DNA from: a virus
Direction: 5' to 3' (one strand)
Virus record (IMG/VR): IMGVR_UViG_3300014059_000004
Length of the DNA: 64,000 bases
Shown: positions 1 through 64,000 of the stretch, piece after piece
Layout: each line of letters opens with the position of its first letter
Position numbering within the stretch: position 1 is the first letter of the stretch
Position numbers and translations under genes: made by a program
Notes under the pieces: model-generated
What the model was told of the DNA's origin: nothing
The model's database searches: none
Seen by the model: the letters and a program-made list of their open reading frames with translations, nothing else

Positions 1-207
1 TCCGGGCGCATTAGAAAGTACATACCTGATTTTAGAGTCACTTTCGTCGATGGTACGATCTATATCGTTGAAATAAAGCCATCAAAGAGGCTTGTTCAGG
101 CTACGGTGAAGAAGAAGATAGCCGCGGCAGAAGAATGGTGTGCCCTGAACAATTGCAAATTCAAAGTTGTCACTGAGCACGAGCTGAAGAAAATGGGCTT
201 GCTGTGA
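1..207 (+). CDS. 3' fragment of a homing-endonuclease-like gene (PD-(D/E)XK nuclease C-terminal domain); the 5' end lies outside the window
   Basis: Frame 1 reads SGRIRKYIPDFRVTFVDGTIYIVEIKPSKRL...KKMGLL with stop TGA at 205-207. The PDF...EIK motif and the C-terminal WCALNNCKFKVV match the C-termini of the ORFs at 14791 and 21839 (YIPDLYVP..IEVKP / YVPDFIAL..FEIKG). Confidence 0.5.
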   Translation, partial: SGRIRKYIPDFRVTFVDGTIYIVEIKPSKRLVQATVKKKIAAAEEWCALNNCKFKVVTEHELKKMGLL

Positions 208-244
208 CTGTTTACGTTCAAATTTGGTGACACCATAATATAGG

Positions 245-823
245 ATGCCAATTAAGCTGCACCGTCGTTACATTTTGGGCCTAGACGTTTCAACATCAAT
301 CATGGGAATTTGTCTCATGGATCGTGACGTAGTACCAGACGCAGCTGGATCTCACATAATCATGCTTGAAGCTATAGATTTCAAGAAGTGTGCTTCTCTT
401 TGGGATCGTGCTTCTCTTGTTAAGAATCAATTTGATCTGCTGCATGCAACGTTTGGCAGAGATGAGATTGAAGTTGCGGTAGAAGAACCGCTCATGAGCT
501 TCAGGTCTGGCGCTTCTTCAGCTGCAACGATTGCAACGCTCCTTCGATTCAACGGAATCGTGTCGTACATCGCAAGAACTGTCTTCAACTCACCACCAGC
601 ATACATCTCTGCGCCTCGAGCAAGAAAAGTTTGCGGCATGAAGATGCAGAAACCGTCTATTGTCAAGAAGCCTCACAAAGAACAAGTCTTTGAGTACATG
701 AGCTTGAATGATCTATCGTTCAAGCAATGGCCAAAGAAGAAGAATAGATCGTACGTAAACTGGGCACGTGATGCAACCGATGCGTACGTCATTGCTAAGG
801 CTCACAGCATCATGAACAGCTGA
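245..823 (+). CDS. RuvC-like Holliday junction resolvase
   Basis: N-terminal ILGLDVSTSIMGICLMD matches the RuvC motif hhGhDxGxxxhGhxh. An acidic EVAVEEP block follows, and the C-terminal DATDAYVIAKAH resembles the RuvC catalytic DAADALAIAxxH. Confidence 0.7.
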   Translation: MPIKLHRRYILGLDVSTSIMGICLMDRDVVPDAAGSHIIMLEAIDFKKCASLWDRASLVKNQFDLLHATFGRDEIEVAVEEPLMSFRSGASSAATIATLLRFNGIVSYIARTVFNSPPAYISAPRARKVCGMKMQKPSIVKKPHKEQVFEYMSLNDLSFKQWPKKKNRSYVNWARDATDAYVIAKAHSIMNS

Positions 824-847
824 TGGCCAATGTAAGAAGATGTATAC

Positions 848-1891
848 GTGCAGACGCTAACTGCAAAGCTTAAGTTCATTGAATCTGTTTTTGGAAGCGG
901 TTTTCTCGCCGCAAATGGAAAAAATTTCGGCGTTAGATGTCCAATATGCGCTCCACGTGACATGAGCAAGAAGAAGCTCGTCATCAGAGTTGATGATGAT
1001 CTTACGCATTGTTGGACGTGTGGTTACGGCGCATGCTCTCTTGCTCCCTTGATTAAGAAGTACGGGTCGCAAGATAGTCTCAATCGCTACAGGGATGAGT
1101 TTATGCCTGAGACGGCTAAAAGTCGATGGCGATCAAACGACTCTGAACCAGAAAAGTTGCCCGATGAACTTAAGCTGCCTGAACAGTTTACTTTGCTGAC
1201 GACTGCGGCAATGAACAATCCAGACGTTCTAGCTGCTTGGAATTATCTCAAGTCTAGAAACGTCACGAGAAAAGATGCATGGTTCTTCAAACTTGGTATC
1301 TCTAACGAATTGCGCTGGAAGCGGCGGATAATAATTCCTTCGTTCGATTCCGAAGGCAAGTTGAATTACTTCGTTGCGAGGAACATCGATCCTTTCGATC
1401 GTCGTCCAAAGTATGATGGCCCAGACGTCTTGAAGTCAAAGATCATATTTAACGAGATAAACGTTGATTGGTCATCTAGGCTCGTCATCGTTGAAGGTGC
1501 GTTTGATCTGATGAAATGTCCTGAGAACACTGTACCGCTGTTGGGTTCAGATCTTAGCGAGAAATCTGAGCTTTTTTCTAAGATACTAGTCAACGATACG
1601 AAAGTTTCTATAGCACTTGATGGAGACATGTGGGACGTTAAAGTTCCAAAGCTGTCGAAGAAGTTGAAAGAATACGATATAGATCACAACATTGTAGACC
1701 TCCGGCAACATGGTGATCCTGGGAAGATGACGAAAGCTGCATTTCGTGAAAGTCTTGATTGTGCAGTTACGCTTGACTGGAACGATAAGTTCTTTAGCAA
1801 GCTGAATAGGGCATCTACAATGTCGTTGCGCATGCGTTCTGATACTTACAGAAGTGAACATGCGCAAAAGATCACAGATCGTAATCACTGA
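848..1891 (+). CDS. DNA primase (T4 gp61-like / DnaG-type zinc-binding + TOPRIM)
   Basis: GTG start. Zinc ribbon CPICx19HCWTCG. TOPRIM-like motifs VIVEGAFDLMK and DGDMWD. Confidence 0.6.
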   Translation: MQTLTAKLKFIESVFGSGFLAANGKNFGVRCPICAPRDMSKKKLVIRVDDDLTHCWTCGYGACSLAPLIKKYGSQDSLNRYRDEFMPETAKSRWRSNDSEPEKLPDELKLPEQFTLLTTAAMNNPDVLAAWNYLKSRNVTRKDAWFFKLGISNELRWKRRIIIPSFDSEGKLNYFVARNIDPFDRRPKYDGPDVLKSKIIFNEINVDWSSRLVIVEGAFDLMKCPENTVPLLGSDLSEKSELFSKILVNDTKVSIALDGDMWDVKVPKLSKKLKEYDIDHNIVDLRQHGDPGKMTKAAFRESLDCAVTLDWNDKFFSKLNRASTMSLRMRSDTYRSEHAQKITDRNH

Positions 1892-2837
1892 AGCACGCCT
1901 CAGAAAGATTATTGAAGAAGAGCTAGTACGAGATTATCTCATCAAAGAAGGTATGTGGGATGATGTGAAAGGCGGAGTTCAGAAGCTTTCTGCGTACGTC
2001 TCAAAGCAATTTAAGCAAGTCGCAGCTCAATGGGCGGCTGCAATATCTGAGAAGATCTCATTGTTTTCAAAGATGCCAGACGGGCTGAAGAAAGTGATGG
2101 GAGTCTTGAAGACTGCAATGTCTGAATCTGGCGAATCATTTAACCTCGATGAAGGTTTGCAGGCCGCCAAGGAGCTTGGTAAGTTCAACAAAGAAGTCGC
2201 TCTGAGCGCAGCACAGGAAGACCTGATGGGTCCTGTTCATGATAAAGCTGCTCGTGCGCAAAAGCAGAAGAACGAGATGAAGCAACAGTTCGCTGCTACG
2301 CTGATATTGTCTGAAGCATTGAATGTTTCTGAACCCCGCGTGCTTAAGGAAGATTTCGGTGTAACTGCTGCAGCTGGTCTTGGACTAGCGGTGCTCGGTG
2401 GTTTGCCGATGATCTTTAAGGGATTGCACAAGCTAGCAGTGATGTTGGGCGCAACTCGAGTTGCTTCAATGCTAGAGAAGGCAGAGAAGGTCACGCACCA
2501 CTTCGAGCAAAAAGTAATCACAAACATCATCCCAGACAAGATGGCGTTCCTTGTTTACAAGGGTTTGTGGAACATGGGCATCAAGCTGACGAAGACGAAA
2601 GAGCCTTACAATGAGATTGAAATTAAGGCTGAAAAAGATGGTGTAGAAGCTATCAAGAAGGCAAAGGGTCTCATATACAAAGTCATCTTGATCTACTTTG
2701 CTTGGAACGGCATACAGGGTGTTCTGCATGCTGGTGCATCGTTGCTTGGTTTTGTTGAAGGTGGAGCAACAGCAATCAAGGGAATTGAGCTTGCAAAAGG
2801 TGCTGCAGAAGTTGCAAAGCTAGCTCGCGCAGTCTAA
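1860..2837 (+). CDS. hypothetical protein with a CTS-like N-terminal leader and a hydrophobic C-terminal half (possible injected or internal head protein)
   Basis: The ORF track starts at 1854 (GTG); the first ATG is at 1860. N-terminal ITEARLRKIIEEEL motif. C-terminal GLGLAVLGGLPMIF...VILIYFAWNGIQGVLHAGASLLGF is membrane-like. Confidence 0.45.
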   Translation: MRKRSQIVITEARLRKIIEEELVRDYLIKEGMWDDVKGGVQKLSAYVSKQFKQVAAQWAAAISEKISLFSKMPDGLKKVMGVLKTAMSESGESFNLDEGLQAAKELGKFNKEVALSAAQEDLMGPVHDKAARAQKQKNEMKQQFAATLILSEALNVSEPRVLKEDFGVTAAAGLGLAVLGGLPMIFKGLHKLAVMLGATRVASMLEKAEKVTHHFEQKVITNIIPDKMAFLVYKGLWNMGIKLTKTKEPYNEIEIKAEKDGVEAIKKAKGLIYKVILIYFAWNGIQGVLHAGASLLGFVEGGATAIKGIELAKGAAEVAKLARAV

Positions 2838-2882
2838 GTCTAAACTATCTGAAAGTGTACAGAATGTAGCTGTAGAAATACT

Positions 2883-3569
2883 ATGGCTAGTAGTGCACAG
2901 TTAGATAGAAATATGATCAGTCTATGCCATATCGCTGATGTTCATTGGAGGTCTCAATCGAGACACGATGAATACAAAGAAGTTTTCCAAGCGCTGATCA
3001 ACGACGTCAAGCTAAAGAGCATTGAGCACGTCTTCGTTGGTGGCGATATCTTTCACACCAAGACAACTGGCATCAGCCCAGAATACATTGAACAACTTGT
3101 GTGGTGGTTGAACTCTATGGCTGAAGTAGCGGAAGTTCATCTTACGCTAGGAAACCATGATGGAAATCTTGTCAACATGTCGAGGCAAGATGCAGTTACG
3201 CCGATCGTTGCTGCCCTTAATAACCCAAGAGTTCATCTGTACAAGAAAAGCGGTTGCTATGAGTTTGCACCCGGATACGTGTTCTGCGTATTCAGCTTGT
3301 TTGATACTGACGGTTGGTCATCTGTTAAACCAATCGAGGGTAAGTTTAACATTGCATGCTACCACGGTCCAGTCTTTGGTGCAAAAACTGAATCTGATTG
3401 GTTGATTGAAGATGGATTGACTGTTGATTTCTTTGAAAATTACCAGCTGTGTTTGCTGGGTGATATTCACAAGACTCAATTTCTTGGTTACAGAGACGCT
3501 GAGTTGATCATCGATAAAGATGACTTGCACAAGTATCCGGGTGCTAAGATCATCGAGGAAATTAAATGA
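2883..3569 (+). CDS. Mre11/SbcD-family nuclease, phosphoesterase core (T4 gp47-like)
   Basis: Calcineurin-like motifs CHIADVHW (D.H), GGDIFH (GD..H), GNHD, CYHGP and LGDIHKT. Position upstream of the Rad50-like gene matches the T4 gp47/gp46 arrangement. Confidence 0.8.
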   Translation: MASSAQLDRNMISLCHIADVHWRSQSRHDEYKEVFQALINDVKLKSIEHVFVGGDIFHTKTTGISPEYIEQLVWWLNSMAEVAEVHLTLGNHDGNLVNMSRQDAVTPIVAALNNPRVHLYKKSGCYEFAPGYVFCVFSLFDTDGWSSVKPIEGKFNIACYHGPVFGAKTESDWLIEDGLTVDFFENYQLCLLGDIHKTQFLGYRDAELIIDKDDLHKYPGAKIIEEIK

Positions 3570-6151
3570 CCAAGCTAAAGATCAAAGTAAAGAACCCATG
3601 GATAGCCTACAGTGGGTCAACGTTGCAGCAGAATTATGCTGAATCGCTCGATCATGGCTACTTGCACTGGAAGATCCCTGCGTTGGGCGAGGGTCCGCAC
3701 TCTGTTGAGTACTGCCAATTGCCAAATCCAAAGCCGTTCGTCACGATTGATTGGACGGGCAACGTGTCTTCAACGATCAACGTAGCAAAAAGTTATCCTC
3801 GAGGATCAAGGTTTCGTATCAAGAGCACTGTTCACATCACGCAGCAAGATGTGCATGTTCTAACGACACAGCTGAAATCTGATTGTTCTGCTACCGAAGT
3901 AACGTTCAAGGCAGATCATGTTATCAGCAAAGATCAACTGACGAACACAGCATTCTCTATTGGTCATGCTGACCTTCGTAATCCAGATGTCATCCTTGGT
4001 TTGATCAAGAGCTTTCATTCTGCTACTAAATGCAAAGACGATACTTGGGAAAAGGTGAGCGAGTATGTCAAGTACTACTTGAACACTGTTTCTGCTAGCG
4101 AAGAAAATTTTCTACGCAACAGCAAATGGCGACTTCGAAACTTGAAATTTGATAATCTGTTCTCTTACGGTGAAGGCAACGAGCTTGACTTTGACAAGAT
4201 GAATGGCATCATTGGGATATTTGGAAGCAACAGGATTGGTAAGTCATCAATCGTTGGCAGCGTCATGTATTCGTTGTTTAATTCAACTGATCGTGGCAGC
4301 GTAAAGAACTTGCACGTTTGCAACATTCGTAAACCGTTTTGCTACAGCAGGGCGATTGTTAATGTCAGCGGTTGCGATTACATCTTTGAAAGACAGACGA
4401 CAAAGTATGAGAACAAGAAGGGCGTATCTCATGCTCCCACCGCCCTTAACGTTTTCAAGATGGAAGGTGGTGAAGCGATCGACCTTGGTGGTGAGCAACG
4501 AAATGATACTGAAAAAGTCATCAGAGGGTTGATCGGCACCGCCGACGATTTCCTGCTAACCAGCCTCTCTGCACAAGGAGAGATCAACCAGTTCATCGAT
4601 CATGGCTCTTCTCGTCGTCGACAAATCTTGTCTCGATTTCTTGATCTTGACATCTTTGATCGAATGTATGATTATGCAGCTCGAGACTTCAACGCTGTTA
4701 AGTCACAGCTCAAAGTATACCCTGACAAAGACTGGAATGCCGTTGCTTCTACGCTTAGAAATAAGATCACTGAGATTGACCTAGAAATAGAACGTATTTC
4801 ACATCAAGCGCAAGAAAAAGCTTTGCTGCTAGCAGAAGTTCGATCTGCACTAGCAAAACATAGCAATTTCACACCAGTCTCAGAGAGTCAAGTTGAGCAG
4901 CACAAGAAGAAAGTTGCTGCACTTGAAGCGCAATTTGCCTCTGCAACATCGATCGTTCAGGCGCTAAAAGCTAGCATAGCATCTTCAGAAGAGAAATCTG
5001 CAAAGATCTCCCTGTTGAAAGAAGAGAACGATCTAGTTGAGCTGAAGAAGAAGCTAGCTATGTTGTCATCTCTTGAATCTGATGTTTCAAATTTGAAGCA
5101 CATTGCTGATCGTGATGCAACGCTTCTGAAGCAGCAGCAACGTTCATTGAAGATACTTGATGAAGTACCTTGCGGTGATAAGTTTCCGAAGTGTAAGTTC
5201 ATCAAAGATGCGCATGATTTGAAGCTAAAGATCGATCCACAGAAAGAAAAACTAGCAAAGTCGATTGAGAAGCTTGAGAAAGCATCTGCTGAACTTAACA
5301 CGATGATGCAAGAAGACCTTGTCTCAAAGGTTGAAAAGTTGCAGCAATTGCATGATCTTCATGCAAAGCTACTTCTTGAATCAGAGAAGCAAAAAGTTGA
5401 TCTTGTGAAGAATGAATCTGCGGTAGCCGTGCTAGAGTCTGATCTTGCTGCAGGCAAGGCTAGATTGGTTGAACTAGAGAGGGCACTGAATAATCGGGAG
5501 AATGAAGAGGTTGTTTCCCTAAGAGCTAAAATAGAAGAATATTCTAAGGCTGCCTCGATGCTCGATAAACGCAAGCTTGATCTTGCCTCAGAAAGAGGAA
5601 GGATAATATCCGATGCTGAGAAGGCGTTGGAAGAGAAGAAGACTAAAGAGCAACTGCTTGATAAGATGAAGGTGTATGAGATGATCACGACCGCATTCTC
5701 TAAGAAGGGAATCCCAAGCGTGATATCAACATCTCAGCTTCCATTGATCAATGCTGAGATCCATAAGATTCTAGCAGGAATCGTAGATTTTACGATTGAA
5801 CTTGAGGTTGATGAAGAATCAGACTCAATGGATGTATACATCAACTACGGAGATTCAAAGAGAGTCATCGAGCTGGCTAGCGGCATGGAGAAGATGATCG
5901 GATCTATTGCAATCAGAGTTGCATTGATAAACATCTCTTCGTTGCCCAAGACTGACATGTTCATCATTGATGAAGGATTTGGTGCGTTGGATGATTCTAC
6001 TGTTGAAGCATGCAATCGTTTGCTCATCTCGTTGAAGCGTCACTTTAAGACCATCTTGGTCATCACTCACGTCGATGGGGTAAAAGATGCCGCTGACACG
6101 ATCCTAGAGATATCCAAAGTTGAAAAAGATTCTCGTGTTGTTTATACTTGA
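3566..6151 (+). CDS. Rad50/SbcC-family ATPase (T4 gp46-like) with an N-terminal extension resembling the Mre11 C-terminal region
   Basis: Walker A GIFGSNRIGKSSI. Long coiled-coil. CxxC hook-like CGDKFPKC. Walker B/D-loop MFIIDEGFGALD. H-loop VITHV. Start overlaps the upstream stop (ATGA). Confidence 0.85.
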   Translation: MTKLKIKVKNPWIAYSGSTLQQNYAESLDHGYLHWKIPALGEGPHSVEYCQLPNPKPFVTIDWTGNVSSTINVAKSYPRGSRFRIKSTVHITQQDVHVLTTQLKSDCSATEVTFKADHVISKDQLTNTAFSIGHADLRNPDVILGLIKSFHSATKCKDDTWEKVSEYVKYYLNTVSASEENFLRNSKWRLRNLKFDNLFSYGEGNELDFDKMNGIIGIFGSNRIGKSSIVGSVMYSLFNSTDRGSVKNLHVCNIRKPFCYSRAIVNVSGCDYIFERQTTKYENKKGVSHAPTALNVFKMEGGEAIDLGGEQRNDTEKVIRGLIGTADDFLLTSLSAQGEINQFIDHGSSRRRQILSRFLDLDIFDRMYDYAARDFNAVKSQLKVYPDKDWNAVASTLRNKITEIDLEIERISHQAQEKALLLAEVRSALAKHSNFTPVSESQVEQHKKKVAALEAQFASATSIVQALKASIASSEEKSAKISLLKEENDLVELKKKLAMLSSLESDVSNLKHIADRDATLLKQQQRSLKILDEVPCGDKFPKCKFIKDAHDLKLKIDPQKEKLAKSIEKLEKASAELNTMMQEDLVSKVEKLQQLHDLHAKLLLESEKQKVDLVKNESAVAVLESDLAAGKARLVELERALNNRENEEVVSLRAKIEEYSKAASMLDKRKLDLASERGRIISDAEKALEEKKTKEQLLDKMKVYEMITTAFSKKGIPSVISTSQLPLINAEIHKILAGIVDFTIELEVDEESDSMDVYINYGDSKRVIELASGMEKMIGSIAIRVALINISSLPKTDMFIIDEGFGALDDSTVEACNRLLISLKRHFKTILVITHVDGVKDAADTILEISKVEKDSRVVYT

Positions 6152-6453
6152 GCATGAAGAAGCCTTTCACAAAAGACAGGTTCATTGAAGCTCACCCTGC
6201 AGGATTTTTCATCATAACACCGCAGGATTACGAGGATCCTGTTCCGTTGAGCTGTCCAGTGTGCAGCAATCTTCTTCGCACTAGAGATGATGAAGAAGCT
6301 TACGTTGAGGTAAGCTGCTGCAATCATTGTGCATTGAAGTGGGCTCATCCACGCCGTGAGGCTTGGGCTGATGGATGGCGTCCAAGCCCATCTGATGTTA
6401 CCGCAGATAATTCCGAACGTTTGCCGATTGTAGTCGAGCTTAAGCTTCAGTAA
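6148..6453 (+). CDS. hypothetical small zinc-binding protein
   Basis: ORF overlaps the gp46-like stop. Cys cluster CPVCSNLL...CCNHC. Confidence 0.4.
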   Translation: MSMKKPFTKDRFIEAHPAGFFIITPQDYEDPVPLSCPVCSNLLRTRDDEEAYVEVSCCNHCALKWAHPRREAWADGWRPSPSDVTADNSERLPIVVELKLQ

Positions 6454-6485
6454 AGTTTCTCCATACTTAGCCTTGGAGAGTACAC

Positions 6486-6869
6486 ATGGCTGAAGAGAAG
6501 AAGATCGACTACAACGCGTTGGGTCAATCGATCGATACAACGTTTGGAAGATCATCGACGCCTAAAACTGCGTCATATTCTGTGAAGTTTTCGCTTGCTG
6601 GAAACACGATCACTGCGTCCTATGCAGCAATCGTTAACTTCGGCACAGAAAAAGAGATGATATTGATGAAGAGAGGTTACTCTGAAGAGAGCACCTCTGT
6701 CATCAATGCTGCATTGAAGTCAGTGAAAGCCAATTACAAGAAGTTGTCTGGTCAAACATTGTCGACTTCTGAAGTTAGCACGTCAGATTCTCTTGAGATA
6801 ATTGGGTTTAACGTTCACAACCCTAAGAGAACGGCGTACTATCGTAGGAAGACGACGTTTGAGATCTGA
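6486..6869 (+). CDS. hypothetical protein (position compatible with a small terminase subunit, unproven)
   Basis: ORF immediately upstream of the large terminase, with AGGAG-like GGAGAG before the ATG. No recognisable motif. Confidence 0.35.
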   Translation: MAEEKKIDYNALGQSIDTTFGRSSTPKTASYSVKFSLAGNTITASYAAIVNFGTEKEMILMKRGYSEESTSVINAALKSVKANYKKLSGQTLSTSEVSTSDSLEIIGFNVHNPKRTAYYRRKTTFEI

Positions 6870-6871
6870 AA

Positions 6872-8494
6872 ATGGCATCAGCTAGCAGCATTAACAACAG
6901 AGAACAGCAGATAAAAGAGATCATGAAGTGTGGCCGCGATCCGGTCTATTTCATGAAGAATTATGCAAAGATCCAGCACGCCACTCGCGGTTTGATCCCG
7001 TTTGAAACTTACCAGTTCCAAGATGATTGCATCAAGGCCTTTGAAGAGCATCGATTCAACATCATCTTGAAGTCTAGACAGTTGGGTTTGTCAACTGTCA
7101 CAGCTGCGTATTGCGTTTGGTTTGCAATCTTCAAGAAGGACAAGAACGTTCTCATCATTGCGACGAAGCTAAGCACGGCAATGAACTTCATCAAGAAAGT
7201 GAAGACAGTTCTTGACGGTCTTCCAAAGTGGCTTGTTCTCACGAAGTTCGCCCCAACGAAGCAGTCAATCCAATTTTCTAACGGTTCGAACATTACTGCA
7301 GTTCCAACATCGCCGGATGCTGGTCGTTCTGAAGCTCTTTCGTTGTTGATCGTTGATGAGGCTGCATTCATCAGAGAATTTGAAGATATCTGGACAGGTC
7401 TATCACCAACGATATCTACTGGTGGATCAGCTATCATCATCTCGACTCCTCATGGTGTTGGTGGTCAGTATTACAAGTTGTGGACAGACGCTGTTGCTTC
7501 AACGAACGAGTTCAATCCGATCAATTTGCCATGGTACGTTCATCCCGAACACGATCAAGCATGGTTTGATAAAGAGACTAGAAACCTATCAAGAAGAAAG
7601 ATTGCGCAAGAGTTCTTGTGTTCGTTCGAATCTTCTGGTGACACGTTTTTGCAACCTGAAGAGCTAGATTACTTGAGGGAGTGCATAGAACAACCAATCA
7701 GAAAAGAAGGACCAGCTGCTGGTGTTTGGATCTGGGGCAACCCAGTGTCTAACAGGAAATACATCATCTCAGCAGACGTTGCTCGAGGCGATGCAACTGA
7801 CTATTCTACGTTCCACGTTATTGACGTTGAAGAGTCTGAAGTTGTTGCAGAGTACATGGGTAAGATACCACCCGATAAATTTGCTGATCTTTTGATGACA
7901 TACGGCCGGCAATACAACGAGGCCGTGTTGATACCAGAGAAGAACACGTTTGGTTACTTTACTTGTGTAAAGCTTCGCGATGCTGGGTACAAGCGATTGT
8001 TCTACAAGAACACAGTCGGTGATCTTTTTAGTTACGTGTCAAAAGATCCAGATGCAGTTCCAGGCTTTGATACGCAAGCCAGTTCAAGGACTCAAATCCT
8101 TGCCAAGCTAGAAGAAACGATCAGAAACAGAGCTATCAAGGTATACTCGCAGAGATTGTTTGATCAGCTGCAAGCGTTCATCTGGAATGGCTCTAAGGCA
8201 ATGGCTTCCAAAGATAGTCATGATGACTTGGTTATCAGCATGGCGATTGGAACTTGGTTTGCTACTGGAGCCACTACTGTCCATGAAGACGGGAAAGAAC
8301 ATGCAGTTGCTATGCTAGCAGCTACTGGTGTTTCGAAGAGAGACATTAGCTCCACGTTCAATCAGATCAGTGCCGTTCAACCAGTGATGAATCCTAACAT
8401 GAGAGGTTTTACGCCGCAAAATGTTCATAAGCCCAGGAATGCATCAGAAGTTCGGCATGCTGACGTTAGTGACTTCAGCTGGCTTATGCGGTAA
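6872..8494 (+). CDS. terminase large subunit (T4 gp17-like)
   Basis: ATPase Walker B LLIVDEAAFI. C-terminal nuclease-domain acidic residues (ISADVARGD..., HDDLVISMA). Located before the portal. Confidence 0.85.
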   Translation: MASASSINNREQQIKEIMKCGRDPVYFMKNYAKIQHATRGLIPFETYQFQDDCIKAFEEHRFNIILKSRQLGLSTVTAAYCVWFAIFKKDKNVLIIATKLSTAMNFIKKVKTVLDGLPKWLVLTKFAPTKQSIQFSNGSNITAVPTSPDAGRSEALSLLIVDEAAFIREFEDIWTGLSPTISTGGSAIIISTPHGVGGQYYKLWTDAVASTNEFNPINLPWYVHPEHDQAWFDKETRNLSRRKIAQEFLCSFESSGDTFLQPEELDYLRECIEQPIRKEGPAAGVWIWGNPVSNRKYIISADVARGDATDYSTFHVIDVEESEVVAEYMGKIPPDKFADLLMTYGRQYNEAVLIPEKNTFGYFTCVKLRDAGYKRLFYKNTVGDLFSYVSKDPDAVPGFDTQASSRTQILAKLEETIRNRAIKVYSQRLFDQLQAFIWNGSKAMASKDSHDDLVISMAIGTWFATGATTVHEDGKEHAVAMLAATGVSKRDISSTFNQISAVQPVMNPNMRGFTPQNVHKPRNASEVRHADVSDFSWLMR

Positions 8495-8524
8495 CGAATT
8501 CAATACTTAAGGTGCAAGCAGGTT

Positions 8525-11500
8525 ATGACGATGCAAAAAAAGATCACAATGCCACAATTGAAGAAGATCATTGGAGAAGAACTTCGTCTTTCTTTGAAAG
8601 AAGCTGTCGATCATGCATCGATCAGAGAAGTGGTTAACGATGCAAGCAAGTTGCTTGCAGCTGTTGAAGCGTTCAAGAAGAGTGCCAACGGTAGCATGAT
8701 GAATGCGTTGACTCCTCAAATTTCCGACATTGAGAAGGTTCTAGAGGATATGGTTTCTACGCCTGGCTCATACGTCGAGAAGCAGAAGACCAAGCCTCAG
8801 AAAGTTTCTTTGAAGCCTGCCAAGAGTGGTAAGACGCTATTATCGCTCTTAAGCTTGTTCAAAGTAGTAGTATTAGAACTGCTCCAACAGAATGAAGGAG
8901 CTAACAACATGGCAAAGAAACAAACGAAGCAAAGTCTTTTTAAGCGTCTCACCAGGCTGTTTAAGTCTGGTCCAGTCATAAAGAAGAAGATCAGGAATGC
9001 TGATACTTCTATCGCAGTTGCAGATAAGACTAAGTCGTCTGGAACGTTGCTGTTTCAAAAGTCGTTGGCACCAACGTACGCAACGATCACAGCAAATGCG
9101 TACAACTTGTCAGAACGCCTGATGAGGTATCAAGACTACCAAGAAATGGAGATGTGCATTTCTGGTGACACAAAAATCGCTGTTCCGAACGGTTACAAAA
9201 CAATAAGAGAACTAGCTGAAGAGTGTGAGAATGATCTAGAAAAAACGTTCATTGTTTATTCGTACGATCACAACAAGGGTCAAATTGTTCCTGCACTTGG
9301 AAAACAAGCTAGACAAACATCTGTTGATCATGCATGGAAAGTAACATTTGACAGCGGGTTGTCTATTACTACTAGCGCTGGTCATAGATTGATGCTTCGT
9401 GATGGTACGTATCGAAAACTTGAAGAACTTCAAGTTGGAGATTCGATGATGCCATTTTATCGAAAAGACTTGTTTTCGAATGAAAATAATGAAAATTCGT
9501 CAAGTGGCGGTTATTCATGGATTTACACCATGGATAGTACGCACAAAAGCTGGACTAGAGAACATGTTCTAATTGCAGAATGGGTGTCTGGTCGACGATT
9601 GACAAAAGATGAATGTGTGCATCACATAAACTTTGTTAGATCAGACAACAGGCCTGAAAATCTGTTGATCATGAATAAGTTCGAACACAGTTCTTACCAT
9701 GCAAAAATCAATAACGAAAAAAAGTGGCACGTTAACAACAAAGAATGGATTGACAAATTTAAGAAAACACATTCTGAATGGATGAAAGTTAACAATCCCG
9801 CCGAAAGAAGAGATGTAACTTTTGGACGAATTCTAGAAACGTGCGAAAAGATCGGATTCAATCAATCTGCGGTATGTTCTGCACTTGATGTAAGTGTAAC
9901 GGTTATTCAAAATCGTTTGAAGAAACACGGTTTTTCTAGTTTCGAATTGTTTGCAAAAACATACTGCAATGATTGGAAAAATAGCGGTTGGAATAATTCT
10001 GGTGAGAATAACCCACGCTTTGATAAAACCTTGACGTTTGCATGCATTTGTAACGCATACACAAATGACATGTCAGCAAAGAAACTAGCTGACATGTTGG
10101 GTACTACAGTTACAAAGATCATGAATCGAATTAGAACTGCCGGCTACAAAAATTATTCTGATTTTTCAGCTCAGTTCACTAACCATAAAATTGAATCAAT
10201 CGAGTACGTTGGTGTCATTCCTCTGTATGATCTTACTGTTGATGGCTACAAAAATTTTGCAACTGATTCGGTTGTTTCACACAATACTCCGGAAATAAGC
10301 TCGGCGCTTGACATCTATGCTGATGAAACTGTCGCGGCAGATGAAAAAGGTCGTGCTCTTCACATCTACTCAGACAATGAAAGAGTAAAAGAGATCCTTG
10401 AAGATCTTTTTTATGGTACGTTGAATCTCGAATTTAACCTTCGTTCTTGGGCAAGAAATCTTGTGAAATACGGTGATTTCTTTCTCTACAACGACGTTTC
10501 AGATGATTACGGTGTTGTTTCAGCGTTTCCAATTCCAGTCAATGAAATTGAGCGTGAAGAGAACTATGACAGAGAAGATCCGTTTGCCGTTCGTTACAGG
10601 TGGGTCACTCTTGGCAATCGAATCCTAGAGAATTGGGAAGTTTCTCACTTCCGTCTCTTGGGTAACGACATGTTCTTGCCATACGGTTCTTCAGTCATTG
10701 AACCTGCGCGCCGGATTTGGCGACAGCTTATTTTGATTGAAGACGCAATGCTTGTGTACAGAGTCGTGAGAGCGCCTGAGCGCCGCGTCTTTTACATTGA
10801 CGTGGGTAACATCCCTGCAAGTGAAGTAGAGCTATACGTCGAGCAGCAAAGAAAGAAGCTTAGGACGAATCAAGTCATCGACTCGAACACTGGGCGAGTT
10901 GACTTGCGCTATAATCCAATGTCTGTTGATGAGGATTATCTCATGCCGGTCCGCGGTGCAGAATCTGGAACGAAGATAGAAACACTTGCAGGCGGACAGA
11001 ACACTGCAGCAGTTGAAGACGTAGCATACATCCAGAAAAAGCTATTTGCGGCGCTGAAAATTCCTCGTGCATACTTGGGTTACGATGAGGCGCTATGCCT
11101 GGATCAGTCAACTTCTATCCCACTTTACGATGGTCGGACATTGACAATAGAAGAAATAGCGACTGAGTTTAACGCTGGAAAACAGAACTGGACATACACG
11201 ATCGATTCATCAGGCAAACATGTTCCTGGAAAAATTATCGATGCATGGAAGACAAAAGACGTTACTGAACTTTATCATGTGACTCTTGATAATGGTCATG
11301 TTGTCAAGTGCACAGCAAATCATCCATTCATGCTTAGAGATGGCACGTATCGTCGAGCAGATGAATTGAAGAAGGATGACAGTCTGATGCCAGTTTATAG
11401 AAAGTTTTCGTCAAAGTCTGATGGTGATTTTCAGAATGGCTATGAAAAAATTCTGAACAATAATACTGGACGTTGGGAATATACACATCGTCTAGCAAAC

Positions 11501-13318
11501 GAAGCTGGACTAGTTACTGATCATGCATCACGTGATCTTGAGAGATCATATGTAATTCATCATATCGATCATGATAAACGAAATAACAATCCAACAAATT
11601 TGATCAAGATGGGCAAGCGTGCTCATATTTTGCATCATTCTAGCGGTGCACGTGCTAATTTGTTGTCAAACACTGCTCGCGTCGCTCTTCGTGAAACAAT
11701 GAAGACGCAAAAGTACATCGATGATCATCTTAAAGGCGTTCAGAACAGCTGGGATAATTCAATCACGAGAAGAAATTCAATTGCTGTATCAAATTCACAA
11801 CAAAAACGTGTGAATATTTCAATCGAATCATTTAATGAATTGGCACTTAAATGTAGTGCAAGATCAGAATTTTATAAGCGTCTTAAGAGCGATTTGAACG
11901 TTAGTCGTACGTGCTTTGTTAACAACTTGTCTAGATCAACAATTGACGTTCGAACGTGGTTGTCATCTCATTTTGGTGTTATTAAGCATCGTGGAAATAG
12001 TAAGAAACTTAACTTCAATTTGCAAGACTTGATTGATGAATGCGTTAAACACAAAATTCGTAGCATAACTGAGTGGAGGCGTTGTAAGGATGTTTCGGTT
12101 AGTGGGCATGTTGTTAAACGAGTTTTGAATAACGCAGGGTACAAAGATTTTGCTAGCTTTGCAAAAACGTTGAATCATCAAATTGTTAACGTCGAACTAG
12201 TAAAACTAGACGAACCGCGAGCCGTCTATGATTTGACGATTGAGGGAAATCATAATTTTGCCATTGAAGCTTCAGAGTCAGAATGTAGCGATGACAGCTT
12301 GTCAAGTATGATTGTTGTTCACAACAGTTCAAAGGCAACGCTAGCCCAAGAAGATATCAGATTTTCCAGGACAATCTCAGTAATCCAGAAAACAATCATC
12401 TCTGAGCTTAATAAGCTAGCGATCATTCACCTATATGCTCATGGTTTTGACGGAGAGGATCTGCAGAATTTTACTCTTCGTCTTTCGAATCCTTCTACTG
12501 TTGCACAGCAGCAGAAGCTTGAGTTGTGGAGAGCAAAGTTTGAGATCGCTGGTTCTGCACCAGAAGGTTTTGTTGACAAGAACTTCATAAGAAAAGAAAT
12601 TTGGGGTCTTAACGAAGAGCAGTGCAAAGCTATCGATGACGCTCGTTTGAAAGATAAGATCGTTGATTCAACGATTGAGGGTGCTGCAGCTGGAGAAGCC
12701 GGAGCTGGCGGAGGTGATGCTGGCGTTGATGATCTATTTGGCGGCGACAACGGCGGAGAAGCAACTGGTGGAGAGGAAGCTGGGGGCGGAGGCGGAGAAG
12801 AAACACCACCTGAAGAAAATGCAGGCGAGGAACCAGAAGAAGAGGTTGAACCAGACGTTGAGCTTCTAACTTCAGCAGATTCTTTTGATGATGAAGTCTT
12901 TGGGTTGAAGGTTGGAAATTCTGTCAGAGACGTGGAAGTACCTGTGAAAGCGCAGAAGCAGCTTGACAGAGTGCTATACAATCGTGGTCGCTTGAGGACT
13001 CACGGAGCATCAAAGACGTTCATGCCAGATCTTGAGAAGATGACGTCAAATGATGAGCACGAATCGTTGAACGATCCTTTCGATTCTAATTGGATGAAAT
13101 CTGTGGTTAGCAATCCATTCGGTGAGAGCAGACAACACGAAAGACCAATAATGACGTCAGATATGATGTCTATTCTTCGAAATTGGTCTGTTACCAAGCG
13201 AGTCAATCGTGCCACCGCCACAGCGCAAAAGGTGATCACAGAATCGAATGATGACCTTGATGTGACTGTTGAATTCGACGAAGTATTTAATGATGACGAA
13301 CCAGGAGAGCAAGAGTAA
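8525..13318 (+). CDS. portal protein (T4 gp20-like) interrupted by two inteins; exteins about 810 aa
   Basis: Extein segments LIEDAMLVYRVVRAPERRVFYIDVGNIPA and ...DEDYLMPVRGAESGTKIETLAGG...AALKIPRAYLGYDE match T4 gp20 ([28 protein letters not shown] / ...[23 protein letters not shown]...). An alternative strong start lies at 8909 (AGGAG N9 ATG, MAKKQTKQSLFKRL, cf. gp20 N-terminus). Confidence 0.85.
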   Translation: MTMQKKITMPQLKKIIGEELRLSLKEAVDHASIREVVNDASKLLAAVEAFKKSANGSMMNALTPQISDIEKVLEDMVSTPGSYVEKQKTKPQKVSLKPAKSGKTLLSLLSLFKVVVLELLQQNEGANNMAKKQTKQSLFKRLTRLFKSGPVIKKKIRNADTSIAVADKTKSSGTLLFQKSLAPTYATITANAYNLSERLMRYQDYQEMEMCISGDTKIAVPNGYKTIRELAEECENDLEKTFIVYSYDHNKGQIVPALGKQARQTSVDHAWKVTFDSGLSITTSAGHRLMLRDGTYRKLEELQVGDSMMPFYRKDLFSNENNENSSSGGYSWIYTMDSTHKSWTREHVLIAEWVSGRRLTKDECVHHINFVRSDNRPENLLIMNKFEHSSYHAKINNEKKWHVNNKEWIDKFKKTHSEWMKVNNPAERRDVTFGRILETCEKIGFNQSAVCSALDVSVTVIQNRLKKHGFSSFELFAKTYCNDWKNSGWNNSGENNPRFDKTLTFACICNAYTNDMSAKKLADMLGTTVTKIMNRIRTAGYKNYSDFSAQFTNHKIESIEYVGVIPLYDLTVDGYKNFATDSVVSHNTPEISSALDIYADETVAADEKGRALHIYSDNERVKEILEDLFYGTLNLEFNLRSWARNLVKYGDFFLYNDVSDDYGVVSAFPIPVNEIEREENYDREDPFAVRYRWVTLGNRILENWEVSHFRLLGNDMFLPYGSSVIEPARRIWRQLILIEDAMLVYRVVRAPERRVFYIDVGNIPASEVELYVEQQRKKLRTNQVIDSNTGRVDLRYNPMSVDEDYLMPVRGAESGTKIETLAGGQNTAAVEDVAYIQKKLFAALKIPRAYLGYDEALCLDQSTSIPLYDGRTLTIEEIATEFNAGKQNWTYTIDSSGKHVPGKIIDAWKTKDVTELYHVTLDNGHVVKCTANHPFMLRDGTYRRADELKKDDSLMPVYRKFSSKSDGDFQNGYEKILNNNTGRWEYTHRLANEAGLVTDHASRDLERSYVIHHIDHDKRNNNPTNLIKMGKRAHILHHSSGARANLLSNTARVALRETMKTQKYIDDHLKGVQNSWDNSITRRNSIAVSNSQQKRVNISIESFNELALKCSARSEFYKRLKSDLNVSRTCFVNNLSRSTIDVRTWLSSHFGVIKHRGNSKKLNFNLQDLIDECVKHKIRSITEWRRCKDVSVSGHVVKRVLNNAGYKDFASFAKTLNHQIVNVELVKLDEPRAVYDLTIEGNHNFAIEASESECSDDSLSSMIVVHNSSKATLAQEDIRFSRTISVIQKTIISELNKLAIIHLYAHGFDGEDLQNFTLRLSNPSTVAQQQKLELWRAKFEIAGSAPEGFVDKNFIRKEIWGLNEEQCKAIDDARLKDKIVDSTIEGAAAGEAGAGGGDAGVDDLFGGDNGGEATGGEEAGGGGGEETPPEENAGEEPEEEVEPDVELLTSADSFDDEVFGLKVGNSVRDVEVPVKAQKQLDRVLYNRGRLRTHGASKTFMPDLEKMTSNDEHESLNDPFDSNWMKSVVSNPFGESRQHERPIMTSDMMSILRNWSVTKRVNRATATAQKVITESNDDLDVTVEFDEVFNDDEPGEQE
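9155..10285 (+). mobile_element. intein 1 (377 aa) with an HNH endonuclease domain, in the portal gene
   Basis: Starts at Cys in block A CISGDTKIAV; block B TSAGHRLM. Ends VYDLTVDGYKNFATDSVVSHN followed by the +1 Thr. Internal HNH motif HHINFVRSDNRPENL...H. In-frame length 1131 nt. Confidence 0.8.
11096..12325 (+). mobile_element. intein 2 (410 aa) with an HNH endonuclease domain, paralogous to intein 1
   Basis: Starts at Cys in CLDQSTSIPL; block B TANHPFML. Ends VYDLTIEGNHNFAI...IVVHN followed by the +1 Ser. HNH motif HHIDHDKRNNNPTNL...H. Shares LRDGTYR(K/R)..EL..(G/D)DS(M/L)MP.YRK with intein 1. Confidence 0.75.
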
Positions 13319-13319
13319 C

Positions 13320-14189
13320 ATGTCCAAGCAGTTGACACATAAGAAGAAGAGAAATTCAGGTTTGCTCTATGAATTTCTGATTCGAACGATCTCGCGCTCT
13401 CTCGTCGAAGGCGATCAAAAGAAGTCAGCGACAGCACTAAAGATTTTGAAGCGCAGCTTCAAGCCTGGCACTGAACTGTACAAGGAGTTCAGGCTCATCA
13501 ATTCGCTCGTTCGTACGACAGTTAGTTCGGAACATGTTGCTGCATCGATCATAAATGAAGCTAAAGTAGCTGCTGGTTCGTACGATTTGAAAGCTCTTGA
13601 CAAAGAGAAGTCCATCCTGATCAAGAACATCAATCATCTTATCAATGATGAAAATTTTTATGATCAACAAGTTAACGAGTACAAAGTTTACGCTACAGTG
13701 CAGACGTTGATCAACGAATGGCGATCATCTGACAAAGACATCGGAAAGCTCGCTGAGTACGAAGATCAGCTAATGAAATGGTTGACAACGGAAAAGAAAG
13801 AGCAAGAAGATAGCGTCATCAACGAGGAATCGCCGGGCACTGCCCGGCTGATGATGAAGGTCATGACCAAGAAGTTGAACGAGAAGTACTCGGGCGTCTT
13901 GAATGCTGACCAGAAGTCTTTGATGAAAGCTTACATCTTCTCAACAGCATCCAGCGATCCAACGGTTATTCAGAAGAAGCTAGCAGAGATCAAGGATTCT
14001 CTTCTTCAGAAGATCGATGCTTACTCAAAGATTGAAAAGAACAAGCTTATAAGCGAAAAGTTGTCGAATACGACGCAGCAATTGCTTACAGAAGATCTAA
14101 GCAACGTTGATGACTCTACGGTCACGCGCTTCATGCTTTACGCTAAGCTAGGATCAGAACTTGACCAAGAAGATGGGGATGAAAGATGA
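13320..14189 (+). CDS. hypothetical prohead core/scaffold-associated protein
   Basis: The ATG at 13320 is 1 nt after the portal stop, with GGAG upstream. Lies between portal and prohead protease, as do T4 gp67/gp68. Confidence 0.45.
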   Translation: MSKQLTHKKKRNSGLLYEFLIRTISRSLVEGDQKKSATALKILKRSFKPGTELYKEFRLINSLVRTTVSSEHVAASIINEAKVAAGSYDLKALDKEKSILIKNINHLINDENFYDQQVNEYKVYATVQTLINEWRSSDKDIGKLAEYEDQLMKWLTTEKKEQEDSVINEESPGTARLMMKVMTKKLNEKYSGVLNADQKSLMKAYIFSTASSDPTVIQKKLAEIKDSLLQKIDAYSKIEKNKLISEKLSNTTQQLLTEDLSNVDDSTVTRFMLYAKLGSELDQEDGDER

Positions 14190-14809
14190 AAGAGCAACGG
14201 TTGCTAAGCACGTACGACGTGCATGATTATGAAGTGATCACCGAAGTCAGCGACAAGCCGACAGGCCCTGTCAAGAAGATCATGATGAAGGGAATCCTTC
14301 AGAAAGCTGATACGCTAAATCAGAACGGTAGAATCTACCCAAAGTACGTTCTCGAGCGTGAAGTAAGAAACTACCAAAAGTTCATCCTCGAGAATAGGGC
14401 TCTAGGAGAACTAGACCACCCAGATTCATCAGTTGTTAACTTGAAGAACGTTTCTCACATCGTTAGAGAAGCTTACATGGAAGATGGTACTGTGTACGGA
14501 ACAGTTGAGATCCTTGACACGCCGTCTGGAAAAGTTTTGCAATCACTAGTTGAGTCAAAGGTGAAGCTTGGAATCTCCTCGCGAGGCGTCGGTTCAACTG
14601 CAAAGAAGGGTGATTATTACGAGGTTCAAGACGACTTTCAGCTTATCTGCTGGGACTATGTATCGGAACCATCAACTCCCGGAGCTTTCATGATTCCTGA
14701 AGGTAAAAAGATAACGCAAGCTGAACTAAATAAGGTCTTTAATAGATCTGATCGAATTGACAGGATCTTGAACGAAATTCTCAAGAAGTTATGCCAACTG
14801 GGTCTATAA
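14186..14809 (+). CDS. prohead core protease (T4 gp21-like)
   Basis: ATGA overlap with the upstream gene. NGRIYP...LGELDHPDSS...GTVEILDTPSGK...KLGISSRGVGS resembles the conserved His/Ser blocks of prohead proteases. Position between portal and scaffold/MCP. Confidence 0.7.
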   Translation: MKEQRLLSTYDVHDYEVITEVSDKPTGPVKKIMMKGILQKADTLNQNGRIYPKYVLEREVRNYQKFILENRALGELDHPDSSVVNLKNVSHIVREAYMEDGTVYGTVEILDTPSGKVLQSLVESKVKLGISSRGVGSTAKKGDYYEVQDDFQLICWDYVSEPSTPGAFMIPEGKKITQAELNKVFNRSDRIDRILNEILKKLCQLGL

Positions 14810-15585
14810 AGTTTATTTCTGCTAATTGTAAGCGATGTGGCACATCATTTAGTTATCGTTACAAAGCTAGCAAACGATCTCAAGTATTTTGCAGTCGGTC
14901 TTGTTCGAACAAAGAAGTGAAGCGAAATCGTTCTGAAAAAGATCTATTGTCTTCTTGGACTAAGACAATTGGTTCAGAAGCTGCAGATGAAAAACTTCAA
15001 CGTTTGAAGTTGTCAAAGAGTGAATCTGCAACAAGAAATAACACTGGCAAGAATCATTCAGACATCACAAAGAGAAAGATTTCTGAATCTTGCCAAGGAA
15101 ACAAAAACGTTTTGAAGGGACGAACATATCTTGAGTATTATGGTCCGGATCGAGCAAAACAATTGTCTGAAGAGCATTCAAGAAAATTGAAAGAAGGTTA
15201 TGCTTCTGGAAGAATCAAGCCTTCTGTTCGAACGAAATCAGCACCAGCATACAAGAATGTCAAGCTAAGAAGCATGCTTGAACTCAGAGTTATTCGTTTT
15301 CTAGAAGAGAGCGAAAATTTGTGCTTTAATGATTCATTGTTTTACGAGCATCCGGATGCTCATGTAACTTGGCATGATTCCACGGGTGCTGGTCACACTT
15401 ACATTCCAGATCTTTACGTACCAAGTGCAGAACTTGTGATTGAGGTTAAGCCTCAACGATTTGTTGACAGTCCGACTGAAGAAATGATGAAGAAGAAAGA
15501 TGCAGTTCTTCGTGAAGGATATAAATTTGAATACTACACAGAAAGAACGATAACATGTCGCTTAACAATCCAAAAGGCGGCCTAG
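14791..15585 (+). CDS. free-standing homing endonuclease (Zn-ribbon + NUMOD3-like repeats + PD-(D/E)XK nuclease)
   Basis: CKRCG...CSRSC zinc ribbon. HSDITKRKISES and EEHSRKLKEGYASG are NUMOD3-like. C-terminal YIPDLYVP..LVIEVKP is PD-(D/E)XK. Confidence 0.6.
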   Translation: MPTGSIKFISANCKRCGTSFSYRYKASKRSQVFCSRSCSNKEVKRNRSEKDLLSSWTKTIGSEAADEKLQRLKLSKSESATRNNTGKNHSDITKRKISESCQGNKNVLKGRTYLEYYGPDRAKQLSEEHSRKLKEGYASGRIKPSVRTKSAPAYKNVKLRSMLELRVIRFLEESENLCFNDSLFYEHPDAHVTWHDSTGAGHTYIPDLYVPSAELVIEVKPQRFVDSPTEEMMKKKDAVLREGYKFEYYTERTITCRLTIQKAA

Positions 15586-15986
15586 GATACGCTGCTGAAT
15601 TTCAATCATCGGCGCTTCCATGGGTAACAAGCAGCCAAGTTCCCGTTGTAACGTCTGGAATTCTACGTTGTGACTTTCCTAAAGTCAGTAGGTTCGTAAC
15701 TGTTTTGAATAATGCTAGTGCTTCAGCCGGTCAAGAAGTTCGAATCGGATTCACTAGGAATGGAATGACAGCTGGTTACTACAGCGTTCTAGCAGGTGGT
15801 CAGCAGACGACGATGGAAGTTAGAGTCACTAGCCTCTACATTGCTGGTGACACCAGCAACAATCTTCGAGTTTCTGTTCTTGCTGGTCTGACTAACATTG
15901 ATAAGTCAATGATGCCTCAACTGTCAGGAACACTTGATTCGGGCGACGTTGGTTGGTCTGGCGTCGGTTTACAAGAGGAAATTTAA
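15555..15986 (+). CDS. hypothetical protein
   Basis: ORF in the head module. TAATG overlap with def. Confidence 0.4.
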   Translation: MSLNNPKGGLGYAAEFQSSALPWVTSSQVPVVTSGILRCDFPKVSRFVTVLNNASASAGQEVRIGFTRNGMTAGYYSVLAGGQQTTMEVRVTSLYIAGDTSNNLRVSVLAGLTNIDKSMMPQLSGTLDSGDVGWSGVGLQEEI

Positions 15987-16480
15987 TGGAACTAGTCAAA
16001 ATACCTGATGATCGTTTGCGGTTCTTGTCCGGACCGGTTGACAAGTTCGATCGTTCGCTTCAAGAGCTATCAACTAGCATGAAATTGGTGATGGCTGTCA
16101 ATGGCGGCGTCGGCCTAGCTGCACCTCAAGTTGGTGTCAACAAGAGGGTCATAGTTGTCAACGTAGCGCCTGGTAGCAGCACACCAGACTTGATCACCAT
16201 GGTGAATCCAGTCATAGTGTACTCTTCAAGCTCGCAAGAAGCCGGCGAAGAGGGTTGCTTGTCTGTTCCGGGTGAACGATGCACCGTGACACGCGCAAAA
16301 TCTGTTGAAGTCGAATACAGAGAACCGAATGGGTTCTTCAAGAAGAAGATCTTCACTGGCTACGTTGCTAGAATTGTGCAGCACGAGATAGACCATTTGG
16401 ACGGTGTCTTGATGATCGATCGCTCAGCAACCCCTCTAGAAGCACACACGAGGGCACAAGAATATATTTCGGCTCACTGA
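15986..16480 (+). CDS. def: peptide deformylase
   Basis: All three PDF motifs are present: GVGLAAPQVG, EGCLSVPG and QHEIDHLDG. Length 164 aa. AGGA RBS 8 nt upstream of the ATG. Confidence 0.9.
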   Translation: MELVKIPDDRLRFLSGPVDKFDRSLQELSTSMKLVMAVNGGVGLAAPQVGVNKRVIVVNVAPGSSTPDLITMVNPVIVYSSSSQEAGEEGCLSVPGERCTVTRAKSVEVEYREPNGFFKKKIFTGYVARIVQHEIDHLDGVLMIDRSATPLEAHTRAQEYISAH

Positions 16481-16495
16481 TAAGGGTTACAGCAA

Positions 16496-16969
16496 ATGAA
16501 TTCACCGAATAAAATCTCGAGGTCACAGCTTAAGCAGCTGGTGAAAGAGTGCCTTGTTGAGATCTTGCAAGAAGGTCTTGGTTCCCCACTAGCACCATCA
16601 ACACCAGCTTACGCTCAGCAAGAAAGGCTTCCTCTTCGAGCAGAAGTGACAAACAGAAAGCCTGCAGCACAGCAGAAAAGAATTTCTCCGCTTGACATGC
16701 CAGCAACGAACCATGGGCTGTCGCAAGATATCAGAGAGGCAATCAAGAGAGAAGTTGCTGGATCACCAAACAAGAGTGTCATGTCAGAAATTTTTGCTGA
16801 CACTGCCAATCGTACACTACCTGGTTTGATGTCTGATGGCGGCGGTGACCAGCATCGTCCGACGTTGCAAGAGCAATTCCACGGAACGCCAGAAGAGATA
16901 TTTGGTGAAGAAGCATCTTCAAAGTGGGCTGAGCTAGCATTTGCATCGCCGGTAAAGAAAATTTCGTAA
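16496..16969 (+). CDS. hypothetical protein with a CTS-like N-terminal leader
   Basis: N-terminal ISRSQLKQLVKECLVEILQE leader motif, shared with four other proteins. Confidence 0.5.
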   Translation: MNSPNKISRSQLKQLVKECLVEILQEGLGSPLAPSTPAYAQQERLPLRAEVTNRKPAAQQKRISPLDMPATNHGLSQDIREAIKREVAGSPNKSVMSEIFADTANRTLPGLMSDGGGDQHRPTLQEQFHGTPEEIFGEEASSKWAELAFASPVKKIS

Positions 16970-17012
16970 TCGTTGTGAGAGATACTATTTAGTCGTAAGC
17001 ACAGGTAAGAAG

Positions 17013-17270
17013 ATGAAGCTAACAACGCAACTACTCAAGTCAATCATTGAAGAAGAAGTTTCTAAGTTCGGTTCTGGAGAAACAACAGAAGACCGAGCTG
17101 ATGACACGGAAGAAGTCGATGCTGACGAATTCGCAGATTCGCTAGAGAAGAAGATTGACTATGCTAAGGCGCTGAAGATCGAAGAAACTCGTCTTCGCCG
17201 TAGGCTAAGCAAGATTGTCGAAGCGAGAGCTCGGGTTAAGCAGCTCATCGCTAAGTCGATCTTAAGATAA
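17013..17270 (+). CDS. hypothetical acidic protein with a CTS-like N-terminal leader
   Basis: N-terminal LTTQLLKSIIEEEV leader motif. Confidence 0.5.
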   Translation: MKLTTQLLKSIIEEEVSKFGSGETTEDRADDTEEVDADEFADSLEKKIDYAKALKIEETRLRRRLSKIVEARARVKQLIAKSILR

Positions 17271-17285
17271 GAAGGAAGCAAGACC

Positions 17286-17861
17286 ATGCCAGGCAAAGGT
17301 AAATACACAACTTACGTGACCCCAAAGTCACCTCGTCGCACGTTTTTTGAGACGATGTTCAAGGGTAACGCTACGATCCAGCCGCAGTTCTACGGGCTTG
17401 ATCAAGATGCCGCTGTGGTCGCTGCTACAGTTGAAGGCAATGGTATCTTGAGAGCTGGAGACACGAAGGGAATCCAAGCTGGTGATCCTGGTCACTTTCC
17501 TGCCGGCGTTGATATGACGTACAACGGCAAGAAGTCGGCTATCTCAGCACCTGATACTCTCGCTGGCAAGGACGGTGCATGGAAGAAGGCAGGTGATCCT
17601 GCTAACTCATACGTGCCAGACATCTCATCACCTGGCCCGGGTAAGACTGAGGGTACTGACAAGGATGTTGATCCAAAGCTAGGAGTGAAAGATCTCGGTG
17701 CTGGTCTCAGCTTGCCAAATCAGCCTTCGCACCTCGAAGGCTACGTGCCTGACGGTCCAAACACCGGCACGCGCAATCCAGTTACTACGTCTAGCAAGAT
17801 GTATGAAGCAAATACTCTCGGTTCAGATGTTGCTTTGGGCAAATCTGGTACAGAAACCTGA
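17286..17861 (+). CDS. hypothetical Gly/Pro-rich head-module protein
   Basis: ORF with GGA-rich RBS (gaaggaagcaagaccATG). No recognisable motif. Confidence 0.4.
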   Translation: MPGKGKYTTYVTPKSPRRTFFETMFKGNATIQPQFYGLDQDAAVVAATVEGNGILRAGDTKGIQAGDPGHFPAGVDMTYNGKKSAISAPDTLAGKDGAWKKAGDPANSYVPDISSPGPGKTEGTDKDVDPKLGVKDLGAGLSLPNQPSHLEGYVPDGPNTGTRNPVTTSSKMYEANTLGSDVALGKSGTET

Positions 17862-17924
17862 GATAAAACAACAATTTGCACGATTAAACGATACTTACAT
17901 CAAGAATACAGGGAAATCCTCCGA

Positions 17925-19811
17925 ATGTCAAAGGAACTTTACGAAGAAGCACTAGCTGATGCAAAGAAGCTAAGAGAGGTCGCAGAAGACGATGCTAAGC
18001 GTTCTGTTCTAGAAGCTGTCACCCCTCGCATCAGAGAGCTGATCGAGCGTCAATTGCTAACTGAGTCTTTTGATGATGAGGAAGAATTTCTACCTGCAGC
18101 AGCAGTTCCTGCTGTTGGTGATGCTGGATCAGTTGCTGCCGCAATGTCCCCTCCGGACGTTGATGGTAAAGTAACGCTCGATCTAGATGCGCTGTCTGTT
18201 GATAGCGGAACGCCAGTTGAGCAGCCGATGTTCGGTGCTCCTGCGCCAGGCGCTGATAACGTTGAGTACGAGCTGAGCTATGAATCAGTTGCTGCTCTAT
18301 CACCAGTTATTAACGCTACTAAGTCCAATCTCGGTAAGGAGCTTGAATCTAGCTTGTACCGTTTGGGAGAGTCTATTGAGCAATTTGCATCAGCTGGAAA
18401 GCTCGTGAGAGAATCCAAGGGTTATGCAAGCAAAATCGCTCAAATGATTTCTCGTGTAGAGAATATGTATGACTACGTGCAGGAATCAGTGTCTGATCCT
18501 GCAATGAAGAGTTCATACGAAATCAAGCTAGAGAATTACTTTAGAGAACTCAACAAGCTCCGGGAGCGAAAGATGTCGAAGAAAAGCCTAAAAGATCTGA
18601 TGAATGAAGGTGATGTTACCCTTAAGCTCACTGGCTTGCCAGATGAGATTGATCTCGACTCAGTTGGAGTCGATCTTGTCACCGGTGAAGACGAAGAAGG
18701 TTCTTCGGATGATCTTGGCGGCGAAGGCGGAGATGATCTAGATCTCGGTGGAGATGAGGGTGGCGAAGGTGGTGAAGGCGGCGATGACGTCGGCCTTGAC
18801 GATCTTGGACTCGGTGGAGATGATGAAGAGGCAAAGATGGAATCACGCAAGCTAAGCGATGACACGATCGTTGAGATTGACACGAACATGCTTCGTAGAG
18901 AGATCTCTCGCTTGAAGCGCATGCATGAAGATGCGGTTCCTTCAGCAGACGGCAACGGTGCTGATGCTGTTCTTGATCAGTTCGGCGACGGCAAGTCAGA
19001 GGGCGACCCATGGCTTGACGGTGAAGTTACGACCGAAGCCGAAGAGTCAGATGACGAAGATAGCCTCGAGGAAGCTGACGGTCCAGACGGCGATCTCACT
19101 ATGGATGAGACCGACGACGTCATGGAGATGGATGGCCTGGCACAGCTTGGCAATCGTCGCTCGAAGGACGAGAATGGCAATGCAGTTGCTGATTCTCACG
19201 AGACTCCGATGGAGTCGCTAAAGCGTAGAGTTTCTTTTGAGAAGCGTCTGCAGGAGCGTGCAAAGGCACGTGGAGCAGCTCTTCGCAAGGAAGCACGTGT
19301 TGCAGCTGCTAAGAAGCAGCATGGAAAGGTTGCATCCCTTAAGAAGGAATACGATGCAGCTGCACGTAGGTTCACCGAGTCAGTGAATCGTCAGAAGAAG
19401 ATTATGAGAACGCTAGCGGAAGCTACTTCTCGCAAGGGTGCAACCGTCAATGGTTCATCGAAACAGCCTGCGGAGCGAATGGCTGAAGCAAATCTCCGTA
19501 AAGAGTTGGCAGCTACGAATCTGTTCAACGCGAAGCTAGTTTACACTAACAAGCTACTTCAAAATGAGTCACTGTCTAAGAAGCAGAAGTCTGAAGTTAT
19601 CAAGCGCCTTGACGAGGCCAACAGCCTCCGTGAAGTTAAGCTTGTGTACGAGAGCCTCTCGAAGGCTCTTGCTGGAACGTCCAGGCCAATCAAGGAGAGC
19701 GCTGATCGCAAGGTCGTCGGTTCTTCATCAAGGGTCACTCGTCCAGCATCGACGACAACGCTCAATGAAGGATCGGATCTTGATAGGTGGGCGAAGCTCG
19801 CTGGACTCTGA
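17925..19811 (+). CDS. prohead scaffolding protein (gp22-like), acidic, with (D/E)GG repeats
   Basis: Coiled-coil/acidic composition. Low-complexity SSDDLGGEGGDDLDLGGDEGGEGGEGGDD. Located immediately upstream of the major capsid protein. Confidence 0.6.
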   Translation: MSKELYEEALADAKKLREVAEDDAKRSVLEAVTPRIRELIERQLLTESFDDEEEFLPAAAVPAVGDAGSVAAAMSPPDVDGKVTLDLDALSVDSGTPVEQPMFGAPAPGADNVEYELSYESVAALSPVINATKSNLGKELESSLYRLGESIEQFASAGKLVRESKGYASKIAQMISRVENMYDYVQESVSDPAMKSSYEIKLENYFRELNKLRERKMSKKSLKDLMNEGDVTLKLTGLPDEIDLDSVGVDLVTGEDEEGSSDDLGGEGGDDLDLGGDEGGEGGEGGDDVGLDDLGLGGDDEEAKMESRKLSDDTIVEIDTNMLRREISRLKRMHEDAVPSADGNGADAVLDQFGDGKSEGDPWLDGEVTTEAEESDDEDSLEEADGPDGDLTMDETDDVMEMDGLAQLGNRRSKDENGNAVADSHETPMESLKRRVSFEKRLQERAKARGAALRKEARVAAAKKQHGKVASLKKEYDAAARRFTESVNRQKKIMRTLAEATSRKGATVNGSSKQPAERMAEANLRKELAATNLFNAKLVYTNKLLQNESLSKKQKSEVIKRLDEANSLREVKLVYESLSKALAGTSRPIKESADRKVVGSSSRVTRPASTTTLNEGSDLDRWAKLAGL

Positions 19812-19841
19812 AGAATCGTAGAACTACAACAAAGAAAGTTT

Positions 19842-21752
19842 ATGGAGAATAAAATGAAGTTTTCACTTGATCAGCTAACACAAGGTATTCGCGAAAAGCA
19901 CGTTGGTGCGGAGCGAGCACGTCTTGTTGAGAAGTGGGCGCGCACCGGTCTTCTGAGGAACCTGGATGGCAATCGTCGCGAGATGATGTCCCAGCTTCTC
20001 GAGAACCAGGCGGCTCAGGTTCTTAAGGAGAACGTTTCTCTTTCCACTGGCGGCGGCGCAGTTACGTCGTCCGGTCAGATCCAGGGCTTCTCGAACATTG
20101 CATTCCCAATCGTTCGTCGAGTCTTCGGTGGCCTTGTTGCGAACGAGCTCGTCTCGATCCAGCCAATGTCGCTGCCATCTGGTCTCATCTTCTACCTCGA
20201 TTACACCTACGGCTCGAACGTCGGCGGCGAGGCAGGCGCAAGCTTGAGCAACACCTCAACGTTTGAGACGTACCAGCGCGGTCAGTCGATCTACAACAAC
20301 CCACCAGGCAAGGGCATTCAGTCCGGTTCTCTTGCGACGGGTGGTATGTACGATCTTGTCAACGTCGGTTACTCGAAGGTTCACTCTTCGTCGCTCGGCG
20401 TCTCCGGATCGAACCTCGATCTCGGTGCATGGACGGGTGCTTCGCAAGCATGGACCGTCGGTGGTGCAGTTCGCAGCGACACGGACCTTTCTGGTTCGAA
20501 CGCCCGCTTCTTGAACTTCGATCCACAGATCGAGAACGCACTGGCACAGGGCGACCTGGACCTCACGTTCTTGCACCTCTCGGTGTCCGCACTGCAGACT
20601 GCAATTCCAAAGGGTGACTTCTTGGCACCAGAGCAGATCGCAATCTTCGGATTCACTGCTGCGAACAACGTTTCTGAGTGGGGTGAGTCATACCAGTCGG
20701 GCAAGGGTCTCTACAACCTCCGCCGCCTTAACAAGCGCGGTGATTGGAACGGCTCAACGTTCACGCTGAACCCGCTGAACGGAACGTACATCCAGATGGT
20801 TCTGAAGCTTACCAACGGTGGATCAGTTCCAACGATGGGTACGGCTGTCCAGAAGGTCTCGATGGCAATCACTGATGCACTCACCGTTGATTCAACGTCA
20901 GGTGCTACGCTGACTGTCCCATCCTTCGAGTCTGACTTTGGTTCATCGCCAACGCCAGCAATCCCAGAGATTGACATCAAGATCGAGGCGATCTCGATCA
21001 CTGCAACGACCCGCAAGCTCCGCGCTCGCTGGTCCCCAGAGCTTGCGCAGGATCTCAATGCGTACCACTCGATGGACGCTGAGGTTGAGCTGACGAGCAT
21101 CCTTTCTGAGAACATTGCCCTTGAGATTGATCGCGAGATCCTCAACGACCTTGTCACTCAGGCAAACGGTGCAAACTACTACTGGAGCCGAGCTCCAGGC
21201 AAGTTTGTTAACAAGGTCACCGGCGACAGGCAGAACCTCGCGAGCTCGCTCTCGATCGGTCCTCAGTTCACTGGTACGGTTCGCGAGTGGTATGAGACTC
21301 TCATCGAGACGATCATCGACGTGGCGAACACGATCCACCGCAAGACGCTTCGCGGATCAGCTAACTTCATGGTCACTGGACCAGATGTTTGCACGATCCT
21401 GGAGAGCTCGGTGCTCTACAAGCCAAAGTACACGCTCGACAGCGAAGGCCAAGTTGGTTCTCCGTTCACGGTCGGTGCAGAGGCGATCGGTACTGTTTCC
21501 AACAGGTTCACTGTCTACAAGGATCCTTACTTCCCAAGGAACAAGGTTCTTGTCGGCTACAAGGGCGGTTCCTACCTTGAGACTGGATACGTATACGCTC
21601 CGTACGTTCCACTCATCGTGACCCCAACGCTGTTCGCACCTGAAGACTTCACGCCACGTAAGGGTGTCATGACCCGTTACGGCAAGAAGATGGTCAGGAC
21701 GGACTTCTATGGCACTGTGACGGTCATGGACATGAATGTGATTTTACGTTAG
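19842..21752 (+). CDS. major capsid protein (T4 gp23-like)
   Basis: FPIVRRVFGGLVANELVSIQPMSLPSGLIFYLDYTYG resembles gp23 AVMGMVRRAIPNLIAFDICGVQPMNSPTGQVFALRAVYG. RWSPELAQDLNAYHSMDAEVELTSILSENIALEIDREI resembles AAYSIELAQDLRAVHGMDADAELSGILATEIMLEINREV. The C-terminal GYKGG...YVYAPYVPL block also matches. An alternative start at 19854 has a GGAG RBS. Confidence 0.9.
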   Translation: MENKMKFSLDQLTQGIREKHVGAERARLVEKWARTGLLRNLDGNRREMMSQLLENQAAQVLKENVSLSTGGGAVTSSGQIQGFSNIAFPIVRRVFGGLVANELVSIQPMSLPSGLIFYLDYTYGSNVGGEAGASLSNTSTFETYQRGQSIYNNPPGKGIQSGSLATGGMYDLVNVGYSKVHSSSLGVSGSNLDLGAWTGASQAWTVGGAVRSDTDLSGSNARFLNFDPQIENALAQGDLDLTFLHLSVSALQTAIPKGDFLAPEQIAIFGFTAANNVSEWGESYQSGKGLYNLRRLNKRGDWNGSTFTLNPLNGTYIQMVLKLTNGGSVPTMGTAVQKVSMAITDALTVDSTSGATLTVPSFESDFGSSPTPAIPEIDIKIEAISITATTRKLRARWSPELAQDLNAYHSMDAEVELTSILSENIALEIDREILNDLVTQANGANYYWSRAPGKFVNKVTGDRQNLASSLSIGPQFTGTVREWYETLIETIIDVANTIHRKTLRGSANFMVTGPDVCTILESSVLYKPKYTLDSEGQVGSPFTVGAEAIGTVSNRFTVYKDPYFPRNKVLVGYKGGSYLETGYVYAPYVPLIVTPTLFAPEDFTPRKGVMTRYGKKMVRTDFYGTVTVMDMNVILR

Positions 21753-21764
21753 ATAAAGTTTGAG

Positions 21765-21796
21765 TGCCCTGCTTCAAAACAGGGCATTCGCTTTTC
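21765..21796 (+). terminator. rho-independent terminator after the major capsid gene
   Basis: Stem TGCCCTG / CAGGGCA with an 8-nt loop, followed by TTCGCTTTTCTC. Confidence 0.6.
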
Positions 21797-21838
21797 TCGA
21801 TTAGTATACATTTATCTCTAACGGATGAAGATCATTTG

Positions 21839-22642
21839 ATGGATAATACATGCAAAGAGTGCAATGAGGTCTTCAACAGTTCTGAACAGGTGAGGCGTCA
21901 CCTGCGCAAGCACGCGATGAATGCACAGGAATATTCGTTGAAGTGGGACTACAATAACGTCATTCCGAAGTGTGCGTGTGGATGTGGTCTGAAGACATCG
22001 TGGCATATAGCGTCAAAAAACTTTACGAAATTTGTTCATGGTCATCATGCGTGGGGGAGAAAGAAGACAGAAGATGAAAAACGGCGCATTGGTGAAAAGA
22101 ACAGCGTCAATATGAAACGTTACATGGTTGAAAATCCTGACGTAGCACGTTCAAGGGTTGAAGCACTTCGTTTTGGGCGAATACCAGATGTTTATAAACG
22201 TGTGTCAGAATCGGTTCGTCGTTTCTGGTCTTCTGGCTCTGATTTGGCAAAACAACGTCGAAAAGAAGCTTCAGATCGAGCTATCGTGCTTCTCGAGCAA
22301 GGAAAGATTGGTCCGCATGCACCGTTCAAAGCGTGCTGGTTTGAGAACCCATTCACTGGCAAAGAAGAACGAATGCATTCATCTTGGGAAACTTCGTTCT
22401 TGAGCAAGTGCATTACTGAAGGTTACCCAGTCACAAAGCAACACGATCTTAGGATTCCTTATGTTGCTAACGATGGAACTGATCATGTATACGTGCCAGA
22501 TTTCATTGCGCTTGAAGAAAAAGTTGTGTTTGAGATCAAGGGTTTGATGAGAGAAAATGACGATCTTAAGCTTCAGGCTTTGAATGCTTGGGCTGAAAGA
22601 AATGGTTATGAAGTTGTCATCATTGTTGATACCTCAACGTAA
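21839..22642 (+). CDS. free-standing homing endonuclease (C2H2 Zn finger + CxCGCG + NUMOD-like + PD-(D/E)XK)
   Basis: CKECNEVFNSSEQVRRHLRKH, KCACGCG and WGRKKTEDEKRRIGEKNS. C-terminal YVPDFIAL..VFEIKG. The first ATG is at 21839; the ORF track begins at an upstream GTG inside the terminator. Confidence 0.6.
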   Translation: MDNTCKECNEVFNSSEQVRRHLRKHAMNAQEYSLKWDYNNVIPKCACGCGLKTSWHIASKNFTKFVHGHHAWGRKKTEDEKRRIGEKNSVNMKRYMVENPDVARSRVEALRFGRIPDVYKRVSESVRRFWSSGSDLAKQRRKEASDRAIVLLEQGKIGPHAPFKACWFENPFTGKEERMHSSWETSFLSKCITEGYPVTKQHDLRIPYVANDGTDHVYVPDFIALEEKVVFEIKGLMRENDDLKLQALNAWAERNGYEVVIIVDTST

Positions 22643-22699
22643 AATTTATGCTCATGGTTGAATTCTTCTGCGATACTTACTTCACAGGAGATTTTACAC

Positions 22700-23176
22700 A
22701 TGCCGTACGTAAATAGAGGATTTGTTGATGATGGTAGCTCGAGCCTAAGCGTTACAGGTGGCGTTACTGCTACGACGTACGTTACGACGGCGCAAACGCT
22801 TGCTGGTTCCGGAACAGTTACGATCCCAGGACCGGGTTTTTACTACGTTCCTGTTTCCGGTGCATCTGGTATGGGTTACTTCACTGGTTCAATGCCAGCG
22901 CCAGGAACTTTCCCAGGTGGTGTCATTGCTATCACTGATGACACGACCGGTGGAGCATTCAACTGGTTGCTCAGCGGTTCAACTGCATCTCCTCGCGCCG
23001 GCAGAGCGTTCTTCTCGAAGATGTCTGGCTCCATGCCAGGCGCGCTTCCAGCAGCGTACGGCGGCGGCACGGTTGCTATGGCATCCAGCGGTTCGATCAT
23101 CATGATGTCTGACGGCTTCCACTGGTGCATCATCGGTGGTTCTGGCTCGATGGCTCTTGCTGGTTCAAACGCCTGA
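22700..23176 (+). CDS. hypothetical Gly/Thr-rich structural-like protein
   Basis: The ATG at 22700 is preceded by AGGAG (cacaggagattttacacATG). Confidence 0.45.
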   Translation: MPYVNRGFVDDGSSSLSVTGGVTATTYVTTAQTLAGSGTVTIPGPGFYYVPVSGASGMGYFTGSMPAPGTFPGGVIAITDDTTGGAFNWLLSGSTASPRAGRAFFSKMSGSMPGALPAAYGGGTVAMASSGSIIMMSDGFHWCIIGGSGSMALAGSNA

Positions 23177-23198
23177 TTTGTAAATTCTGCGACGGTAT

Positions 23199-23232
23199 CA
23201 ACGAGCTTGCCTGTGCAAGCTCGTTGGTCGTT
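23199..23232 (+). terminator. hairpin terminator
   Basis: Perfect 12-bp inverted repeat CAACGAGCTTGC-ctgt-GCAAGCTCGTTG. The downstream U-tract is weak. Confidence 0.45.
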
Positions 23233-23247
23233 GTGGTACTATGAACC

Positions 23248-23730
23248 ATGTGGCTCTTCACCCAAGATGGTTTTTACAGCGTAGTTGCAGACAAAGATGA
23301 CACGAACATCGTGTGGGTTCGAGCCCGCGTTGAGGCTGACCTTGTTCGTCTCCGTGATCGTTACCGAGCAGTGACCGGCCCAATCACCGAGAAGTTCCAG
23401 GGTGACTATGCGTACCGGTTCTCTATGACTCGTGTGGAATTCGCTCGTGTTATGTTCGAGAGCGCGATCGACATCGACTACTTCAACTTCAAGGACACCG
23501 TCCGCGCCAAGATCGGCAACGTCCGTGCAATGCTGTACGAGTCGGTGTGGTGGCGGATGATGAACCTTCAGGGCGGCTTCAAGGCCTCTTTTGGGCCCAC
23601 AGAAGCCTCACAGAATATTCTTGATAAAAAGGACGATGGTACACCTGGCTTAATTGTTCAGTATTTTCTACCATCTTTCATCATCGAATTGTTGGTTTGT
23701 ACAGGTAGAGCAGATTGCATTACCTTCTAA
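23248..23730 (+). CDS. hypothetical protein (GC-rich)
   Basis: ORF with noticeably higher GC than the flanking homing-endonuclease genes. Confidence 0.4.
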   Translation: MWLFTQDGFYSVVADKDDTNIVWVRARVEADLVRLRDRYRAVTGPITEKFQGDYAYRFSMTRVEFARVMFESAIDIDYFNFKDTVRAKIGNVRAMLYESVWWRMMNLQGGFKASFGPTEASQNILDKKDDGTPGLIVQYFLPSFIIELLVCTGRADCITF

Positions 23731-23770
23731 CTCACGAGGCCAGGTTGGTCTCTCAAGGAGAAAGAAGATA

Positions 23771-24043
23771 ATGTCCGACAACGGCTATACCAACAGAAAT
23801 GCAGTGATCCGCGTCCGTGAAGATGCTCGTGGAAACCTTCGCACCGAGACCGCCCGCCGCGATGACGGTGCAACGAAGTTCGCGGTCTCTACCTCCCCTG
23901 AGACGAACAGGACGAGCCTTTACATCGACCTGCCGGGAACGCAGGTTCAGCTGTCTGGTTCGAACGCGAGGACGATCTACCGGTTGCTCAGGAAGCATTT
24001 CAAGGCGACTGGAAAGTCTGTTCGGTTAGAAGAAGAGAAGTGA
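23771..24043 (+). CDS. hypothetical protein (90 aa, GC-rich, Arg-rich)
   Basis: The internal ATG at 23771 has an AAGGAGA RBS. The upstream part of the listed ORF overlaps the previous gene. Confidence 0.45.
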   Translation: MSDNGYTNRNAVIRVREDARGNLRTETARRDDGATKFAVSTSPETNRTSLYIDLPGTQVQLSGSNARTIYRLLRKHFKATGKSVRLEEEK

Positions 24044-24048
24044 GAAAT

Positions 24049-24092
24049 CGTGGGACAGTGACTCTAGCGGGTTGCTGTCCCACGATCTTTTT
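24049..24092 (+). terminator. hairpin terminator
   Basis: 10-bp stem CGTGGGACAG...CTGTCCCACG followed by ATCTTTTT. Confidence 0.5.
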
Positions 24093-24102
24093 AGGAGCAA
24101 CT

Positions 24103-24585
24103 ATGAAGCTAACGAAACCCCAAGCACTACTCTTGGTGCAGACGATCATGCTGTTCAACACAGCACATCTTGGACCATCGAACGATTTCCAGACTAACCT
24201 GGATGAACTTCGTGATGAACTAACAAAGTTCTTGACGGGAGACAACGAAGAAGCTTCCTCAGTAAAGAAGGTGTCAGCTACGTCTTGTCCGACAGTTTCA
24301 TTCGAAACATTGAATGATCTACCACCGCTTTCAGCAACGTCAACAACGTATGGATTCGGTCGTCTTAAAATCATGTTCGACGACGACATGTTGAATGTGT
24401 ACACCAAGGACGGAGATGACGTCATTGATGAGCTGCTCGTGACCCATGTCGTCCGCTCAGGAAAGAGCATCAAGTTTATCACTGATCTTTCTACGGTTGA
24501 ATTCAACGTTTCAAAGTTTCCAAAAAAGTGGATTGAGTGCTTCCCGGTCGGTGTTGAAGTCTTCATCCCGGGAGAAGATTACTGA
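24103..24585 (+). CDS. hypothetical protein
   Basis: The ATG at 24103 has an AGGAG RBS (ttaggagcaactATG). The listed ORF start at 24040 lies inside the terminator hairpin. Confidence 0.5.
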   Translation: MKLTKPQALLLVQTIMLFNTAHLGPSNDFQTNLDELRDELTKFLTGDNEEASSVKKVSATSCPTVSFETLNDLPPLSATSTTYGFGRLKIMFDDDMLNVYTKDGDDVIDELLVTHVVRSGKSIKFITDLSTVEFNVSKFPKKWIECFPVGVEVFIPGEDY

Positions 24586-25082
24586 TGAAGCTTCACCTTG
24601 AACCCAAAGAAGTTCTAGAGTTGCATGAGATCTTGTGCGAGGTTATGCCTCGTCTTAAAGATCCCAGAGACATGATGCACGTCAACGGGCAACTTCGCCA
24701 GTACATCCTTGCATGCATGACACGCGGTGATCGTGAAGAAAAGGATGATAACATGCAGAAGTGGCTCGATCGGCAGCAAGAGCTGCTACGAACGAAGGTT
24801 GCTATCGATCAAGTGCCTCCGGGCGTCACACCAGCTGACCTGACGTCAAAGTCTCATGCAGATATCTTGTCACCACCAGCAACTCCAGTCAGTGTTTCTG
24901 CTACGTTGGCTCCACTGACAAGTGAGCAGCAGCTGATCATTCGTAACAGCTCTAATCTTGCGCAGGAAAAGCAGATCTTGCACGTGGATCCTTGCGAGCT
25001 AGATGGGGATACATACGGTCAGTATCCGAGTACAAAGAACAAGGGAGGACACAGGAAGTACAATCATCACAAGAAGAAGTGA
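24585..25082 (+). CDS. hypothetical protein with a basic C-terminus
   Basis: ORF with ATGA overlap. No recognisable motif. Confidence 0.45.
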   Translation: MKLHLEPKEVLELHEILCEVMPRLKDPRDMMHVNGQLRQYILACMTRGDREEKDDNMQKWLDRQQELLRTKVAIDQVPPGVTPADLTSKSHADILSPPATPVSVSATLAPLTSEQQLIIRNSSNLAQEKQILHVDPCELDGDTYGQYPSTKNKGGHRKYNHHKKK

Positions 25083-25089
25083 TGCATTT

Positions 25090-25457
25090 GGGCGCGAAAT
25101 AGTTTCGACAGGGTCTTGAAATTGACAACTGCAGGTGCCAGTGCACGAGGATCTGGCTTACAATCCATGTGACGTATAGATGCCAACGACAACGGCACGG
25201 CTCCTCTCGCCCTCGCGGCATGAGGAACGGGTCTTTAGCGCCTAGGAAAAGAAGGCTAAAGAATGTCAGGGAACCAGACACTAACTGGAACACCGTCAAA
25301 GCTCTGGACGTAAAACGTAGAGCCGACTTGGTAACCAGGAACGTTAAACTTCGCGTTACTAGTCCCGCTTTGAGGACGATTCAACAGATAAGCAAAACCT
25401 GTGTATGAAGTTTCAACGTAGTGATCTTGGACCCGGGGGCAGTACCCGGCGCGTCCA
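25090..25457 (+). ncRNA. ssrA: tmRNA (transfer-messenger RNA, SsrA), about 368 nt, tag ANDNGTAPLALAA
   Basis: 5' GGGCGCGAAAUAGUUUCGACAGGG matches the E. coli tmRNA 5' GGGGCUGAUUCUGGAUUCGACGGG. The acceptor stem GGGCGCG/CGCGUCC includes the G3-U70 wobble (Ala identity). T-arm CCGGG-GGCAGUA-CCCGG is followed directly by the 3' acceptor strand and discriminator A. Internal resume codon GCC at 25182 opens a 13-codon ORF ending in ALAA-UGA at 25221-25223. A T-rich tract lies downstream. Confidence 0.8.
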
Positions 25458-25508
25458 CAAATTTTATCTACTGCGCTTATTGTATAGAGTTAGAACAGGA
25501 GATAACAC

Positions 25509-25691
25509 ATGTCAGCAGCAACAGAAAAATTGCTTGAGCACATTTCCCTCGTTAGGGAAGCAATTACGATGGCAGAAGACGCGGGAAAAGATGCAACCGA
25601 GCTGAAGAAGGAACTTCAGTACTTGAACGAAAAGTTGGCATCTTGCTCGTCAGCTCTCAACGAGAACAAGTCTATCCTTAAAGGATTATGA
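25509..25691 (+). CDS. hypothetical small coiled-coil protein
   Basis: ORF with RBS aacaggagataacacATG. Confidence 0.45.
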   Translation: MSAATEKLLEHISLVREAITMAEDAGKDATELKKELQYLNEKLASCSSALNENKSILKGL

Positions 25692-25909
25692 TGCAGTACG
25701 TTAATCTATTTGAGCCGTTGCTTGCTCACAGAAAAGGACCGGCTCCTGTGTTCATCAACGTTGGTGTTCAGGCCGTTGACATGTATACTGAGTCTGGAAC
25801 TGTTGCTGCACCAGTAACGTCTGAGACTTACGTTAAGCTATCTTCATTGCCACCTGAACTGCGTGAACGCGTGAAGACAGCTGTTCAAGCTATTTTCTCG
25901 GGGATGTGA
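25688..25909 (+). CDS. hypothetical small protein
   Basis: ORF with ATGA overlap with the previous gene. Confidence 0.4.
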   Translation: MMQYVNLFEPLLAHRKGPAPVFINVGVQAVDMYTESGTVAAPVTSETYVKLSSLPPELRERVKTAVQAIFSGM

Positions 25910-26544
25910 TTAACAGAAATATCAACTGTTTCTGAAAGTCTAAGTTTCTTTAGTTCCCTAGCTTTCTTGCGCCGTGTAAGTTCTTTAGATCTCCAGATCG
26001 GATCTTGCCATAGTTTTTTCACAGCTTCTCTAGATTCAGGGTTTGACCATCGTCTGATTTGAGCATCTTTTGATTTTTGCTTAGCTTCTGGCGTGGCATT
26101 GCGCTCAGCAAGTTTTTGTCGACGCGTGTCAGACATTGGTGGATTAGACCAGTATTTCTTTTGTGCTTGGCGCATTTTTTCTTTGTGTTCTGGCGTTTTT
26201 GGAACGTTTTTCATTTTTTTGCTCATTTCTTCAGGAGCACTAGTTTTTCCACCATCACCTCCTGGCGTCATATTGTACCCGTGGTTTGGGTCGTTACTAG
26301 TAAAAATGGATATCCATTTCGATTCGCAAATGTTTGCATCAGCAGTTGTTTCTGTTGATTCTAGTATTTCATGAACCCAAGAGTCTAGAGGATATTTGCG
26401 TATAGCATGACTAATGTGAAATGATTTCCCCTTAAGGGCAGCATTAACATGTGCCTTCCAACGCTTTTCAAGCGTACTTTTTGTCTTTCCTATGTAACAC
26501 TTGCCACTGATTGTGTTAGTATGCTTGTATATGATGATTGTCAT
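25885..26544 (-). CDS. GIY-YIG homing endonuclease
   Basis: IIYKHTNTISGKCYIGKT...RWKAH...E...N. Basic C-terminal NUMOD-like repeats TPEHKEKMRQAQ / TPEAKQKSKDAQ. Opposite strand to all neighbours. Confidence 0.75.
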   Translation of the reverse strand: MTIIIYKHTNTISGKCYIGKTKSTLEKRWKAHVNAALKGKSFHISHAIRKYPLDSWVHEILESTETTADANICESKWISIFTSNDPNHGYNMTPGGDGGKTSAPEEMSKKMKNVPKTPEHKEKMRQAQKKYWSNPPMSDTRRQKLAERNATPEAKQKSKDAQIRRWSNPESREAVKKLWQDPIWRSKELTRRKKARELKKLRLSETVDISVNHIPEKIA

Positions 26545-26653
26545 GACTTATACATATCCGTCAAAGAAAGTTAAGGGTATCTAAATTTCGTATCACGGTT
26601 ACGTTCCTCACGTTAAAGAGTTTCTCAGTTCGCTCCAGCACACTCCTTCTGTC

Positions 26654-27196
26654 TTGGAGATTGGCGTTGACAGAGGTGTTACGTTCATCTCTCTTGCTGC
26701 TCACCTCTCGAGAGCAAAGAAAGAGTACAACCTGATCGGTGTTGACGTTCTAGTTCAAGAGTCAACTGCATTGACCGTCTCGTTCTTGGACAGGAATCCA
26801 GACGAGCAACGCATCTACTTGCTTCAAGGCAACAGTCTCGTTGTTCTACCGTCCCTAGTAAGCCAGGGATTCAAGTTTGACGTTGTGTTGATCGACGGCG
26901 ACCACAACTACTACACTGTCTCGAAAGAACTTGAATCTTTGAACGATCTAACGTACGATCATTCAGTCGTCTTGATAGACGATTATAACGGTAGGTGGTC
27001 AGAGAGAGATCTCTGGTACGCAGAACGTGAAGATTACTCGAAAGTTGATGTCACAACAAAACCAGTTGAAACTGAGAAGCACGGCGTGAAGCCCGCTGTT
27101 GATGAGTTTCTTCAGAAAAATCCGCAATGGCGCATGTCCAAGCCGTTGAACGGTGAACCAGTGGTTCTAAGCAAGGTTATCTTAGCAGACAGTTGA
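26654..27196 (+). CDS. class I SAM-dependent methyltransferase (Methyltransf_24/TylF-like), apparently N-terminally truncated with a TTG start
   Basis: LEIGVDRGVTFISLA is the start of the Rossmann fold. VVLIDGDHNYYTV is the characteristic DxDH motif. No ATG in frame upstream. Confidence 0.5.
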   Translation: MEIGVDRGVTFISLAAHLSRAKKEYNLIGVDVLVQESTALTVSFLDRNPDEQRIYLLQGNSLVVLPSLVSQGFKFDVVLIDGDHNYYTVSKELESLNDLTYDHSVVLIDDYNGRWSERDLWYAEREDYSKVDVTTKPVETEKHGVKPAVDEFLQKNPQWRMSKPLNGEPVVLSKVILADS

Positions 27197-27208
27197 TAGT
27201 TATGTAGG

Positions 27209-28987
27209 ATGAGAGTCCTACGTTCTAACCTGTCTGGAGATGACGTAAAGTCCTGGCAGACGTTCTTGAGAGGATTGAATCCATCGTCCTCTCTCATCGT
27301 CACAGGTACGTTTGATCCTCCTACGTACTCAGCGACAGTAGCGTTCCAGAGAGCGACCGGGCTTCAGGCTGATGGTGTCGTTGGGACTAGAACGCTCGGC
27401 AAGGCAATGAGCCTAGGGTTCAACTGCCTAGAAGACGTATCAACTGATAAGTCAAGTTCGTGCTGGCCGCCGCAGCCGCTAGAACCTTCTCTTTCACCAA
27501 GCGAAAGAGAGAAGATGTTTGGCAGCTTTGCGTACGTTCCTGTGCCAGTTGCTGGAAATCCTGAAGCTATCAAGATAACTGACGGATGGTCGATGAAGAA
27601 CATCGTTGGCGTGCAAACTCCAACGTTGAACCATCTCAACGTCAATGCTGTCCAGTTCAACAAGCTAGCAGCTGATCAATTTCTGAACCTGCTCCAGGCT
27701 TGGGATGATGCTGGAATGTCAAGGCTGATACTCTCGTGGGGCGGCACTTGGTCGCCACGATTCATTCGTGGCAGCAGAACCGTTCTTTCAAACCACGCAT
27801 GGGGAACAGCATTTGACATCAACGTTCAATGTAACATGCTTGGGGCTGAACCAGCGCTCGTTGGGTCAGTTGGTTCTGTCCGTGAACTAGTTGATATCGC
27901 ATCTGCTAATGGTTTTTACTGGGGTGGTTGGTTCGGCTACAAGAAAGGTGGCCGAGCGGACGGGATGCACTTCGAAATTTGCAAATTGCTGTTAACGTTG
28001 GAGACACAGATGGCTGGTAGAATTAAATCGAAAAACAAAGAATGGTATCATGAATCGAATTACTCTAGAGAACCTAGCAGCGCTCGAGTGGGCATGATGA
28101 CCAACGGAGAAGAGGCTGACGGGGATGAAGAGTTGCAGGAGACTATCACGTTGTCAGTGAACGAACTTCGACAGATCATTAAGGAAGAAGTTTCAAGCAG
28201 CTTTGTGTCTGGCTTGAAAGCTGCAACAGTTGATCAGATATCTTCAAAGTGGCCAAAGTTCGTGGAGTACTTGAAGGGAAAGTTTGGCGAGATGCTTGGC
28301 AAGGCAAAGTTCGCAGTGAAGGGCTCTGGTATGCTCAGCAAAGGCACCCCGTTTGTGTTGCTCCCAGATTCTAGCAGGACTGTCATATTTTGGGATAACG
28401 TCGGACCGAAATACAATACATCTGATACCGTTGCTCAAGCTATCGGTAAATTGAGTGCATTATCAGATGAAGCAGTCCTAGCCTCTTGCGAGGTGTTATA
28501 TTTCTACACGACGTTGAGGCTTATTTTAAGAATGACTGCGAACAGAGTCATTGATGAACATAGTGAACTAAGTGGTGTTGGGTCATTGACCCATGACCAG
28601 CTTGATGCTTATGTTAACACTAGCCCGTACGTCATTGTATCAGGCGCAGTTGGGTCTGTTCCACCCGGCGCTAGGAAGCTTGTTGCTGGTCCGGGTGTCA
28701 CGATAACAGATGGTGGTGCCGGTGGTGACCTGATAGTGTCTGTCACTTCTGTGACGACCGGTTCAACCGTGCAGTGGATGGAGAGACCGTCGGGACTGGC
28801 TGATGGCTCGAACATGACATTTAACCTAACACGTGCACCAGTACCCGGGACTGCTTTGATGTTCTACGTTAACGGATTGTTGCAAGAGCAAGGCTCAGAT
28901 TCAGACTACACGCTCTCTGGTTCCGTGATATCGATGTTGTATCCGTACAGATCCGGCAGTAACATCAGAGCTACTTATCCTTACTGA
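27209..28987 (+). CDS. peptidoglycan hydrolase: PG_binding_1 domain + M15 zinc peptidase, fused to a C-terminal tail-fibre-like domain
   Basis: N-terminal DVKSWQTFL...TVAFQRATGLQADGVVGTRTLGKA (PG-binding). M15 signature SNHAWGTAFD plus DGMHFE. C-terminal GVTITDGGAGGDLIVSV is shared with the ORF at 31502. Confidence 0.7.
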   Translation: MRVLRSNLSGDDVKSWQTFLRGLNPSSSLIVTGTFDPPTYSATVAFQRATGLQADGVVGTRTLGKAMSLGFNCLEDVSTDKSSSCWPPQPLEPSLSPSEREKMFGSFAYVPVPVAGNPEAIKITDGWSMKNIVGVQTPTLNHLNVNAVQFNKLAADQFLNLLQAWDDAGMSRLILSWGGTWSPRFIRGSRTVLSNHAWGTAFDINVQCNMLGAEPALVGSVGSVRELVDIASANGFYWGGWFGYKKGGRADGMHFEICKLLLTLETQMAGRIKSKNKEWYHESNYSREPSSARVGMMTNGEEADGDEELQETITLSVNELRQIIKEEVSSSFVSGLKAATVDQISSKWPKFVEYLKGKFGEMLGKAKFAVKGSGMLSKGTPFVLLPDSSRTVIFWDNVGPKYNTSDTVAQAIGKLSALSDEAVLASCEVLYFYTTLRLILRMTANRVIDEHSELSGVGSLTHDQLDAYVNTSPYVIVSGAVGSVPPGARKLVAGPGVTITDGGAGGDLIVSVTSVTTGSTVQWMERPSGLADGSNMTFNLTRAPVPGTALMFYVNGLLQEQGSDSDYTLSGSVISMLYPYRSGSNIRATYPY

Positions 28988-28989
28988 TT

Positions 28990-30624
28990 GTGCAGTTAAC
29001 GATGTCTAGAACCTTCATAGATCAACCTACTCAAGTCTTCAAGTCGGATCTTTACGACGATTCGTTGACTACGGGTATCGGTCTGCAATCAGGTTCTACG
29101 ACGTTGCAGACTGATTTGAATGCAATTAGAACTCAGATCAGAAGATTGATCTGGGGTGATGTATCAGGTAGCTGGTACGATACACTACCACAAGCGTCTG
29201 GTTCATACGGAGTGTTCTCTGCCCGGGGCGTAGGAAGCCTTGGTAATGATCTAAACAACGTAGAGCAGCATCGTTTCTTGTACAGACGACAAGTTTTGTC
29301 ACTGTTGAACGTTGCTACGGGATCAAATGTTGTGCAGCTCTCCACGTCGCTTGGAACAGCACCAGCTAACTACGCCGTTGTCGACAACGATCTTATTGCT
29401 ACTGGAACGATAGTTGCAACTGTTCCGACGTACGGTACATGGAGTTCGAACCAAGTGTCAGGTTCAACGGTGATCACACCAAAGAATCTGGTTGTCATCC
29501 GCGATGCATGGACCCATTCAACGTTGACTAACAGCTTGGGTCAGGAGATCTACGGTCTGCTGCAAGTCGAGACTGGATCTACGTCTGGCGTGGCTTTTAA
29601 CGATGTCAACAGAAGAACGCAGATATCGTTTGTCTACGAGACGATGACGCTAGGAACGTCTTCACTAACGTCCGTTGCAGCTTCTGATATTGGCGGCCGG
29701 GCAGTGCAATACACGTACGTCACAAGGATGGGTTTGAAAGATCTTCCTGAGGACGCTTATCTTTCAAACGAAATATTCATTGACACGCCGATGCCACAAG
29801 TTGGTGGTTCAACTGTCTCATTGAGCGACATAACGCTTCAAAGAGCTATCACAAATCAAGGATCGTCAGTTGTTACTGATAGCAGCGGGACTAGCATACA
29901 GCTAGCAGCTGGAGCATCTTGGATCTTTTTGAGCGGAACAACAAAGCTTTGGGAGCTAGCTTCCACGCCGTCAGGCCAGAACACTCTGGCTATGAACTTG
30001 TATTCATACGGCTTGTCATCATCTCTACCAGCAACATTCCAGAAAGGAATATCAGTTGCTACTGGTTCAACGCAGATCAACGTTGGTGTCACTGCAGGTT
30101 GGATCGAGTCACTGGGCTCTTTGACGTTGCGATCATTTCTTGGTTCTGCTCTAGTTCTGTCTGGCGGGAGTCAGATTCAATTTGGTGATAGTTTTGGTGG
30201 ATCATCCACTTACGCGACAGGGTTGATACCGTTTGCTACATCAACGCTTGAATGGAGCAACTTCAAGAGTAACTTTGGTCAGATCTCTTTGCTGGGCGCG
30301 CTGAACACTTTGTCTGCTGGTGTTGTGGCGTCTGGTGCTCTGCGTAGATACCGTGCTCAGTCTGGTGTGATCGCTGATGTTGCTGCAAACACTAACATAA
30401 CGTTTCCAACGAATCTTGAAAATTCATTGCTAGACTATTCTGCAAGGACTTTTACATCAGACGTAAACGTGTACTTGAATGGAATTCTTCTCATGCCAGG
30501 AGCAAGTGCCTCTGATTACGTTGACGTATATCCGGGAACAACTAGAACGTCTGGTGACTTGAAGTTCTCAATGAATATTCGCAGTGGTTCAGTCATAACG
30601 ATGGAGATCTTTGGCAATTCCTGA
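28990..30624 (+). CDS. putative tail-fibre/baseplate structural protein
   Basis: Large Ser/Thr/Gly-rich ORF in the structural block. The start may be the ATG at 29002. Confidence 0.4.
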   Translation: MQLTMSRTFIDQPTQVFKSDLYDDSLTTGIGLQSGSTTLQTDLNAIRTQIRRLIWGDVSGSWYDTLPQASGSYGVFSARGVGSLGNDLNNVEQHRFLYRRQVLSLLNVATGSNVVQLSTSLGTAPANYAVVDNDLIATGTIVATVPTYGTWSSNQVSGSTVITPKNLVVIRDAWTHSTLTNSLGQEIYGLLQVETGSTSGVAFNDVNRRTQISFVYETMTLGTSSLTSVAASDIGGRAVQYTYVTRMGLKDLPEDAYLSNEIFIDTPMPQVGGSTVSLSDITLQRAITNQGSSVVTDSSGTSIQLAAGASWIFLSGTTKLWELASTPSGQNTLAMNLYSYGLSSSLPATFQKGISVATGSTQINVGVTAGWIESLGSLTLRSFLGSALVLSGGSQIQFGDSFGGSSTYATGLIPFATSTLEWSNFKSNFGQISLLGALNTLSAGVVASGALRRYRAQSGVIADVAANTNITFPTNLENSLLDYSARTFTSDVNVYLNGILLMPGASASDYVDVYPGTTRTSGDLKFSMNIRSGSVITMEIFGNS

Positions 30625-30638
30625 ATTACATTGATGCA

Positions 30639-31001
30639 ATGAGCGATTATCTAAAGGGAATTCATGCTGCAGGAACGTACGTTGAGAAGTCAAAGCTAGC
30701 GTACGAAGAAGAAGCTAAGAACATGGCTTCGATGAAGGCTGCATTTATGATGGCCCTAGAACGACTGTCGGTTCTAAAAGAGCAGTACGTCGTTGCTATG
30801 ACGAACGGATCGATGAAAGTAAAAGAAGCAGATGCTAGCGTAAAAGCCGTTGCGGCTTGCATTGCACTAATCGATCAACTTCATGTAGAGGCTGAGAGCA
30901 GAAGAGTTCTTTCGATAGGTGCCACAGAAGCATTGAACAAGGTCGTGAAAGAAGTACACGCCTTGTGGCAAGAGAGTTCAAAGCTAGAATCTTCAAGCTG
31001 A
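30639..31001 (+). CDS. hypothetical coiled-coil protein
   Basis: ORF with no recognisable motif. Confidence 0.35.
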   Translation: MSDYLKGIHAAGTYVEKSKLAYEEEAKNMASMKAAFMMALERLSVLKEQYVVAMTNGSMKVKEADASVKAVAACIALIDQLHVEAESRRVLSIGATEALNKVVKEVHALWQESSKLESSS

Positions 31002-31019
31002 TAGTTATCTTCTAAGACG

Positions 31020-31520
31020 ATGACCATCTTTGGAGGAGGACGCACACCCGATGATTTTCCGGGTGAAAGAGTAGAAGAAGCAATCAAGCTTCTTCCGATA
31101 TCTGCGTCATTGCCAACAGTTAATGGTGAAATATTCTACGTTTCTGGTTCTGTGTCCGGAAGCGGATTCTTCTTCCGCGAAGAAGGCGTTGTTAAGAGGC
31201 TTGGTATCGACGAGCCGACTCATGAATTTCTTAACTCACTCGCTCATGATTCAGTAACCGGATCTTACGACGTAGCTACTTACAACACGGTCGGTCTTAC
31301 AAGCATGACTGTGTGGACTGATTCGGGACAGACAACGAAGCTTCAAGACTACATAATTACCTACAATGCGCAGCGATTGATCACTGCTCTTACGTCATCA
31401 ACTTACTACTCTAACGGATCGATCAAGTCTCAATTGCTAGAAGTACCAAGCTACGATTCCAGAAGAAGGATCACTGCTATCACTAGGACAAGGGTTGTCT
31501 TATGTCTGGCATGCACGTAA
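31020..31520 (+). CDS. hypothetical structural protein
   Basis: ORF with no recognisable motif. Confidence 0.35.
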   Translation: MTIFGGGRTPDDFPGERVEEAIKLLPISASLPTVNGEIFYVSGSVSGSGFFFREEGVVKRLGIDEPTHEFLNSLAHDSVTGSYDVATYNTVGLTSMTVWTDSGQTTKLQDYIITYNAQRLITALTSSTYYSNGSIKSQLLEVPSYDSRRRITAITRTRVVLCLACT

Positions 31521-32188
31521 TCCAGCTAGTCATTGATGATAGTTCGAACAAGACTATCACTGGCATTTGGGAGTTCGATCGCACGCTCGGTGGTACTCTC
31601 ATCATCCCGTCAGGTTCCTCGTTTCCTTCATCACCTCAACCAGGTGAGATTTTTTGGAACACGGCTAATGACGTACTGTACAGACGTAACAACGCAAATT
31701 CGTACTGGACGCCTGTTTCATCATCAGTGCAAGGGTCAGATCCGTCAGCATCTTATGTTTTGATAACGCTAACTGGTTCGCTTCCAAATTCTAGGAAGCT
31801 GACTGGATCTGTGGGAATCACTGTCACTGATGGCGGTGCTGGCGGAAATCTTGTCATCAGCCAGAATGAAACGTACAATTCTGCGTCCCATGCTGCGATC
31901 AGGCAACTTATCCATCTTGCTGAAGGCGGTCCATTTGAGGGCTTCAGTGGAGCAATTTGCGACACGGGTCCAATTCCATTTCCAACTGCTTCAATTTGGT
32001 ATACAGATGGAACTAAGACGAAAAAAGTCGTTGAAGAGCTTGGAACGTACAATGCAAACATGGTGTTCTCTCAGGTGCAGTGGAAAGTATACGCCCCTGA
32101 CGGCACTACAGTTTTGGCAACCGCGACAGACACCATTACTTATACGAGCAACGTTTTTGAATCTAGCAGAACAAGAGTGATATCATGA
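31502..32188 (+). CDS. putative fibre-associated structural protein sharing the TDGGAGG motif with the hydrolase gene
   Basis: SRKLTGSVGITVTDGGAGGNLVIS versus ARKLVAGPGVTITDGGAGGDLIVS in the 27209 protein. Confidence 0.45.
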   Translation: MSGMHVIQLVIDDSSNKTITGIWEFDRTLGGTLIIPSGSSFPSSPQPGEIFWNTANDVLYRRNNANSYWTPVSSSVQGSDPSASYVLITLTGSLPNSRKLTGSVGITVTDGGAGGNLVISQNETYNSASHAAIRQLIHLAEGGPFEGFSGAICDTGPIPFPTASIWYTDGTKTKKVVEELGTYNANMVFSQVQWKVYAPDGTTVLATATDTITYTSNVFESSRTRVIS

Positions 32189-33003
32189 GCCTAAACAGTC
32201 CAGTTTCTATCCTATACGATGTAAATGGCAATCCAATCGGAACGTCAACTAACCCACTGTCTGTTCAGGTCTCTGGATCTGTAACGATTGGTGGAACAGT
32301 TCAATCTGGTTCTACTGCTATTGGGTACCCAAGTCTTGTCGGCGGCGCCGATTCGAATGGAATCCTCAGAGGATTTCTAACTGACACATCAGGCAAGTTG
32401 TTTGTATCTGGCTCAGTAGCTGTTGCTAACACAGTAACTGTTTCTGGTTCTGTAGCGATCACAAATACAGTGACTGCTGCTGTCACAGGCCAAGTTCAAT
32501 CTGGTTCAACAGCTTCAGGCAACCCTGTTCTTGTGGGTGGTGTAGATGCTAGCAACGTCGTTAGAGCAAAATTGATGGATACGTCTGGTCGAACGATCGT
32601 CGTTGGAACGACGTTGTCTGGCTCGACAGCAGCAAATGCAGCGCCAGTCATCATCGCCGGAACTGATTCAACTGGGTTTGTTCGAACGCTGCGCACGTCT
32701 ACGGCAGGTGTTGTTCAAACTACTGCAGCAACGTCTTCCACGACGTCAGTGTCGTCAGTTGCGGCCTCCGCATCTAACGTTACTGTTCTAGCTGCTAATG
32801 CATCTAGAATTGGTGCAACAGTCTTTAATGATTCTACGGTTACATTGTACTTGAAGCTTGGTGCAACAGCGTCAACGACTAGCTACACTGTGCAGCTATC
32901 TGCAAGATCTTACTATGAAGTTCCATTCGGTTACGTTGGAATCATCGATGGTATCTGGGACTCTGCGACCGGAAATGCAAGAGTCACTGAACTGACGTTA
33001 TAA
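32185..33003 (+). CDS. tail-fibre protein with about 40-aa tandem repeats
   Basis: Three copies of VQSGSTA.G.P.LVGG.D..N..R..L.DTSG(K/R). ATGA overlap with the upstream gene. Confidence 0.5.
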   Translation: MSLNSPVSILYDVNGNPIGTSTNPLSVQVSGSVTIGGTVQSGSTAIGYPSLVGGADSNGILRGFLTDTSGKLFVSGSVAVANTVTVSGSVAITNTVTAAVTGQVQSGSTASGNPVLVGGVDASNVVRAKLMDTSGRTIVVGTTLSGSTAANAAPVIIAGTDSTGFVRTLRTSTAGVVQTTAATSSTTSVSSVAASASNVTVLAANASRIGATVFNDSTVTLYLKLGATASTTSYTVQLSARSYYEVPFGYVGIIDGIWDSATGNARVTELTL

Positions 33004-33024
33004 CCTCAGGTTGAGCGTGAATTA

Positions 33025-34881
33025 ATGCCACTAACGATTAACACAGATATAGCGACAGTTGCGACTGGTTCAACAGCACCAGGTTCAGCCACTCTGATAG
33101 GTGGTTTTAACGGTGTGTTGTTGCAACCGGTTTCAGTCAAGGCGGCATCAACTGCAGCAGTTGCAACAGACCCTGCTCTAGTTGTTGCTGTGTCACCGAA
33201 CAACTCGCTGATCATGTCTGGAACGGTTCAGCAGCTTGGTGGCGATCTATTTACAGCAGGCGCACTCGGCGCACTCTCGGCATCTGTCACTGTTCCAATG
33301 GCTGGATTCCAATCCGTTGGATTCCACATGGATAACGGAACGTTTCGAGGTACTATTGCGCCAGAAATTTCTATAGACAATGGTGTTAATTGGGTTTCTA
33401 CATTTTGGGAGACCCCAAACACTAGAGCAAAAACTTCAACGCTCGCAATTGCAGCAAATTACGCGCCAGTCGAGAGAAACATCATCGTCTCAGGTGGAGT
33501 TTCTCATGCCCGAGTTAGAGTGACTGCATACACTTCAGGTACAGCAAATGCTCTTATAAGAGCAACTCAGCTTGGAAGAGACGCAATATCAAGCGAAAGC
33601 GCCACTGGTTCAGCGATTCCAACGACTGCATTGATGGTCGGCGGAACCGACGCTACGAACTTGAGAGCACTTCTAGTTGATACGTCCGGACGACAAGTGG
33701 TAGTTGGCGCGGGTGCATCAACAGGCGCTCTAACTGGCAACCCGGTTGCTGTCGCTGGTTCTATTGTTGATGGCGCTTCGTATTCAACGCATAGAGGTTC
33801 TCTTGTTGGAACGAAGGGATCTGATGGTGCTTATCACCATCTCATAAGTGATCCTCTCGGCAACTTGAAAGTGCTGCCATCTCCGACAGCATACTCAATT
33901 CACTCTAACTCAACTGTCACAAGCAGCAGCAATTCTGGTGCTATTTCAGCAATGGCGCTTCGTTGTGCATCACTGTACGTTGCTGTTACTGGAGGTGTGA
34001 CAAATGGCGGTGGAACGTTCACGTACACAATTGAAGAGCTCGCGCCCAATGTTTCATCCATCATCAGATCACAATCTTACTCATTTAATGCTGCTGGTGC
34101 TTATGCTGTTCATCTCGGCGGCATCAACAGTTATTACATCAGAGTTTCTTGGACGCTAACTGGCACTACACCATCGTACGCTGGTGTCTATTCTTCTATC
34201 TACGTCACCGATTCTGGTGGTAACATGAACGAAGGAACGCCAGGCGGAACTGCTCCCCCGCAGACAGCTGCAGTTGGTGGTAAAGATACGTCTGGAAACT
34301 TGCAGACACTGGCTGTTTCAACCGCAGGGCAATTGAGAACGACTGATGGTGGAACACCAACGTATGCAGCGTCATCGTACTTTGACTTGACGGGTGTAAC
34401 AAGCGGTGGAGCTTCTGCATTTACTGTGTGGCATGCGTCTGCAAATGCTACGCCTATCTTCATAAGACGAATTAAGCTAACAATCGCTGGAGCTAACATA
34501 GCTGCTGGTAAAGCACTGCTGTGGACGCTTGGTTTTATATCCGCTGAAAATGGAACACCAGGTGGTACACTGTTGGTCGGTCAGCCGTATGATCGTGCTG
34601 ATTCGGCTAGCACTTTGACCGGCGCTAACGGAGCAATCAGGCTTCAACCAGCAAATCCAACAACTGTTGGTGATCTTTTTTGGCAAGCGATGTCTGGCGG
34701 TTCTGATACTACGCTCATCTTTGATTGTCAAGCATACGGCAAACCAATAGAACTCAGAGCGTCCACCGCTGAAGGTATCGAGTGCAGGTACGGATTCACT
34801 GGGACCGTTACCGCTGGTCCTTTTGTTGGCGTGACGATTGAATACACTGAAGGTACTTCTGTAACGTTAGGTTACACCTAA
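33025..34881 (+). CDS. tail-fibre protein carrying the same repeat family
   Basis: Repeats LMVGGTDATNLRALLVDTSGRQVVVG and AAVGGKDTSGNLQTLAVSTAGQLRTT. 618 aa, Gly/Thr/Ser-rich. Confidence 0.5.
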   Translation: MPLTINTDIATVATGSTAPGSATLIGGFNGVLLQPVSVKAASTAAVATDPALVVAVSPNNSLIMSGTVQQLGGDLFTAGALGALSASVTVPMAGFQSVGFHMDNGTFRGTIAPEISIDNGVNWVSTFWETPNTRAKTSTLAIAANYAPVERNIIVSGGVSHARVRVTAYTSGTANALIRATQLGRDAISSESATGSAIPTTALMVGGTDATNLRALLVDTSGRQVVVGAGASTGALTGNPVAVAGSIVDGASYSTHRGSLVGTKGSDGAYHHLISDPLGNLKVLPSPTAYSIHSNSTVTSSSNSGAISAMALRCASLYVAVTGGVTNGGGTFTYTIEELAPNVSSIIRSQSYSFNAAGAYAVHLGGINSYYIRVSWTLTGTTPSYAGVYSSIYVTDSGGNMNEGTPGGTAPPQTAAVGGKDTSGNLQTLAVSTAGQLRTTDGGTPTYAASSYFDLTGVTSGGASAFTVWHASANATPIFIRRIKLTIAGANIAAGKALLWTLGFISAENGTPGGTLLVGQPYDRADSASTLTGANGAIRLQPANPTTVGDLFWQAMSGGSDTTLIFDCQAYGKPIELRASTAEGIECRYGFTGTVTAGPFVGVTIEYTEGTSVTLGYT

Positions 34882-34904
34882 ACCAGCTGTTGTAAGTTTA
34901 GCAG

Positions 34905-35360
34905 ATGGCACCTCGAAAAAACAAGAAAGTAGCGCAAGAAATTCCGAGCGTTGTGAAGATCGATCCACCTCTTGGTAGATTCATCAAATCAGAAGATCTT
35001 CATGAAGTTGATTCTACGAACGTAATGTTGTCAGTCGATATGAAACGAATCAAAAACAACGATCTTGGAAACGTTATCTTGCAAGACGGACAAAAGATCT
35101 TCCCATACCAGATCATGACAAGGCTGATGGTTGGTTGGGAAACTGTTGAGATGATTTCATCGGTTTCTTTCAACGTTTCAGCAAAGACAGGAAACATGCC
35201 AGAGTTGGTCGTTCGCTTCCTCGAAGACGCAACGCCACAAGATCTTGAAGTCATCATGAAAGATGAAGTTACTGTTGCAAATCTGAAGAAGAACGTTGAT
35301 ATGCTTAAAGCGTATCCATTCATCACCGTTGAATCACCTCTGAAGAACTTATGGCTCTAG
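34905..35360 (+). CDS. hypothetical protein
   Basis: ORF with no recognisable motif. Confidence 0.4.
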   Translation: MAPRKNKKVAQEIPSVVKIDPPLGRFIKSEDLHEVDSTNVMLSVDMKRIKNNDLGNVILQDGQKIFPYQIMTRLMVGWETVEMISSVSFNVSAKTGNMPELVVRFLEDATPQDLEVIMKDEVTVANLKKNVDMLKAYPFITVESPLKNLWL

Positions 35361-35923
35361 ACCAGCTTAGAAACTGCAATTTCGGTCGCTCTAGGATGAA
35401 CGCTACGGGTTCGTCAGGCGTGGGCTACACGTTGCTTGACGTTTCTGGTTCGACAGTTGTTGCTAGGACGACGACTGGCGTGTACCAAACGGCACCTGGG
35501 ATCTATGCTGCGTACGTGTCTTTTCCAAACAACTTCAGAGGACAGATCCTGTGGGATACTGGGTCAGCGTTTGTCACTGCATCATACGCAACTGAGCAAT
35601 ACAACGTAGAAGAAAATAATCCAAGGATCGACGACATCGACAGAAGAACACTTCAGATGTCAGGAACGCTGGGACAACTGTACGACATCCAGTACGGACG
35701 TTGGAGGATCGTGTCCAACCAAATGATATTCTACAAGGAAGATAATGCTACTGAAGTTGCTAGGTTCAACTTGTTCGATGACGTTGGTGCTCCGTCGATG
35801 GATGCAGTGTTCGATCGACAGAAAGTCTTATGGGTCTTAACAGGATCATCACCCGTGGCATGGGTACTTCTCGCGGAGCGGCATCCCGCGCAGGAATGGT
35901 CACGAGTGGATTTGGTGGTCTAG
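35351..35923 (+). CDS. hypothetical structural protein
   Basis: ORF with no recognisable motif. Confidence 0.4.
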   Translation: MALDQLRNCNFGRSRMNATGSSGVGYTLLDVSGSTVVARTTTGVYQTAPGIYAAYVSFPNNFRGQILWDTGSAFVTASYATEQYNVEENNPRIDDIDRRTLQMSGTLGQLYDIQYGRWRIVSNQMIFYKEDNATEVARFNLFDDVGAPSMDAVFDRQKVLWVLTGSSPVAWVLLAERHPAQEWSRVDLVV

Positions 35924-36909
35924 TTGCAGCAGCGCTAGAGCAAGCCCGTCGGGTGATACGTTACGGTCGTTCAGGAGCTAAGCGTCTAGCTGAAGAGCTA
36001 GATGAGATCATCATCCATGCTAGGTTGATTAGAGTCAACCAAGAAAAACCTGATGCTAACGTTCAAGGTTCTATAAAGATAGCTTTCAGCACCGCATCTC
36101 ACTATGCTGTGGTTCTAGCCGAGAGAGTGTCAACTAGGGCAAGAAAAGCTTGGGAAGACGTCAAGATAAGCGTTCAGCGATTGAAGTTAGCGATATTTAG
36201 CAGCATGGATTCGAATTCGCTCACTGAAACGGTTTCGTTGGATCTTGAAGAATCGAACGAACTGTCATTTAAGATCAAGATCGAAGGATCATCTCCGTCG
36301 CCTGCTAAAGTTCGATTGGTGTGCGAGAGCGAAGATGTGTCTTACATGTTCAACGGTTATGGTACCGGTGAAGATGGCGTTGTCCAGTTTGTTCTACCCC
36401 AGATGTCTTCAAAGCTAGCTGAGGGAACTTACAACGCTCGAGTGGAAGTTCTGATCGAGAATCGCTATTTCGCGCCAGTGCAGTTTCAGATCGCCTTCAA
36501 GAAAGCATTGAAGGTCATGGCTGAATCGATTCAGGTGAAGAAGAAGCCTTCAACGCAAGAATTCAAGGTGACAGCAACGCCGATTGTCGTGCAGAAAAAA
36601 GAGATATCTGCTGAGAAGCTGACTTTTGAGCAACATCCAGCGCCAAGAACGCCAAGTGTCTCAGAAGACATTTCTTCGGCGAGAGCTAATTCAGCTTCTA
36701 CGCTTCGTGAGCGTTATGCTTCGAAGACATCGCCAGATGCTCTAGCTAGCATCAAGCGCCTCGCCCAGCGCTTCTCAAAGTTAACGCCAAGGATTTTCTT
36801 TGCACGCTCTGCAGCGAAACTCGTCTTCGCTCTTAGATGCACCAACGATAAAGTCCTTGCACCGCGTGCATTGTTCGCCTCGTGGTGCTTCAATTCGGCG
36901 CGCAATTGA
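35830..36909 (+). CDS. hypothetical structural protein; start and 3' end uncertain
   Basis: ORF. The C-terminal 60 aa are low-complexity and overlap an opposite-strand Zn-ribbon ORF. The true start may be at 35860 or 35896. Confidence 0.35.
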   Translation: MGLNRIITRGMGTSRGAASRAGMVTSGFGGLVAAALEQARRVIRYGRSGAKRLAEELDEIIIHARLIRVNQEKPDANVQGSIKIAFSTASHYAVVLAERVSTRARKAWEDVKISVQRLKLAIFSSMDSNSLTETVSLDLEESNELSFKIKIEGSSPSPAKVRLVCESEDVSYMFNGYGTGEDGVVQFVLPQMSSKLAEGTYNARVEVLIENRYFAPVQFQIAFKKALKVMAESIQVKKKPSTQEFKVTATPIVVQKKEISAEKLTFEQHPAPRTPSVSEDISSARANSASTLRERYASKTSPDALASIKRLAQRFSKLTPRIFFARSAAKLVFALRCTNDKVLAPRALFASWCFNSARN

Positions 36910-37170
36910 TGCAACGTGCTGCACCATGACTGCTTGCTCACCAAGCCACTTCTTTGCTAGCTTGAACTTTTTGCAAGTGAGTTCGCTAATCTTAAATGAC
37001 CCTGGGTGGGTCAAATAATTGGGGACGTAACAGAGATACATCGGCGATGAATCGTATTCATCGTATGAGACGTTGATGATCTGGACTTTGATCTGCCTGA
37101 TCGTCTTGTCCCTGTACCCAAAGTTGTCTTCGATGTTCAGAACCAGCTCGTCGCCAACATTGCTAGCCAT
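36781..37170 (-). CDS. hypothetical Zn-ribbon protein on the minus strand
   Basis: C-terminal CTRCKDF...CRACKENPW. Divergent from 37273. Confidence 0.4.
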   Translation of the reverse strand: MASNVGDELVLNIEDNFGYRDKTIRQIKVQIINVSYDEYDSSPMYLCYVPNYLTHPGSFKISELTCKKFKLAKKWLGEQAVMVQHVASIARRIEAPRGEQCTRCKDFIVGASKSEDEFRCRACKENPWR

Positions 37171-37272
37171 AATTTAACTGTACCTCTCTTCAGATAAACG
37201 TTGCATACATGAGTTCAACCGGGTTACGTTCAATACATATTCGTAGTGCTAGATCGAAAAGGAAAGTAAAGA

Positions 37273-38451
37273 ATGTCAACGTTTGTGCAAACAATCAGGC
37301 CAACGCCTTTTGGATTTTTCGATTCTGATGCTAGCTTTCAGACAGAAGCAGACGGCATGGTAACTTTCGTGAAGAGAAAGCTCGGCGATGATGTCTTGTC
37401 TGTCGAGCTGTCGAAGAAAGAGATATGGGCATGCTTTGAAGAAGCATGCTGCGAGTACGCAAGGAAAGTTCACGAGATGAAGATCCAGTCAGAGCTAGCA
37501 AACGTGCTAGGCATGCCGACTGGAAGCTTGAATGACATGACGAACCGTTACTTGCACCAGACTCTTGAGTATCTCATGAGGCAGGCTTCGCCGTATGCTT
37601 CTTACGCTGGCGTTGGAGGTTCGTACGATGCAACGCTGGGTTACTTTGATCTCGAGGCTGGACGTCAGGATTACAACATCTACACTGAACTAAAGGATGC
37701 AGTCTCTGGTAGCGTCATATACACAAACATGACGACGAAGAGTCCAATTCGCATCATTGAAGTTTTTCACATGGAGCCGCTAGCTGCTCAACACTTCTTG
37801 CTTAACGCCAGCAACATCACCAACTTTCTAGCAACGAACTTCAACTACGAGTCTTACGTCAACAGCACCGTGTTCTACGTGCTGCCGATCTTTGAAGACG
37901 TTCTTAGGAGAGGGATGCTTGAAGCAGCGTTCAGAGTGAGAAGGTCAAACTACAGCTATGAGATCATCGGTAGCAAACTTAGAATATTTCCGATTCCTTC
38001 TACGACTCTTCAGCTGGGTAAGTTGTTCGTTAAAGTTCAAGCTGGTGCATCAGATCCGTTGAATGCAACTGCGCTGCAAGGATTGGATCAGACTATCTAC
38101 GGCGTTTCTGGACCACAGAACGTGCCGCTAGGAAACATCCCATTTGCAACGATCACTCAACCAGGACGTCAATGGATCAGGCAGTACACTCTTGCGCTGT
38201 GCAGAGAGTTGCTTGGAATCACCAGATCGAAATTTCAGTCTATTCCGATTCCTAACGCAGACTTGCAGTTGAACGGTGAATCTCTAGTTTCGACAGCAAG
38301 AGAAGACAAAGAGAAGCTTCTAACGCAGCTGAAGGAATTCCTTGATAATCTGACGAATGCTAAGCTCGTCGAGCAGCAAGCAACTCTAGCAGAAAACTTG
38401 CAGAAGCAATTGCGCTTCGTTCCTATGCCGCATGCAATCGTGATTGGATGA
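37273..38451 (+). CDS. putative baseplate/tail structural protein
   Basis: ORF with RBS aaaaggaaagtaaagaATG. Confidence 0.4.
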   Translation: MSTFVQTIRPTPFGFFDSDASFQTEADGMVTFVKRKLGDDVLSVELSKKEIWACFEEACCEYARKVHEMKIQSELANVLGMPTGSLNDMTNRYLHQTLEYLMRQASPYASYAGVGGSYDATLGYFDLEAGRQDYNIYTELKDAVSGSVIYTNMTTKSPIRIIEVFHMEPLAAQHFLLNASNITNFLATNFNYESYVNSTVFYVLPIFEDVLRRGMLEAAFRVRRSNYSYEIIGSKLRIFPIPSTTLQLGKLFVKVQAGASDPLNATALQGLDQTIYGVSGPQNVPLGNIPFATITQPGRQWIRQYTLALCRELLGITRSKFQSIPIPNADLQLNGESLVSTAREDKEKLLTQLKEFLDNLTNAKLVEQQATLAENLQKQLRFVPMPHAIVIG

Positions 38452-38457
38452 TGAAAT

Positions 38458-39132
38458 ATGTCACGATTGTTTATAACTCCAAGAGAACTCAACTTCATCT
38501 CAGATATTACTAAGGAACTCATTAAGGACCTAGTAGGCCAGAAGATCTACTATTACCCGATCTCAGAAGCAAAGACTTTGACAGTGGGAATCTACAACGA
38601 AGCGATCAAGAAAGTTTTTGATAATCCGATAATCATCGATGCTCTCGTTGATGCCCAGTACCAGATCGATACTAAGATCGGAAAGTACGGCGTCGACCAG
38701 CAGTACAAGCTTGAACTGTTCGTTCAATACAGAGACATCGTTGAGAAAGGAATAAACATCCAGATCGGAGATTTCTTTTCTTTCAACGATGTGTTCTACG
38801 AGATAACTGAAGAGCAAGTCATGAGAAACATCTACGGCTTGCCAGAGCACAAAGATGGCGTGAAGATCGTCGGCTTGAAGGCAAGAGAAGAGCAATTCAA
38901 AGCGCTTCTCATGGGTCCAACTGACTTTGCTCGTCCAGAAGATGATGCCGTTCAGAAGACGTTTGAGCAGCAGAGAGGTCAGTCGTTGGATTCTCGTGGA
39001 GAACCTACGGGTGATGTAAGAGATTTGGTGAAAGCTGGAGTTCTTGATCCTCCGCTCACGGGGGCTCGTGAGGTTTCCTCGCGTGGTGACCCAGACGGCG
39101 TCGGATCATCATTCTACGATGAGGATCCATGA
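38458..39132 (+). CDS. putative baseplate structural protein
   Basis: ORF with no recognisable motif. Confidence 0.4.
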   Translation: MSRLFITPRELNFISDITKELIKDLVGQKIYYYPISEAKTLTVGIYNEAIKKVFDNPIIIDALVDAQYQIDTKIGKYGVDQQYKLELFVQYRDIVEKGINIQIGDFFSFNDVFYEITEEQVMRNIYGLPEHKDGVKIVGLKAREEQFKALLMGPTDFARPEDDAVQKTFEQQRGQSLDSRGEPTGDVRDLVKAGVLDPPLTGAREVSSRGDPDGVGSSFYDEDP

Positions 39133-40520
39133 CCAACAGATTTAACGCTAGAGGAGCAGTCAATCACGGTGTAGCACCGCTTCCATCTGGGTACCCAGAA
39201 GGCCCGACTACGTCCATCACCATCCCACCAGTGGGGATTGAAGATGTTGACGTGTCTTTGTTTCAGTTGTTCAACAAAGAATTGCCACTGCTTGTGACAG
39301 AAGGCGAGGGTACTGGTACGAAAAGAGTTCCGATCATCTTTGCTGGCGGCGAGAAGTGGGCACTCATCAAGAAGAACAAGTCAATAAGAGACAAGAACGG
39401 TTCTTTGATCCTACCGATCATAGTGATCGGACGCACTAACATAACGCAATCACCAGTCACTGACATCACCGGTCGGGGAATCAACCAGATGACTGGTGAG
39501 ATCATAGTGAGAAGAAAACTAGATAATTCAGACCGTAGCTACCAAGGTTTGATTAATCGAGTTTTTCTGCGTCACTCGAGTGGGCTTGGTGTGCCAGTTG
39601 CGATGGCCGACAGCGGTCAGCTAGCCACAGAGCGCCGCGTCGGCGAGCTAGGGGATGAAGTTGGTATCGTTGCTGATGGCGGCTTGATGGTACCAGATCG
39701 CACAAACAACATCTACGAGACGCTTGTTGTTCCATCACCGCAGTTTTACACAGCAACGTACGAAGTTGAGATCTGGGCGCAGTACCGTCGGCAGATGAAT
39801 CAGCTGCTTGAGACGTTGATCTCTTCTTTCTTGCCGCAGACACGTGGTTGGAAACTTTCAACACCAGCCGGTTATTGGTTCGTTGCAACGCTAGCAGATG
39901 AAAATTTCACGCCAGACATGAACTTTGATGACATGAGCACCGCGGAAAGGATGATCAAGACGAAGTTTGAGATCAACGTTCCTGCGTACATCTTGGCATC
40001 GTCAGCACCAGGCGTGCCGCTAGCTGTGAAGCGCTACGTTTCAGTCCCAGAAGTTAACTTTAGCGTCGGTCTACCGCTGCCAGAAGCGTCTGTTAGAGAT
40101 GGCGTTGATGATCCATTCTTGGGAGCTGACGATCCGACGTTGCCGTTGTCTGCCGTTAGAAATGGTAGACGTGATCAAAGAGAAACTGGGCGAGGTCGCC
40201 TGTTCATTGCTAGCGAGCAGATTGATCCAAATGATCCAGCTCTTCAAGCATTCTCAAGGGGAAGAAACCCACCTCAGTACAAGAGATACTTGGCTCGTAA
40301 TTCTCGCGGTGAACTTGTTGAAAGGTTCGTTCGAATCACAACTGTTAATTCTAACACTGGTGAAACAGTCTACTCGACGGGCGTAGACATGGGCGACTTG
40401 TCAATAGAAGTGATCGATGGATTAGCACCAATCTCACGCGGTTTTCGTCAAGAACCTTTGATACTTATCGTAGCGATTCCAACCACAGAAGAGAAGATCG
40501 ATGCCAGAGCAAACATTTAA
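39129..40520 (+). CDS. putative tail/baseplate protein immediately upstream of the sheath gene
   Basis: ORF with ATGA overlap upstream and overlap with the sheath gene start. Confidence 0.4.
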   Translation: MTNRFNARGAVNHGVAPLPSGYPEGPTTSITIPPVGIEDVDVSLFQLFNKELPLLVTEGEGTGTKRVPIIFAGGEKWALIKKNKSIRDKNGSLILPIIVIGRTNITQSPVTDITGRGINQMTGEIIVRRKLDNSDRSYQGLINRVFLRHSSGLGVPVAMADSGQLATERRVGELGDEVGIVADGGLMVPDRTNNIYETLVVPSPQFYTATYEVEIWAQYRRQMNQLLETLISSFLPQTRGWKLSTPAGYWFVATLADENFTPDMNFDDMSTAERMIKTKFEINVPAYILASSAPGVPLAVKRYVSVPEVNFSVGLPLPEASVRDGVDDPFLGADDPTLPLSAVRNGRRDQRETGRGRLFIASEQIDPNDPALQAFSRGRNPPQYKRYLARNSRGELVERFVRITTVNSNTGETVYSTGVDMGDLSIEVIDGLAPISRGFRQEPLILIVAIPTTEEKIDARANI

Positions 40521-43515
40521 GTCACCAAATTTTTACGAGCGCGAAATTGATCTTTCAGCTCCGCAGATTGCAGGTCCCGTCGGCGTACCGGCTGGTGTCA
40601 TCGGAACTAGCAACAAGGGACCAGCGTTTGTGCCGGTCACTGTTGGAAATTTTGATGAATTCGTAGCTAGATTTGGTAATCTAGATCCAAAGAGATTTGG
40701 ACCGTATGCTGTCAAAGAATTCTTGCAGCACAAGACTGCTCTAACGTACTTGAGAGTCCTTGGTGCGGGAGCGAACGCATCTTCTTCTGACATTCTTACG
40801 ACTCAAACGACCGGTCGAGTTCTGTCGGCAGGCATGTACTTGAATGGAACGGCAGCGGCTCACGATAACCTTGGTCGTCACAACGGTGCGGTGCAGTTTC
40901 TCGCTGCTCGGCACACGTTGCAGACGAACGAAGCTTACGGAATCCCACTCTTCACGGACAACGATTCTTACACTGGTTCTACTGTTAACTTGATCAGAGG
41001 CATGATCATGACGCCAACCTCTTCGAGGGTCATGGTCCTTGGTGGTGGAACTGCAGCGCCCCTTGGAACGTTCAACGGCTCGAACTCTGATTCGGCGACG
41101 CTGTCTGGCGGTAAGTTCAAGCTGATCATCTCTTCTACGTTGGGAAACACGTTCTGGAATTCAGACAACAACCCTGGTGTGAAGATCTTCACTGCAAGCT
41201 TGAACCCAACTGACGCTGATTACTTTGCGAAGATCCTTAACACAGATCCAGACAAGTTCGTCTCTGAGCAGCACTACTTGTACGCTGATTTCCCAGTTGA
41301 TGATGAGCTAGCAACAGCGACAGTCGTCGGCGTTCTCTCTGGGTCGAATGTCACTTCAGCTAACTCTGGTGACACCACGCTTGCAATGAGAAAAGCCTTC
41401 GGCGCTTTCGACACCAGGTACAAGGCACCATCAACTTCGTACTTCATCTCGCAACCTTTCGGTGCAACTGAGTACGATCTGTTCAAGTTTGAAGCTCTTG
41501 ATGATGGTGAGTATGCAAACACTCTCTACAAGATTGCAATCACCGATCTTAAGGCATCGCTTGATGATTCAAACCCTTACGGTACGTTCACCGTGCAGGT
41601 GAGAGATTGGACAGACACGGACACGAATCCTAAGGTTCTGGAGTCATTCCCTAACTGCTCTTTGAATCCAACCGCTACGAACTACGTTGCGAAGCTAGTT
41701 GGCGATAGAAAAGTTACGTTCAACTTCGATGCAACAATTGACGCCGAGCGCAGGATTGTCACCTTCGGAAAGTACGATAACAAGTCCAAGTACGTCAGAA
41801 TCGTCATGACAGATGCTGTCGAGAGAGCGCTAGTTCCTCAGAAGACGCTTCCGTTCGGATTTCATGGACATCAGCTTCCGAAGACAAACGATCTTCTGAC
41901 TGATACGTCTCCTTCGACAGCAACGTCAAGGTTGGCGGCATCGTTGGGCGTATCTGTTGCATCGTCTCTGTCTGGTTCCTTGCTTCCGCCCGTGCCTTTC
42001 AGAGTGAAAGTTACGAAGGGCGACGCACCTTCTGGCGCAGCTTGGCAAGGTCTACCAGGTTCAACAGAGCTTGTTTTGTCGCAGCTTTACTGGGGCGTTA
42101 AGTTCGAAAGAAACACGAATGCTCTGAACCCAAATCTTGTCAGCGAGAAGAACGCGCTGCTTGCATCTTACACGAAGTTCCTTGGCATCGACAAGCTCGA
42201 TGTTCTTGTAAGCGGATCGGGTGCAGATACGTTCAACAACAACAAGTTCACGCTTGCCAAGGTTGCTTTCTCCAACGCCGCGATCACGCACCTCACTGCA
42301 TCAGTTACTGAGCACATGAAGGAAGCTGCGTACATCAGAAACGGTAAGCTTGATACGTCGAACTACACGATCAACGATTCAGCTATCGGAACGAGAGTTA
42401 CGCTAGCTACGATCCTTGCAAAGGACACGGCAGCGAACTTTAACAAGTTCTCTACGTTCACCAAGTTCGTCACCTTCATGGGTGGCGGCTGGGACGGTGT
42501 CAACATCCTTGATAGGGATGCACGCAGGCTCAACGATAAGGCATCATCGTTCGATGCGGGTGGCGGAGCAGAAGTTGGTTACACCGCACCAGGCCTTGGA
42601 TTCAATCCAAGCGGTACTGATCAGCTTAACTCGACTGTTGCGTCTTACAAGACTGCAGTTGATATCATGACTGATCCAATGACTGTCAACACTAACATCC
42701 TCACGATCCCTGGTATCAGAGAGACGTTTGTGTCTGATTACGCTATGAAGAAGGTGCGTGACTACGGTCTAGCATACTACGTCATGGACATTCCTTCGTA
42801 CGATGATGCATCAGCTCGCCTGTACGATGATTCAACAGCGCGCCCATCTGTTGACAAGACGGCGGAGCAAGTTGACACAAGAGCGATTGATAACAACTAC
42901 GCTGGAACGTACTACCCAGACGTATACATTGATGATGCTACGAACAAGCGTAGGGTCAAGGTGCCGGCGTCTGTTGCAGCGATGGGTGCTTTGGCATTCA
43001 ACGACAGGGTTGCATATCCTTGGTTCGCACCAGCAGGTTTCAACAGAGCGTCTCTTGACTTTGTCAGCAATGTTGCTGTCAGATTGAACGTCTCTGACAG
43101 AGATAGGCTTGATGCTTCTAGGATCAACCCGATCGCAACTTTCCCAAGGTTGGGCTTTGTGATCTACGGTCAGAAGACGCTGCAGATCAACAAGTCTGCT
43201 CTTGACAGAGTCAACGTCAGGCGTCTCCTCCTAGAAGTCAAGAGAATCATCATTGACATCGCGCAGCGTGGCGTGTTTGAGAACAACACGCCAGAAGTTA
43301 GAAACAAGTTCGTTGCAGATGCAACGTTGCAGCTCGGACTCATCCAGGCGCAAGCTGGTGTTGAGCAGTTCCAAGTTGTGATGAACGAAACGAACAACAC
43401 GCAGGAAGACGTCGATCTTAACCGCCTCAACGGAAAGATCATGATTGTTCCAACACGCACAATCGAGTATATCGCGATCGATTTTGTGATCACGAACAGC
43501 GGAGTAGTTTTTTAA
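40501..43515 (+). CDS. tail sheath protein, copy 1 (gp18-like, 1004 aa)
   Basis: N-terminal SPNFYEREIDLSAP...PAGVIGTSNKGPAFVPVTVG resembles the gp18 N-terminal pattern. The conserved C-terminal block ALDRVNVRRLL...PTRTIEYIAIDFVITN is paralogous to the 44443 gene. Confidence 0.8.
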   Translation: MPEQTFKSPNFYEREIDLSAPQIAGPVGVPAGVIGTSNKGPAFVPVTVGNFDEFVARFGNLDPKRFGPYAVKEFLQHKTALTYLRVLGAGANASSSDILTTQTTGRVLSAGMYLNGTAAAHDNLGRHNGAVQFLAARHTLQTNEAYGIPLFTDNDSYTGSTVNLIRGMIMTPTSSRVMVLGGGTAAPLGTFNGSNSDSATLSGGKFKLIISSTLGNTFWNSDNNPGVKIFTASLNPTDADYFAKILNTDPDKFVSEQHYLYADFPVDDELATATVVGVLSGSNVTSANSGDTTLAMRKAFGAFDTRYKAPSTSYFISQPFGATEYDLFKFEALDDGEYANTLYKIAITDLKASLDDSNPYGTFTVQVRDWTDTDTNPKVLESFPNCSLNPTATNYVAKLVGDRKVTFNFDATIDAERRIVTFGKYDNKSKYVRIVMTDAVERALVPQKTLPFGFHGHQLPKTNDLLTDTSPSTATSRLAASLGVSVASSLSGSLLPPVPFRVKVTKGDAPSGAAWQGLPGSTELVLSQLYWGVKFERNTNALNPNLVSEKNALLASYTKFLGIDKLDVLVSGSGADTFNNNKFTLAKVAFSNAAITHLTASVTEHMKEAAYIRNGKLDTSNYTINDSAIGTRVTLATILAKDTAANFNKFSTFTKFVTFMGGGWDGVNILDRDARRLNDKASSFDAGGGAEVGYTAPGLGFNPSGTDQLNSTVASYKTAVDIMTDPMTVNTNILTIPGIRETFVSDYAMKKVRDYGLAYYVMDIPSYDDASARLYDDSTARPSVDKTAEQVDTRAIDNNYAGTYYPDVYIDDATNKRRVKVPASVAAMGALAFNDRVAYPWFAPAGFNRASLDFVSNVAVRLNVSDRDRLDASRINPIATFPRLGFVIYGQKTLQINKSALDRVNVRRLLLEVKRIIIDIAQRGVFENNTPEVRNKFVADATLQLGLIQAQAGVEQFQVVMNETNNTQEDVDLNRLNGKIMIVPTRTIEYIAIDFVITNSGVVF

Positions 43516-43552
43516 TTCCGCAATTAAGTTTAGTTGATGTATACGTATTAAC

Positions 43553-44338
43553 ATGAAAATGTGGTACGTATACGAAGACTGGACGACGGAAGATAATCCC
43601 AGATGTTATTACGTTGGTAAGGGTGATGATGATCGTATTATGAAAGTTAAACGAAATCAACATCATACCAACGTAGTTTCTTTGTACGGATTTGATCGTC
43701 GTATTGTGCTTACAACGTCTTCAGAAATAGAAGCTCTAGAGCTGGAACGAAAGTTGATTGTTGAACGTCAGACTTATTCTAAAGCGATTGACTACAATGG
43801 TATTGGTTGTAATCTTACTCTTGGTGGACAAGGAAATTCAGGTCGAATAGTGACTGAAGAAACCTGCAGAAAAATTTCTGATGCTAAACGCGGGAAAAAA
43901 TCAACCAAAATTTGGTCAGATGCAGAACGTACTGCGACTTCTATTAGAATGAGCAATCTTCATAAAGGTAAACGCATTAGTGAAGAACACAAAAGTATTC
44001 TTAAAGCGAGAATGTCAGATCCAGAAATTAAGCAAGATATGATTGACAAAGTCAGTGCGTCACTCAAGAAAAAGTATGAATTTGATTTGAGTTTTCGACA
44101 GCGAATTGTTGAAACACGCGCTCGCGGTGAAAATAATCCTAACACTCCATTTACTGAAGACGATGTTAGAAAAATGAGAGATGAATGGAGACAAGTTGAC
44201 AAAGTTACAAAGGGTAATAGATGGTCAGGAATTTCTCCTTCATCGAAATTTTGTAATTGCTGGGCTGAGCGTTTTGGAGTTACTACTCAAGCAATAATTG
44301 CTATTGTTACAGAGAAAACATGGAAACATCTGCTATGA
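43553..44338 (+). CDS. GIY-YIG homing endonuclease with NUMOD3-like repeats
   Basis: MWYVYED...CYYVGKG...R...E. GRIVTEETCRKISDAKRG and KGKRISEEHKSILKARMSD are NUMOD3-like. AT-rich relative to the flanks. Confidence 0.7.
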   Translation: MKMWYVYEDWTTEDNPRCYYVGKGDDDRIMKVKRNQHHTNVVSLYGFDRRIVLTTSSEIEALELERKLIVERQTYSKAIDYNGIGCNLTLGGQGNSGRIVTEETCRKISDAKRGKKSTKIWSDAERTATSIRMSNLHKGKRISEEHKSILKARMSDPEIKQDMIDKVSASLKKKYEFDLSFRQRIVETRARGENNPNTPFTEDDVRKMRDEWRQVDKVTKGNRWSGISPSSKFCNCWAERFGVTTQAIIAIVTEKTWKHLL

Positions 44339-44389
44339 CAATTAGAGTCAATTTTCGGCTGATGGTGAAATTACGAGTTCAACAACAAT

Positions 44390-44414
44390 CTTTCCGCACG
44401 TAGTGTGCGGAAAG
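44390..44414 (+). terminator. hairpin (terminator or processing site) directly upstream of sheath copy 2
   Basis: 10-bp stem CTTTCCGCAC-gtagt-GTGCGGAAAG. Confidence 0.4.
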
Positions 44415-44442
44415 ATTGATACTTACACTGCAGAGGCATAGG

Positions 44443-47400
44443 ATGTCACAGATAAAGTTTGGAAGTGCTGGAGTTTCAGCAAAAGAAATTGACCTATCAG
44501 GTCCAGTTGTTCAGCAACCTGTCGGCATCCCAGCCGGCGTCATCGGAACTGCAACAAAGGGTCCGGCATTCGTGCCAGTCACCGTTGGTTCTATCGATGA
44601 CTTCTACCTAAAGTTCGGCAAGACAGACGGAAAAAAGTTCGGTCCGCTTGCTGTTACTGAGTGGCTAAGAAACGCCGGAGCTTTGACGTACGTTCGAGTT
44701 CTTGGTGTAGGTGACGGCAAGCAAAGAGTTGCTGATGGAACGACTGCTGGCTCTGTCACAAACGCAGGTTTCACAGTCGGTAGCTTGCAACCACGATCAT
44801 CTGATGGTGCTCTAGCTGGAAACAATTACGCAAACTCTGGAACGCTTGGTTCACCGCTTGGAAGAACGTATTTCCTCGGCGCCTTCATGTCAGAGTCTGC
44901 TGGTTCAACAGCGTTCTCTGATGCAGGCCTGCAGGGCGCAGGTTCTGTAACACCTGGCATCACAAGCTCAGTTCCAGTCCTCAGAGGTGTGCTTATGGCA
45001 CCTTCTGGCGTCATCCTTCGCCTCTCATCGTCTGCTGAAGGAACGAACTCAGCACCTTCTTCCACGCTTGTTGCTACAGATGCTACTGCAAACGGCAGCA
45101 TGATCGGTGCAGTTGTTTTGACAGATGGATCAGTTTCGAAGCAAGACTTTGTCATGCTTCTCAATGGTCACAAGGGAACAGATCCTCTGTACCCGAATGT
45201 GATCACTGCATCCTTCGATCTTACTTCGCCAAATTACTTTGCAAACGTTCTGAACACTGATCCTTACAAGATGCAGCAAGCAGGTCACTACCTGTACGCA
45301 TCTTGGGACATCCACCCAGCAGTGGCTGCAGTCACTGGTTCTGGCCTAGTGTACCCAGTCAGCGGTGCTGCAGGTTCTCAAGTCGCTAAGTCTGGACAAG
45401 AATCATCAGCATTCTTGACAACTGGCTCACTTGGAAGAAACCTTGGTTCTTCGACTGTGCCAAACTACGAGTCATTCTCTGATAGATTCTCACACGCTAA
45501 GTCACCTTGGGTTATCTCTCAGAAGTTCGGTGGTTCTGCGGCTAACCTGTTCAGATTGCATGCTCTAGACGCCGGCGCTGGAGTTTCTACTCTCTACAAG
45601 GTGTCTATCGAGAACATCACTCCTTCGTCTGACTCGCAGAATCGTTACGGTACCTTCGATCTTGTCTTGAGAGATTGGTCTGATAGAGACGGTAACTTGA
45701 TTCCTCTCGAGCAGTTCAGAGGTTTGTCGCTCGATCCAAGCTCTGATCGTTACATTGCTAAGATCATCGGTGACGCTCACGTGTTCTACGACTTTGATCG
45801 TTCAGAACCGGCACAGAAGTTGGTTGTCGATGGAAACTACACAGCTAACTCTAACCTCGTAAGAGTTGAAGTTGATCCTGGTGTTGAGAACCAGACCGTC
45901 GATCCAACCGCTCTTCCGATGGGTTTCAGGGGCATTGAGCACCTGGTCACGTCCGGATCTGCTCCGATGACGTCAATTGCAGGAACGCAGCTGAGCGCGG
46001 CAACTTACCTGAAGAGAGTGGTCACTCCACCTCTTCCAATGAGAACAAACATCACCGCTGGCAGCGGTAACAAGGTTCAAGTGAACCCGCTTCTTTACTG
46101 GGGCGCTCAGTTTGAGCATGTCACCAGCTTGTCAACGCCAAATGCATCGACGTACAAGAACGATTCGATGAAGGCTTTTGCCAAGTACTTCCCTAACTTC
46201 TCCACTGTGAACCAGAACTTCTCAGTTGGTGATAACACGGGAGACGTCGACACAGACACGTGGGGCATCATCGACGCAGATAGGTTCTGCAACAACATGT
46301 TCACGCTGGAAAATATCCAAGTTGTGACTGGTTCGACCACGTACGCTGATTCTGCTCAGTGGGCATCTGCTCAGTACGTCAGGAACGGAAACATCACTGC
46401 TTCTGATTCTGCGAAGACTCGTAGATTCTCTGTCAATGACTTGATTCAGGCAAACAGAAGGTACGCAAAGTTCTCCTTCTTGATGCAAGGTGGTTTCGAT
46501 GGCGTCAATCTGTTTGACAGAGACTCTGTTGAGATCAACAACGCCGCAGTCACCGCAGACATGAACTCCACGACAAGAAATCGTGATCAAGGTGCAAACG
46601 TAAGATCTTACGCAAAAGCACTCGAGATCATGAAGAACGTCGTTAGCGTCGATGTTCAGCTGCTGGCAATACCAGGCATCAGGCATGCAATCGTAACAGA
46701 TGCTGCTGCTGATGCAGTCAGAGAGAGATTCGACGCTCTTTACATCATGGACATCGAGCAGTTCGACAACACGGGCGTTGAAGTTACATCTGACAGCCAG
46801 ATGCCTTCTGTCACGTCGACGGCTTCATCGTTCAGCTCTAGGGCAGTTGACAACAGCTTTGCAGCTGCATACTTCCCAGACGTTGTGATGCCAGATCCTA
46901 ACACGAAGACTAACCTCGTGGTTCCTCCTTCTGTTGCAGTCCTGGGCGCTCTAGCGTTGAATGACGCTGTGGGTCACCCATGGTTCGCACCAGCAGGCTT
47001 CACCAGAGGCGCTCTGTCGACGACGCTGGAAGCAAGAGTTCAGCTGTCCAAGACGAACATGGATGCTCTGTACGATGTCAACATCAACCCAATCGTTGCA
47101 TTCCCAGGAAATGCATCTGGTGGAACTAGCCCGAAGGGTGGAGTTGTCGTGTGGGGTCAGAAGACGCTTCAGGCTGCTGCATCTGCTCTTGACAGAGTCA
47201 ACGTAAGACGACTCCTGATCGAGATCAGAAGGCAAGTCAGAGACATCTCTAGGACGATCATCTTCGAGCCAAACAGAGCAGCAACGCTCGCAAGGTTCTC
47301 TTCAGCCGTCACGCCACGTCTGCAGAGAATCCAGGCACTGTCTGGTCTTGAGAGGTTCAGGGTCATCATTGATTCTTCAACCACGACGCAAGCAGACATC

Positions 47401-47514
47401 GAGAACAACACGATTCGCGGTAAGATCTTCGTGCAGCCAACCCGTACGATAGAGTATGTCAGTCTTGATTTTGTTGTAACAAACAACATTCAAGCAGCAT
47501 TAACTTCCAACTGA
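44443..47514 (+). CDS. tail sheath protein, copy 2 (gp18-like)
   Basis: The ATG at 44443 has a GAGG RBS; the ORF track starts at the TTG at 44416, inside the hairpin. N-terminus EIDLSGPVVQQPVGIPAGVIGTATKGPAFVPVTVG and C-terminus ALDRVNVRRLLIEIRR...PTRTIEYVSLDFVVTN are paralogous to copy 1. Confidence 0.8.
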   Translation: MSQIKFGSAGVSAKEIDLSGPVVQQPVGIPAGVIGTATKGPAFVPVTVGSIDDFYLKFGKTDGKKFGPLAVTEWLRNAGALTYVRVLGVGDGKQRVADGTTAGSVTNAGFTVGSLQPRSSDGALAGNNYANSGTLGSPLGRTYFLGAFMSESAGSTAFSDAGLQGAGSVTPGITSSVPVLRGVLMAPSGVILRLSSSAEGTNSAPSSTLVATDATANGSMIGAVVLTDGSVSKQDFVMLLNGHKGTDPLYPNVITASFDLTSPNYFANVLNTDPYKMQQAGHYLYASWDIHPAVAAVTGSGLVYPVSGAAGSQVAKSGQESSAFLTTGSLGRNLGSSTVPNYESFSDRFSHAKSPWVISQKFGGSAANLFRLHALDAGAGVSTLYKVSIENITPSSDSQNRYGTFDLVLRDWSDRDGNLIPLEQFRGLSLDPSSDRYIAKIIGDAHVFYDFDRSEPAQKLVVDGNYTANSNLVRVEVDPGVENQTVDPTALPMGFRGIEHLVTSGSAPMTSIAGTQLSAATYLKRVVTPPLPMRTNITAGSGNKVQVNPLLYWGAQFEHVTSLSTPNASTYKNDSMKAFAKYFPNFSTVNQNFSVGDNTGDVDTDTWGIIDADRFCNNMFTLENIQVVTGSTTYADSAQWASAQYVRNGNITASDSAKTRRFSVNDLIQANRRYAKFSFLMQGGFDGVNLFDRDSVEINNAAVTADMNSTTRNRDQGANVRSYAKALEIMKNVVSVDVQLLAIPGIRHAIVTDAAADAVRERFDALYIMDIEQFDNTGVEVTSDSQMPSVTSTASSFSSRAVDNSFAAAYFPDVVMPDPNTKTNLVVPPSVAVLGALALNDAVGHPWFAPAGFTRGALSTTLEARVQLSKTNMDALYDVNINPIVAFPGNASGGTSPKGGVVVWGQKTLQAAASALDRVNVRRLLIEIRRQVRDISRTIIFEPNRAATLARFSSAVTPRLQRIQALSGLERFRVIIDSSTTTQADIENNTIRGKIFVQPTRTIEYVSLDFVVTNNIQAALTSN

Positions 47515-47527
47515 ATCAGTTAACTTC

Positions 47528-47563
47528 AAACGCTCGGATTGTTCATCCGAGCGTTTGTTTGTT
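47528..47563 (+). terminator. rho-independent terminator after sheath copy 2
   Basis: 12-bp stem AAACGCTCGGAT-tgttc-ATCCGAGCGTTT followed by GTTTGTTT. Confidence 0.65.
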
Positions 47564-47593
47564 ACAATAGTACCAACTGAATTGAGTAACTTA

Positions 47594-48415
47594 ATGCATG
47601 TTATCTACAGACACACAAACAAACTAAATTTGAAAATTTATGTCGGGCAAACAGTAACGTTGAATGAAAATACAGCTGAAGAGTCTATGTACAAAAGATG
47701 GGCATCACATTGCAAAGATGCAAAATTGAATTCAAAACTAAGATTTCACGTAGCAATTAGAGATTTTGGAGAAGAAAATTTTCTTCATGAAGTTATAGAA
47801 ATATGTGAAAATCAAGAGCAAGCAAATCAACTAGAAATATTTTGGATCGAAAAACTTAAATCGTATGTTGCTTACGGTGGTTATAACATGATCCTCGGAG
47901 GTGGCGTTGGATCTGGCAGTAGAAATCCAATGGCTATTTTGACAGAAGAAATTGTAGCTAAGATAAAAGCAGCATGGAATGAAGAAAAACCATACGAAAC
48001 GTTGTTGTTGGGTGAATTTTATCAAAAATATGCTAAGCTTTATGGTGTTAAACCAGACACTATAACCCACATCATTAAAGGCAGATTGTGGATGGGTGTT
48101 GGGCCCATTGTTGAATGTTCATCAAATGATCATACCGGCAAAAGTCCAATAACCGGCTCCAAGTTGAAGAAGAAATGGAAAGAAGATGAAGACTTTCGTC
48201 AGAGAGAAATCAAAAAACGACAAGGTGAGAATAATTCAAGTGCAAAATTGTCAGAAGAAACTATTCGACAAATAAGACTAGACTTCCAGCAAGTTGATGT
48301 AACTAAATTTGGTGCAAAATCAATTTTCTACAGACATATGGCTGAAAAATATTCTGTGACGCCAGAGTTGATATGCGGAATTGTCAGAAGAACGTGTTGG
48401 AAGCACGTCACTTAA
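47594..48415 (+). CDS. GIY-YIG homing endonuclease
   Basis: MHVIYRHTNKLNLKIYVGQT...KRW..H...E motifs. AT-rich. The ORF track begins at an upstream alternative start at 47555. Confidence 0.7.
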   Translation: MHVIYRHTNKLNLKIYVGQTVTLNENTAEESMYKRWASHCKDAKLNSKLRFHVAIRDFGEENFLHEVIEICENQEQANQLEIFWIEKLKSYVAYGGYNMILGGGVGSGSRNPMAILTEEIVAKIKAAWNEEKPYETLLLGEFYQKYAKLYGVKPDTITHIIKGRLWMGVGPIVECSSNDHTGKSPITGSKLKKKWKEDEDFRQREIKKRQGENNSSAKLSEETIRQIRLDFQQVDVTKFGAKSIFYRHMAEKYSVTPELICGIVRRTCWKHVT

Positions 48416-48428
48416 TACTTAACTTTAG

Positions 48429-48770
48429 ATGAAAATTACTGAATCGCAGCTAAGAAAGTTGATCAAGGAAGTTCTGAAGGAAGAGGCTGAACTGTCCGAA
48501 GCATCCATGGAGCAAGCCAAAGTCCAGGGTCCGCTTAGAGACTTGTACACTTCCCTTCAGACTGCCAAGAAGCAGCTTGGCCGTGAGGGTGCAAAGAGAG
48601 CCGTGTCAGAGCTGATGCAGAACACTTCTGAGTCTGAGAAGGCTCAGCAGCTGCTGAAGGCGATCACGCAGATCGAATCAAACATCGATTCAGTGATGAA
48701 CTGGCTCAATAGCACTTCAGCTTCAAGCATGACCAAAGACCCTTGGGCAGGCGTGGGCAAGAGAAGCTGA
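48429..48770 (+). CDS. hypothetical small protein with a CTS-like N-terminal leader
   Basis: N-terminal ITESQLRKLIKEVLKEE leader motif. Confidence 0.5.
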   Translation: MKITESQLRKLIKEVLKEEAELSEASMEQAKVQGPLRDLYTSLQTAKKQLGREGAKRAVSELMQNTSESEKAQQLLKAITQIESNIDSVMNWLNSTSASSMTKDPWAGVGKRS

Positions 48771-48796
48771 CCAGTTAATTCATAAATTAGGGTATG

Positions 48797-48826
48797 GAAA
48801 ACCTCGGATCTTTTTTCCGAGGTTTT
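48797..48826. terminator. bidirectional terminator between convergent genes
   Basis: Stem AAAACCTCGG-atctttttt-CCGAGGTTTT, with T/A runs on both sides. Confidence 0.65.
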
Positions 48827-48832
48827 CTCGTT

Positions 48833-50620
48833 TCAATCTGTGGGCCGTAGAGACGGTAAGAGCGCCATCTCGTAGAGCATGTTGCCGCACCCATATATCT
48901 TGACAACGCCAGCTTCTTCTGCAACTTGAGCTTCAGTCAGACCCATGGGTTTGTTGGCTTTGAACTTGAAGCGATTGAAGCGGTTGTCAAAGTCAGTCCA
49001 CCAGAATCGTGGAGGCGTAGAAGAATTAAACTTCCAACCAGCGCGTTCCCATGACTTGCCATTTGTTCCTAGTCGAGTGTCGATGTAAGATATCATCTTG
49101 CGTGCTCCCATCAGCTTTGACTGTGCAGCACAGTGCTTTGTCAGACGACCCAGCCATCCTCTGACGTTAACGTTTGACTTGCAGCACGCTCTAGCAATTT
49201 CAATTGCATCTTTGTGCGCAGAATGAAACGGTTTTCTTACTGACATGCAAGCAAGCAGCTCATCATTTTCAAACAACCCGTACGCAGCATTGCTAGCAAC
49301 GTCTCCATCGATGTGATTCACGTTGAAGAATGCTTTACGTTCTTGCGTGCTCACGCTTCGCACAGTGCACTTTCTTGCATCGTACTTTTTAGAATGAAGC
49401 TTAAGCTTATGATCGATCATGCTGCAGACGATGTCACGCTTGTTTTTCCATTCATCTTCGAAGATGTGAAGAAGGTTAACTTGATTCTCTTGAGCCTTGA
49501 TTGACTTGTTGTTGTGATAGATAGAAGACTTGTTTATGACGCTGTGCCAGTACAACCCATTGTACTCGATCCCAAAGCGATGTTCCGGAACGTAGATATC
49601 AATTTCCAGACCTTGCAGAACGTCTCTCCTACAAGAATCAACAGCAACATTCTTGCTCTTTACGTACTGATATATTTCAGATTGCGCAACTGAACCAGTC
49701 GAATCGCAAGACCAGCATCTTCCAGATTGAAGGCGCCGCAACGAGCTGTTCCATTCTTTTGAGCACCGCGTGCACTTCACGCTTATGTTAGGAACGTTGT
49801 CATTGATGTAGCAAGATGCATCAGGCATGTTCAACGCAAGCGTTCCATGAGATTCAACTCGCTCTTTTATCTCTTCGTACATCAATCTCTTTGATGCATC
49901 AAGCTTCTCTCTCAAGTTTTTATTTGAGTGTGTTATAGCAACTTTTGCTGCCATCGCAGCGATCTTTTCGCTGCTTGCTTTGTTGAGACCTTTTGCCCAA
50001 GGAACCAACTGTCCTTCTTGAAACATCCTAGAAAGATTATCGCTAGTTGCTTTAAGCCTATCGTCTGTTTCTTTAGTGAGACCCTTCGACCAGATCTTTA
50101 TCTTACCTTCTTCAAATGCTGCTTTTCTTCCGGCGCTTGTTGATGCTGCTCTTGATGCGACCCTTGGGTCTGTTTCTTTAGTGAGACCTTTCGCCCAACC
50201 TGTCTTGCCTCTAAGCTTGTTCTTTCTGCTTTCTGAGATTTGAGCAGCTTTTTCTGGGGAGTATACTGCGTATATGTTCGAACTGTGTCCCTTCAACGTT
50301 CCGTTATAACCGCTGTGCCAAGATATCCAAGTTGTTTCTGCTCCGCAACCGCACTTACACTTGATCGGTCCGTTGTTGACCTTATCCCAAGCATCTTTTG
50401 TCGTCATAGAGTGCAATGACTTCATGTGTTCATCGAACGCAGTTAGCTTCTTTGTGGTGAATTCGCAGAACGGACAGTTAGCCGCAGCTGGATTCTTTCT
50501 AATAGCGTACATGCAAGCTCTGCATGGTTTGTTCTTCTTGGCTGCGCCTCGGGCTGCAGCATCATTTGCATGTTCTATGATTTGTGAACATGACGGACAT
50601 GTTCGTTCATTAGGTTTCAT
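48833..50620 (-). CDS. free-standing homing endonuclease (C2H2 + CxCGCG + W.KGLTKET repeats + Vsr/DUF559-like PD-(D/E)XK core)
   Basis: CPFCEFTTKKLTAFDEHMKSLH, CKCGCG and three W(A/S)KGL(T/N)KE repeats. IEYNGLYWHS...LLHIFEDEW. C-terminal PRFWWTDFDNRFNRF...VKIYGCGN is shared with the 51286 gene. Confidence 0.7.
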   Translation of the reverse strand: MKPNERTCPSCSQIIEHANDAAARGAAKKNKPCRACMYAIRKNPAAANCPFCEFTTKKLTAFDEHMKSLHSMTTKDAWDKVNNGPIKCKCGCGAETTWISWHSGYNGTLKGHSSNIYAVYSPEKAAQISESRKNKLRGKTGWAKGLTKETDPRVASRAASTSAGRKAAFEEGKIKIWSKGLTKETDDRLKATSDNLSRMFQEGQLVPWAKGLNKASSEKIAAMAAKVAITHSNKNLREKLDASKRLMYEEIKERVESHGTLALNMPDASCYINDNVPNISVKCTRCSKEWNSSLRRLQSGRCWSCDSTGSVAQSEIYQYVKSKNVAVDSCRRDVLQGLEIDIYVPEHRFGIEYNGLYWHSVINKSSIYHNNKSIKAQENQVNLLHIFEDEWKNKRDIVCSMIDHKLKLHSKKYDARKCTVRSVSTQERKAFFNVNHIDGDVASNAAYGLFENDELLACMSVRKPFHSAHKDAIEIARACCKSNVNVRGWLGRLTKHCAAQSKLMGARKMISYIDTRLGTNGKSWERAGWKFNSSTPPRFWWTDFDNRFNRFKFKANKPMGLTEAQVAEEAGVVKIYGCGNMLYEMALLPSLRPTD

Positions 50621-50727
50621 CTATTCTATAGTATCCATTGCTCAACAGAAAGTAATTTTTAGTTTGTTCTAAAGTTATCCATGCTGATATTTGTTTAACA
50701 CCAACAGTGGTTTAGAAGGAAAGTACC

Positions 50728-51219
50728 ATGCCAGCAGAGACACTAGACGTTTCGTCAATGATTCCGAACAAATTCGAGCCAAAGCGTAAAAATCGTTTCG
50801 TCTTGATGATCGAAGGTATCGATGCATACCTGATTAAAACAGCAGCTCGTCCGACGGTGACGACGGAAGAAGTTGAGATTCCATTCATCAACTCTCACCG
50901 TTACCTCGCCGGCAAGACGAAGTTTAACACGATCGCTGTGACTCTCTATGATCCGATCGCACCATCCGGCGCGCAGCAGGTCATGGAGTGGATCAGAACG
51001 TGCTACGAGAGCGTGTCCGGCCGTGCTGGTTACGCTGACTTCTACAAGAGAGATATCCAGCTTAAGATGTTGGATCCTGTCGGTACAGTAGTCGAACTAT
51101 GGGATGTCAAAGGTGCATTCTGCACTGAAGTCAACTTCGGTGAATTGACATATGAAGACGGTGGACCAGGAGAAATTTCTCTAACGATCAGAGCTGATAA
51201 CTTCGTTCTACAGTTCTGA
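50728..51219 (+). CDS. tail tube protein (gp19-like, 163 aa)
   Basis: Same length as T4 gp19. KRKNRFVLMIEG resembles gp19 RPNLFQVEI. C-terminal WDVKGAFCTEVNFGELTYEDGG...ISLTIRADNF resembles KGLWPTNVGELQLDWDSNNEIQTFEVTLALDYWE. Lies downstream of the sheath. Confidence 0.7.
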   Translation: MPAETLDVSSMIPNKFEPKRKNRFVLMIEGIDAYLIKTAARPTVTTEEVEIPFINSHRYLAGKTKFNTIAVTLYDPIAPSGAQQVMEWIRTCYESVSGRAGYADFYKRDIQLKMLDPVGTVVELWDVKGAFCTEVNFGELTYEDGGPGEISLTIRADNFVLQF

Positions 51220-51285
51220 AGCACAGATTGCAACATCAGTTGCAACTGGAATATACAACTTTGTAGGCTGTGGTATAGTTATGCC

Positions 51286-52947
51286 ATGGCCTACGATCGT
51301 ATCAAGTGTCCGAACTGTTCTCTTGATTTTGGGCAAGAGCTTCGTTTCCTAGATCATCTAACAGATGTGCATGGGATCACTGACCATGAACAACATTACG
51401 TTGATGTTATTTTGAGTGGGATCAAACCGACATGTGGTTGTGGTTGCAACGAACACGTTAACTGGTCTAGTTGGAAGAAGGGTTACACGTCAAAGTTCAA
51501 ACGTGGACACAATGCCGTTGTCGATTCCGTGTATCTAAATCCAGAGAAGCAAGTGGAATTTGCAAGGAAAAGACATGATGGTTATGCTAGTGGCCAGTAC
51601 AGCACTTGGAACAAAGGCCTGACGAAAGAAACGTCTGAGAAAGTTGCGATAACTTCTCAGAAGATATCAACTTCCTTGAAAGAAGGATATAAGTCAGGAA
51701 CGATCATTGATTGGCACAAAAAAGATCCTGCAGCGGCCGTCGCCGCAGCCACGAAAATCTCAAGCACAAAAAAGAAGAAATTTCAAACTGGTGAACTGAA
51801 CGTCTGGAACAAAGGTATGACTAAAGAATCAGATGAAAGAGTTGCATCAGTTTCAAACACAATAAAGCATCAAATTGAAGCGGGTCATGTTATTCCTTCA
51901 AAAAGATTGTCATCTGATGAATTTTTGTCATTGATTTCGAAACAAAAGACTTTTTCTTTGGTGTCTGATCCTTCAACATATAAAAACAAATATGTAAAAT
52001 TTGACTTTAAGTGCAATACCTGCGGAAAAATATCAAAAAAGAACTTGATGATGATAAAGAGCGTTCCTGTTTGCTTTAACTGTCATCCTAAGGAATCCAA
52101 AGCACAGATCGAAATATACGATTACGTTCGATCCTTGGCGCCTGATGCAGTGCTTTCTGATAGAACTGTAATCTCACCAAAAGAGATTGATGTGTTTGTT
52201 CCTTCGAAGAAGTTCGGAATTGAGTATGATGGTCTTTATTGGCACAGTGAAATTATCGATAGCGACAAGAAAAGAAGCCAAAAGAAGCATGATGCTGCAT
52301 TGAATGTTGGAGTAAAGCTTCTTCACATATTTGAAGATGAATGGCGAGACAAGCAAGAACTTGTGAAATCAATGATAGCTTACAGGCTTGGAACATCTTC
52401 AAAAGTAATTGGTGCACGTAAGTGTGAAGTGAAAGCACTTACAGTTCAACAAAGAAAGCAATTCATGAATGCTAATCACCTTGAAAATGATTGCAATTCT
52501 TCTGCTTCATGGGGATTGTTTTACAATGGTGAGCTTGTTTCCGCGCTATCACTTCGTCGTCCTTTTCATGCACGTTATAGAGATGCATACGAAGTTGGCA
52601 GGTTCTGCAACCTGATGAACACAACCGTTCCAGGAGCTCTTTCTAAGTTGCTTAAGGTTGCTATAACTTGGGCGAAAAATAAAGGTGCTGCTCGCCTGCT
52701 GTCTTACGTTGATCTTCGCATAGGGGATGGTTCTGGATACGAAAAAGCTGGCTTTAAGCTCATCTCCAGTTCAAGTCCAAGATTTTGGTGGACAGACTAC
52801 AAGAATCGCTTGAATCGTTTTGCTGTAAAAGCTGATGCATCTTCGGGTTTGACACAAATAGATGCAGCGAAGAACGCTGGCGTTGTAGCGATTTGGGGAT
52901 GTGGTAATCAAATACTAGAGCTGAACATTGAGGAGAAGAGTGAATGA
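51286..52947 (+). CDS. free-standing homing endonuclease, paralog of the 48833 gene
   Basis: CPNCSLDFGQELRFLDHLTDVHG, CGCGCN, WNKGLTKETSEKV and WNKGMTKESDERV. IEYDGLYWHSE...LLHIFEDEW. PRFWWTDYKNRLNRF...VAIWGCGN. Confidence 0.7.
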   Translation: MAYDRIKCPNCSLDFGQELRFLDHLTDVHGITDHEQHYVDVILSGIKPTCGCGCNEHVNWSSWKKGYTSKFKRGHNAVVDSVYLNPEKQVEFARKRHDGYASGQYSTWNKGLTKETSEKVAITSQKISTSLKEGYKSGTIIDWHKKDPAAAVAAATKISSTKKKKFQTGELNVWNKGMTKESDERVASVSNTIKHQIEAGHVIPSKRLSSDEFLSLISKQKTFSLVSDPSTYKNKYVKFDFKCNTCGKISKKNLMMIKSVPVCFNCHPKESKAQIEIYDYVRSLAPDAVLSDRTVISPKEIDVFVPSKKFGIEYDGLYWHSEIIDSDKKRSQKKHDAALNVGVKLLHIFEDEWRDKQELVKSMIAYRLGTSSKVIGARKCEVKALTVQQRKQFMNANHLENDCNSSASWGLFYNGELVSALSLRRPFHARYRDAYEVGRFCNLMNTTVPGALSKLLKVAITWAKNKGAARLLSYVDLRIGDGSGYEKAGFKLISSSSPRFWWTDYKNRLNRFAVKADASSGLTQIDAAKNAGVVAIWGCGNQILELNIEEKSE

Positions 52948-53237
52948 GTGATGTTGTGTTGCCGGGTTGGGCTAAGAGTTATAACAATCCTCAAGCGCTC
53001 GTCGAGCGCATCATGAGGTACTTTCACCGTAAGTCAAGGCCAGTGTACCTCGGCGAGATCTCGATAGAGACGGGTCTGTCGTTGAAGAAGACAGAAGAGT
53101 TGCTGCAGTGCTTCGTTGAAGCCCAGCTCATCAAACTAGCAACGAAGGAGACGCTGAAAAAGTTGGGATCAGATGAATCGTCAGTGGTCTTTGTGCTGTC
53201 TGGAAGCTCAGATTTGAAGTTCGCGTACCTAGAATAG
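52944..53237 (+). CDS. hypothetical protein
   Basis: ORF with ATGA overlap upstream. Confidence 0.4.
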   Translation: MSDVVLPGWAKSYNNPQALVERIMRYFHRKSRPVYLGEISIETGLSLKKTEELLQCFVEAQLIKLATKETLKKLGSDESSVVFVLSGSSDLKFAYLE

Positions 53238-53307
53238 GTTGAACGTGTGTCACGTCTTTATTTACGCTGCAAGTATTGCAAAGTAGAATAAGACGAAGGA
53301 ATAACAC

Positions 53308-54171
53308 ATGTCAGAAGATCGCGAAGTAAAGAACGAAATTTTTAGAGGCGCCGCTGTAGATCCACGAATTCCTACGACGACTGCTGCCGAAAAGGTGAAG
53401 GCTGATTTCGGTCTAGACATTCCAGTTGAAACAGTGCCACTGCCCAGCGCTGGCCTGACGTATCCAACGTCATCGCCATTGCACGGCAAAGAGACTGTTG
53501 ATATCAAGTCGATGACGGCTAGGGAAGAGGATATTCTCACCAGCAAAGCTCTCTTGAAGAAGGGAACTGTGATCACCGAACTGATCAAGTCGTGCCTTGT
53601 TGACAAGTCTGTCGATCCGCGTGACATGCTGTCTGGCGATCGCAATGCACTGATGGTCGCGATCAGAATCACTGGTTACGGTGCTGAGTACGATGCAGAG
53701 CTAGAGTGCCCAGAATGCGGCACGAAGGCTTCCCGCCAGTTTGATCTTTCTCGCCTTCCGATCAAGAGGTTGACGATCGAACCAGTCGTTCAAGGAACGA
53801 ACTTGTTTGCATGTCTCCTACCAGTCAGCAGAAAGATGGTTCACTTCAAGTTCATCACTGGTAAGGATGAAGAAGACATGTCAGCAACAGCTGAGAAGCA
53901 GAAGAAGCTTGGTCTTGCGTCTGATGCAACTGTCACCAGCAACTTGCTGTACTCTATCGTCTCGATCGACGGCATCGATGATCGCTCTAAGATCGCAGGA
54001 TTTGTTAGGTCAATGCCGGCACGAGACTCCTTGACGCTTCGTAATTACATCAAGGATCATGAGCCAGGCATTGAGATGAGGCAAGAAACTTCTTGCCCTT
54101 CATGCGATCATGAAGAGGAGGTACAGATGCCGCTAGGCGTCAACTTTCTTTGGCCTTCGGCCGGAAGATAA
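53308..54171 (+). CDS. hypothetical Zn-ribbon protein (tail module)
   Basis: CPECG...CPSCDHEEE. RBS gaaggaataacacATG. Confidence 0.4.
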   Translation: MSEDREVKNEIFRGAAVDPRIPTTTAAEKVKADFGLDIPVETVPLPSAGLTYPTSSPLHGKETVDIKSMTAREEDILTSKALLKKGTVITELIKSCLVDKSVDPRDMLSGDRNALMVAIRITGYGAEYDAELECPECGTKASRQFDLSRLPIKRLTIEPVVQGTNLFACLLPVSRKMVHFKFITGKDEEDMSATAEKQKKLGLASDATVTSNLLYSIVSIDGIDDRSKIAGFVRSMPARDSLTLRNYIKDHEPGIEMRQETSCPSCDHEEEVQMPLGVNFLWPSAGR

Positions 54172-54431
54172 AGAACAGCTCATCCTTGAGCCTGCATTCT
54201 TGTGTCTTTACTACGGCGGCTGCACGTGGACAGAAACGTACAACATGCCAGTCGCCTACAAGAGATGGCTGATCGAGAGGATCGTCAAAGAGATCAATAA
54301 GGGTGGCGACGACGAGCCACCACCCACAAAAGCTTTGCACCAGAACACGCCAGAAGTAAGGGCGATGCAAGGGCGCCAACGCGCGCAGGTGCCTTCGAGG
54401 CTCAGACGTTTCACTTGATGATACTTACATC

Positions 54432-55157
54432 ATGCCGAACGAGAAGTGGACGTCAGCAGGTGGTGTTGTTCTAGATTCGCTTGAAGAACCGTATCGAGTG
54501 TACGTTTGCAAGCCGTCTAACAACTACGGTCCATGGACTTTTCCAAAAGGAAGAGTTGATGCTGGAGAAGGACTAGAAGAAACTGCGCTTCGCGAAGTTC
54601 AAGAAGAAGCAGGCGTTCCAGCAAAGATGCTTCCGAACGGTTCGCTTGGAACTGGCGTTGGGTCGTACAGCATCACGCACTACTTCATGATGGTCAGAAC
54701 TGGTCAAGTTGGCGCTCATGACTATGAGACGGAAGAAGTGAGATGCTGCACCCTTGAAGAAGCGAAAGAGTTGTTCGAATCAGATGGGAACAGCAGAGAT
54801 GTTGGTATCCTTAGTCGAGCAGCTGCATACATAGAGAAGAACGTTAAAGGAAAAGAGAAGATGTCTGAGTCAAAAGTTATCAACGAATTGAAGACAAATT
54901 TGCTCGGTAAGATCTTCTTTGCCACTGTTGGAGCGTGGTTGGTGGGTAAAGCTGTCAATGTCAAACTCCGCGGTACTAACGAGCAAGTTCAAACTGTAGC
55001 TAACGCGCTGCTAGCATCAAAGAAGTTCCAGGACGAGCTGAAGCACCCAGGCGCAACAGTTGAATCTGTCATGAACAAGCTTAGCGTGAAGCACATGACT
55101 GCTCAAGAGTTCGAAAAGCAGTTCAACATTCCGTTCCCGTTGTTACTTGTAGGTTGA
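54432..55157 (+). CDS. Nudix hydrolase
   Basis: Nudix box GRVDAGEGLEETALREVQEEAGV (Gx5Ex7REUxEExGU). Confidence 0.8.
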   Translation: MPNEKWTSAGGVVLDSLEEPYRVYVCKPSNNYGPWTFPKGRVDAGEGLEETALREVQEEAGVPAKMLPNGSLGTGVGSYSITHYFMMVRTGQVGAHDYETEEVRCCTLEEAKELFESDGNSRDVGILSRAAAYIEKNVKGKEKMSESKVINELKTNLLGKIFFATVGAWLVGKAVNVKLRGTNEQVQTVANALLASKKFQDELKHPGATVESVMNKLSVKHMTAQEFEKQFNIPFPLLLVG

Positions 55158-55164
55158 GGTCTAA

Positions 55165-58100
55165 GTGGCGGGCCCAGTAGATAAAGATCAGGTTGATATT
55201 GCGACAAAGCTAGCTGCTTTGATGGATCGCATGGCGGTGTCATCTGCAAAGATTGACGCGGCTTACGCTACGCAAGTAGAGTCCATGAAGCAGTTGGCTA
55301 CTACGATGGGCCAAGTTGATGTTAAGAACGTCATCGGCGAGATAGGAAAGATCAACAAAGATCTGAAGCAGATGGCTGAAAGCCTGTCTAAGGCTAAGAA
55401 CATCAATCAGCAAACGTTTGAAGAGATGGCGAAGAAGGCTGGTGATGCTGGAACTTCGGTGACATCGCTCAGCGGTCGAATCAAAGAATCGACGAAGCTC
55501 ATAGAAGGAATGAACAAGACACCGCTTGATAAGCTTCACGAGGCGTTGTCAGAACCTGGTGGCGCTGCTGGCATCCTGAACAAGCAGCTTGGCAAGCTTG
55601 GCATAACGGTGTCAAAGAAGTTTCCTGATGGCATGATGATTGCATCAGCGGCAGCGTCGGGCTTCGCGCAAGGCATTGAAAATGTCATCGCTGTCGGTAA
55701 AGCTTCTCTTGGAATGCTTGAAGGCTTGACATCTGCGCTGTTCAACATTGGCGGTGCGATCCTTGCAATCCCGTTCAAGATGTTCAAGGGATTGATCGAT
55801 ATCGCAAATAATGCCGGCGCTGGATCAACTGAGCTAGCGCAAGCTATCGAAAACCTCAGAAAAGAATTTGGAGCGTTGGGAACAGGATCACCAAAGGTGA
55901 TCATGGACATGTCTGTCCAGCTGAAGGGATTCTCAGACACTGGCCTGTCTGCGTACAGGATCTTTGGTAACCTCGCGCATCGTCTAGAAGAATTCTTGAA
56001 GTTGGCTCAGGAGATGGGACCAAACTTCCAGAACTTTGCTGATGAATTCAAGGAGAACGGTGGTGCTCTGCTCGCATGGCAGAAGGGTCTTGGTCTATCT
56101 GGTGAGATGATGAGGACCATGAGCGAGAGAGCAAAGTCTCTCGGAACCAACATGGCGAAGCAGCTGTACGAGGTTCAGAAGCAAGCTCAGGGTCTTGGCA
56201 AGGCGTTTCAGATCGATTCAAAGTTGATATCTCGAGACATGGCGAAAGCCTTCGCGGACGTGAAGCATTTTGCTGGTGCAACTGTCAAAGAGATCGCTAC
56301 GGCGTCTGTGTACGCTAGGAAGTTGGGTCTAGAGCTCGACAAGATCACCGGCACGCTAGATGCGTTTGATACTTTTGACTCAGCTGCTGAGAACGCAGCA
56401 AAGTTGTCGCAATCGTTCGGTTTGAACGTTGATGCTTTCAAGCTGATGGAAGCTCAAGATCCAGCAACGCAGATTGACATGCTGCGCAAGCAATTTGCTG
56501 CCGCCGGTCAGGATGCATCTTCTTTCAATCGTCAGCAGATGAAGCTTCTTGCTTCAACGACCGGTCTTGATGAAGCAACTGCACGTCAAGTTTTCTCTTT
56601 GAAGAACCAAGGTGCTTCTCTTGATGACATCAAGAAGAAGAGTGAGGGTGCTGAGAAGAAGCAGATGAGCCAGGCAGAGGCCATGAAGGCTCTTGCTGAC
56701 TCAATTGAGAGACTAGTTCAGGCAGGCGGTCAGGGTTCTGGTGGTTACTTTGAACGTTTCTTCAGAGGGTTCTTGGGAGGCATCCAGGCTTCGAAGGAGT
56801 TCAGAGACACTATTATGAATATCCGACGAGGTTTGCAACTTGTCGAGATGGCAGGTGTGAAAGCTGGTAAATTGTTCGCCCAGCTTACGCCGATCCAAGA
56901 ATTCTTGGGTGGTCTTGCTGAATTCTTCAAGCCAGGAAAATTTTCTAAGCTGTTTAATGCTTTTGGTGAAGAGATCGTTGCATTCTTTGAAGATGCAACG
57001 CACGGTGAACATTCATTTCCAAAATTGATGGAGAACATTCAGAAGCATTTCTTTGATTTCTTCAATGATCAGACACCTGCTGGACAGAAAACCATCAAGG
57101 GATTTCGAAAGATCTTTAAGATCATCATCAATGTGATTGCGGATGGCATAAGATGGGCTTCAACAAAAATTGCTGAAGTTTTGAAAAGCATCACAAAATT
57201 GATTCTTGATCCAAAATCTGCAAAAGACGCAGTCAAGGAAGCAGGTGGAGACGGTGCTGCTGCTGCGTTCGAGATGATTCAACCTCTGATTGATTCTCTT
57301 AGAGATTCGTGGAATATTCTAAAACCAGCAATTTTTGACTTGGTTAAGGTAGTTGGTGAAAAACTGTTTGAGTACTTCACGTCTGACGACTTTATCAATC
57401 TTGTGAAGCCGGCCTTGCCATACGTGTTTGGAATCTTGTTTGGTCCTGCCATAGTCAGATCATTGTTGGGAATTATGACTTCTAGCGTTGGTTCATTGAT
57501 AGCTAACGCAATTAAAGGAGCATTCTTGGGACCTGCAGCTGGTACTGCAGAAAGAGCTGGAACTCGAGGGTTTGGAGGTCTATTTAGGAAAATTTTTGGC
57601 GGACTTGGCAAATTCTTGGGACCTGCAGCAATCGCAGTTGCTATCGGTGATCTTGCTGTCAATGTTAACGATGCAATGAAGAAGTTTGAAGACAAGCTTG
57701 CACCAACGTTCGGTAGAACTGAAGCAAAGATGGGTGCAGCTGCGGCTGGTATTATTAATGCTTTTACGTTCGGATTGCTGCCAGACTCAATTCAAGAAAT
57801 TGTTGCTGAACAATTTGCGTCAATGTCAGAGATGATATTTGGTGCAATTCAAGATGTTTTTGGTGCTTCTTTCACTGGAAGGTTGAAGGCATATATTGGT
57901 TCTGCGCTTGATGTCTTTGGCAGCTTCGGTAACTTGATTTCTGAGATCTTCAAAGGAAAAGAGGGCGATATATCCGGCGCGCTTCAAGATCTTGGTGGCA
58001 AATTGTTGAGTTTCGTTGGTAATTGGTTCTTGTGGATGGTTGAGCAGATTCCAACATTGTATGTGATGGCTTTTCAATTCGGAACAAAGCTGCTTTCTAT

Positions 58101-59799
58101 GTTCTGGGGTGTTCTAGCTGATTTGTTTAAGAAAGGCGAAGATATTCCAATCGTAGGACCGGTTTTCTCGCTCATCTCAAAATACTTCCAGACACTAAGC
58201 GACATGATGGACAAGATATCTGATTTGCTTGGTGGCATATCAGATTACTTCAAGGCGAACGGTGTTGTCGGGACGATTGAGAAGGTTCTAGAGTTCTTTG
58301 CTCCTCTAGGACCGGTCTTGATGACTGTCGGCAAGGCGCTGATGTATGTTGTTGGATTCTTGACAGCACCGCTGTGGGTCCCAATATTGGGAATCATTAA
58401 GTTGTTGAACAAGGGAATTTCATTTTTTGGTCCGACAGTTAAGAAAATGTTGACAGCTGTTTGGACGCAGTTTAGCGCAACGTTTGATACTATAATGTGG
58501 CTCATTGAAGGAACATTCAATTTCATAGTAGGCGTTTGGGAAGCAATTTCACCTTGGTTCTCAAAGAATGTGTTCGAACCCCTCAGCAGAGTTTTTATAA
58601 AAATTGAAGAGAATATCACTGATTCTTTTAGTGCAACTTGGTCGCTCGTTAAAGAAGTGTGGAACATTGCTTCTAGCTGGTTCAACTCTTACGTCATCGA
58701 ACCAATCAAGTCAGTCTTTGGACCAGTCTCTGGTACGATCGGCGATATCTTCCGAAAGGCATGGGATCTGATCGTTGATGTGTTTAACATGACGCAGATC
58801 GGTCAACTGTTCGGCGCTGTCGTCGATGGCATCACGTTGGCTCTTAACAAGCTTCTTGACATCGGCGTCTTCAAGGATCTGATCGCAATCGCCAAGAAAG
58901 CGTTCAAGATCAGCTCACCATCGAAGGTATTTGAAGACATAGGTGACGATATCGTCGCCGGCTTTGACAAGGGAATCGACGGTCTTCCTACGTCAGTTTC
59001 AAACAAGATGTCTGAAGCCGCTGCGATCGCAGAGAAGAAATCCAAGACAGTTGCAGAGATCGTTGCCATGAACGTCAAGCAAGCAAAGGCTGCACAACCT
59101 GCGCAGCAAGCAACGAAAGTCGCTATACCAGACACTAGCAAGGTGTCTGCTGGCGTCGCTGATGCTAGCAAGCAAGTTCAAGATGCAACTGCAAAGGTTG
59201 AGCAGATAAAAGCTTCTATCAATTCATTGACGTCAACAGTTGAAGTGGATATCATTGGAAAGATGAATTCTGCCGTGCACACTCTTGCTGCCGCGCAGGG
59301 AAGATTCATGGAATCCGTTGGTTCTCAACTTGTTGACATTGGCTTGACAACGTCTGATGCTTCAGCTAAGATTGCTGCGTCATCAAGTGAGATCATGAAT
59401 GGTGGCATCAAGCAAGCGCTTCTTGCTATCAGCGGCTTGGTTGAGAAAGCTAATTCGTTGAACGATGCAATGGGCTCGCTTCCAGACCTAAAGCTGAACG
59501 CCAAGTTGAAGACGCTTGCGTCTGGGTTGGGAATCGGCGGAAAGTTCAACTACCAAGTGAAGAGCAAGGACGTCATCATCAATGTCAACCTGCAAGTTGA
59601 GATGAACGCTGCTGACCTTGAGAAGTCTCTTGTTCTCAGAGAGAAGTCTGTCATCCGCAATCGTTTGAACTTTGCAACCGGCCCAGGAACTGCTGGTAAA
59701 GAATCGACTGACGTCCTGCCAAACAGCCCATCTGGTGTCTACGCTTTCCCTGCTACGGCTAAATTAGTGAAGCCACGATGGCACGAGAATATTCTTTGA
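55165..59799 (+). CDS. tail tape measure protein (1544 aa)
   Basis: GTG start with GAGGT RBS. Very long alpha-helical/Gly-Ala-rich protein with internal hydrophobic segments. Position in the tail module, before the distal tail/baseplate proteins. Confidence 0.7.
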   Translation: MAGPVDKDQVDIATKLAALMDRMAVSSAKIDAAYATQVESMKQLATTMGQVDVKNVIGEIGKINKDLKQMAESLSKAKNINQQTFEEMAKKAGDAGTSVTSLSGRIKESTKLIEGMNKTPLDKLHEALSEPGGAAGILNKQLGKLGITVSKKFPDGMMIASAAASGFAQGIENVIAVGKASLGMLEGLTSALFNIGGAILAIPFKMFKGLIDIANNAGAGSTELAQAIENLRKEFGALGTGSPKVIMDMSVQLKGFSDTGLSAYRIFGNLAHRLEEFLKLAQEMGPNFQNFADEFKENGGALLAWQKGLGLSGEMMRTMSERAKSLGTNMAKQLYEVQKQAQGLGKAFQIDSKLISRDMAKAFADVKHFAGATVKEIATASVYARKLGLELDKITGTLDAFDTFDSAAENAAKLSQSFGLNVDAFKLMEAQDPATQIDMLRKQFAAAGQDASSFNRQQMKLLASTTGLDEATARQVFSLKNQGASLDDIKKKSEGAEKKQMSQAEAMKALADSIERLVQAGGQGSGGYFERFFRGFLGGIQASKEFRDTIMNIRRGLQLVEMAGVKAGKLFAQLTPIQEFLGGLAEFFKPGKFSKLFNAFGEEIVAFFEDATHGEHSFPKLMENIQKHFFDFFNDQTPAGQKTIKGFRKIFKIIINVIADGIRWASTKIAEVLKSITKLILDPKSAKDAVKEAGGDGAAAAFEMIQPLIDSLRDSWNILKPAIFDLVKVVGEKLFEYFTSDDFINLVKPALPYVFGILFGPAIVRSLLGIMTSSVGSLIANAIKGAFLGPAAGTAERAGTRGFGGLFRKIFGGLGKFLGPAAIAVAIGDLAVNVNDAMKKFEDKLAPTFGRTEAKMGAAAAGIINAFTFGLLPDSIQEIVAEQFASMSEMIFGAIQDVFGASFTGRLKAYIGSALDVFGSFGNLISEIFKGKEGDISGALQDLGGKLLSFVGNWFLWMVEQIPTLYVMAFQFGTKLLSMFWGVLADLFKKGEDIPIVGPVFSLISKYFQTLSDMMDKISDLLGGISDYFKANGVVGTIEKVLEFFAPLGPVLMTVGKALMYVVGFLTAPLWVPILGIIKLLNKGISFFGPTVKKMLTAVWTQFSATFDTIMWLIEGTFNFIVGVWEAISPWFSKNVFEPLSRVFIKIEENITDSFSATWSLVKEVWNIASSWFNSYVIEPIKSVFGPVSGTIGDIFRKAWDLIVDVFNMTQIGQLFGAVVDGITLALNKLLDIGVFKDLIAIAKKAFKISSPSKVFEDIGDDIVAGFDKGIDGLPTSVSNKMSEAAAIAEKKSKTVAEIVAMNVKQAKAAQPAQQATKVAIPDTSKVSAGVADASKQVQDATAKVEQIKASINSLTSTVEVDIIGKMNSAVHTLAAAQGRFMESVGSQLVDIGLTTSDASAKIAASSSEIMNGGIKQALLAISGLVEKANSLNDAMGSLPDLKLNAKLKTLASGLGIGGKFNYQVKSKDVIINVNLQVEMNAADLEKSLVLREKSVIRNRLNFATGPGTAGKESTDVLPNSPSGVYAFPATAKLVKPRWHENIL

Positions 59800-59805
59800 A
59801 AAAAG

Positions 59806-60084
59806 ATGGTAGAAAAATCCACCATGCGCACAAAAAAAGAAATTAGAGACGAGCTGGTGAACGATCCTATCTGGCAGTCTGCGCTGAACAGCGTTGATGA
59901 AGAAGAGAAGAAAAAGATCGTCGGTGCAGTTGAACCGTTGCTGATAGATCTGATCTCGTCGATGGATGAATTCATGGATGCTTTGAAGGCAGATCCTGAA
60001 GCAATCGCTGAACTGTCTAGGGGTCTAACTGGTGAGAAGCAAGTAGTTAACTCAGAGCCAGTTGCATCGGGCTCTACGGGATAA
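59806..60084 (+). CDS. hypothetical small acidic protein
   Basis: ORF with no recognisable motif. Confidence 0.35.
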   Translation: MVEKSTMRTKKEIRDELVNDPIWQSALNSVDEEEKKKIVGAVEPLLIDLISSMDEFMDALKADPEAIAELSRGLTGEKQVVNSEPVASGSTG

Positions 60085-63000
60085 GATGGGAACTAAAACA
60101 GGTACACCAGGGTTTGACATCGACGGAAAGTCGTATACGTACGACGTTGGTGATCCTAACGCACCACCAGATCCAAACTACCCGTTGCAGACTGACAACG
60201 GTGATATGACCGTTGAGCAGAATGATCCTCCAAGAAAAGACCTTAGCAAGGTAACAAAGAAGACCCTAGCTGATTACCTTGGTAAGAAGACAGCTGTTAA
60301 CTACTACCCAGTCGATGCAACTGCAAATCCTGGCAGCATCACTGTTGAAGGTGGAACGCCTGTCATTCCTGCAGACGAGCAGACAACCGGTAATGCGAAG
60401 CACTTTCCGCTTCCGAAAGTTGAGTCTGGCAAAGCAACTTACCGCGGCACGACAGATATCACACCAGACCTAAAGGGTTGGATGAACAGTCCAGCTCACG
60501 GTGATGTCAGACCTTACTCACCACCAGATGCTAGCACTGCTAAGCTTCGCAAAGGTAAAGAAGCAACGAAAGGTGGCACTGTCACTGGTAACGAACTTCT
60601 TCCGCAAGTGAAGAAGGGTGACCTCGGAACGTTGAAGAATTACACTTCAGCCGTGCTGAAGAACAATCGATTCACTGACGCTAACACGTATGCACCAGTC
60701 GATCTGACAAACCCGCCAGAAGATTACAACCCTACGTTTCACTCTCCAAAGTACGGCGAGATATCAGCTGGAAGGTTGGCACAGGTCGGTGTTTCTCTGT
60801 CTATCAGAGCATCAAGAGAGCTGAATTCAGCTGCTGGTGGCTCGAACCCGAGCTCTGGCGGTCAAGAAGCGAAAGCAATTCTTCCAAGCTTCAACCAGAT
60901 GGGTGCATCAAAAGTTGATGTTGTCTTGCTTCAAGCACGTGATGTTCTTGATGGGTTGACTAACTCTGAGATCCCGGGTGGAAATTACATCTCTATCGGT
61001 GGTGACTCGTGGGGATCGTTGAACAACGCTCTTGACACGTACTCTGGTCTTACATCTTTGGGAATGATTGCGTTGTCAACGGCTCTCACTGCTGGTGTCA
61101 CGCTTCTGTTCAAAGGCCTTGGTTTCATCCTCTCGCTTGTGAAAGGTTCACCAGAACCGAGGAAGAACCCTGACGGTCGATACATTCTAGGACGCTCAAT
61201 TGTAACGAAGCAAGCTGATCCAAACGCATTCCCACCTGGTCTACCTCCAGATATCGGTGCCATGCTTGGGTTGCGCTCAACTATCAAGCCGTTTAGCTCT
61301 GCATTGAATGCTGGCATCTACGCATTCTTTGGAATTTCAGATGAAGGTGGAATCCTTGGTGTTGTTACGTCTGGATTGAAGAGCGCTGCATCTGCGCCAG
61401 GGTACAACTCAGTCGTTGCTCGTGCTATCATCAGATCGATCACGGTAATCATTGACTCAATCAAGAAAGTTTTCAAGAGCTCAAACTTGATCTCTGGCGT
61501 GAAGAACCTGCTGTCAATGATCGAGACGCTGAGGGCTTCGAAGCTGATCTCTGCACTCAACATATTCGCAACGTTGGGTGATGCAGTTTTGACGGAAAAT
61601 CCAGACGACGTCGTCGACGGTCGCAAAGAAGAGCCGATCAGAAAGTCAAGGGTTGACAAGATCGGTGATAACGTCCCAGGTGCAGCAGCTCTAAAGTCAA
61701 GGTTGGGAAATGGCACGAAGCTCAAGCTTGCGTGGGCATCTAACAGAGCACCGTCTCTTTACTTGCTACCAAACGCAATTGCCGGATTGCAACCAGTCGC
61801 TCAATCACTGGGCGCGTTCCAAAGCGGTCTTGGATTGCAAGAAGCTGACACAAGATCATTTTACAGGCTTCTTAGCGATGATGATGCAAAGACAAACGGC
61901 AATCGAATTCCGATCGGTGATTCTGGTGATGCACCAGATGCTGTCACTCTTAAGAAGATTGAAGCTGTTCTTGATGGCTCTGAGTACATTCCATTCTACT
62001 TTCACGATGTTCGAACGAACGAAGTCATTGCTTTCCATGCATTTCTAGCTTCGCTTACTGATGATTTCACAGCAAATTACGATAGCTCTGAGGGTTTTGG
62101 CAGAGTTGAGCCTGTGAAGATCTACAAAGGAACGAACAGAAAGATTGGCTTGAGCTTCTACATTGTTTCAACGTCACCATCTGATTTCAACGACATGTGG
62201 GTCAAGATTAACAAGTTGGTCACGCTCGTCTATCCACAGTACACTGAAGGCAGAAGGTTGACTGATGAAAAAGCAAAGTACAGCTTCATACAACCGTTCA
62301 GCCAGATGATGGGTGCTTCACCCTTGATTCGAATCAAGCTTGGTGATCTATTTGCATCAAACTACAGCAGATTTGCGCTAGCAAGATTGTTCGGTGCAAC
62401 TTTGAAGGGTGCACAGTTTGGTAATAAAGAGCTAAAGCTCGATGGCAGTAAGATTCTTGATCTAAAAAGCAAAGTAGAAGAAGCAATAAAAACCGCAGAC
62501 AAGGGTAATACTTGGATCGTTACTGGAAATACATCTGATCAAAAGCAAGAATCAGCTGGTCTTTCAGTTGGCGTCGGGGGATCTGGCGGTAATAGTTTTG
62601 CACCTGAATGGAAAATTGACAATAACGCTGCGTACATACCTGTGAAAATTGATAAAGTTGAAGATGCTGGAATCACCACGGTTGTTTGGGTAAAACCAGA
62701 CGTACCAGACGCAGCATTTTTGAGCGACCAAGGAGTGATCGATCCGTCTGTGCAAAGCCAGATAATAAATCAGATCAGGTCAAAGCATGATAACAGTGAT
62801 GATCCAAAAAATAGAATCATTGGATCTTCTTACGGATTTGTAATCGATCAACTTAAACCATCTAAAGCAACTTCAAAAAAGATCTTTAACGATGCGTTTG
62901 CGGATGAGAATGAAGCAGTGAAAGATTTGACAGCGTTCCTTGACATCGAGAAGAATGCAATCGTCAAATCATTCAGGTCCGCTGGCGGCAAGGGTCTTGC

Positions 63001-63217
63001 AGGATTCATTGAATCAATGAATTTTGATTGGTACGATAAGACAATGTGGGGAACTGATCCTGGTTCTCGCGCTCCTTTGATGTGCAAGGTCACGATTGCT
63101 TTTAGCCCAATCCACGATATCACACCAGGTCTGGATTCTCAGGGCTTTAACAGAGCGCCCGTTTACCCGATCGGATTCCATGCACATGGCAATGATCTTG
63201 ATAAGAAGCAAGGATGA
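60062..63217 (+). CDS. large tail/baseplate-hub-like structural protein (1051 aa)
   Basis: Large ORF following the tape measure, with a hydrophobic central segment. No enzymatic motif recognised. Confidence 0.4.
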   Translation: MHRALRDKMGTKTGTPGFDIDGKSYTYDVGDPNAPPDPNYPLQTDNGDMTVEQNDPPRKDLSKVTKKTLADYLGKKTAVNYYPVDATANPGSITVEGGTPVIPADEQTTGNAKHFPLPKVESGKATYRGTTDITPDLKGWMNSPAHGDVRPYSPPDASTAKLRKGKEATKGGTVTGNELLPQVKKGDLGTLKNYTSAVLKNNRFTDANTYAPVDLTNPPEDYNPTFHSPKYGEISAGRLAQVGVSLSIRASRELNSAAGGSNPSSGGQEAKAILPSFNQMGASKVDVVLLQARDVLDGLTNSEIPGGNYISIGGDSWGSLNNALDTYSGLTSLGMIALSTALTAGVTLLFKGLGFILSLVKGSPEPRKNPDGRYILGRSIVTKQADPNAFPPGLPPDIGAMLGLRSTIKPFSSALNAGIYAFFGISDEGGILGVVTSGLKSAASAPGYNSVVARAIIRSITVIIDSIKKVFKSSNLISGVKNLLSMIETLRASKLISALNIFATLGDAVLTENPDDVVDGRKEEPIRKSRVDKIGDNVPGAAALKSRLGNGTKLKLAWASNRAPSLYLLPNAIAGLQPVAQSLGAFQSGLGLQEADTRSFYRLLSDDDAKTNGNRIPIGDSGDAPDAVTLKKIEAVLDGSEYIPFYFHDVRTNEVIAFHAFLASLTDDFTANYDSSEGFGRVEPVKIYKGTNRKIGLSFYIVSTSPSDFNDMWVKINKLVTLVYPQYTEGRRLTDEKAKYSFIQPFSQMMGASPLIRIKLGDLFASNYSRFALARLFGATLKGAQFGNKELKLDGSKILDLKSKVEEAIKTADKGNTWIVTGNTSDQKQESAGLSVGVGGSGGNSFAPEWKIDNNAAYIPVKIDKVEDAGITTVVWVKPDVPDAAFLSDQGVIDPSVQSQIINQIRSKHDNSDDPKNRIIGSSYGFVIDQLKPSKATSKKIFNDAFADENEAVKDLTAFLDIEKNAIVKSFRSAGGKGLAGFIESMNFDWYDKTMWGTDPGSRAPLMCKVTIAFSPIHDITPGLDSQGFNRAPVYPIGFHAHGNDLDKKQG

Positions 63218-63223
63218 TGTTCT

Positions 63224-63517
63224 ATGGCTTTTAGCAGGTATTCTAGATCAGCAGTGATAGATTACGGTCGTCAATATGGCACTTCGTTTGCCATCAACAC
63301 GATAAGAGATGGTATTAAGTCAGGTGCCATCAACACGAAACAACTTCTTGTGAGAGGCAAAGAAAGGCTAGATACTCTGGCCGGCAGCATCTACGGTGAT
63401 GGCAGGTACTGGTGGGTTCTAGCAGCTGCTTCTAACATCGGTTGGGGCATGCAAATTCCACCCGGAACTGTCATCAACATACCTGATCTTGCAGATATTT
63501 CGGCTCTCGTTGGATGA
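63224..63517 (+). CDS. LysM-like small tail protein
   Basis: DTLAGSIYGDGRYWWVLAAASNI...QIPPGTVINIP fits the LysM pattern (dtL..ia.y.....l...N.l....l..G..L.IP). Confidence 0.45.
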   Translation: MAFSRYSRSAVIDYGRQYGTSFAINTIRDGIKSGAINTKQLLVRGKERLDTLAGSIYGDGRYWWVLAAASNIGWGMQIPPGTVINIPDLADISALVG

Positions 63518-63533
63518 TAAAACATGGCTGACT

Positions 63534-64000
63534 TTACGAAGCTAGAGAACATATTTCGCATGGTTCAACCAGCAGACTTGTTGGTGACGCAGAGGATAGG
63601 AATAGGTGACGCATCAGCTCAAAATTCTCTCACTAGAGTATTGCAACGACTGTTGCTAGAATCTGGAAACGGCGGTTCGTTTTCTGCGTCTCAGATGCTA
63701 GAAAAACTAAAGTCGTACAGAAGCGGAAAAGGAGATTCTGGTGGTGAGCTGAAGGGTGATAAGAAAGATTTCGATCTGCTGCTGAACTTTTACTCTACTG
63801 CTGGCAACATACCCGAAGTGAAGTACCCGTACATGTACAGGGACAACAAGGGCAAAACTGCCACTGCACCCGTAACGTTTGATCAGCTTGCTAACATTGA
63901 TGAAAAGATAAGAGGAAACCGCGATATGAGCGTAATCCTCTCAAACACGCCCTTTGTGTCACCAGCTGTAAAGGATGCGCAAAAAGCCGAGCTGTTCTTG
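63534..64000 (+). CDS. hypothetical baseplate-region protein, 3'-truncated by the window end
   Basis: ATG at 63534. Open frame to position 64000 with no stop (155 codons). Confidence 0.4.

Follow-up and report, generated by a model that had tools for sequence, protein, structure and literature searches.

An uncultured large T4-like phage carries, among its structural genes, a one-piece tmRNA gene with an alphaproteobacterial-type elbow

We analysed a window of 64,000 nucleotides of viral DNA (the whole stretch under study, IMG/VR record IMGVR_UViG_3300014059_000004), which carries genes for terminase, portal, prohead protease, gp23 capsid, sheath, tube and baseplate proteins and belongs to an uncultured large T4-like phage. 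The capsid gene has relatives with 63–85% identity in 80 viral contigs, while its best cultured relatives are Microcystis and Flavobacterium phages (33–45% identity). Inside the structural module, with phage genes for structure and lysis on the same strand to either side, lies the longest ORF-free gap of the window (426 nt; 25083-25508), which is the site of a tmRNA gene. The initial annotation had called it the only long non-coding gap, but two further ones are present (316 nt, 6556-6871; 363 nt, 36910-37272). The 5' end of the tmRNA is 7 nt past the upstream stop codon, and a promoter and terminator scan of the flanks returned nothing above chance. The def (15953-16480) and NUDIX (54432-55157) genes, for which a joint role with the tmRNA in manipulating host ribosome rescue and the processing of nascent peptides had been suggested, are real, but they are located 9 kb and 29 kb away and nothing was found that links them to it.

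The proposal that this gap holds a tmRNA was borne out by a search with the Rfam covariance models. RF00023 matched positions 25090-25460 with 50.0 bits (E = 9.6e-17; gathering score, 47), and the match covered model positions 1-374 of 374. Together with the covariation within the family and the phage context, this confirms a complete, full-length standard one-piece tmRNA (ssrA) gene at 25090-25457 on the plus strand (Table 1), and we regard its identity as a true phage-borne tmRNA gene as practically certain. Each of the 22 relatives tested had a full-length RF00023 match above the threshold, with scores of 86–117 bits for those with a canonical elbow and 52–99 bits for those with the alpha-type elbow, a design so far associated with the permuted, two-piece tmRNAs found in Alphaproteobacteria and in mitochondria. 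The window copy showed the lowest score of the family, just 3 bits over the threshold, because of its alpha-type elbow. The MFE z-score was -1.06 on the plus strand and -2.17 on the minus strand, although the RNA is rich in pseudoknots and the test therefore says little.

Table 1. Coordinates of the tmRNA gene and its elements in the window.
Feature	Position	Strand	Details
tmRNA gene	25090..25457	+	5' acceptor G1 through discriminator A; RF00023 match, syntenic homologues, covariation
Acceptor stem, 5' strand (GGGCGCG)	25090..25096	+	7/7 pairs with 25450-25456; G3 (25092) in G3.U70
D-loop analogue (AAAUAGUUUCGA)	25097..25108	+	conserved UCGAC motif
Helix 2, 5' strand	25109..25136	+	H2a 25109-25114 (partner 25424-25429), H2b 25116-25121 (partner 25411-25416), H2d 25131-25136 (partner 25397-25402)
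PK1	25137..25166	+	stem 1 25137-25141/25153-25157; stem 2 25149-25152/25163-25166
Tag frame (ANDNGTAPLALAA)	25182..25223	+	resume codon GCC 25182, 13 codons, stop UGA 25221-25223
Helix 5 (CCUC/GAGG)	25203..25225	+	encloses tag end and stop; 4/4 pairs in window
PK2	25229..25261	+	stem 1 GGG/CCU; stem 2 CUUUAGC/GCUAAAG; loop CCUAGGAAAAGAA
Small pseudoknot PKa	25264..25288	+	stem 1 95.5% paired, stem 2 71%
PKb (CGUC/GACG, GCUCU/AGAGC)	25294..25323	+	stems 100% paired with double changes (A3)
PKc (CUUG/CAGG, GUAAC/GUUAC)	25327..25359	+	stem 1 82% paired, stem 2 97%
PKd (GUCC/GGAC, GCUU/AAGC)	25362..25393	+	last pseudoknot before the H2 3' strand
Helix 2, 3' strand (...AAACCUGUGUAUGAAG..., standard type)	25397..25429	+	pairs with 25109-25136
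T-arm (CCGGG/GGCAGUA/CCCGG)	25433..25449	+	5-bp stem, 7-nt loop 25438-25444; adjoins acceptor 3' strand
Acceptor 3' strand (CGCGUCC) and discriminator A (25457)	25450..25457	+	CCA not encoded

The tRNA-like domain and the tag frame were found as first described, with the 7-bp acceptor stem, the G3-U70 pair, the discriminator A without CCA, the T-arm abutting the acceptor strand and an ANDN...ALAA reading frame all in place. The discriminator is followed by CAA (25458-25460) instead of CCA, which is encoded in just 5/14 family members. Position 3 is a G.U pair in 13 out of the 14 members (L141 has G3-C70), and compensatory changes were detected in the family at acceptor stem positions 2, 4, 5 and 6. 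The T-arm stem was 98.6% paired in the family alignment, with double changes at 4/5 pairs, and the T-arm string occurred once in the window and never in 100 shuffles.

A U-A-G stands at -5 to -3 ahead of the resume codon, and the stop codon of the frame is placed inside helix 5. The frame has the form of a standard tmRNA tag, with an Ala (GCN) resume codon, neither a start codon nor a Shine-Dalgarno sequence, and a hydrophobic ...AA tail. The same tag was recovered by ARAGORN from the native sequence of one relative, L130, whose RNA is 70% identical to the window RNA (111 differences); the tag peptide is the same in both, with 2 nucleotide differences that are both synonymous, and 26 of the 33 changed helix pairs are still paired. 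The N-terminus ANDN and the C-terminus (L/I/V)AA were conserved in every family member. The tag peptide is thus under purifying selection. In L327, a close relative, the tag stop codon was lost, and some copies may therefore lack full function.

We detected a tmRNA homologue at the same site in at least 14 related phage contigs (nhmmer and ARAGORN), 2–4 kb downstream of the capsid gene in the relatives (about 8 kb in L134); the related viral contigs that carry this conserved site are up to 309 kb long. A twin contig of 104 kb is also on record (IMGVR_UViG_3300033121_002020). Covariation was computed on an unfitted MAFFT alignment of the phage homologues, with shuffled and slid controls. In this alignment pairing reached 78.6%, against 66.2±0.8% in the shuffled control (0/500 as high) and 34–45% in the slid one, and double changes were present in 66 out of 86 pairs. 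In the post-tag region (alignment A3) the corresponding values were 93.2%, 81.7±1.1% and 32–41%. The elements of the tmRNA are thus maintained through compensatory change across the phage homologues.

In particular, H2a was 100% paired with 3 double-change pairs and H2d 95% paired in the MAFFT alignment; H2b was just 51% paired and is thus not established. The 3' block of helix 2 aligned confidently with bacterial one-piece tmRNAs. Stem 1 of PK1 was 97% paired with double changes at 4/5 pairs, and stem 2 was 87.5% paired (3/4). Compensatory pairing in the pseudoknots and helix 5, on which the initial annotation had made its proposal depend, was recovered: the pseudoknots strongly covary, and compensatory variants of helix 5 were found in L200 and L140. 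Helix 5 was only 64–67% paired in the MAFFT alignment A2, due to tag-length indels. The post-tag region comprises five small pseudoknots, where the usual number is three, and their ten stems were 71–100% paired. In alignment A3, stem 1 of PK2 was 95% paired (invariant) and stem 2 was 90% paired, with double changes at 6/7 pairs. The PKa site is occupied by a 6–8 bp hairpin in five relatives (L136, L140, L168, L132 and L167). Compensatory examples of PKb in the relatives include CGCC/GGCG, ACACC/GGUGU and CUCCC/GGGAG, and the central pair of PKc is A-U in the window versus G-C in the relatives. Finally, PKd was 100% paired in stem 1 and 96% in stem 2 (double changes at 4/4 pairs) in A3, and 94% and 90% paired in A2.

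These data also bear on whether there is an RNA gene here at all. The locus could instead hold a 79-aa ORF with a GTG start (25169-25408), in line with the hypothetical CDS that is annotated in GenBank over the tmRNA of phage RcRudolph, or it could be a leftover attachment site in a host ssrA, given that integration into tmRNA genes is common (PMC11915505). Both versions are extremely improbable. No conserved ORF was found inside the tmRNA across the homologues, whose stop-free stretches span 26–125 aa in differing frames and whose indel lengths are not divisible by three. Both ends of the gene are present, unlike in a 3' fragment, and throughout the clade it keeps the same position within the structural module. 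The phage is T4-like, and no integrase was seen in the window.

The T-loop of the window copy, GGCAGUA, agrees with the consensus UUC(R)ANY at C56 and R57 alone. This mismatch does not bar it from the tmRNAs, because alpha tmRNAs work with the same loop: GGCAGUA is the consensus T-loop of RF01849 (consensus CCGGGGGCgGUACCCGG), and alpha-lineage tmRNAs have GG or UG at those T-loop positions (PMC1168896). The elbow as a whole has the alpha two-piece pattern, a T-loop (G/U)GC(R)(R)UA with a D-loop ...AUAG... (GGCAGUA and GAAAUAG in the window). At the positions of G18-G19 the D-loop presents A25101-G25102, i.e. AG instead of the GG of canonical tmRNAs. Among distinct tRNA-like domains, AG accompanied the alpha-type T-loop in 38/41 cases and GG the canonical T-loop in 24/26; within the phage family the two loops matched in all 7 alpha-type and all 10 canonical members. 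The elbow is of the alphaproteobacterial design, in which A18/G55 replaces G18/U55 and G19/C56 is retained, and it is a co-adapted alternative fold rather than a product of decay. The change from G18/U55 to A18/G55 makes a clean natural case of tertiary-contact covariation.

The initial annotation had regarded GGCAGUA as a possible phage-specific variant; it is the alpha consensus instead, and the majority of the phage tmRNA family has the canonical UUCGAUU. Among viral contigs we found 21 distinct one-piece tmRNAs with the alpha-type elbow. The bacterial one-piece matches that we sampled had canonical loops in 119/120 cases, and the exception, L285, the sole bacterial match with an alpha-type loop, was discarded as an ordinary permuted Sphingomonas gene matched by chance. 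Another candidate, L345, had an overlapping 'permuted' Rfam match and was considered as a tandem intermediate; the match is an artefact, because an upstream T-arm is absent. The alpha-type elbow is separable from the gene permutation, as it is present in one-piece genes with the compensating D-loop change.

A non-canonical T-loop without the conserved UUC, the missing CCA and the lowest RF00023 score of the family are also what a decaying or neutral passenger might show, that is, a copy of a host-captured tmRNA that is no longer functional. Presence in the clade is patchy: many members with complete flanks lack the tmRNA, and the gene is therefore dispensable. The lost stop codon of L327 and the G3-C70 pair of L141 fit the same picture. 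We nevertheless hold a passenger to be decidedly unlikely. Every helix of the window copy is intact, the T-loop change is paired with a matching D-loop change in a combination that recurs in the 21 distinct viral sequences, and the differences in the tag are all synonymous. In addition, the profile similarity of the family to the sampled bacterial tmRNAs does not exceed 64 bits, compared with 157–313 bits within the family, which argues for long independent maintenance in phages. A recent capture from a bacterium was rejected on the same values.

ARAGORN, which the initial annotation had suggested as a check, did not call any tmRNA on the native window. After replacement of GG by UU at T-loop positions 54-55, it called the window gene with exactly the tag given in Table 1, so the T-loop is the sole cause of the miss in the window. 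The same pattern was observed in the 21 one-piece tmRNAs with an alpha-type elbow, where ARAGORN recovered 0/21 in native form and 16/21 after the swap. Surveys based on ARAGORN would have missed the alpha-elbow class systematically, and covariance-model searches are preferable for phage tmRNA censuses. Because the published censuses relied on ARAGORN, the frequencies of phage tmRNAs, especially in aquatic viromes, are underestimated.

We compared the window gene with the known classes of tmRNA. It is similar in length to the standard one-piece form (RF00023; e.g. Comamonadaceae ssrA, with tag ANDERFALAA and ~377 nt) and has the same order of elements: 5' acceptor, D-loop, H2, PK1, tag, H5, pseudoknots, H2 3' strand, T-arm and 3' acceptor. 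It also shares the G3.U70 pair, the discriminator A, the UCGAC motif and the U-A-G ahead of the resume codon, and, with the Comamonadaceae one-piece tmRNA in particular, the PK2 loop CCUNGNAACAGAA and the H2d block AAGCNUGU; the family profile and the bacterial one-piece tmRNA can be aligned over their full length. Unlike the bacterial form, the window gene is phage-borne, combines GGCAGUA with a D-loop AG (versus UUC(G/A)AUU with GG), has five post-tag pseudoknots instead of three and does not encode CCA. The alpha two-piece set (RF01849/RF04321), which includes the tmRNAs of the Rhodobacter phages RcRudolph and RcSimone-Hastad as well as those of Melnitz and the pelagimyophages, resembles it in the T-arm GGACCCGGGGGC(A/G)GUACCCGGCGC, the D-loop GAAAUAG, the tag style ANDN...AP(V/L)ALAA and the PK2 design. 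The window gene is unpermuted: its 5' acceptor strand precedes the T-arm by 339 nt, while in all of the ~110 classifiable alpha-type loci examined this strand follows the T-arm at a distance of 40–298 nt. The alpha genes encode ACCA, which the window gene does not, and the latter keeps the post-PK2 pseudoknots and the standard H2d.

This mixture could have arisen if a phage had captured a permuted alpha two-piece gene that was later rearranged to the one-piece order, for which the mitochondrial gene of Jakoba libera is a precedent (PMC11915505). The T-loop, the D-loop and the ANDN...AP(L/V)ALAA tag are all of alpha type, and the family profile matches alpha tmRNAs across the tag, H5 and PK2. 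Such a re-permutation is very unlikely and we rejected it, given that the canonical elbow prevails in the family and that the PK2 loop motif is common to alpha, Comamonadaceae and Acidimicrobiia tmRNAs, the latter two being one-piece. The family also retains the block of the last pseudoknot and the standard 3' strand of H2d (AAGCNUGU), both of which align with bacterial one-piece tmRNAs and are missing in the alpha two-piece form, and the permuted model RF04321 gave only partial matches on the window (32.2 and 14.9 bits, below the gathering score of 47).

Phage tmRNAs are an accepted, poorly understood class of auxiliary genes. They are known from cluster C mycobacteriophages (Bxz1 etc.), Bacillus phage G and huge phages (Al-Shayeb 2020), and were reported in 402 of 18,146 phage genomes (Buchholz 2022); their suggested role is to support or take advantage of ribosome rescue in the host (PMC4131195, PMC7162821, PMC9004378). 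Like them, the window gene is a complete ssrA with no SmpB gene next to it, in a large phage of lytic type; it differs in belonging to an uncultured clade and in having an elbow variant that is invisible to the ARAGORN program used in those surveys. Given that phage tmRNAs are already well documented, the new points are modest, namely the hybrid nature of the elbow and its invisibility to ARAGORN, and the window adds one tmRNA family, carried by large T4-like phages of a clade without cultured members.

We favour, with a probability of about 0.8, a functional phage-encoded one-piece tmRNA that is predicted to work as a tagging RNA in trans-translation of the infected cell. The RNA would probably be co-transcribed with the flanking structural genes, which we propose because the scan revealed no separate promoter and because the RNA starts just past the upstream stop codon. 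RNase P would cut the 5' end, the host CCA-adding enzyme would add CCA to the trimmed 3' end, and host AlaRS would charge the RNA with alanine. Host SmpB and EF-Tu would then bring it to stalled ribosomes, where translation would restart at GCC 25182 and the tag ANDNGTAPLALAA would be added; the tagged product would be marked for host proteases and the ribosome freed. The likely benefit would be more rescue capacity when phage-induced mRNA decay yields many non-stop messages.

SmpB was detected neither in the window (Pfam) nor in a tblastn search of clade loci that totalled 1.16 Mb and covered 10 kb on each side of the capsid gene per contig, and function would therefore depend on compatibility with host SmpB. 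The absence of an SmpB gene nearby, the non-canonical T-loop and the lack of an encoded CCA could also be expected of a decoy or inhibitor RNA that soaks up host SmpB, EF-Tu or AlaRS and blocks host trans-translation. A precedent is the RNA of mycobacteriophage DS6A, which consists of the tRNA-like domain only and has been proposed to inhibit tmRNA (PMC4131195, PMC11915505). This role is unlikely for the window gene. A decoy requires the tRNA-like domain alone, and the DS6A fragment has neither a tag frame nor pseudoknots, whereas here the mRNA-like domain, PK1, H5 and the five pseudoknots have been kept by compensation and the tag peptide is under purifying selection. The elbow variant is, moreover, the same as in working alphaproteobacterial tmRNAs.

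The tag of a functional tmRNA had been expected to hint at the host lineage, and this expectation held in part: ANDNGTAPLALAA is like alphaproteobacterial tags, e.g. ANDNRAPVALAA, and such a resemblance may point to that lineage. Elbow type partly tracks the phage backbone, yet alpha-type and canonical elbows have been exchanged repeatedly among closely related phage tmRNA genes, as in L327 and L145, which have different elbows despite 84% identity of the body; the elbow could therefore report the host machinery that the RNA must fit. A tentative extension, which we consider possible but rather doubtful, is that the elbow type is matched to the trans-translation machinery of the host (SmpB or tRNA-elbow readers), with the window phage and ~20 others infecting Alphaproteobacteria. 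If true, elbow type would be a host-range marker. The 50,697 GenBank phage records gave no matches except short T-arm and tag matches to Rhodobacter phages, and none of the cultured phages among them carried any of these alpha-elbow one-piece RNAs. Finally, another contig with the elbow variant (L382) showed a distant likeness to Melnitz and HTVC008M.

We confirmed that the window carries a complete phage tmRNA. The sequence description in the initial annotation proved exact on re-reading of 25090-25460 (+), and RF00023 gave a full-length match (50.0 bits against a gathering score of 47, E about 1e-16) as the sole Rfam family detected across the 64-kb window. ARAGORN made no call on the gene; swapping two T-loop bases alone (GG to UU) was enough for a call carrying the predicted tag, and restoring CCA or the D-loop still gave no call. 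The gene occupies the longest ORF-free gap (426 nt), which had been described as the only long one; two more measure 316 and 363 nt. These other gaps above 300 nt (6556-6871 and 36910-37272) had no Rfam match at gathering thresholds. No prominent promoter or terminator was found in a scan near the gene, and its start lies 7 nt past the upstream stop codon, so that co-transcription, followed by RNase P processing, would be the likely route.

Features of the tmRNA gene and of the surrounding phage ORFs (window positions)
Feature	Position	Strand	Remarks
Acceptor stem	5' end GGGCGCG; CGCGUCC 25450-25456	+	7 positions paired, G3.U70 included
Discriminator A	25457	+	followed by CAA in place of CCA
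T-arm CCGGG/GGCAGUA/CCCGG	25433-25449	+	adjoins acceptor strand
Tag frame	GCC (25182) to UGA (25221-25223)	+	codes ANDNGTAPLALAA
T4-type large terminase			window ORF
gp20 portal ORF	8525-13318	+	1597 aa; split by intein (Intein_splicing, 120 bits) and HNH_3 endonuclease domain; weak HTH match
Prohead protease			window ORF
Peptide deformylase (def)	15953-16480
gp23 capsid protein			window ORF
M15 peptidase			window ORF; peptidoglycan-binding domain
Sheath-like proteins, gp19 tube, T4 baseplate protein			window ORFs
NUDIX protein	54432-55157
Homing-endonuclease-like ORFs (two GIY-YIG, two NUMOD3)	25885-26544; 47555-48415; 14791-15585; 43553-44338	-; +; +; +	scattered through structural module

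A search with nhmmer, seeded with the window RNA, together with ARAGORN recovered one-piece tmRNAs in 13 more distinct contigs of the clade, i.e. T4-like phage contigs with a related capsid gene. Their site was constant: the capsid gene lies 2-4 kb upstream of it, or about 8 kb in contig L134. Many clade contigs with complete flanks lacked the gene, and the tmRNA is thus accessory. All family tags opened with ANDN and ended in (L/I/V)AA or a close variant, G3.U70 was kept as G.U in 13 out of 14 members, and no conserved ORF was found inside the RNA.

We projected the window-derived structure on a MAFFT alignment of the 14 members (62% mean identity), which had not been fitted to any structure. 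Compensatory pairing, whose absence the initial annotation had named as part of a refutation, exceeded both shuffled and slid controls (3' partners slid): standard pairs filled 78.6% of the cells (66.2+-0.8 shuffled, 0/500 as high; 34-45% slid), 66 out of 86 pairs were altered on both sides (37.9+-3.6 and 22-34, respectively), and the covariation score was 0.349 (0.158 and 0.07-0.15, respectively). Pairing reached 87-100% in helices H2a and H2d, both stems of pseudoknot PK1, the T-arm and the last pseudoknot. Downstream of the tag, where MAFFT misplaced gaps, seven members of the same architecture were realigned. There, standard pairs filled 93.2% of the cells (81.7+-1.1 shuffled, 0/500 as high; 32-41% slid) and 23 out of 43 pairs were altered on both sides (9.2+-2.1 shuffled; 1-8 slid). 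This supports ten stems after the tag, forming five small pseudoknots, which brings the RNA to six; typical tmRNAs have four (PMC11915505). The second post-tag pseudoknot was a plain hairpin in some relatives. Between the window and the related contig L130 (70% RNA identity, 111 differences), the tag peptides were identical, both tag differences being synonymous, and 26 of the 33 differing helix pairs remained paired. These comparisons show that RNA structure and encoded tag are both under selection, in favour of a working tmRNA and against its reading as a decoy or relic.

The T-loop GGCAGUA, initially taken for a possibly phage-specific divergent variant, is rather of the alphaproteobacterial (alpha) type. 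A weak BLAST match led to two Rhodobacter phages, whose Rfam alignments gave the alpha consensus (T-arm CCGGG-GGCgGUA-CCCGG, 5' end GGGGgCGAAAuAG); both parts resemble those of the window, and its elbow (the tRNA-like corner of D-loop and T-loop) is thus alpha type. Alpha tmRNAs are encoded by circularly permuted two-piece genes; the window shares their elbow, but its gene order is one-piece. Among 120 viral loci with an alpha-type T-arm, all the classifiable ones encoded CCA, except for two with ACCC and one with ACCG, and had the 5' acceptor strand at a point 40-298 nt further downstream; an upstream 5' strand (339 nt) was seen for the window and its twin alone. At the T-loop positions where two uridines are "seen in most sequences", the mitochondrial tmRNA of Reclinomonas has GG and that of Caulobacter UG (PMC1168896). 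The usual T-loop of the phage family is the canonical UUCGAUU. Two family members deviated otherwise: L200:14357-14731 had a 6-nt T-loop, UGCAAU, resembling the alpha variant UGCAAUA, with D-loop AG, and L167:14158-14526 had T-loop AUCAUUC with D-loop GG.

Targeted scans of viral and metagenome contigs returned seven further distinct family members combining one-piece order with the alpha-type T-loop. A looser anchor in IMG/VR alone gave 21 distinct one-piece sequences of this kind, including unrelated AT-rich lineages (299-522 nt). Ten out of 12 tested variants were full-length standard tmRNAs in Rfam (52-99 bits), while ARAGORN called 0/21 in native form and 16/21 after the GG-to-UU swap. 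In every variant, the D-loop positions that correspond to tRNA G18-G19 read AG, not the canonical GG. Among distinct tRNA-like domains, the canonical T-loop occurred with D-loop GG in 24/26 and the alpha-type with AG in 38/41; within the family the split was 7/7 versus 10/10. In tRNA terms, an A18/G55 contact replaces G18/U55, and G19/C56 is retained. Judged from these sequences, the alpha-type elbow in one-piece tmRNAs is recurrent and co-adapted. In the tree built from the RNA body, alpha-type elbows were scattered, the alpha-type L327 being sister to the canonical L145 at 84% identity; in the capsid tree they occurred in three out of the four members of the clade that includes the window. 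Thus the two gene ends changed state together several times, or were exchanged, and the elbow state partly tracks phage lineage.

An alpha two-piece gene re-permuted to one-piece order would agree with the family profile matching alpha tmRNAs across the tag, H5 and the PK2 loop, and with family tags resembling alpha tags such as ANDNRAPVALAA. However, most family members have canonical elbows, and the profile aligned end to end with Comamonadaceae tmRNAs, including two parts that the alpha two-piece form lacks, the 3' strand of the standard H2d and the block of the last pseudoknot. Scanning the genomes of 185,579 species for a one-piece arrangement in which a T-arm follows the PK2 loop motif gave at least 120 matches; most of those listed belonged to Comamonadaceae (tag ANDERFALAA) or Acidimicrobiia, and 119/120 had canonical T-loops. 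The remaining one, with an alpha-type T-loop, was fortuitous and fell in a permuted gene of Sphingomonas. We therefore rejected re-permutation: motif, alignment and elbows point to a standard proteobacterial-type tmRNA, long evolved within phages. The profile scored at most 64 bits against Comamonadaceae tmRNAs, whereas family members reached 157-313 bits. Contig L261 (CALRVR020000004.1, MAG 'Synechococcus sp. UW140'), probably mis-binned, also carried a tmRNA of Comamonadaceae type, with the tag ANDERFALAA.

Phage tmRNAs as a kind are already known: they were found in 402 out of 18,146 phage genomes (PMC9004378), the tmRNA database holds 79 phage entries (PMC11915505), and others were reported in huge phages (PMC7162821), mycobacteriophages and phage G (PMC4131195). 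The novelty is modest and lies in an uncultured-phage family with six pseudoknots, in a hybrid of standard gene order and alpha-type elbow, the latter compensated by a D-loop change, and in a software blind spot that hides this hybrid from ARAGORN-based surveys.

The window ORFs are closely packed and nearly all on the + strand. No near-identical DNA was found among 50,697 GenBank phage records; the best cultured relatives of the capsid protein were from Flavobacterium and Microcystis phages (33-45% identity), and IMG/VR held at least 80 capsid relatives (63-85% identity) on contigs of up to 309 kb. By these matches, the phage belongs to a large, uncultured and partly jumbo T4-like clade. The near-twin contig IMGVR_UViG_3300033121_002020 (104 kb) had a tmRNA differing at 2 positions. 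Nothing ties the tmRNA functionally to the def or NUDIX genes, a link that had been proposed. Neither SmpB nor a CCA-adding enzyme gene was found in the window, nor SmpB by tblastn over 1.16 Mb of clade loci (+-10 kb per contig). Some 430 nt past the tmRNA, one of the GIY-YIG genes is encoded on the other strand. A pair of adjacent ORFs (40501-43515 and 44416-47514, +), each roughly 1000 aa long, had weak partial tail-sheath matches (Phage_sheath_1, 20 bits; Phage_sheath_1C, 29 bits) and appear to be sheath-like proteins that are either duplicated or unusually large.

Some relatives deviated further. In one contig present in two collections (L327:6776-7147 = L333:11979-12350), a close relative with an alpha-type elbow, the tag stop UGA is changed to UUA and the longer frame gives a peptide of 34 aa, ANDNGVAPFALAALGTGVPATLEQNAGKRQGTRR, no longer ALAA-ended. 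The most divergent member, L141:11610-11965, has G3-C70, G4.U69 and discriminator G instead of A, and may not be an alanine acceptor. In the alpha-elbow member L325:1209-1575 the tag seems to start with GGC (Gly) versus GCN (Ala), giving GNDNGIAPLAFAA. A different one-piece tmRNA with an alpha-type elbow (tag ANNNTHFESLRLAA, RF00023 86 bits) was found in contig L382:571-941 (-), where a neighbouring ORF (2990-4981, -) has 40% amino-acid identity to Methylophilales phage Melnitz and Pelagibacter phage HTVC008M, a distant kinship that would fit a possible alphaproteobacterial host link. The tmRNAs described for the Melnitz/HTVC008M group are two-piece (PMC9004378). We found none of the RNAs of the family or of the elbow variants in cultured phages. 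Finally, the Rhodobacter phages RcRudolph (OP009285.1, about 49.1-49.5 kb) and RcSimone-Hastad (MW677525.1, about 32.1-32.5 kb) each contained an unannotated permuted alphaproteobacterial tmRNA (tag ANDNVRMDAQALAA; RF01849 95-98 bits), and the RcRudolph record has a "hypothetical protein" CDS, RCRUDOLPH_61, overlying it.

Follow-up and report, generated by a model that had tools for sequence, protein, structure and literature searches.

An open reading frame of uncultivated T4-like phages that probably arose by in-frame fusion of an endolysin gene with those of a small head-type and a short fibre protein

Wall-degrading domains on structural proteins are common in phages, but the events by which they arise are seldom observed. 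The ORF studied here raises the question of whether a peptidoglycan hydrolase that shares one reading frame with fibre-like sequence is a component of the virion or a lysis enzyme that has become joined to its neighbours. We analyzed the ORF in its genomic setting (the window, the whole stretch of 64,000 nucleotides) and compared each of its parts with related viral loci. Coordinates of the features are collected in Table 1.

Architecture of the open reading frame

Between 27209 and 28987, frame 0 contains no stop codon, whereas the other two forward frames contain 38 and 45. The stop codon of its own that characterizes a canonical soluble endolysin is absent, the 592 codons being uninterrupted in three assemblies, namely, the window, L001 (Logan ERR14888786) and L005 (IMGVR_UViG_3300033121_002020). 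The preliminary description was right in that a hydrolase consisting of a peptidoglycan-binding domain and an M15 peptidase (PGB+M15) is physically fused to a fibre-type module. Coding potential follows frame 0 throughout, with dips exactly at two junctions. The ORF is free of intein signatures and neither junction has a canonical slippery site, and explanations involving an intein or a programmed frameshift were rejected on these grounds.

However, the architecture is not the enzyme plus one fibre domain that had been described. Sequence comparison indicates that the ORF is an in-frame concatenation of three ancestral genes, the middle one encoding a small, unrelated head-type protein; in all relatives found, each of the three stands as its own gene, and the fusion is confined to one lineage of uncultivated T4-like phages. 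Nor did the characterization of the C-terminal ~330 aa as Gly/Ser/Thr-rich and fibre-like survive closer inspection: these residues account for 29% of aa 263-592, compared to 26% of the M15 part and 23% of the long ORFs of the window, their enrichment is restricted to the last 151 aa (34%), and the fibre family comprises aa 442-592 only.

Table 1. Features of the fused ORF, its surroundings and its free-standing relatives (window positions, or locus and positions)
Feature	Position	Strand	Description
Fused ORF	27209..28987	+	592 codons plus stop, 592 aa
Module 1, aa 1-261	27209..27991	+	PG_binding_1 plus M15_4 zinc peptidase; Pfam
Junction 1, aa 262-267, LTLETQ	27992..28009	+	translated former spacer; coding-potential dip
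Module 2, aa 268-417	28010..28459	+	small orphan protein; exhaustive HMMER family
Leader motif ITLSVNELRQIIKE, aa 313-326	28145..28186	+	ends in I-x-E
Junction 2, aa 418-441	28460..28531	+	translated former intergenic region; coding potential ambiguous
Module 3, aa 442-592	28532..28984	+	short DUF4183-type fibre protein
Shared ~41-aa motif, copy 1, aa 471-511	28619..28741	+	BLASTP, profile
Shared motif, copy 2, aa 82-120 of ORF 31502..32188	31745..31861	+	BLASTP, profile
Promoter-like motif GATAGTTA	27195..27202	+	13 nt upstream of the ORF's ATG
gp21-like prohead protease	14186..14809		Peptidase_S77
SAM methyltransferase, synteny anchor	26654..27196	+	Methyltransf_24; upstream of the fused ORF
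Conserved 544-aa gene	28990..30624	+	downstream syntenic partner of the fibre gene
Free-standing M15 homologue	L006:3281-4063		260 aa, 52% identity
Free-standing M15 homologue	L012:4094-4885		263 aa
Free-standing M15 homologue	L039:3464-4240		258 aa, 55% identity
Free-standing M15 homologue	L125:2029-2805		258 aa
Free-standing module 2 copy	L023:7215-7610

Both domains previously assigned to module 1 were recovered when the domain checks were run: PG_binding_1 (PF01471) at aa 9-64 (39.8 bits, cut-off 23) and Peptidase_M15_4 (PF13539) at aa 188-257 (49.4 bits, cut-off 25), the latter aligned end to end (profile positions 2-70 of 70). The M15 signature is likewise present, as SNHAWGTAFD (H196, D203) and DGMHFE (H254); both segments are kept in L006 and L039, and the H-x6-D...H zinc-ligand motif is intact in the ORF. 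The PG_binding_1 part also matches the PG-binding parts of PDB entries 5tv7 and 1lbu, and a tblastn search of cultured/annotated phages with the M15 part returned PG-binding-domain matches only. Overall, aa 1-261 correspond to a full-length PGB+M15 member, 45-55% identical to hundreds of proteins; its relatives stop at ~250-265 aa or bear other wall-binding or lytic domains (e.g., PF09374 and PF00182). Among the matches listed (best 120 of 310), the middle or fibre modules occur only in the near-identical P0001 (99%). P0015 was considered as a second fusion and rejected because its 54% coverage reflects a spurious extension. Four relatives carry a free-standing M15 gene of 251-263 aa (52-55% identity) at the corresponding locus, with products ending in ...KIQ, ...KVLP, ...KLLP and ...KLLT, each followed by a stop codon, and a separate M15 gene is also present in L038. 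Because the relatives carry the free-standing enzyme at the matching position, module 1 appears to be an ordinary endolysin by ancestry, and its fusion a recent event of one lineage.

Exhaustive HMMER searches with module 2 retrieved 23 homologues, all free-standing and 103-218 aa long, which end at ORF aa ~412-417; in L038 and L039, the gene lies 10 nt downstream of the separate M15 gene. Module 2 has no match in PHROGs or Pfam. The AF2 model predicts aa 268-417 to be a separate module with an alpha/beta core (pLDDT 83) and a disordered, basic/acidic N-terminus, rather than part of a fibre, and this model has no fold match in PDB or BFVD. The motif ITLSVNELRQIIKE is also N-terminal in the major capsid protein (MCP; ORF 19842), the portal protein (ORF 8525) and ORFs 16496, 48429 and 1854, and the Glu of its I-x-E is invariant in 24 of the 24 module 2 family members. 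The corresponding regular expression yielded 5 matches against 0.21 expected, a statistic that is partly circular given that the expression was refined on those five sequences. L/I-x-E is the cleavage motif of T4 gp21 and ends the T4 capsid targeting sequence (CTS; PMC9026906). Module 2 is regarded here as a small head-type protein with a T4 capsid-targeting-like leader, which lies 15-60 aa from the N-terminus in the closer family members and 312 aa from it in the fusion. The N-terminal extension of the portal protein was considered as a second stop-loss fusion and rejected, being in frame in most of the 80 related loci listed.

Possible remnants of the middle gene were noted in three relatives. 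The clearer one, in L125, is 33 aa long and begins MTHR...; a 73-aa ORF of L008, similar by eye and unmatched by the module 2 profile, is a possible remnant only. The same holds for a 106-aa ORF of L006 that resembles, by eye, the disordered N-terminus of module 2; this similarity is not significant, and the ORF was rejected as a homologue.

Module 3 consists of a conserved N-terminal part of ~75 aa and one DUF4183-like beta-sandwich (aa ~521-592; pLDDT ~88 in the AF2 monomer model). Its homologues (P0121-P0132; loci L008-L016 and L125) all start at the matching Met (MTAxRV...), and eight relatives (L008-L016) have an in-frame stop 0-8 codons upstream of it. PF13799 matches 12 of the 13 fibre family members (best, 3.3e-10); the copy in the window scores 13.0 bits against a cut-off of 25.1, with no match at E<=0.01, and the matching members are 47-62% identical to it in the alignment. 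Foldseek searches with the fibre model gave weak matches, all with E>=0.01 and nearly all to phage tail, neck or fibre parts. The fibre family and the neighbouring structural ORFs had no match in PHROGs or Pfam. With the whole ORF, the fibre family or the orthologue of ORF 31502 as query, tblastn against cultured/annotated phages was equally negative, and PDB sequence searches with the fibre profile, the motif profile and three proteins from the neighbourhood yielded nothing meaningful. In relatives L023 and L018, the conserved ~75 aa are joined to differing distal parts; this segment is the most conserved part of the family and, on these comparisons, the likeliest attachment end.

The segment that module 3 had been reported to share with ORF 31502..32188 is real and longer than noted, spanning 41 aa with 46% identity and a BLASTP E-value of 1e-7; it is not a chance match. 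A profile built from both copies found no third copy in the window, and the motif is conserved in the orthologues of both proteins in related phages (e.g., L006:8630-9754 for ORF 31502). However, many unrelated viral contigs encode this ~40-aa unit in their fibre proteins, also at internal positions, with up to five copies in one locus (L002). Thus, it is a widespread fibre-protein repeat rather than a private docking adaptor of the two proteins.

Junctions, start signals and genomic setting

At junction 1, an SD-like GGAG (28000-28003) is located 6 nt before ATG 28010 (M268), and in L039 and L125 the corresponding place is taken by a stop and 10 nt of spacer. The +1 frame has a TAA at 27993, which appears compatible with a single T insertion. 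No module 2 family member extends into junction 2, which contains a hairpin (28481-28494), TATATTT (28497-28503) and GAGG (28516-28519), the last 12 nt before ATG 28532 (M442); here, too, a +1-frame TAA (28527) directly precedes the ATG. A G(G/T)TATATTTC element of junction 2 recurs upstream of the fibre genes that stand alone in L008 and L125; the element GTATATTTC, ~35 nt before the fibre ATG, is likewise shared with these two loci. The terminator-like hairpin is no better than chance, the TATATTT-type element (GTATATTTCTA) is not enriched in the window, and a scan of the ORF for sigma-70 promoters and terminators gave nothing above chance. The pattern ATA[CG]TTA, to which the promoter-like GATAGTTA ahead of the ORF belongs, is found 12 times on the plus strand of the window, never on the minus strand and never inside the ORF; in 10 cases out of the 12, a gene start follows at a distance of 11-40 nt. 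The putative role of this motif, like that of the others, is that of a promoter. Both in-frame internal ATGs have putative ribosome-binding sites and share the stop codon of the ORF. They correspond to the native starts of the ancestral genes, and internal initiation at M268 and M442 is plausible.

In L006, L008, L012, L039 and L125, too, the methyltransferase gene precedes the M15 or fibre gene. The 544-aa gene is 34% identical to L002:4527-6077 over its full length (E 2e-63), and its homologues come after the fibre gene in L006, L008 and L012. The conserved gene order is, accordingly, methyltransferase, M15, (small gene), fibre and ~540-aa gene. The fused ORF is located within the structural block, between MCP and gp13/gp15/sheath. 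As stated in the preliminary description, there is no lysis cassette elsewhere in the window: apart from those of the ORF itself, the 64 kb contain neither a PG hydrolase domain nor a lysis-related Pfam family, and small membrane ORFs of the holin type are absent as well. This absence says little because the genome, of at least 104 kb, extends beyond the window.

Although the three assemblies come from different sources and the gene differs among them at 11-47 positions, their junctions are identical. Comparison of the window with L005 gave dN/dS values of 0.07 for the M15 part, 0.09 for the middle part and 0.04 for the fibre part (dS ~0.09); all three modules are under purifying selection. 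Moreover, the whole ORF forms a 99.4%-identical recombination block between genomes with flanks that are 85-92% identical. At this dS, only 0.66 stop-creating substitutions are expected, so that the junctions could persist open without selection, and the fusion could be a tolerated accident. A search for a near-identical unfused ancestor, using the junction pattern with 0-1 extra base, found only the known fused contig.

Origin and possible fates of the fused product

We consider it likely that the ORF arose by a recent in-frame fusion, restricted to this lineage, of late genes that lay side by side and encoded a PGB+M15 endolysin, a small head-type protein with the capsid-targeting-like leader and a short DUF4183 fibre protein. 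The stop would have been lost at each junction by one mutation, at junction 1 either by insertion of a single T in CTG-T-TAA or by a TAA>TTA substitution. Translation starting at ATG 27209, behind the promoter-like GATAGTTA, would yield a 592-aa polyprotein, and the M15 enzyme would no longer be made as a free ~260-aa protein but would always bear the other two modules. The old start sites (28010 and 28532) probably still give rise to nested products of 325 and 151 aa with a common C-terminus. The long form most likely remains the lysis enzyme and could trimerise, or mix with short fibre subunits, via the DUF4183 module.

The three modules are plausibly bound for the cell wall, the prohead interior and the virion exterior, respectively. 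With three different plausible destinations, a single useful polyprotein is hard to picture.

It is conceivable, and in our view rather unlikely, that the fusion marks the birth of a virion-delivered wall hydrolase, with part of the enzyme in or on the particle (as mixed trimers or prohead-packaged, gp21-processed cargo) and active in entry as well as lysis. One form of this reading, that of the preliminary description, to which we give only tentative credence, has the fused protein enter the virion via its fibre module, alone or in mixed trimers with the 151-aa form; M15 would be displayed on an appendage of the tail or neck, from where it would open the wall locally at infection. The gene is indeed first in a conserved fibre-like operon within the structural block, C3 trimers of DUF4183 domains stack into fibres (PMC12357932), mixed trimers would become possible if the short form had its own start, and the window is devoid of any other PG hydrolase. 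However, the putative place of the fibre family in the virion follows from context and weak fold matches, and the family has no match in annotated phage records; although the Foldseek matches point nearly always to tail, neck or fibre parts, none has an E-value below 0.01; and the enzyme is free-standing in relatives. The 441 extra residues, moreover, are N-terminal to the most conserved ~75 aa, where attachment is likeliest, a position that speaks against simple docking. Packaging of the polyprotein in the head is improbable. Under this scenario, the ITLSVNELRQIIKE leader would direct it to the prohead core, the gp21-like protease would cut after I-K-E, and M15 would become a wall-degrading protein inside the head that is later ejected, consistent with the occurrence of the leader in MCP, portal and three small ORFs, with the invariant Glu in all 24 family members and with the Peptidase_S77 protease encoded in the window. 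In T4, gp21 cleavage occurs after L/I-x-E, and fusion to IPIII or the CTS leads to packaging and delivery of a protein, but in those experiments the foreign proteins were placed C-terminal to the CTS or IPIII (PMC9026906), whereas here 312 residues, M15 among them, separate the leader from the N-terminus. Furthermore, the fibre module would be dragged into the head, and the leader statistics are partly circular.

Decay of the locus, whereby the fusion inactivated one or more genes that are now being lost, would fit an unstable middle slot, as suggested by the possible remnants in L125, L008 and L006, but is very improbable in view of the low dN/dS (0.04-0.09) of all three modules, the intact catalytic residues and the sharing of the whole ORF as a nearly identical recombination block. 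Least probable of all, to the point of being hardly tenable, is an artefact in which three genes appear as one through sequencing or assembly errors at both junctions. The +1-frame TAA before each internal ATG (27993 and 28527) means that one-base errors would restore the stops; however, two independent errors would be needed, each reproduced three times in assemblies that come from different sources and differ elsewhere in the gene, and neither junction is a long homopolymer.

The genes exist both unfused, in four relatives, and fused, in three genomes, and the junctions are recognisable as former spacers. The locus thus offers a testable natural case in which one or two point events may have sufficed to recruit a soluble lysis enzyme to structural modules. 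Were virion delivery to prove true, the only endolysin of the phage would have been tied to a head protein and a trimerising fibre subunit via two stop losses. For annotation, the locus is a caution against calling one multidomain 'fibre lysin' where three functional units exist. In addition, the leader common to MCP, portal and small proteins may help to predict which proteins of these uncultivated T4-like phages are internal to the head.

Comparison with known systems

With scores above the Pfam cut-offs and the metal ligands present, module 1 resembles PGB+M15 (PF01471+PF13539) endolysins and bacterial hydrolases. The baseplate-hub lysozyme gp5 of T4 (Kanamaru et al. 2002) is an old, conserved fusion derived from a duplicated lysozyme, and T4 retains a separate endolysin, gpe. 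The shared feature would be an endolysin-related wall-degrading domain within a structural polypeptide of a T4-type myovirus. Here, however, the endolysin gene itself appears to be fused, in one shallow lineage only; the enzyme is an M15 peptidase rather than a lysozyme, and its partner is a DUF4183 fibre protein rather than the hub. In tail-associated lysins of siphoviruses and podoviruses (e.g., Tuc2009/TP901-1 Tal and phi29 gp13), the enzymes are C-terminal or integral domains of conserved tail proteins, alongside which the phage has a separate endolysin. The likeness would consist in a peptidoglycan peptidase domain on a tail structural protein, whereas in the fused ORF the enzyme is N-terminal and apparently recently acquired, and the 64-kb window contains no separate endolysin.

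T4 internal proteins provide a parallel for the middle module, as short amphipathic I-x-E leaders are carried by unrelated small and major head proteins and a gp21-type protease is encoded nearby. Yet, there is no sequence homology, and the leader lies 15-60 aa from the N-terminus in closer family members and 312 aa from it in the fusion; leader-directed targeting and cleavage as in T4 are putative here. For module 3, the F-ENA endospore appendage subunits, in which DUF4183 (PF13799) C3 trimer 'beads' stack into fibres (PMC12357932), are similar in that 12 of the 13 members of the C-terminal beta-sandwich family match PF13799. Unlike F-ENA, the family is found in a phage context, a conserved N-terminal 75-aa domain replaces the 7-residue hook, and the copy in the window falls below the Pfam cut-off (13 vs 25.1 bits).

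The endolysins Lys170, CD27L and CTP1L produce a full-length enzyme along with one or more shorter products from in-frame internal starts with one stop codon, and the common C-terminal module of such two-polypeptide endolysins mediates multimerisation (PMC9430671, PMC4777826). The fused ORF would similarly give nested in-frame products sharing a stop codon, as predicted from its sequence. However, the shared module of Lys170, CD27L and CTP1L is the cell-wall-binding domain of a Gram-positive endolysin, in an arrangement that is ancient and widespread, whereas the nested units described here appear to be three formerly independent genes of unrelated function.

The fused ORF and its setting

The window represents the structural block of a T4-like but distant myovirus, with nearly all of its genes on the plus strand and only ~40% TerL identity to the nearest cultured phages (Flavobacterium phage immuto and Microcystis phage Mel-JY01). 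The motif (G)ATA[CG]TTA was found 12 times on the plus strand of the window and not once on the minus strand; 10 of the 12 copies lie 11-40 nt upstream of gene starts, one of them 13 nt before the ATG at 27209. It is probably the (late) promoter motif of this phage, unlike its T4 counterpart, TATAAATA.

The portal ORF (1597 aa) carries a leader-bearing N-terminal extension of ~128 aa, in frame in most of the 80 related IMG/VR loci listed, and two inteins, the first with an HNH endonuclease (boundaries C/ISGDT...VVSHN/T) and the second at aa 866-1247. The two tail-sheath genes are full-length paralogues (35% identity over ~1000 aa, E 1e-180) with a NUMOD3 homing-endonuclease gene between them. 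Several free-standing homing endonuclease-like genes (two GIY-YIG, NUMOD3, and a REase-fold with zinc finger) are dispersed in the block, and a peptide deformylase gene sits among the head genes. The MCP (636 aa) matches the Gp23 profile in two stretches (best, aa 364-625), suggesting that, compared with T4 gp23, it contains a large insertion or an additional domain.

Coordinates of features in the window
Feature	Position	Details
TerL	6872	
Portal ORF	8525-13318	HNH-bearing intein and second intein
gp21-type protease	14186	
MCP (gp23-like)	19842-21752	
gp13, gp15-like protein, two sheath paralogues	from 37273 onward	
Tail-sheath genes	40501-43515, 44416-47514	
NUMOD3 gene	43553-44338	
Tube	50728	
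Baseplate protein	53308	
Peptide deformylase and homing endonuclease-like genes	14791-15585, 15953-16480, 21764-22642, 25885-26544 (-), 47555-48415	
(G)ATA[CG]TTA copies	1842, 6463, 8503, 17891, 22673, 27196, 31001, 40461, 44419, 48415, 51275, 54421	+
Fused ORF	27209..28987	+
Junction 1	27992..28009	LTLETQ, six codons; GGAG 6 nt before ATG 28010
Junction 2	28460..28531	24 codons, absent from all family members; small hairpin; element GTTATATTTC ~35 nt before ATG 28532
ORF sharing the 40-aa unit	31502..32188	
Leader copies	1884-1922, 8546-8581, 16517-16552, 19863-19898, 48435-48470	in fused ORF, within 28145-28186
99-100% identity blocks, window vs L001	26249-26548, 27149-28948, 36142-38541	

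The fused ORF comprises 592 open codons, and the other two forward frames contain 38 and 45 stops in the same stretch. Pfam recovered PG_binding_1 at aa 9-64 (39.8 bits) and Peptidase_M15_4 at aa 188-257 (49.4 bits; profile positions 2-70 of 70), and the metal-ligand motif SNHAWGTAFD...DGMHFE can be read, in agreement with the preliminary description. PHROGs assigned the N-terminal part to endolysin families; this module (aa 1-261) is an ordinary endolysin. In some relatives of the M15 endolysin, P0002, P0009 and P0106 (L004:10001-11947), which are 648-653 aa long, the M15 domain is interrupted by an intein bearing a LAGLIDADG endonuclease.

Three separate genes in related viruses

Searched with the whole protein, aa 1-260 had hundreds of homologues at 45-49% identity, and the only full-length match among those listed was P0001, 99% identical, from locus L001 (Logan ERR14888786) in another sample. 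Aa 268-592 returned 13 proteins covering only the last ~150 aa, 11 of which start with MTAxRV (or MPAYRI) exactly at Met442, and in eight distinct viral contigs of relatives (L008-L016) a stop in the same frame occurs 0-8 codons before the Met442 equivalent. This fibre family includes single-repeat versions of 150-152 aa, so 151 aa is a normal size for it. The 544-aa gene downstream of the fused ORF is a conserved neighbour of the fibre gene (34% identity, E 2e-63).

Four relatives have a free-standing M15 gene of 251-263 aa at this locus: L006/L013 (52% identical to module 1), L038/L039 (55%), L012 and L125, the last two with it directly upstream of the fibre gene. These genes end in ...KIQ*, ...KVLP*, ...KLLP* or ...KLLT*, where the window instead reads ...KLL-LTLETQ-M. 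An exhaustive search with the middle part (aa 268-441) found 23 homologues, all stand-alone, of 103-218 aa and ending at ORF residue ~412-417. One is a 131-aa gene (L023); in L038/L039 another follows a separate M15 gene after 10 nt, in another reading frame, and L125 retains a 33-aa remnant between M15 and fibre genes.

Comparison of these sequences thus indicates that the ORF consists of three ancestral genes, and from the separate genes in relatives the ancestral order would be methyltransferase - M15 - small gene - fibre - ~540-aa gene. Read-through across all three was seen in the window lineage only, which makes this a lineage-specific triple gene fusion involving an ordinary endolysin. 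The preliminary description, which had read the protein as a virion-associated enzyme rather than a soluble endolysin, was largely right in observation and only partly so in interpretation.

Junctions and maintenance of the fusion

A codon-usage model trained on the long genes of the window favoured frame 0 throughout the ORF but lost discrimination at aa 251-280 and 411-441. At the site of junction 1, the reading frame is closed by a stop in L039 and L125, with a spacer of 10 nt. Removing one T from CTGTTAACG yields CTG TAA (KLL*), so that a single-base insertion, or alternatively a TAA>TTA substitution, could have abolished the stop; one mutation would thus suffice. At junction 2, (G)GTATATTT(C/T) stands at the equivalent place before the standalone fibre genes of L008 and L125, the closest relatives, which suggests that a promoter or initiation region has been kept, and neither the hairpin nor the element exceeds chance within the window alone.

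The 592-codon frame, with identical junctions, is shared by the window, L001 and L005 (IMGVR_UViG_3300033121_002020), which differ at 11-47 positions elsewhere in the gene; this argues that the fusion is real rather than an artefact. Between the window and L005, dN/dS is 0.07 (M15), 0.09 (middle) and 0.04 (fibre) at dS ~0.09; all three modules are therefore still maintained within the fusion, which speaks for its being functional. The open junctions themselves can persist without selection: only 0.66 stop-creating substitutions are expected there. Against L001, the ORF forms a 99.4%-identical block amid flanks of 85-92% identity, with edges that fit the gene, indicating that it was exchanged recently as a unit. 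Over 25649-38983, blocks of 99-100% identity to L001 alternate with stretches of 69-92%, a mosaic that points to frequent recent recombination.

Fibre and middle modules, and possible products

In the fibre module, ~75 conserved N-terminal aa precede a single beta-sandwich (AF2 pLDDT ~88), which matches DUF4183/PF13799 in 12 of 13 family members; the Foldseek matches of the module are weak (E>=0.01), nearly all of them phage tail, neck or fibre components. In F-ENA spore fibres, DUF4183 domains assemble into C3 trimer beads (PMC12357932). The reported recurrence of a segment in ORF 31502 holds (41 aa aligned, 46% identity, E 1e-7), and a profile of the two copies found no third in the window. 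Orthologues of both proteins conserve the corresponding 40-aa unit (consensus xAxYVxxxxTGSLPNERxLTAGxGITITDGGAGG), and many other viral contigs have it in their fibre proteins, with up to five copies in one locus (L002) and at internal positions too. It is a common building block of these fibres, and the proposed docking adaptor specific to the two proteins is unsupported. No solved structure containing the unit was found. In the MTAxRV family it belongs to a conserved N-terminal domain whose distal partners differ in L018 and L023, and it may serve in trimerisation or attachment.

The middle module is predicted as a confident alpha/beta domain (pLDDT 83) after a ~45-aa disordered segment, and its model gave no fold match. 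Its first helix bears ITLSVNELRQIIKE, a form of the leader [IF][ST]xx[QE]Lxxx[IV]xE (12-14 aa), which ends in a T4 gp21-type I/V-x-E and also stands at the N-termini of the MCP, the portal ORF and ORFs 16496, 48429 and 1854. The pattern, refined on these same sequences, gave five hits against 0.21 expected, and its terminal Glu is invariant in 24 of 24 middle-family members. The T4 prohead protease cleaves after L/I-x-E, and the capsid targeting sequence of T4 internal proteins is a 10-residue leader ending in that motif (PMC9026906). The leader of this phage is a candidate capsid-targeting and protease-processing signal of this phage clade, and by this precedent we think that the middle module is a prohead-associated protein. 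Loci L041 and L043 (~1700-5300) carry tandem small ORFs starting with the same LRxxIRE-type leader, one of them a middle-family member; these arrays adjoin a GroEL-like 540-aa gene and are reminiscent of T4 internal-protein loci.

A ribosome that starts at ATG 27209 meets no stop before 28985, and therefore the enzyme would be made only as a polyprotein unless processed. The native starts at 28010 and 28532 probably still work, giving nested products with a common DUF4183 C-terminus. Mixed trimers of such products could display the enzyme on the virion, which we regard as unlikely; the added residues lie at the N-terminus of the fibre module, its most conserved end, and this speaks against simple docking. 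Packaging into the head by way of the leader is more improbable still. We think instead that the long form remains mainly a lysis enzyme. Structural proteins with lytic domains are already known, as are nested in-frame endolysin products: endolysins whose single gene yields two polypeptides (PMC9430671, PMC4777826) bear a formal likeness to the products predicted here.

Follow-up and report, generated by a model that had tools for sequence, protein, structure and literature searches.

Tandem tail sheath paralogs of a clade of uncultured T4-superfamily phages that probably form a two-component contractile sheath

The window analyzed here, a 64,000-nt stretch of IMG/VR virus record IMGVR_UViG_3300014059_000004 (all coordinates are positions in this window), contains two collinear tail-sheath genes that encode proteins of ∼1000 aa, sh1 followed by sh2, with an endonuclease cassette between them and a hairpin ahead of sh2. 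Comparison of their sequences, predicted structures and known analogs suggests that these are ancient, functional tandem paralogs that have been inherited together and that their products probably (a chance of roughly 0.6) make up one two-component, heteromeric contractile sheath. Since both genes derive from an ancient duplication and are equally well conserved, the tail is probably built of two sheath proteins. Contractile sheaths are textbook homopolymers, and Pseudomonas phage PaBG, whose sheath is described as unique, is reportedly the one experimentally studied phage exception. The tandem pair of sheath paralogs is fixed in a very large clade of uncultured phages of the T4 superfamily, whose genomes are large to jumbo-sized and which is distributed widely.

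The two genes lie as follows:

40501–43515, + strand: sh1, tail sheath paralog 1 (1004 aa; PHROG 23 E 5e-55; dN/dS 0.019)
44443–47514, + strand: sh2, tail sheath paralog 2 (1023 aa; PHROG 23 E 7e-58; dN/dS 0.019)

The mechanical call of the sh2 ORF begins at a TTG codon at 44416; because its orthologs all start with a MAQLKFGSAGV-like sequence, the ATG at 44443 is considered the right start. The two proteins are 35% identical over their full length (BLASTP, 541 bits, E = 0), a similarity that is far beyond chance, and both contain the N-terminal block EIDLS..P.G.PAGVIGT..KGPAFVPVTVG and the C-terminal block ALDRVNVRRLL...PTRTIEY..DFV.TN. With 1004 and 1023 aa compared to the 659 aa of T4 gp18 (PDB chain length), they are both about 1.5 times longer than the latter, and they differ from one another mainly in an inserted middle region. 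The original prediction had described two paralogous ∼1000-aa sheath genes at these positions that share conserved terminal blocks, diverge in the middle and are ∼50% longer than gp18, and all of this agrees with the values found.

Both copies match the PHROG 23 “tail sheath” family (E values above), and Pfam Phage_sheath_1C, whose cut-off is 26.9 bits, scores above it for sh2 (28.8 bits) and below it for sh1 (18.3 bits). A joint sh1 + sh2 profile (alignment A2) matches residues 458–647 of gp18, which are its C-terminal domain, with E 2e-38. The AF2 models of sh1 and sh2 (pLDDT 85.5 and 83.1, respectively) have an identical order of secondary structure elements, and T4 gp18 is the best PDB match of each (Foldseek E 2.7e-19 and 3.4e-20); below gp18 both lists contain other phage and injection-system sheaths, and the BFVD matches that have names are, for both models, all sheath or tail proteins. 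Judged by sequence and by these confident models with a sheath fold, sh1 and sh2 are both sheath proteins. Domain mapping against gp18 had been proposed as a check on the pair; since neither predicted structure resembles any other tail protein, neither copy appears to be a different tail component. Because the middle region lies beside the segments that can be aligned with gp18, it is presumed to be surface-exposed.

The likeness to T4 extends from the homologous C-terminal domain and best structural match to the logic of the gene neighborhood, in which the sheath genes have a gp15-like gene on their 5′ side and a gp19 tube gene on their 3′ side, and a T4-type portal and baseplate protein are encoded elsewhere in the window. 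On the other hand, gp18 is encoded by a single gene, whereas sh1 and sh2 are duplicated, ∼350 aa longer by virtue of the larger middle region and 12–14% identical to gp18 in structural alignment. The flanking genes are:

39129–40520, + strand: candidate gp15-like tail-sheath stabilizer/terminator gene, directly 5′ of sh1 with a 20-nt overlap
50728–51219, + strand: gp19-like tail tube protein gene (Pfam Phage_T4_gp19 28.3 bits; PHROG 4542 E 5e-29)

The gp15-like candidate has a weak match to Pfam T4-gp15_tss (E 1.2e-4, below cut-off), and its place upstream of sh1 is kept in all relatives. A tube gene is the normal downstream neighbor of sheath genes and comes after sh2 in the relatives, so that in them and in the window the pair lies between these two genes; in the window three endonuclease genes and orf113 separate sh2 from the tube gene. 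There is a single tube gene in the window, which also encodes a large terminase and a major head protein.

Gene order and phylogeny both indicate that the pair is old. The order sh1 then sh2 is present in 101 of 105 IMG/VR loci compared, and in the remaining four the contig breaks off within the locus; the survey of single versus double sheaths that had been suggested for the relatives thus finds the pair in every one of the 101 informative loci, usually with 40–130 nt between the two genes. It is also present in more distant, mostly marine-labeled relatives (46–50% and 45–47% identity). The paralogs are 35% identical, as compared to about 46–99% for orthologs, and in a neighbor-joining tree (100 bootstraps) the sh1 and the sh2 sequences each form a clade with a bootstrap value of 100. 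By eye the two subtrees agree in large part, and both of them, for instance, group the window with L083 and L085, and L093 with L102. By this topology the paralog split is older than the radiation of the clade, and the pair is ancestral. Their dN/dS values (0.019 each) are close to that of the tube gene (0.023), and dN to three relatives is nearly equal for sh1 and sh2 (0.150/0.152, 0.170/0.175 and 0.225/0.227). By these measures both are functional genes that are under equally strong purifying selection and diverge at the same rate.

Related proteins number more than 2000, and the contigs that encode them are as long as 369 kb. Candidate samples carrying the phage are JGI 3300045313, 3300045316 and 3300045318 and runs DRR528214-16 and SRR23702537-38. 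A near-identity DNA search of ∼50,000 phage records gave no match to the window, and so no isolate is usable as a proxy for it; the phage collection contains no isolated member of the clade. No description of the tandem sheath genes of this clade was found in the searchable literature, and the paper on “Clades of huge phages” says nothing about sheath genes. A third, faster-evolving sheath copy is present in some lineages, and in several lineages sh2 has gained extra in-frame domains that bring it to 1176–1507 aa. In L064 and L115–L117 the match to sh2 by tblastn falls into separate pieces; an intron or intein was considered here and rejected because the ORFs are continuous (1176–1507 aa) and the L117 protein has no intein domain, so that extra in-frame domains are present instead.

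Each sheath gene is preceded by a copy of the same promoter-like motif, and hairpins lie upstream and downstream of sh2:

40460–40467, + strand: GATACTTA, promoter-like motif, 34 nt 5′ of the start codon of sh1
44386–44418, + strand: hairpin between the endonuclease cassette and the sh2 motif (14-bp stem, −25.3 kcal/mol, z = −4.96)
44418–44425, + strand: GATACTTA, promoter-like motif, 18 nt 5′ of the start codon of sh2
47527–47557, + strand: strong hairpin resembling an intrinsic terminator (13-bp stem followed by TTTGTT), directly 3′ of sh2

When counted within 80 nt upstream of the genes in 69 distinct relatives, the motif consensus ATA[CG]TTA precedes sh1 in 43 and sh2 in 60, while its background is 0.016 per 80 nt and there are 0–1 cases ahead of internal operon genes. 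Its position, strand bias and conservation suggest a role as a promoter. The hairpin that had been noted ahead of the second copy is indeed there, and it is unchanged in L002, the closest relative (94–96% identical in DNA), which is free of the endonuclease; it is most likely the 3′-end hairpin of the sh1 transcript. Most relatives have a 40–60-nt sh1–sh2 spacer without a hairpin, and only closer relatives have analogous but unrelated hairpins after sh1. A conserved regulator of the second copy was therefore rejected as a general role for it.

The nearest precedent is PaBG, a jumbo phage, for which one published account (PMC7412058, citing Kurochkina 2018 Virology) gives two sheath proteins, gp76 and gp213, that are 38% identical and inferred to result from a gene duplication. 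The same account reports both as bands in the structural proteome (SDS-PAGE and mass spectrometry) and groups the two-component sheaths of phages Lu11 and NCTB with that of PaBG (PMC7412058). PaBG thus resembles the window in having two full-length sheath paralogs in one large myophage genome at a comparable identity (38% versus 35%). It differs in that its genes, for proteins of 528 and 547 aa, are separated by ∼119 kb, whereas sh1 and sh2 are adjacent and encode ∼1000 aa; some relatives of the window carry three copies; and the PaBG proteins have been seen in virions, whereas sh1 and sh2 are known from their genes. In the neighbor-joining tree gp76 and gp213 form their own clade (bootstrap 100%) far from sh1 and sh2. 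Since the PaBG pair is monophyletic and separate from sh1/sh2, the likeness appears to be convergent and the duplications independent.

The generalization that a single sheath gene is the norm in T4-like phages stands for the nearest isolate, Microcystis phage Mel-JY01 (for which no paper was found in the literature), and fails as a universal rule, since PaBG and Lu11 have two and there are further independent tandem pairs in lineages that neighbor this clade. LR756508, a 484-kb phage, has two 824-aa sheath genes that are possible orthologs of sh1 and sh2; in the neighbor-joining tree one is placed outside sh1 + sh2 (87%), and Mel-JY01 groups with the other (89%). In Mel-JY01 a 1348-aa ORF, annotated as hypothetical, takes the place that a 1544-aa tape-measure candidate has in the window; with a single sheath gene and an ORF of comparable size in that slot, Mel-JY01 indicates that two sheath proteins are not required for this type of tail.

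Three readings of the pair had been offered in the original prediction, namely a duplication associated with the homing endonuclease, a heteromeric sheath, and alternate sheaths that contribute host-range or anti-defense variation. The heteromeric sheath is the best-supported of these on the basis of the sheath folds, purifying selection, upstream motifs and PaBG precedent, and co-assembly of sh1 and sh2 into one sheath is inferred from them. The two proteins would polymerize together around the single gp19-type tube to give one contractile sheath, as in PaBG. The conserved inner domains would be common to both, as would the segments at the two termini, and the outer domains formed by the middle regions would differ and be displayed on the tail surface. 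Transcription of the two genes appears to proceed from their own copies of the promoter-like motif, and the terminator-like hairpin lies after sh2. If the proteins do co-assemble, the clade offers many natural pairs for studying how a heteromeric lattice is specified, how it contracts and how its outer domains diversify.

A tentative extension of this, clearly less probable than co-assembly as such, is that the sheath is an obligate heteropolymer in which the places of sh1 and sh2 in the lattice are ordered and not equivalent (such as alternating rings or a 3+3 ring) and alter the helical repeat or symmetry of the tail, and in which sh2 and, where there is one, the fast third paralog serve as an evolvable platform for the display of extra surface domains. 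If true, this would make it the first phage sheath known to be both naturally heteromeric and widespread, and one that arose independently of that of PaBG. In the alignment of the two paralogs 183 columns are conserved with the same residue in both, and 60 are conserved within each paralog yet differ between them, including some in the C-terminal core. These 60 positions could equally reflect specialized positions in the tail (certain rings only) or separate assembly.

The first of these possibilities, in which one paralog forms the bulk of the sheath and the other only special rings by the baseplate or neck (an adaptor), is unlikely but is the strongest competitor of a jointly built sheath. 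In the extracellular contractile injection systems the minor sheath paralogs Pvc3/Pvc4 and Afp3/Afp4 form adaptor rings. The sheath of such systems consists of three paralogs, Afp2, Afp3 and Afp4 (PMC12961389), which are among the structural matches of both models, and like sh1 and sh2 the Afp2/3/4 and Pvc2/3/4 paralogs are encoded side by side and have a common core fold, theirs being used in one contractile particle. The 60 paralog-specific positions, some of them in the core, suggest non-equivalent contacts, and the third, faster-evolving paralog of some lineages points the same way. The Afp and PVC sheath proteins are small (about 350–450 aa) and of unequal size and belong to capsid-less, tailocin-like bacterial particles, whereas sh1 and sh2 are equal-sized and the window, with its terminase, portal and capsid genes, is not a capsid-less injection-system cluster. 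Against an adaptor role, sh1 and sh2 are equal in length, conservation and substitution rate and have the same promoter-like motif, whereas one would expect a minor adaptor to stand apart in its architecture or expression.

It is quite improbable that one paralog lies outside the contractile lattice altogether and polymerizes into something separate, for example an outer layer or a decoration round the sheath. The main difference between the paralogs is in the inserted, presumably surface-exposed middle region, sh2 has the extra in-frame domains (1176–1507 aa) in several lineages, and the PaBG-type two-sheath phages belong to a lineage that has been termed “hairy” myoviruses (PMC7909554), all of which would suit such a layer. 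Nevertheless, both proteins keep their N-terminal block and the C-terminal core that resembles gp18 in its entirety, with the conservation that is typical of lattice-forming sheaths, and there is a single tube gene.

Use of one paralog per virion, with the two as alternatives for host-range variation or escape from host defenses, is if anything less probable still. Diverged copies do exist, two and sometimes three of them with the third evolving fast, and their variable parts are surface domains. Yet the region has no switch, be it an invertible segment, a diversity-generating element or one of another kind; the two genes always occur together, next to each other on one strand and preceded by the same upstream motif; equally strong purifying selection is unlike a diversification module; and the sheath is not known to be a receptor-binding component.

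A recent endonuclease-associated duplication with one copy redundant or decaying, as might be suggested by the homing endonuclease that sits between the copies and by a region crowded with such genes, can be set aside as having almost no chance of being right, since the pair is universal in the clade and the endonuclease sporadic, the closest relative has both sheath genes and a precise empty endonuclease site, the paralogs are just 35% identical and form deep separate clades, and dN/dS is 0.019 for each copy. By these comparisons the endonuclease is a recent mobile insertion with no part in the duplication. The elements concerned are:

43520–44358, + strand: free-standing homing-endonuclease cassette (839 bp), inserted 4 nt after the sh1 stop codon and missing in the closest relative
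43553–44338, + strand: HEG1, GIY-YIG-type/NUMOD3 endonuclease ORF (261 aa; PHROG 314 “homing endonuclease” E 4.7e-10)
47594–48415, + strand: HEG2, free-standing GIY-YIG endonuclease (Pfam GIY-YIG E 5e-8; PHROG 314 E 2e-27)

The empty site in L002 is precise by alignment and blastn breakpoints, with window positions 43519 and 44359 corresponding to L002 13019 and 13020 at the junction TAATTCC/CTGATGG. A free-standing endonuclease would thus have recently invaded the short sh1–sh2 spacer just upstream of the hairpin after sh1. Related endonucleases occupy this spacer in a few lineages only (L021, L022 and L091/L092). The exact HEG1 protein is encoded by nine metagenome contigs from several samples; where flanking genes are present it is always in the same slot after a C-terminal fragment of sh1, and in three contigs it is followed by a sheath-sized (∼900–1000 aa) gene.

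Of the predicted GIY-YIG homing endonuclease, the endonuclease identity is borne out by PHROG 314 and by the NUMOD3 DNA-binding module (Pfam 24.2 bits; cut-off 20.4 bits), and the GIY-YIG part is reached by way of HEG2, since the Pfam GIY-YIG model gave no match to the HEG1 N-terminus at E values up to 10. HEG1 is homologous to HEG2 (29% identity, E 6e-15), which does match that model; a YVY-x11-YYVG...R...E...N pattern can be read in HEG1, and endonucleases in the same slot of relatives have FYVYVD...FYVGKG. The predicted GIY-YIG-type assignment thus rests on HEG2 homology, PHROG 314 and these motifs. HEG1 resembles the T4-type free-standing GIY-YIG endonucleases (Seg; I-TevI-type catalytic domain plus NUMOD) in being a small intergenic ORF with NUMOD3 and GIY-YIG-type relatives, and in being present in some genomes and absent from others, where a precise empty site is left between essential genes that are conserved; it differs in that its predicted catalytic domain is too diverged for the Pfam model. 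It is a clear case of a homing endonuclease that has entered the spacer separating two essential structural genes, and a caution that an endonuclease beside a duplication should not be read as the duplication's cause. HEG2 is a second endonuclease, sited between sh2 and the tube gene; its start at MHVIY (47594) is preferred because the TTG codon chosen mechanically as the start (47555) falls within the terminator.

The original prediction had described two long tail sheath ORFs, an ORF between them and a hairpin before the second copy, and this description is correct in all parts. The features concerned are listed here, with sh1 and sh2 denoting the two sheath paralogues.

40501–43515, plus strand: sh1, a long ORF of 1004 aa
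43553–44338, plus strand: HEG1, a 261-aa endonuclease ORF between sh1 and sh2
44386–44418: hairpin before sh2, with a 14-bp stem (−25.3 kcal/mol, z = −4.96)
44443–47514, plus strand: sh2, 1023 aa, with an ATG start
47527–47557: strong terminator-like hairpin directly 3′ of sh2
47594–48415, plus strand: HEG2, a second GIY-YIG gene, after sh2
50728–51219, plus strand: gp19-type tail tube gene, downstream of the sheath genes

Both sh1 and sh2 are tail sheath genes. The mechanical sh2 ORF begins at a TTG at 44416; all orthologues start with a MAQLKFGSAGV-like sequence, which places the true start at the ATG at 44443. BLASTP joins the two proteins in one full-length alignment (35% identity, 541 bits, E = 0) that includes the N- and C-terminal blocks previously quoted as common to both. 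Each matches PHROG 23 "tail sheath" (E 5e-55 for sh1 and 7e-58 for sh2), sh2 lies above the threshold of Pfam Phage_sheath_1C and sh1 just under it, and a profile made jointly from sh1 and sh2 orthologues matches residues 458–647 of T4 gp18 (E 2e-38). AlphaFold2 models built from 120-sequence alignments (pLDDT 85.5 and pTM 0.86 for sh1, 83.1 and 0.81 for sh2) have a nearly identical order of secondary-structure elements, and both give T4 gp18 chains as top PDB hits (E 2.7e-19 and 3.4e-20, respectively), with sheaths of other phages, pyocins and injection systems next in rank. Thus, neither copy proves to be a different tail protein, an outcome that had been held up as fatal to the idea of a sheath pair. 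The genomic context also fits sheath identity, because a gp15-like gene (a sheath-terminator candidate; weak match) lies upstream, the tube gene lies downstream, and a T4-type baseplate protein, a T4-type portal, a major head protein and a large terminase are encoded elsewhere in the window.

A DNA search found no phage record close to the window. In the nearest isolate, Microcystis phage Mel-JY01, the tube gene is preceded by only one sheath gene, of 812 aa. Relatives of sh1 are encoded on 240 IMG/VR stretches (longest contigs 369 kb), and in 101 of the 105 such loci fetched sh1 is followed by sh2, the other four being cut by contig ends; the spacer is usually 40–130 nt. Orthologues are 57–99% identical, against about 35% for the paralogues. 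A large protein database holds 2472 relatives of sh1 and 2310 of sh2 (E <= 1e-10), and the two lists have contigs in common, some as long as ~357 kb. Even distant, mostly marine-labelled relatives (46–50% identical to sh1 and 45–47% to sh2) keep the order sh1, sh2, tube. In a neighbour-joining tree (100 bootstraps), the sh1 and sh2 clades each have 100% support and are sisters at 77%, and their subtrees are largely congruent by eye, with recurring groups such as the window with L083 and L085, L005 with L006 and L009, and L093 with L102 (L-numbers are related loci). The duplication is therefore older than the clade's radiation, and from then on both genes have been passed down as a pair.

The MAGs that contain these distant relatives carry the labels Flavobacteriales, Halobacteriovorax and Methylococcaceae TMED69. 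Clade contigs (L114, L116, L117 and protein P0165) thus sit in deposited bacterial MAGs, under the labels Patescibacteria (one contig of 300 kb), Halobacteriovorax and Methylococcaceae TMED69 (306 kb). Mis-binning is the most likely cause, and the labels give no basis for host assignment.

The two copies are under equal constraint, judging from substitution rates. Against the closest relative (contig IMGVR_UViG_3300033121_002020, 94–96% DNA identity), dN/dS is 0.019 for sh1, 0.019 for sh2 and 0.023 for the tube gene, and dN for sh1 and sh2, respectively, is 0.150 and 0.152 against L083, 0.170 and 0.175 against L085, and 0.225 and 0.227 against L006. It is securely established that sh1 and sh2 are sheath paralogues of ancient origin, inherited together and constrained to the same degree. 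When the two families are aligned over 934 columns, 183 are at least 90% conserved with the same residue in both, and 60 are at least 90% conserved within each family yet differ between them; the latter are spread throughout, the C-terminal core included. The most divergent, gap-rich stretches lie in the middle region, which flanks the segments that align to the gp18 N-terminus and C-terminal domain.

The second sheath has diversified further. In several lineages it carries extra in-frame domains near residue 131 that bring it to 1176–1507 aa (L064 12190–15720, L115 5281–9477, L116 11203–14754, L117 11239–15762). These insertions are of low complexity and rich in Gly, Ser, Thr and Ala; that they are introns or inteins is rejected, as the ORFs are continuous and L117 shows no intein domain. 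One subclade has a third sheath paralogue after sh2, which descends from it (~51% identical, and placed inside the sh2 clade with 100% support); it lies between sh2 and tube in L017, L025 (16292–19429), L026, L037, L040, L097, L100 and L103, and is truncated at contig ends in L036, L096 and L106. This third copy evolves much faster than sh1 and sh2: it is 48–70% identical between lineages whose sh1 and sh2 share 73–93%. The alignment pattern and the extra sh2 domains fit proteins with a conserved core for lattice formation and outer domains that differ and are free to evolve.

The most likely arrangement (probability roughly 0.6) is that sh1 and sh2 would co-assemble into a single contractile sheath whose outer surface is heterogeneous. 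A position-specific adaptor role for one of the paralogues seems a good deal less probable, and it is doubtful that one of them forms a separate outer structure. Either/or use of sh1 or sh2 in individual virions is the least probable and quite unlikely.

A two-protein phage sheath is known from Pseudomonas phage PaBG (PMC7412058), whose gp76 and gp213 are 38% identical, both give bands in the structural proteome and are thought to stem from a duplication; Lu11 and NCTB are named there as relatives. In the same neighbour-joining tree the two PaBG proteins group with each other as a monophyletic pair (100%), well away from sh1 and sh2, and their genes lie ~119 kb apart and are half the size. The two-paralogue state of the window therefore arose separately from that of PaBG. 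The extracellular injection systems Afp and PVC likewise build their sheaths from several adjacent paralogues (PMC12961389). Two more tandem pairs, apparently of independent origin, came to light as side findings: two 824-aa genes ~1 kb apart (7464–9938 and 10953–13427) in LR756508.1 (L109), a published 484-kb uncultured phage, and a 583-aa and 577-aa pair, 53% identical (7755–9506 and 9542–11275), on L124, a ~115-kb contig binned as Microbacteriaceae. Tandem sheath duplication thus appears to be recurrent. A literature search for phages with two or three tail sheath genes, or with multiple or duplicated copies, returned nothing on this clade, and the huge-phage paper does not mention sheaths.

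An association of the endonuclease with the duplication had been suggested as one possibility; that HEG1 drove the duplication is rejected, because the closest relative has both sheath genes and an empty site, and HEG1-type genes occur in few lineages. Alignment with that relative reveals a clean 839-bp insertion (43520–44358) that begins 4 nt past the sh1 stop codon, the empty site being TAATTCC|CTGATGG. HEG1 has a NUMOD3 motif over the Pfam cut-off, matches PHROG 314 "homing endonuclease" and is homologous to HEG2; the Pfam GIY-YIG model has no match in it. GIY-YIG-type relatives occupy the sh1–sh2 spacer in L021, L022 and L091/L092 only, and L011 has an unrelated gene there. The exact HEG1 protein is present on nine short metagenome contigs, in the same slot wherever flanking genes are present. 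That a homing endonuclease inserted secondarily between the sheath paralogues is secure, and HEG1 is a recent passenger. In the ~300 bp that flank the site on each side, SNPs between the window and the endonuclease-free relative drop to about zero, compared with ~10 per 200 bp in the background. Over 43200–44600 and 47400–48400 (the HEG1 site and HEG2) there are 0–3 differences per 200 bp from L002, the closest relative. These drops may be the trace of recent recombination, exchange or homing tracts.

The sequence GATACTTA occurs six times in the window, always on the plus strand (~1 expected), and the looser [GA]ATA[CG]TTA ten times on the plus strand and never on the minus strand. Each of these ten copies lies roughly 5–50 nt upstream of an ORF start (a downstream ATG was taken as the start for those at 1841 and 22672).

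Plus-strand motif copies in the window
[GA]ATA[CG]TTA: 1841, 8502, 17890, 22672, 27195, 31000, 40460 (sh1), 44418 (sh2), 48414, 54420
ATAGTTA, additional: 51275

ATA[CG]TTA within 80 nt upstream in relatives (distinct upstream regions; background 0.016 per 80 nt)
sh2: 60/69
sh1: 43/69
tube: 19/52
gp15-like gene: 1/61
p224 (224-aa ORF, 38458–39132): 1/50
p287 (287-aa T4-type baseplate protein, 53308–54171): 0/29

From its position, strand bias and conservation the motif is a candidate phage promoter of the clade, probably late; read in this way, it gives each sheath gene its own putative promoter. The hairpin at 44386–44418 adjoins the sh2 motif, 3′ of the endonuclease cassette, and is identical in the endonuclease-free closest relative. 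Hairpins follow sh1 in closer relatives only and are unrelated in sequence, and most relatives have none, so a role as conserved regulator of the second copy is rejected; it is best read as the 3′-end hairpin of the sh1 transcript. A 113-aa ORF (48429–48770, plus strand) between the endonuclease genes after sh2 is preceded by a motif copy of its own; closer relatives conserve this small ORF at 36–57%, and it has no family match.

Around its tail genes the window is crowded with selfish endonuclease genes, whose presence differs between relatives. Besides HEG1 and HEG2 the window has the following.

25885–26544, minus strand: further GIY-YIG gene
48833–50620, minus strand: zinc-finger endonuclease (PHROG 3339/559), flanking the tube gene
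51286–52947, plus strand: zinc-finger endonuclease (PHROG 3339/559), flanking the tube gene on its other side

The two zinc-finger endonucleases are paralogous (553–595 aa, 38% identical) and have a GIEYxGLYWHS motif. The portal gene, a 1597-aa ORF (8525–13318, plus strand; Pfam Portal_T4 E 2e-63), carries an intein splicing domain (residues 866–1247) and an HNH endonuclease (residues about 347–388), and is probably intein-interrupted, possibly by more than one insertion. The closest relative (L082 20708–21712) has a ~995-bp insertion, absent from the window, at the position corresponding to about 55145; it encodes a 334-aa protein with an endonuclease-like VQFDGVYWHG motif, and is a presence/absence polymorphism that is the reverse of that of HEG1.
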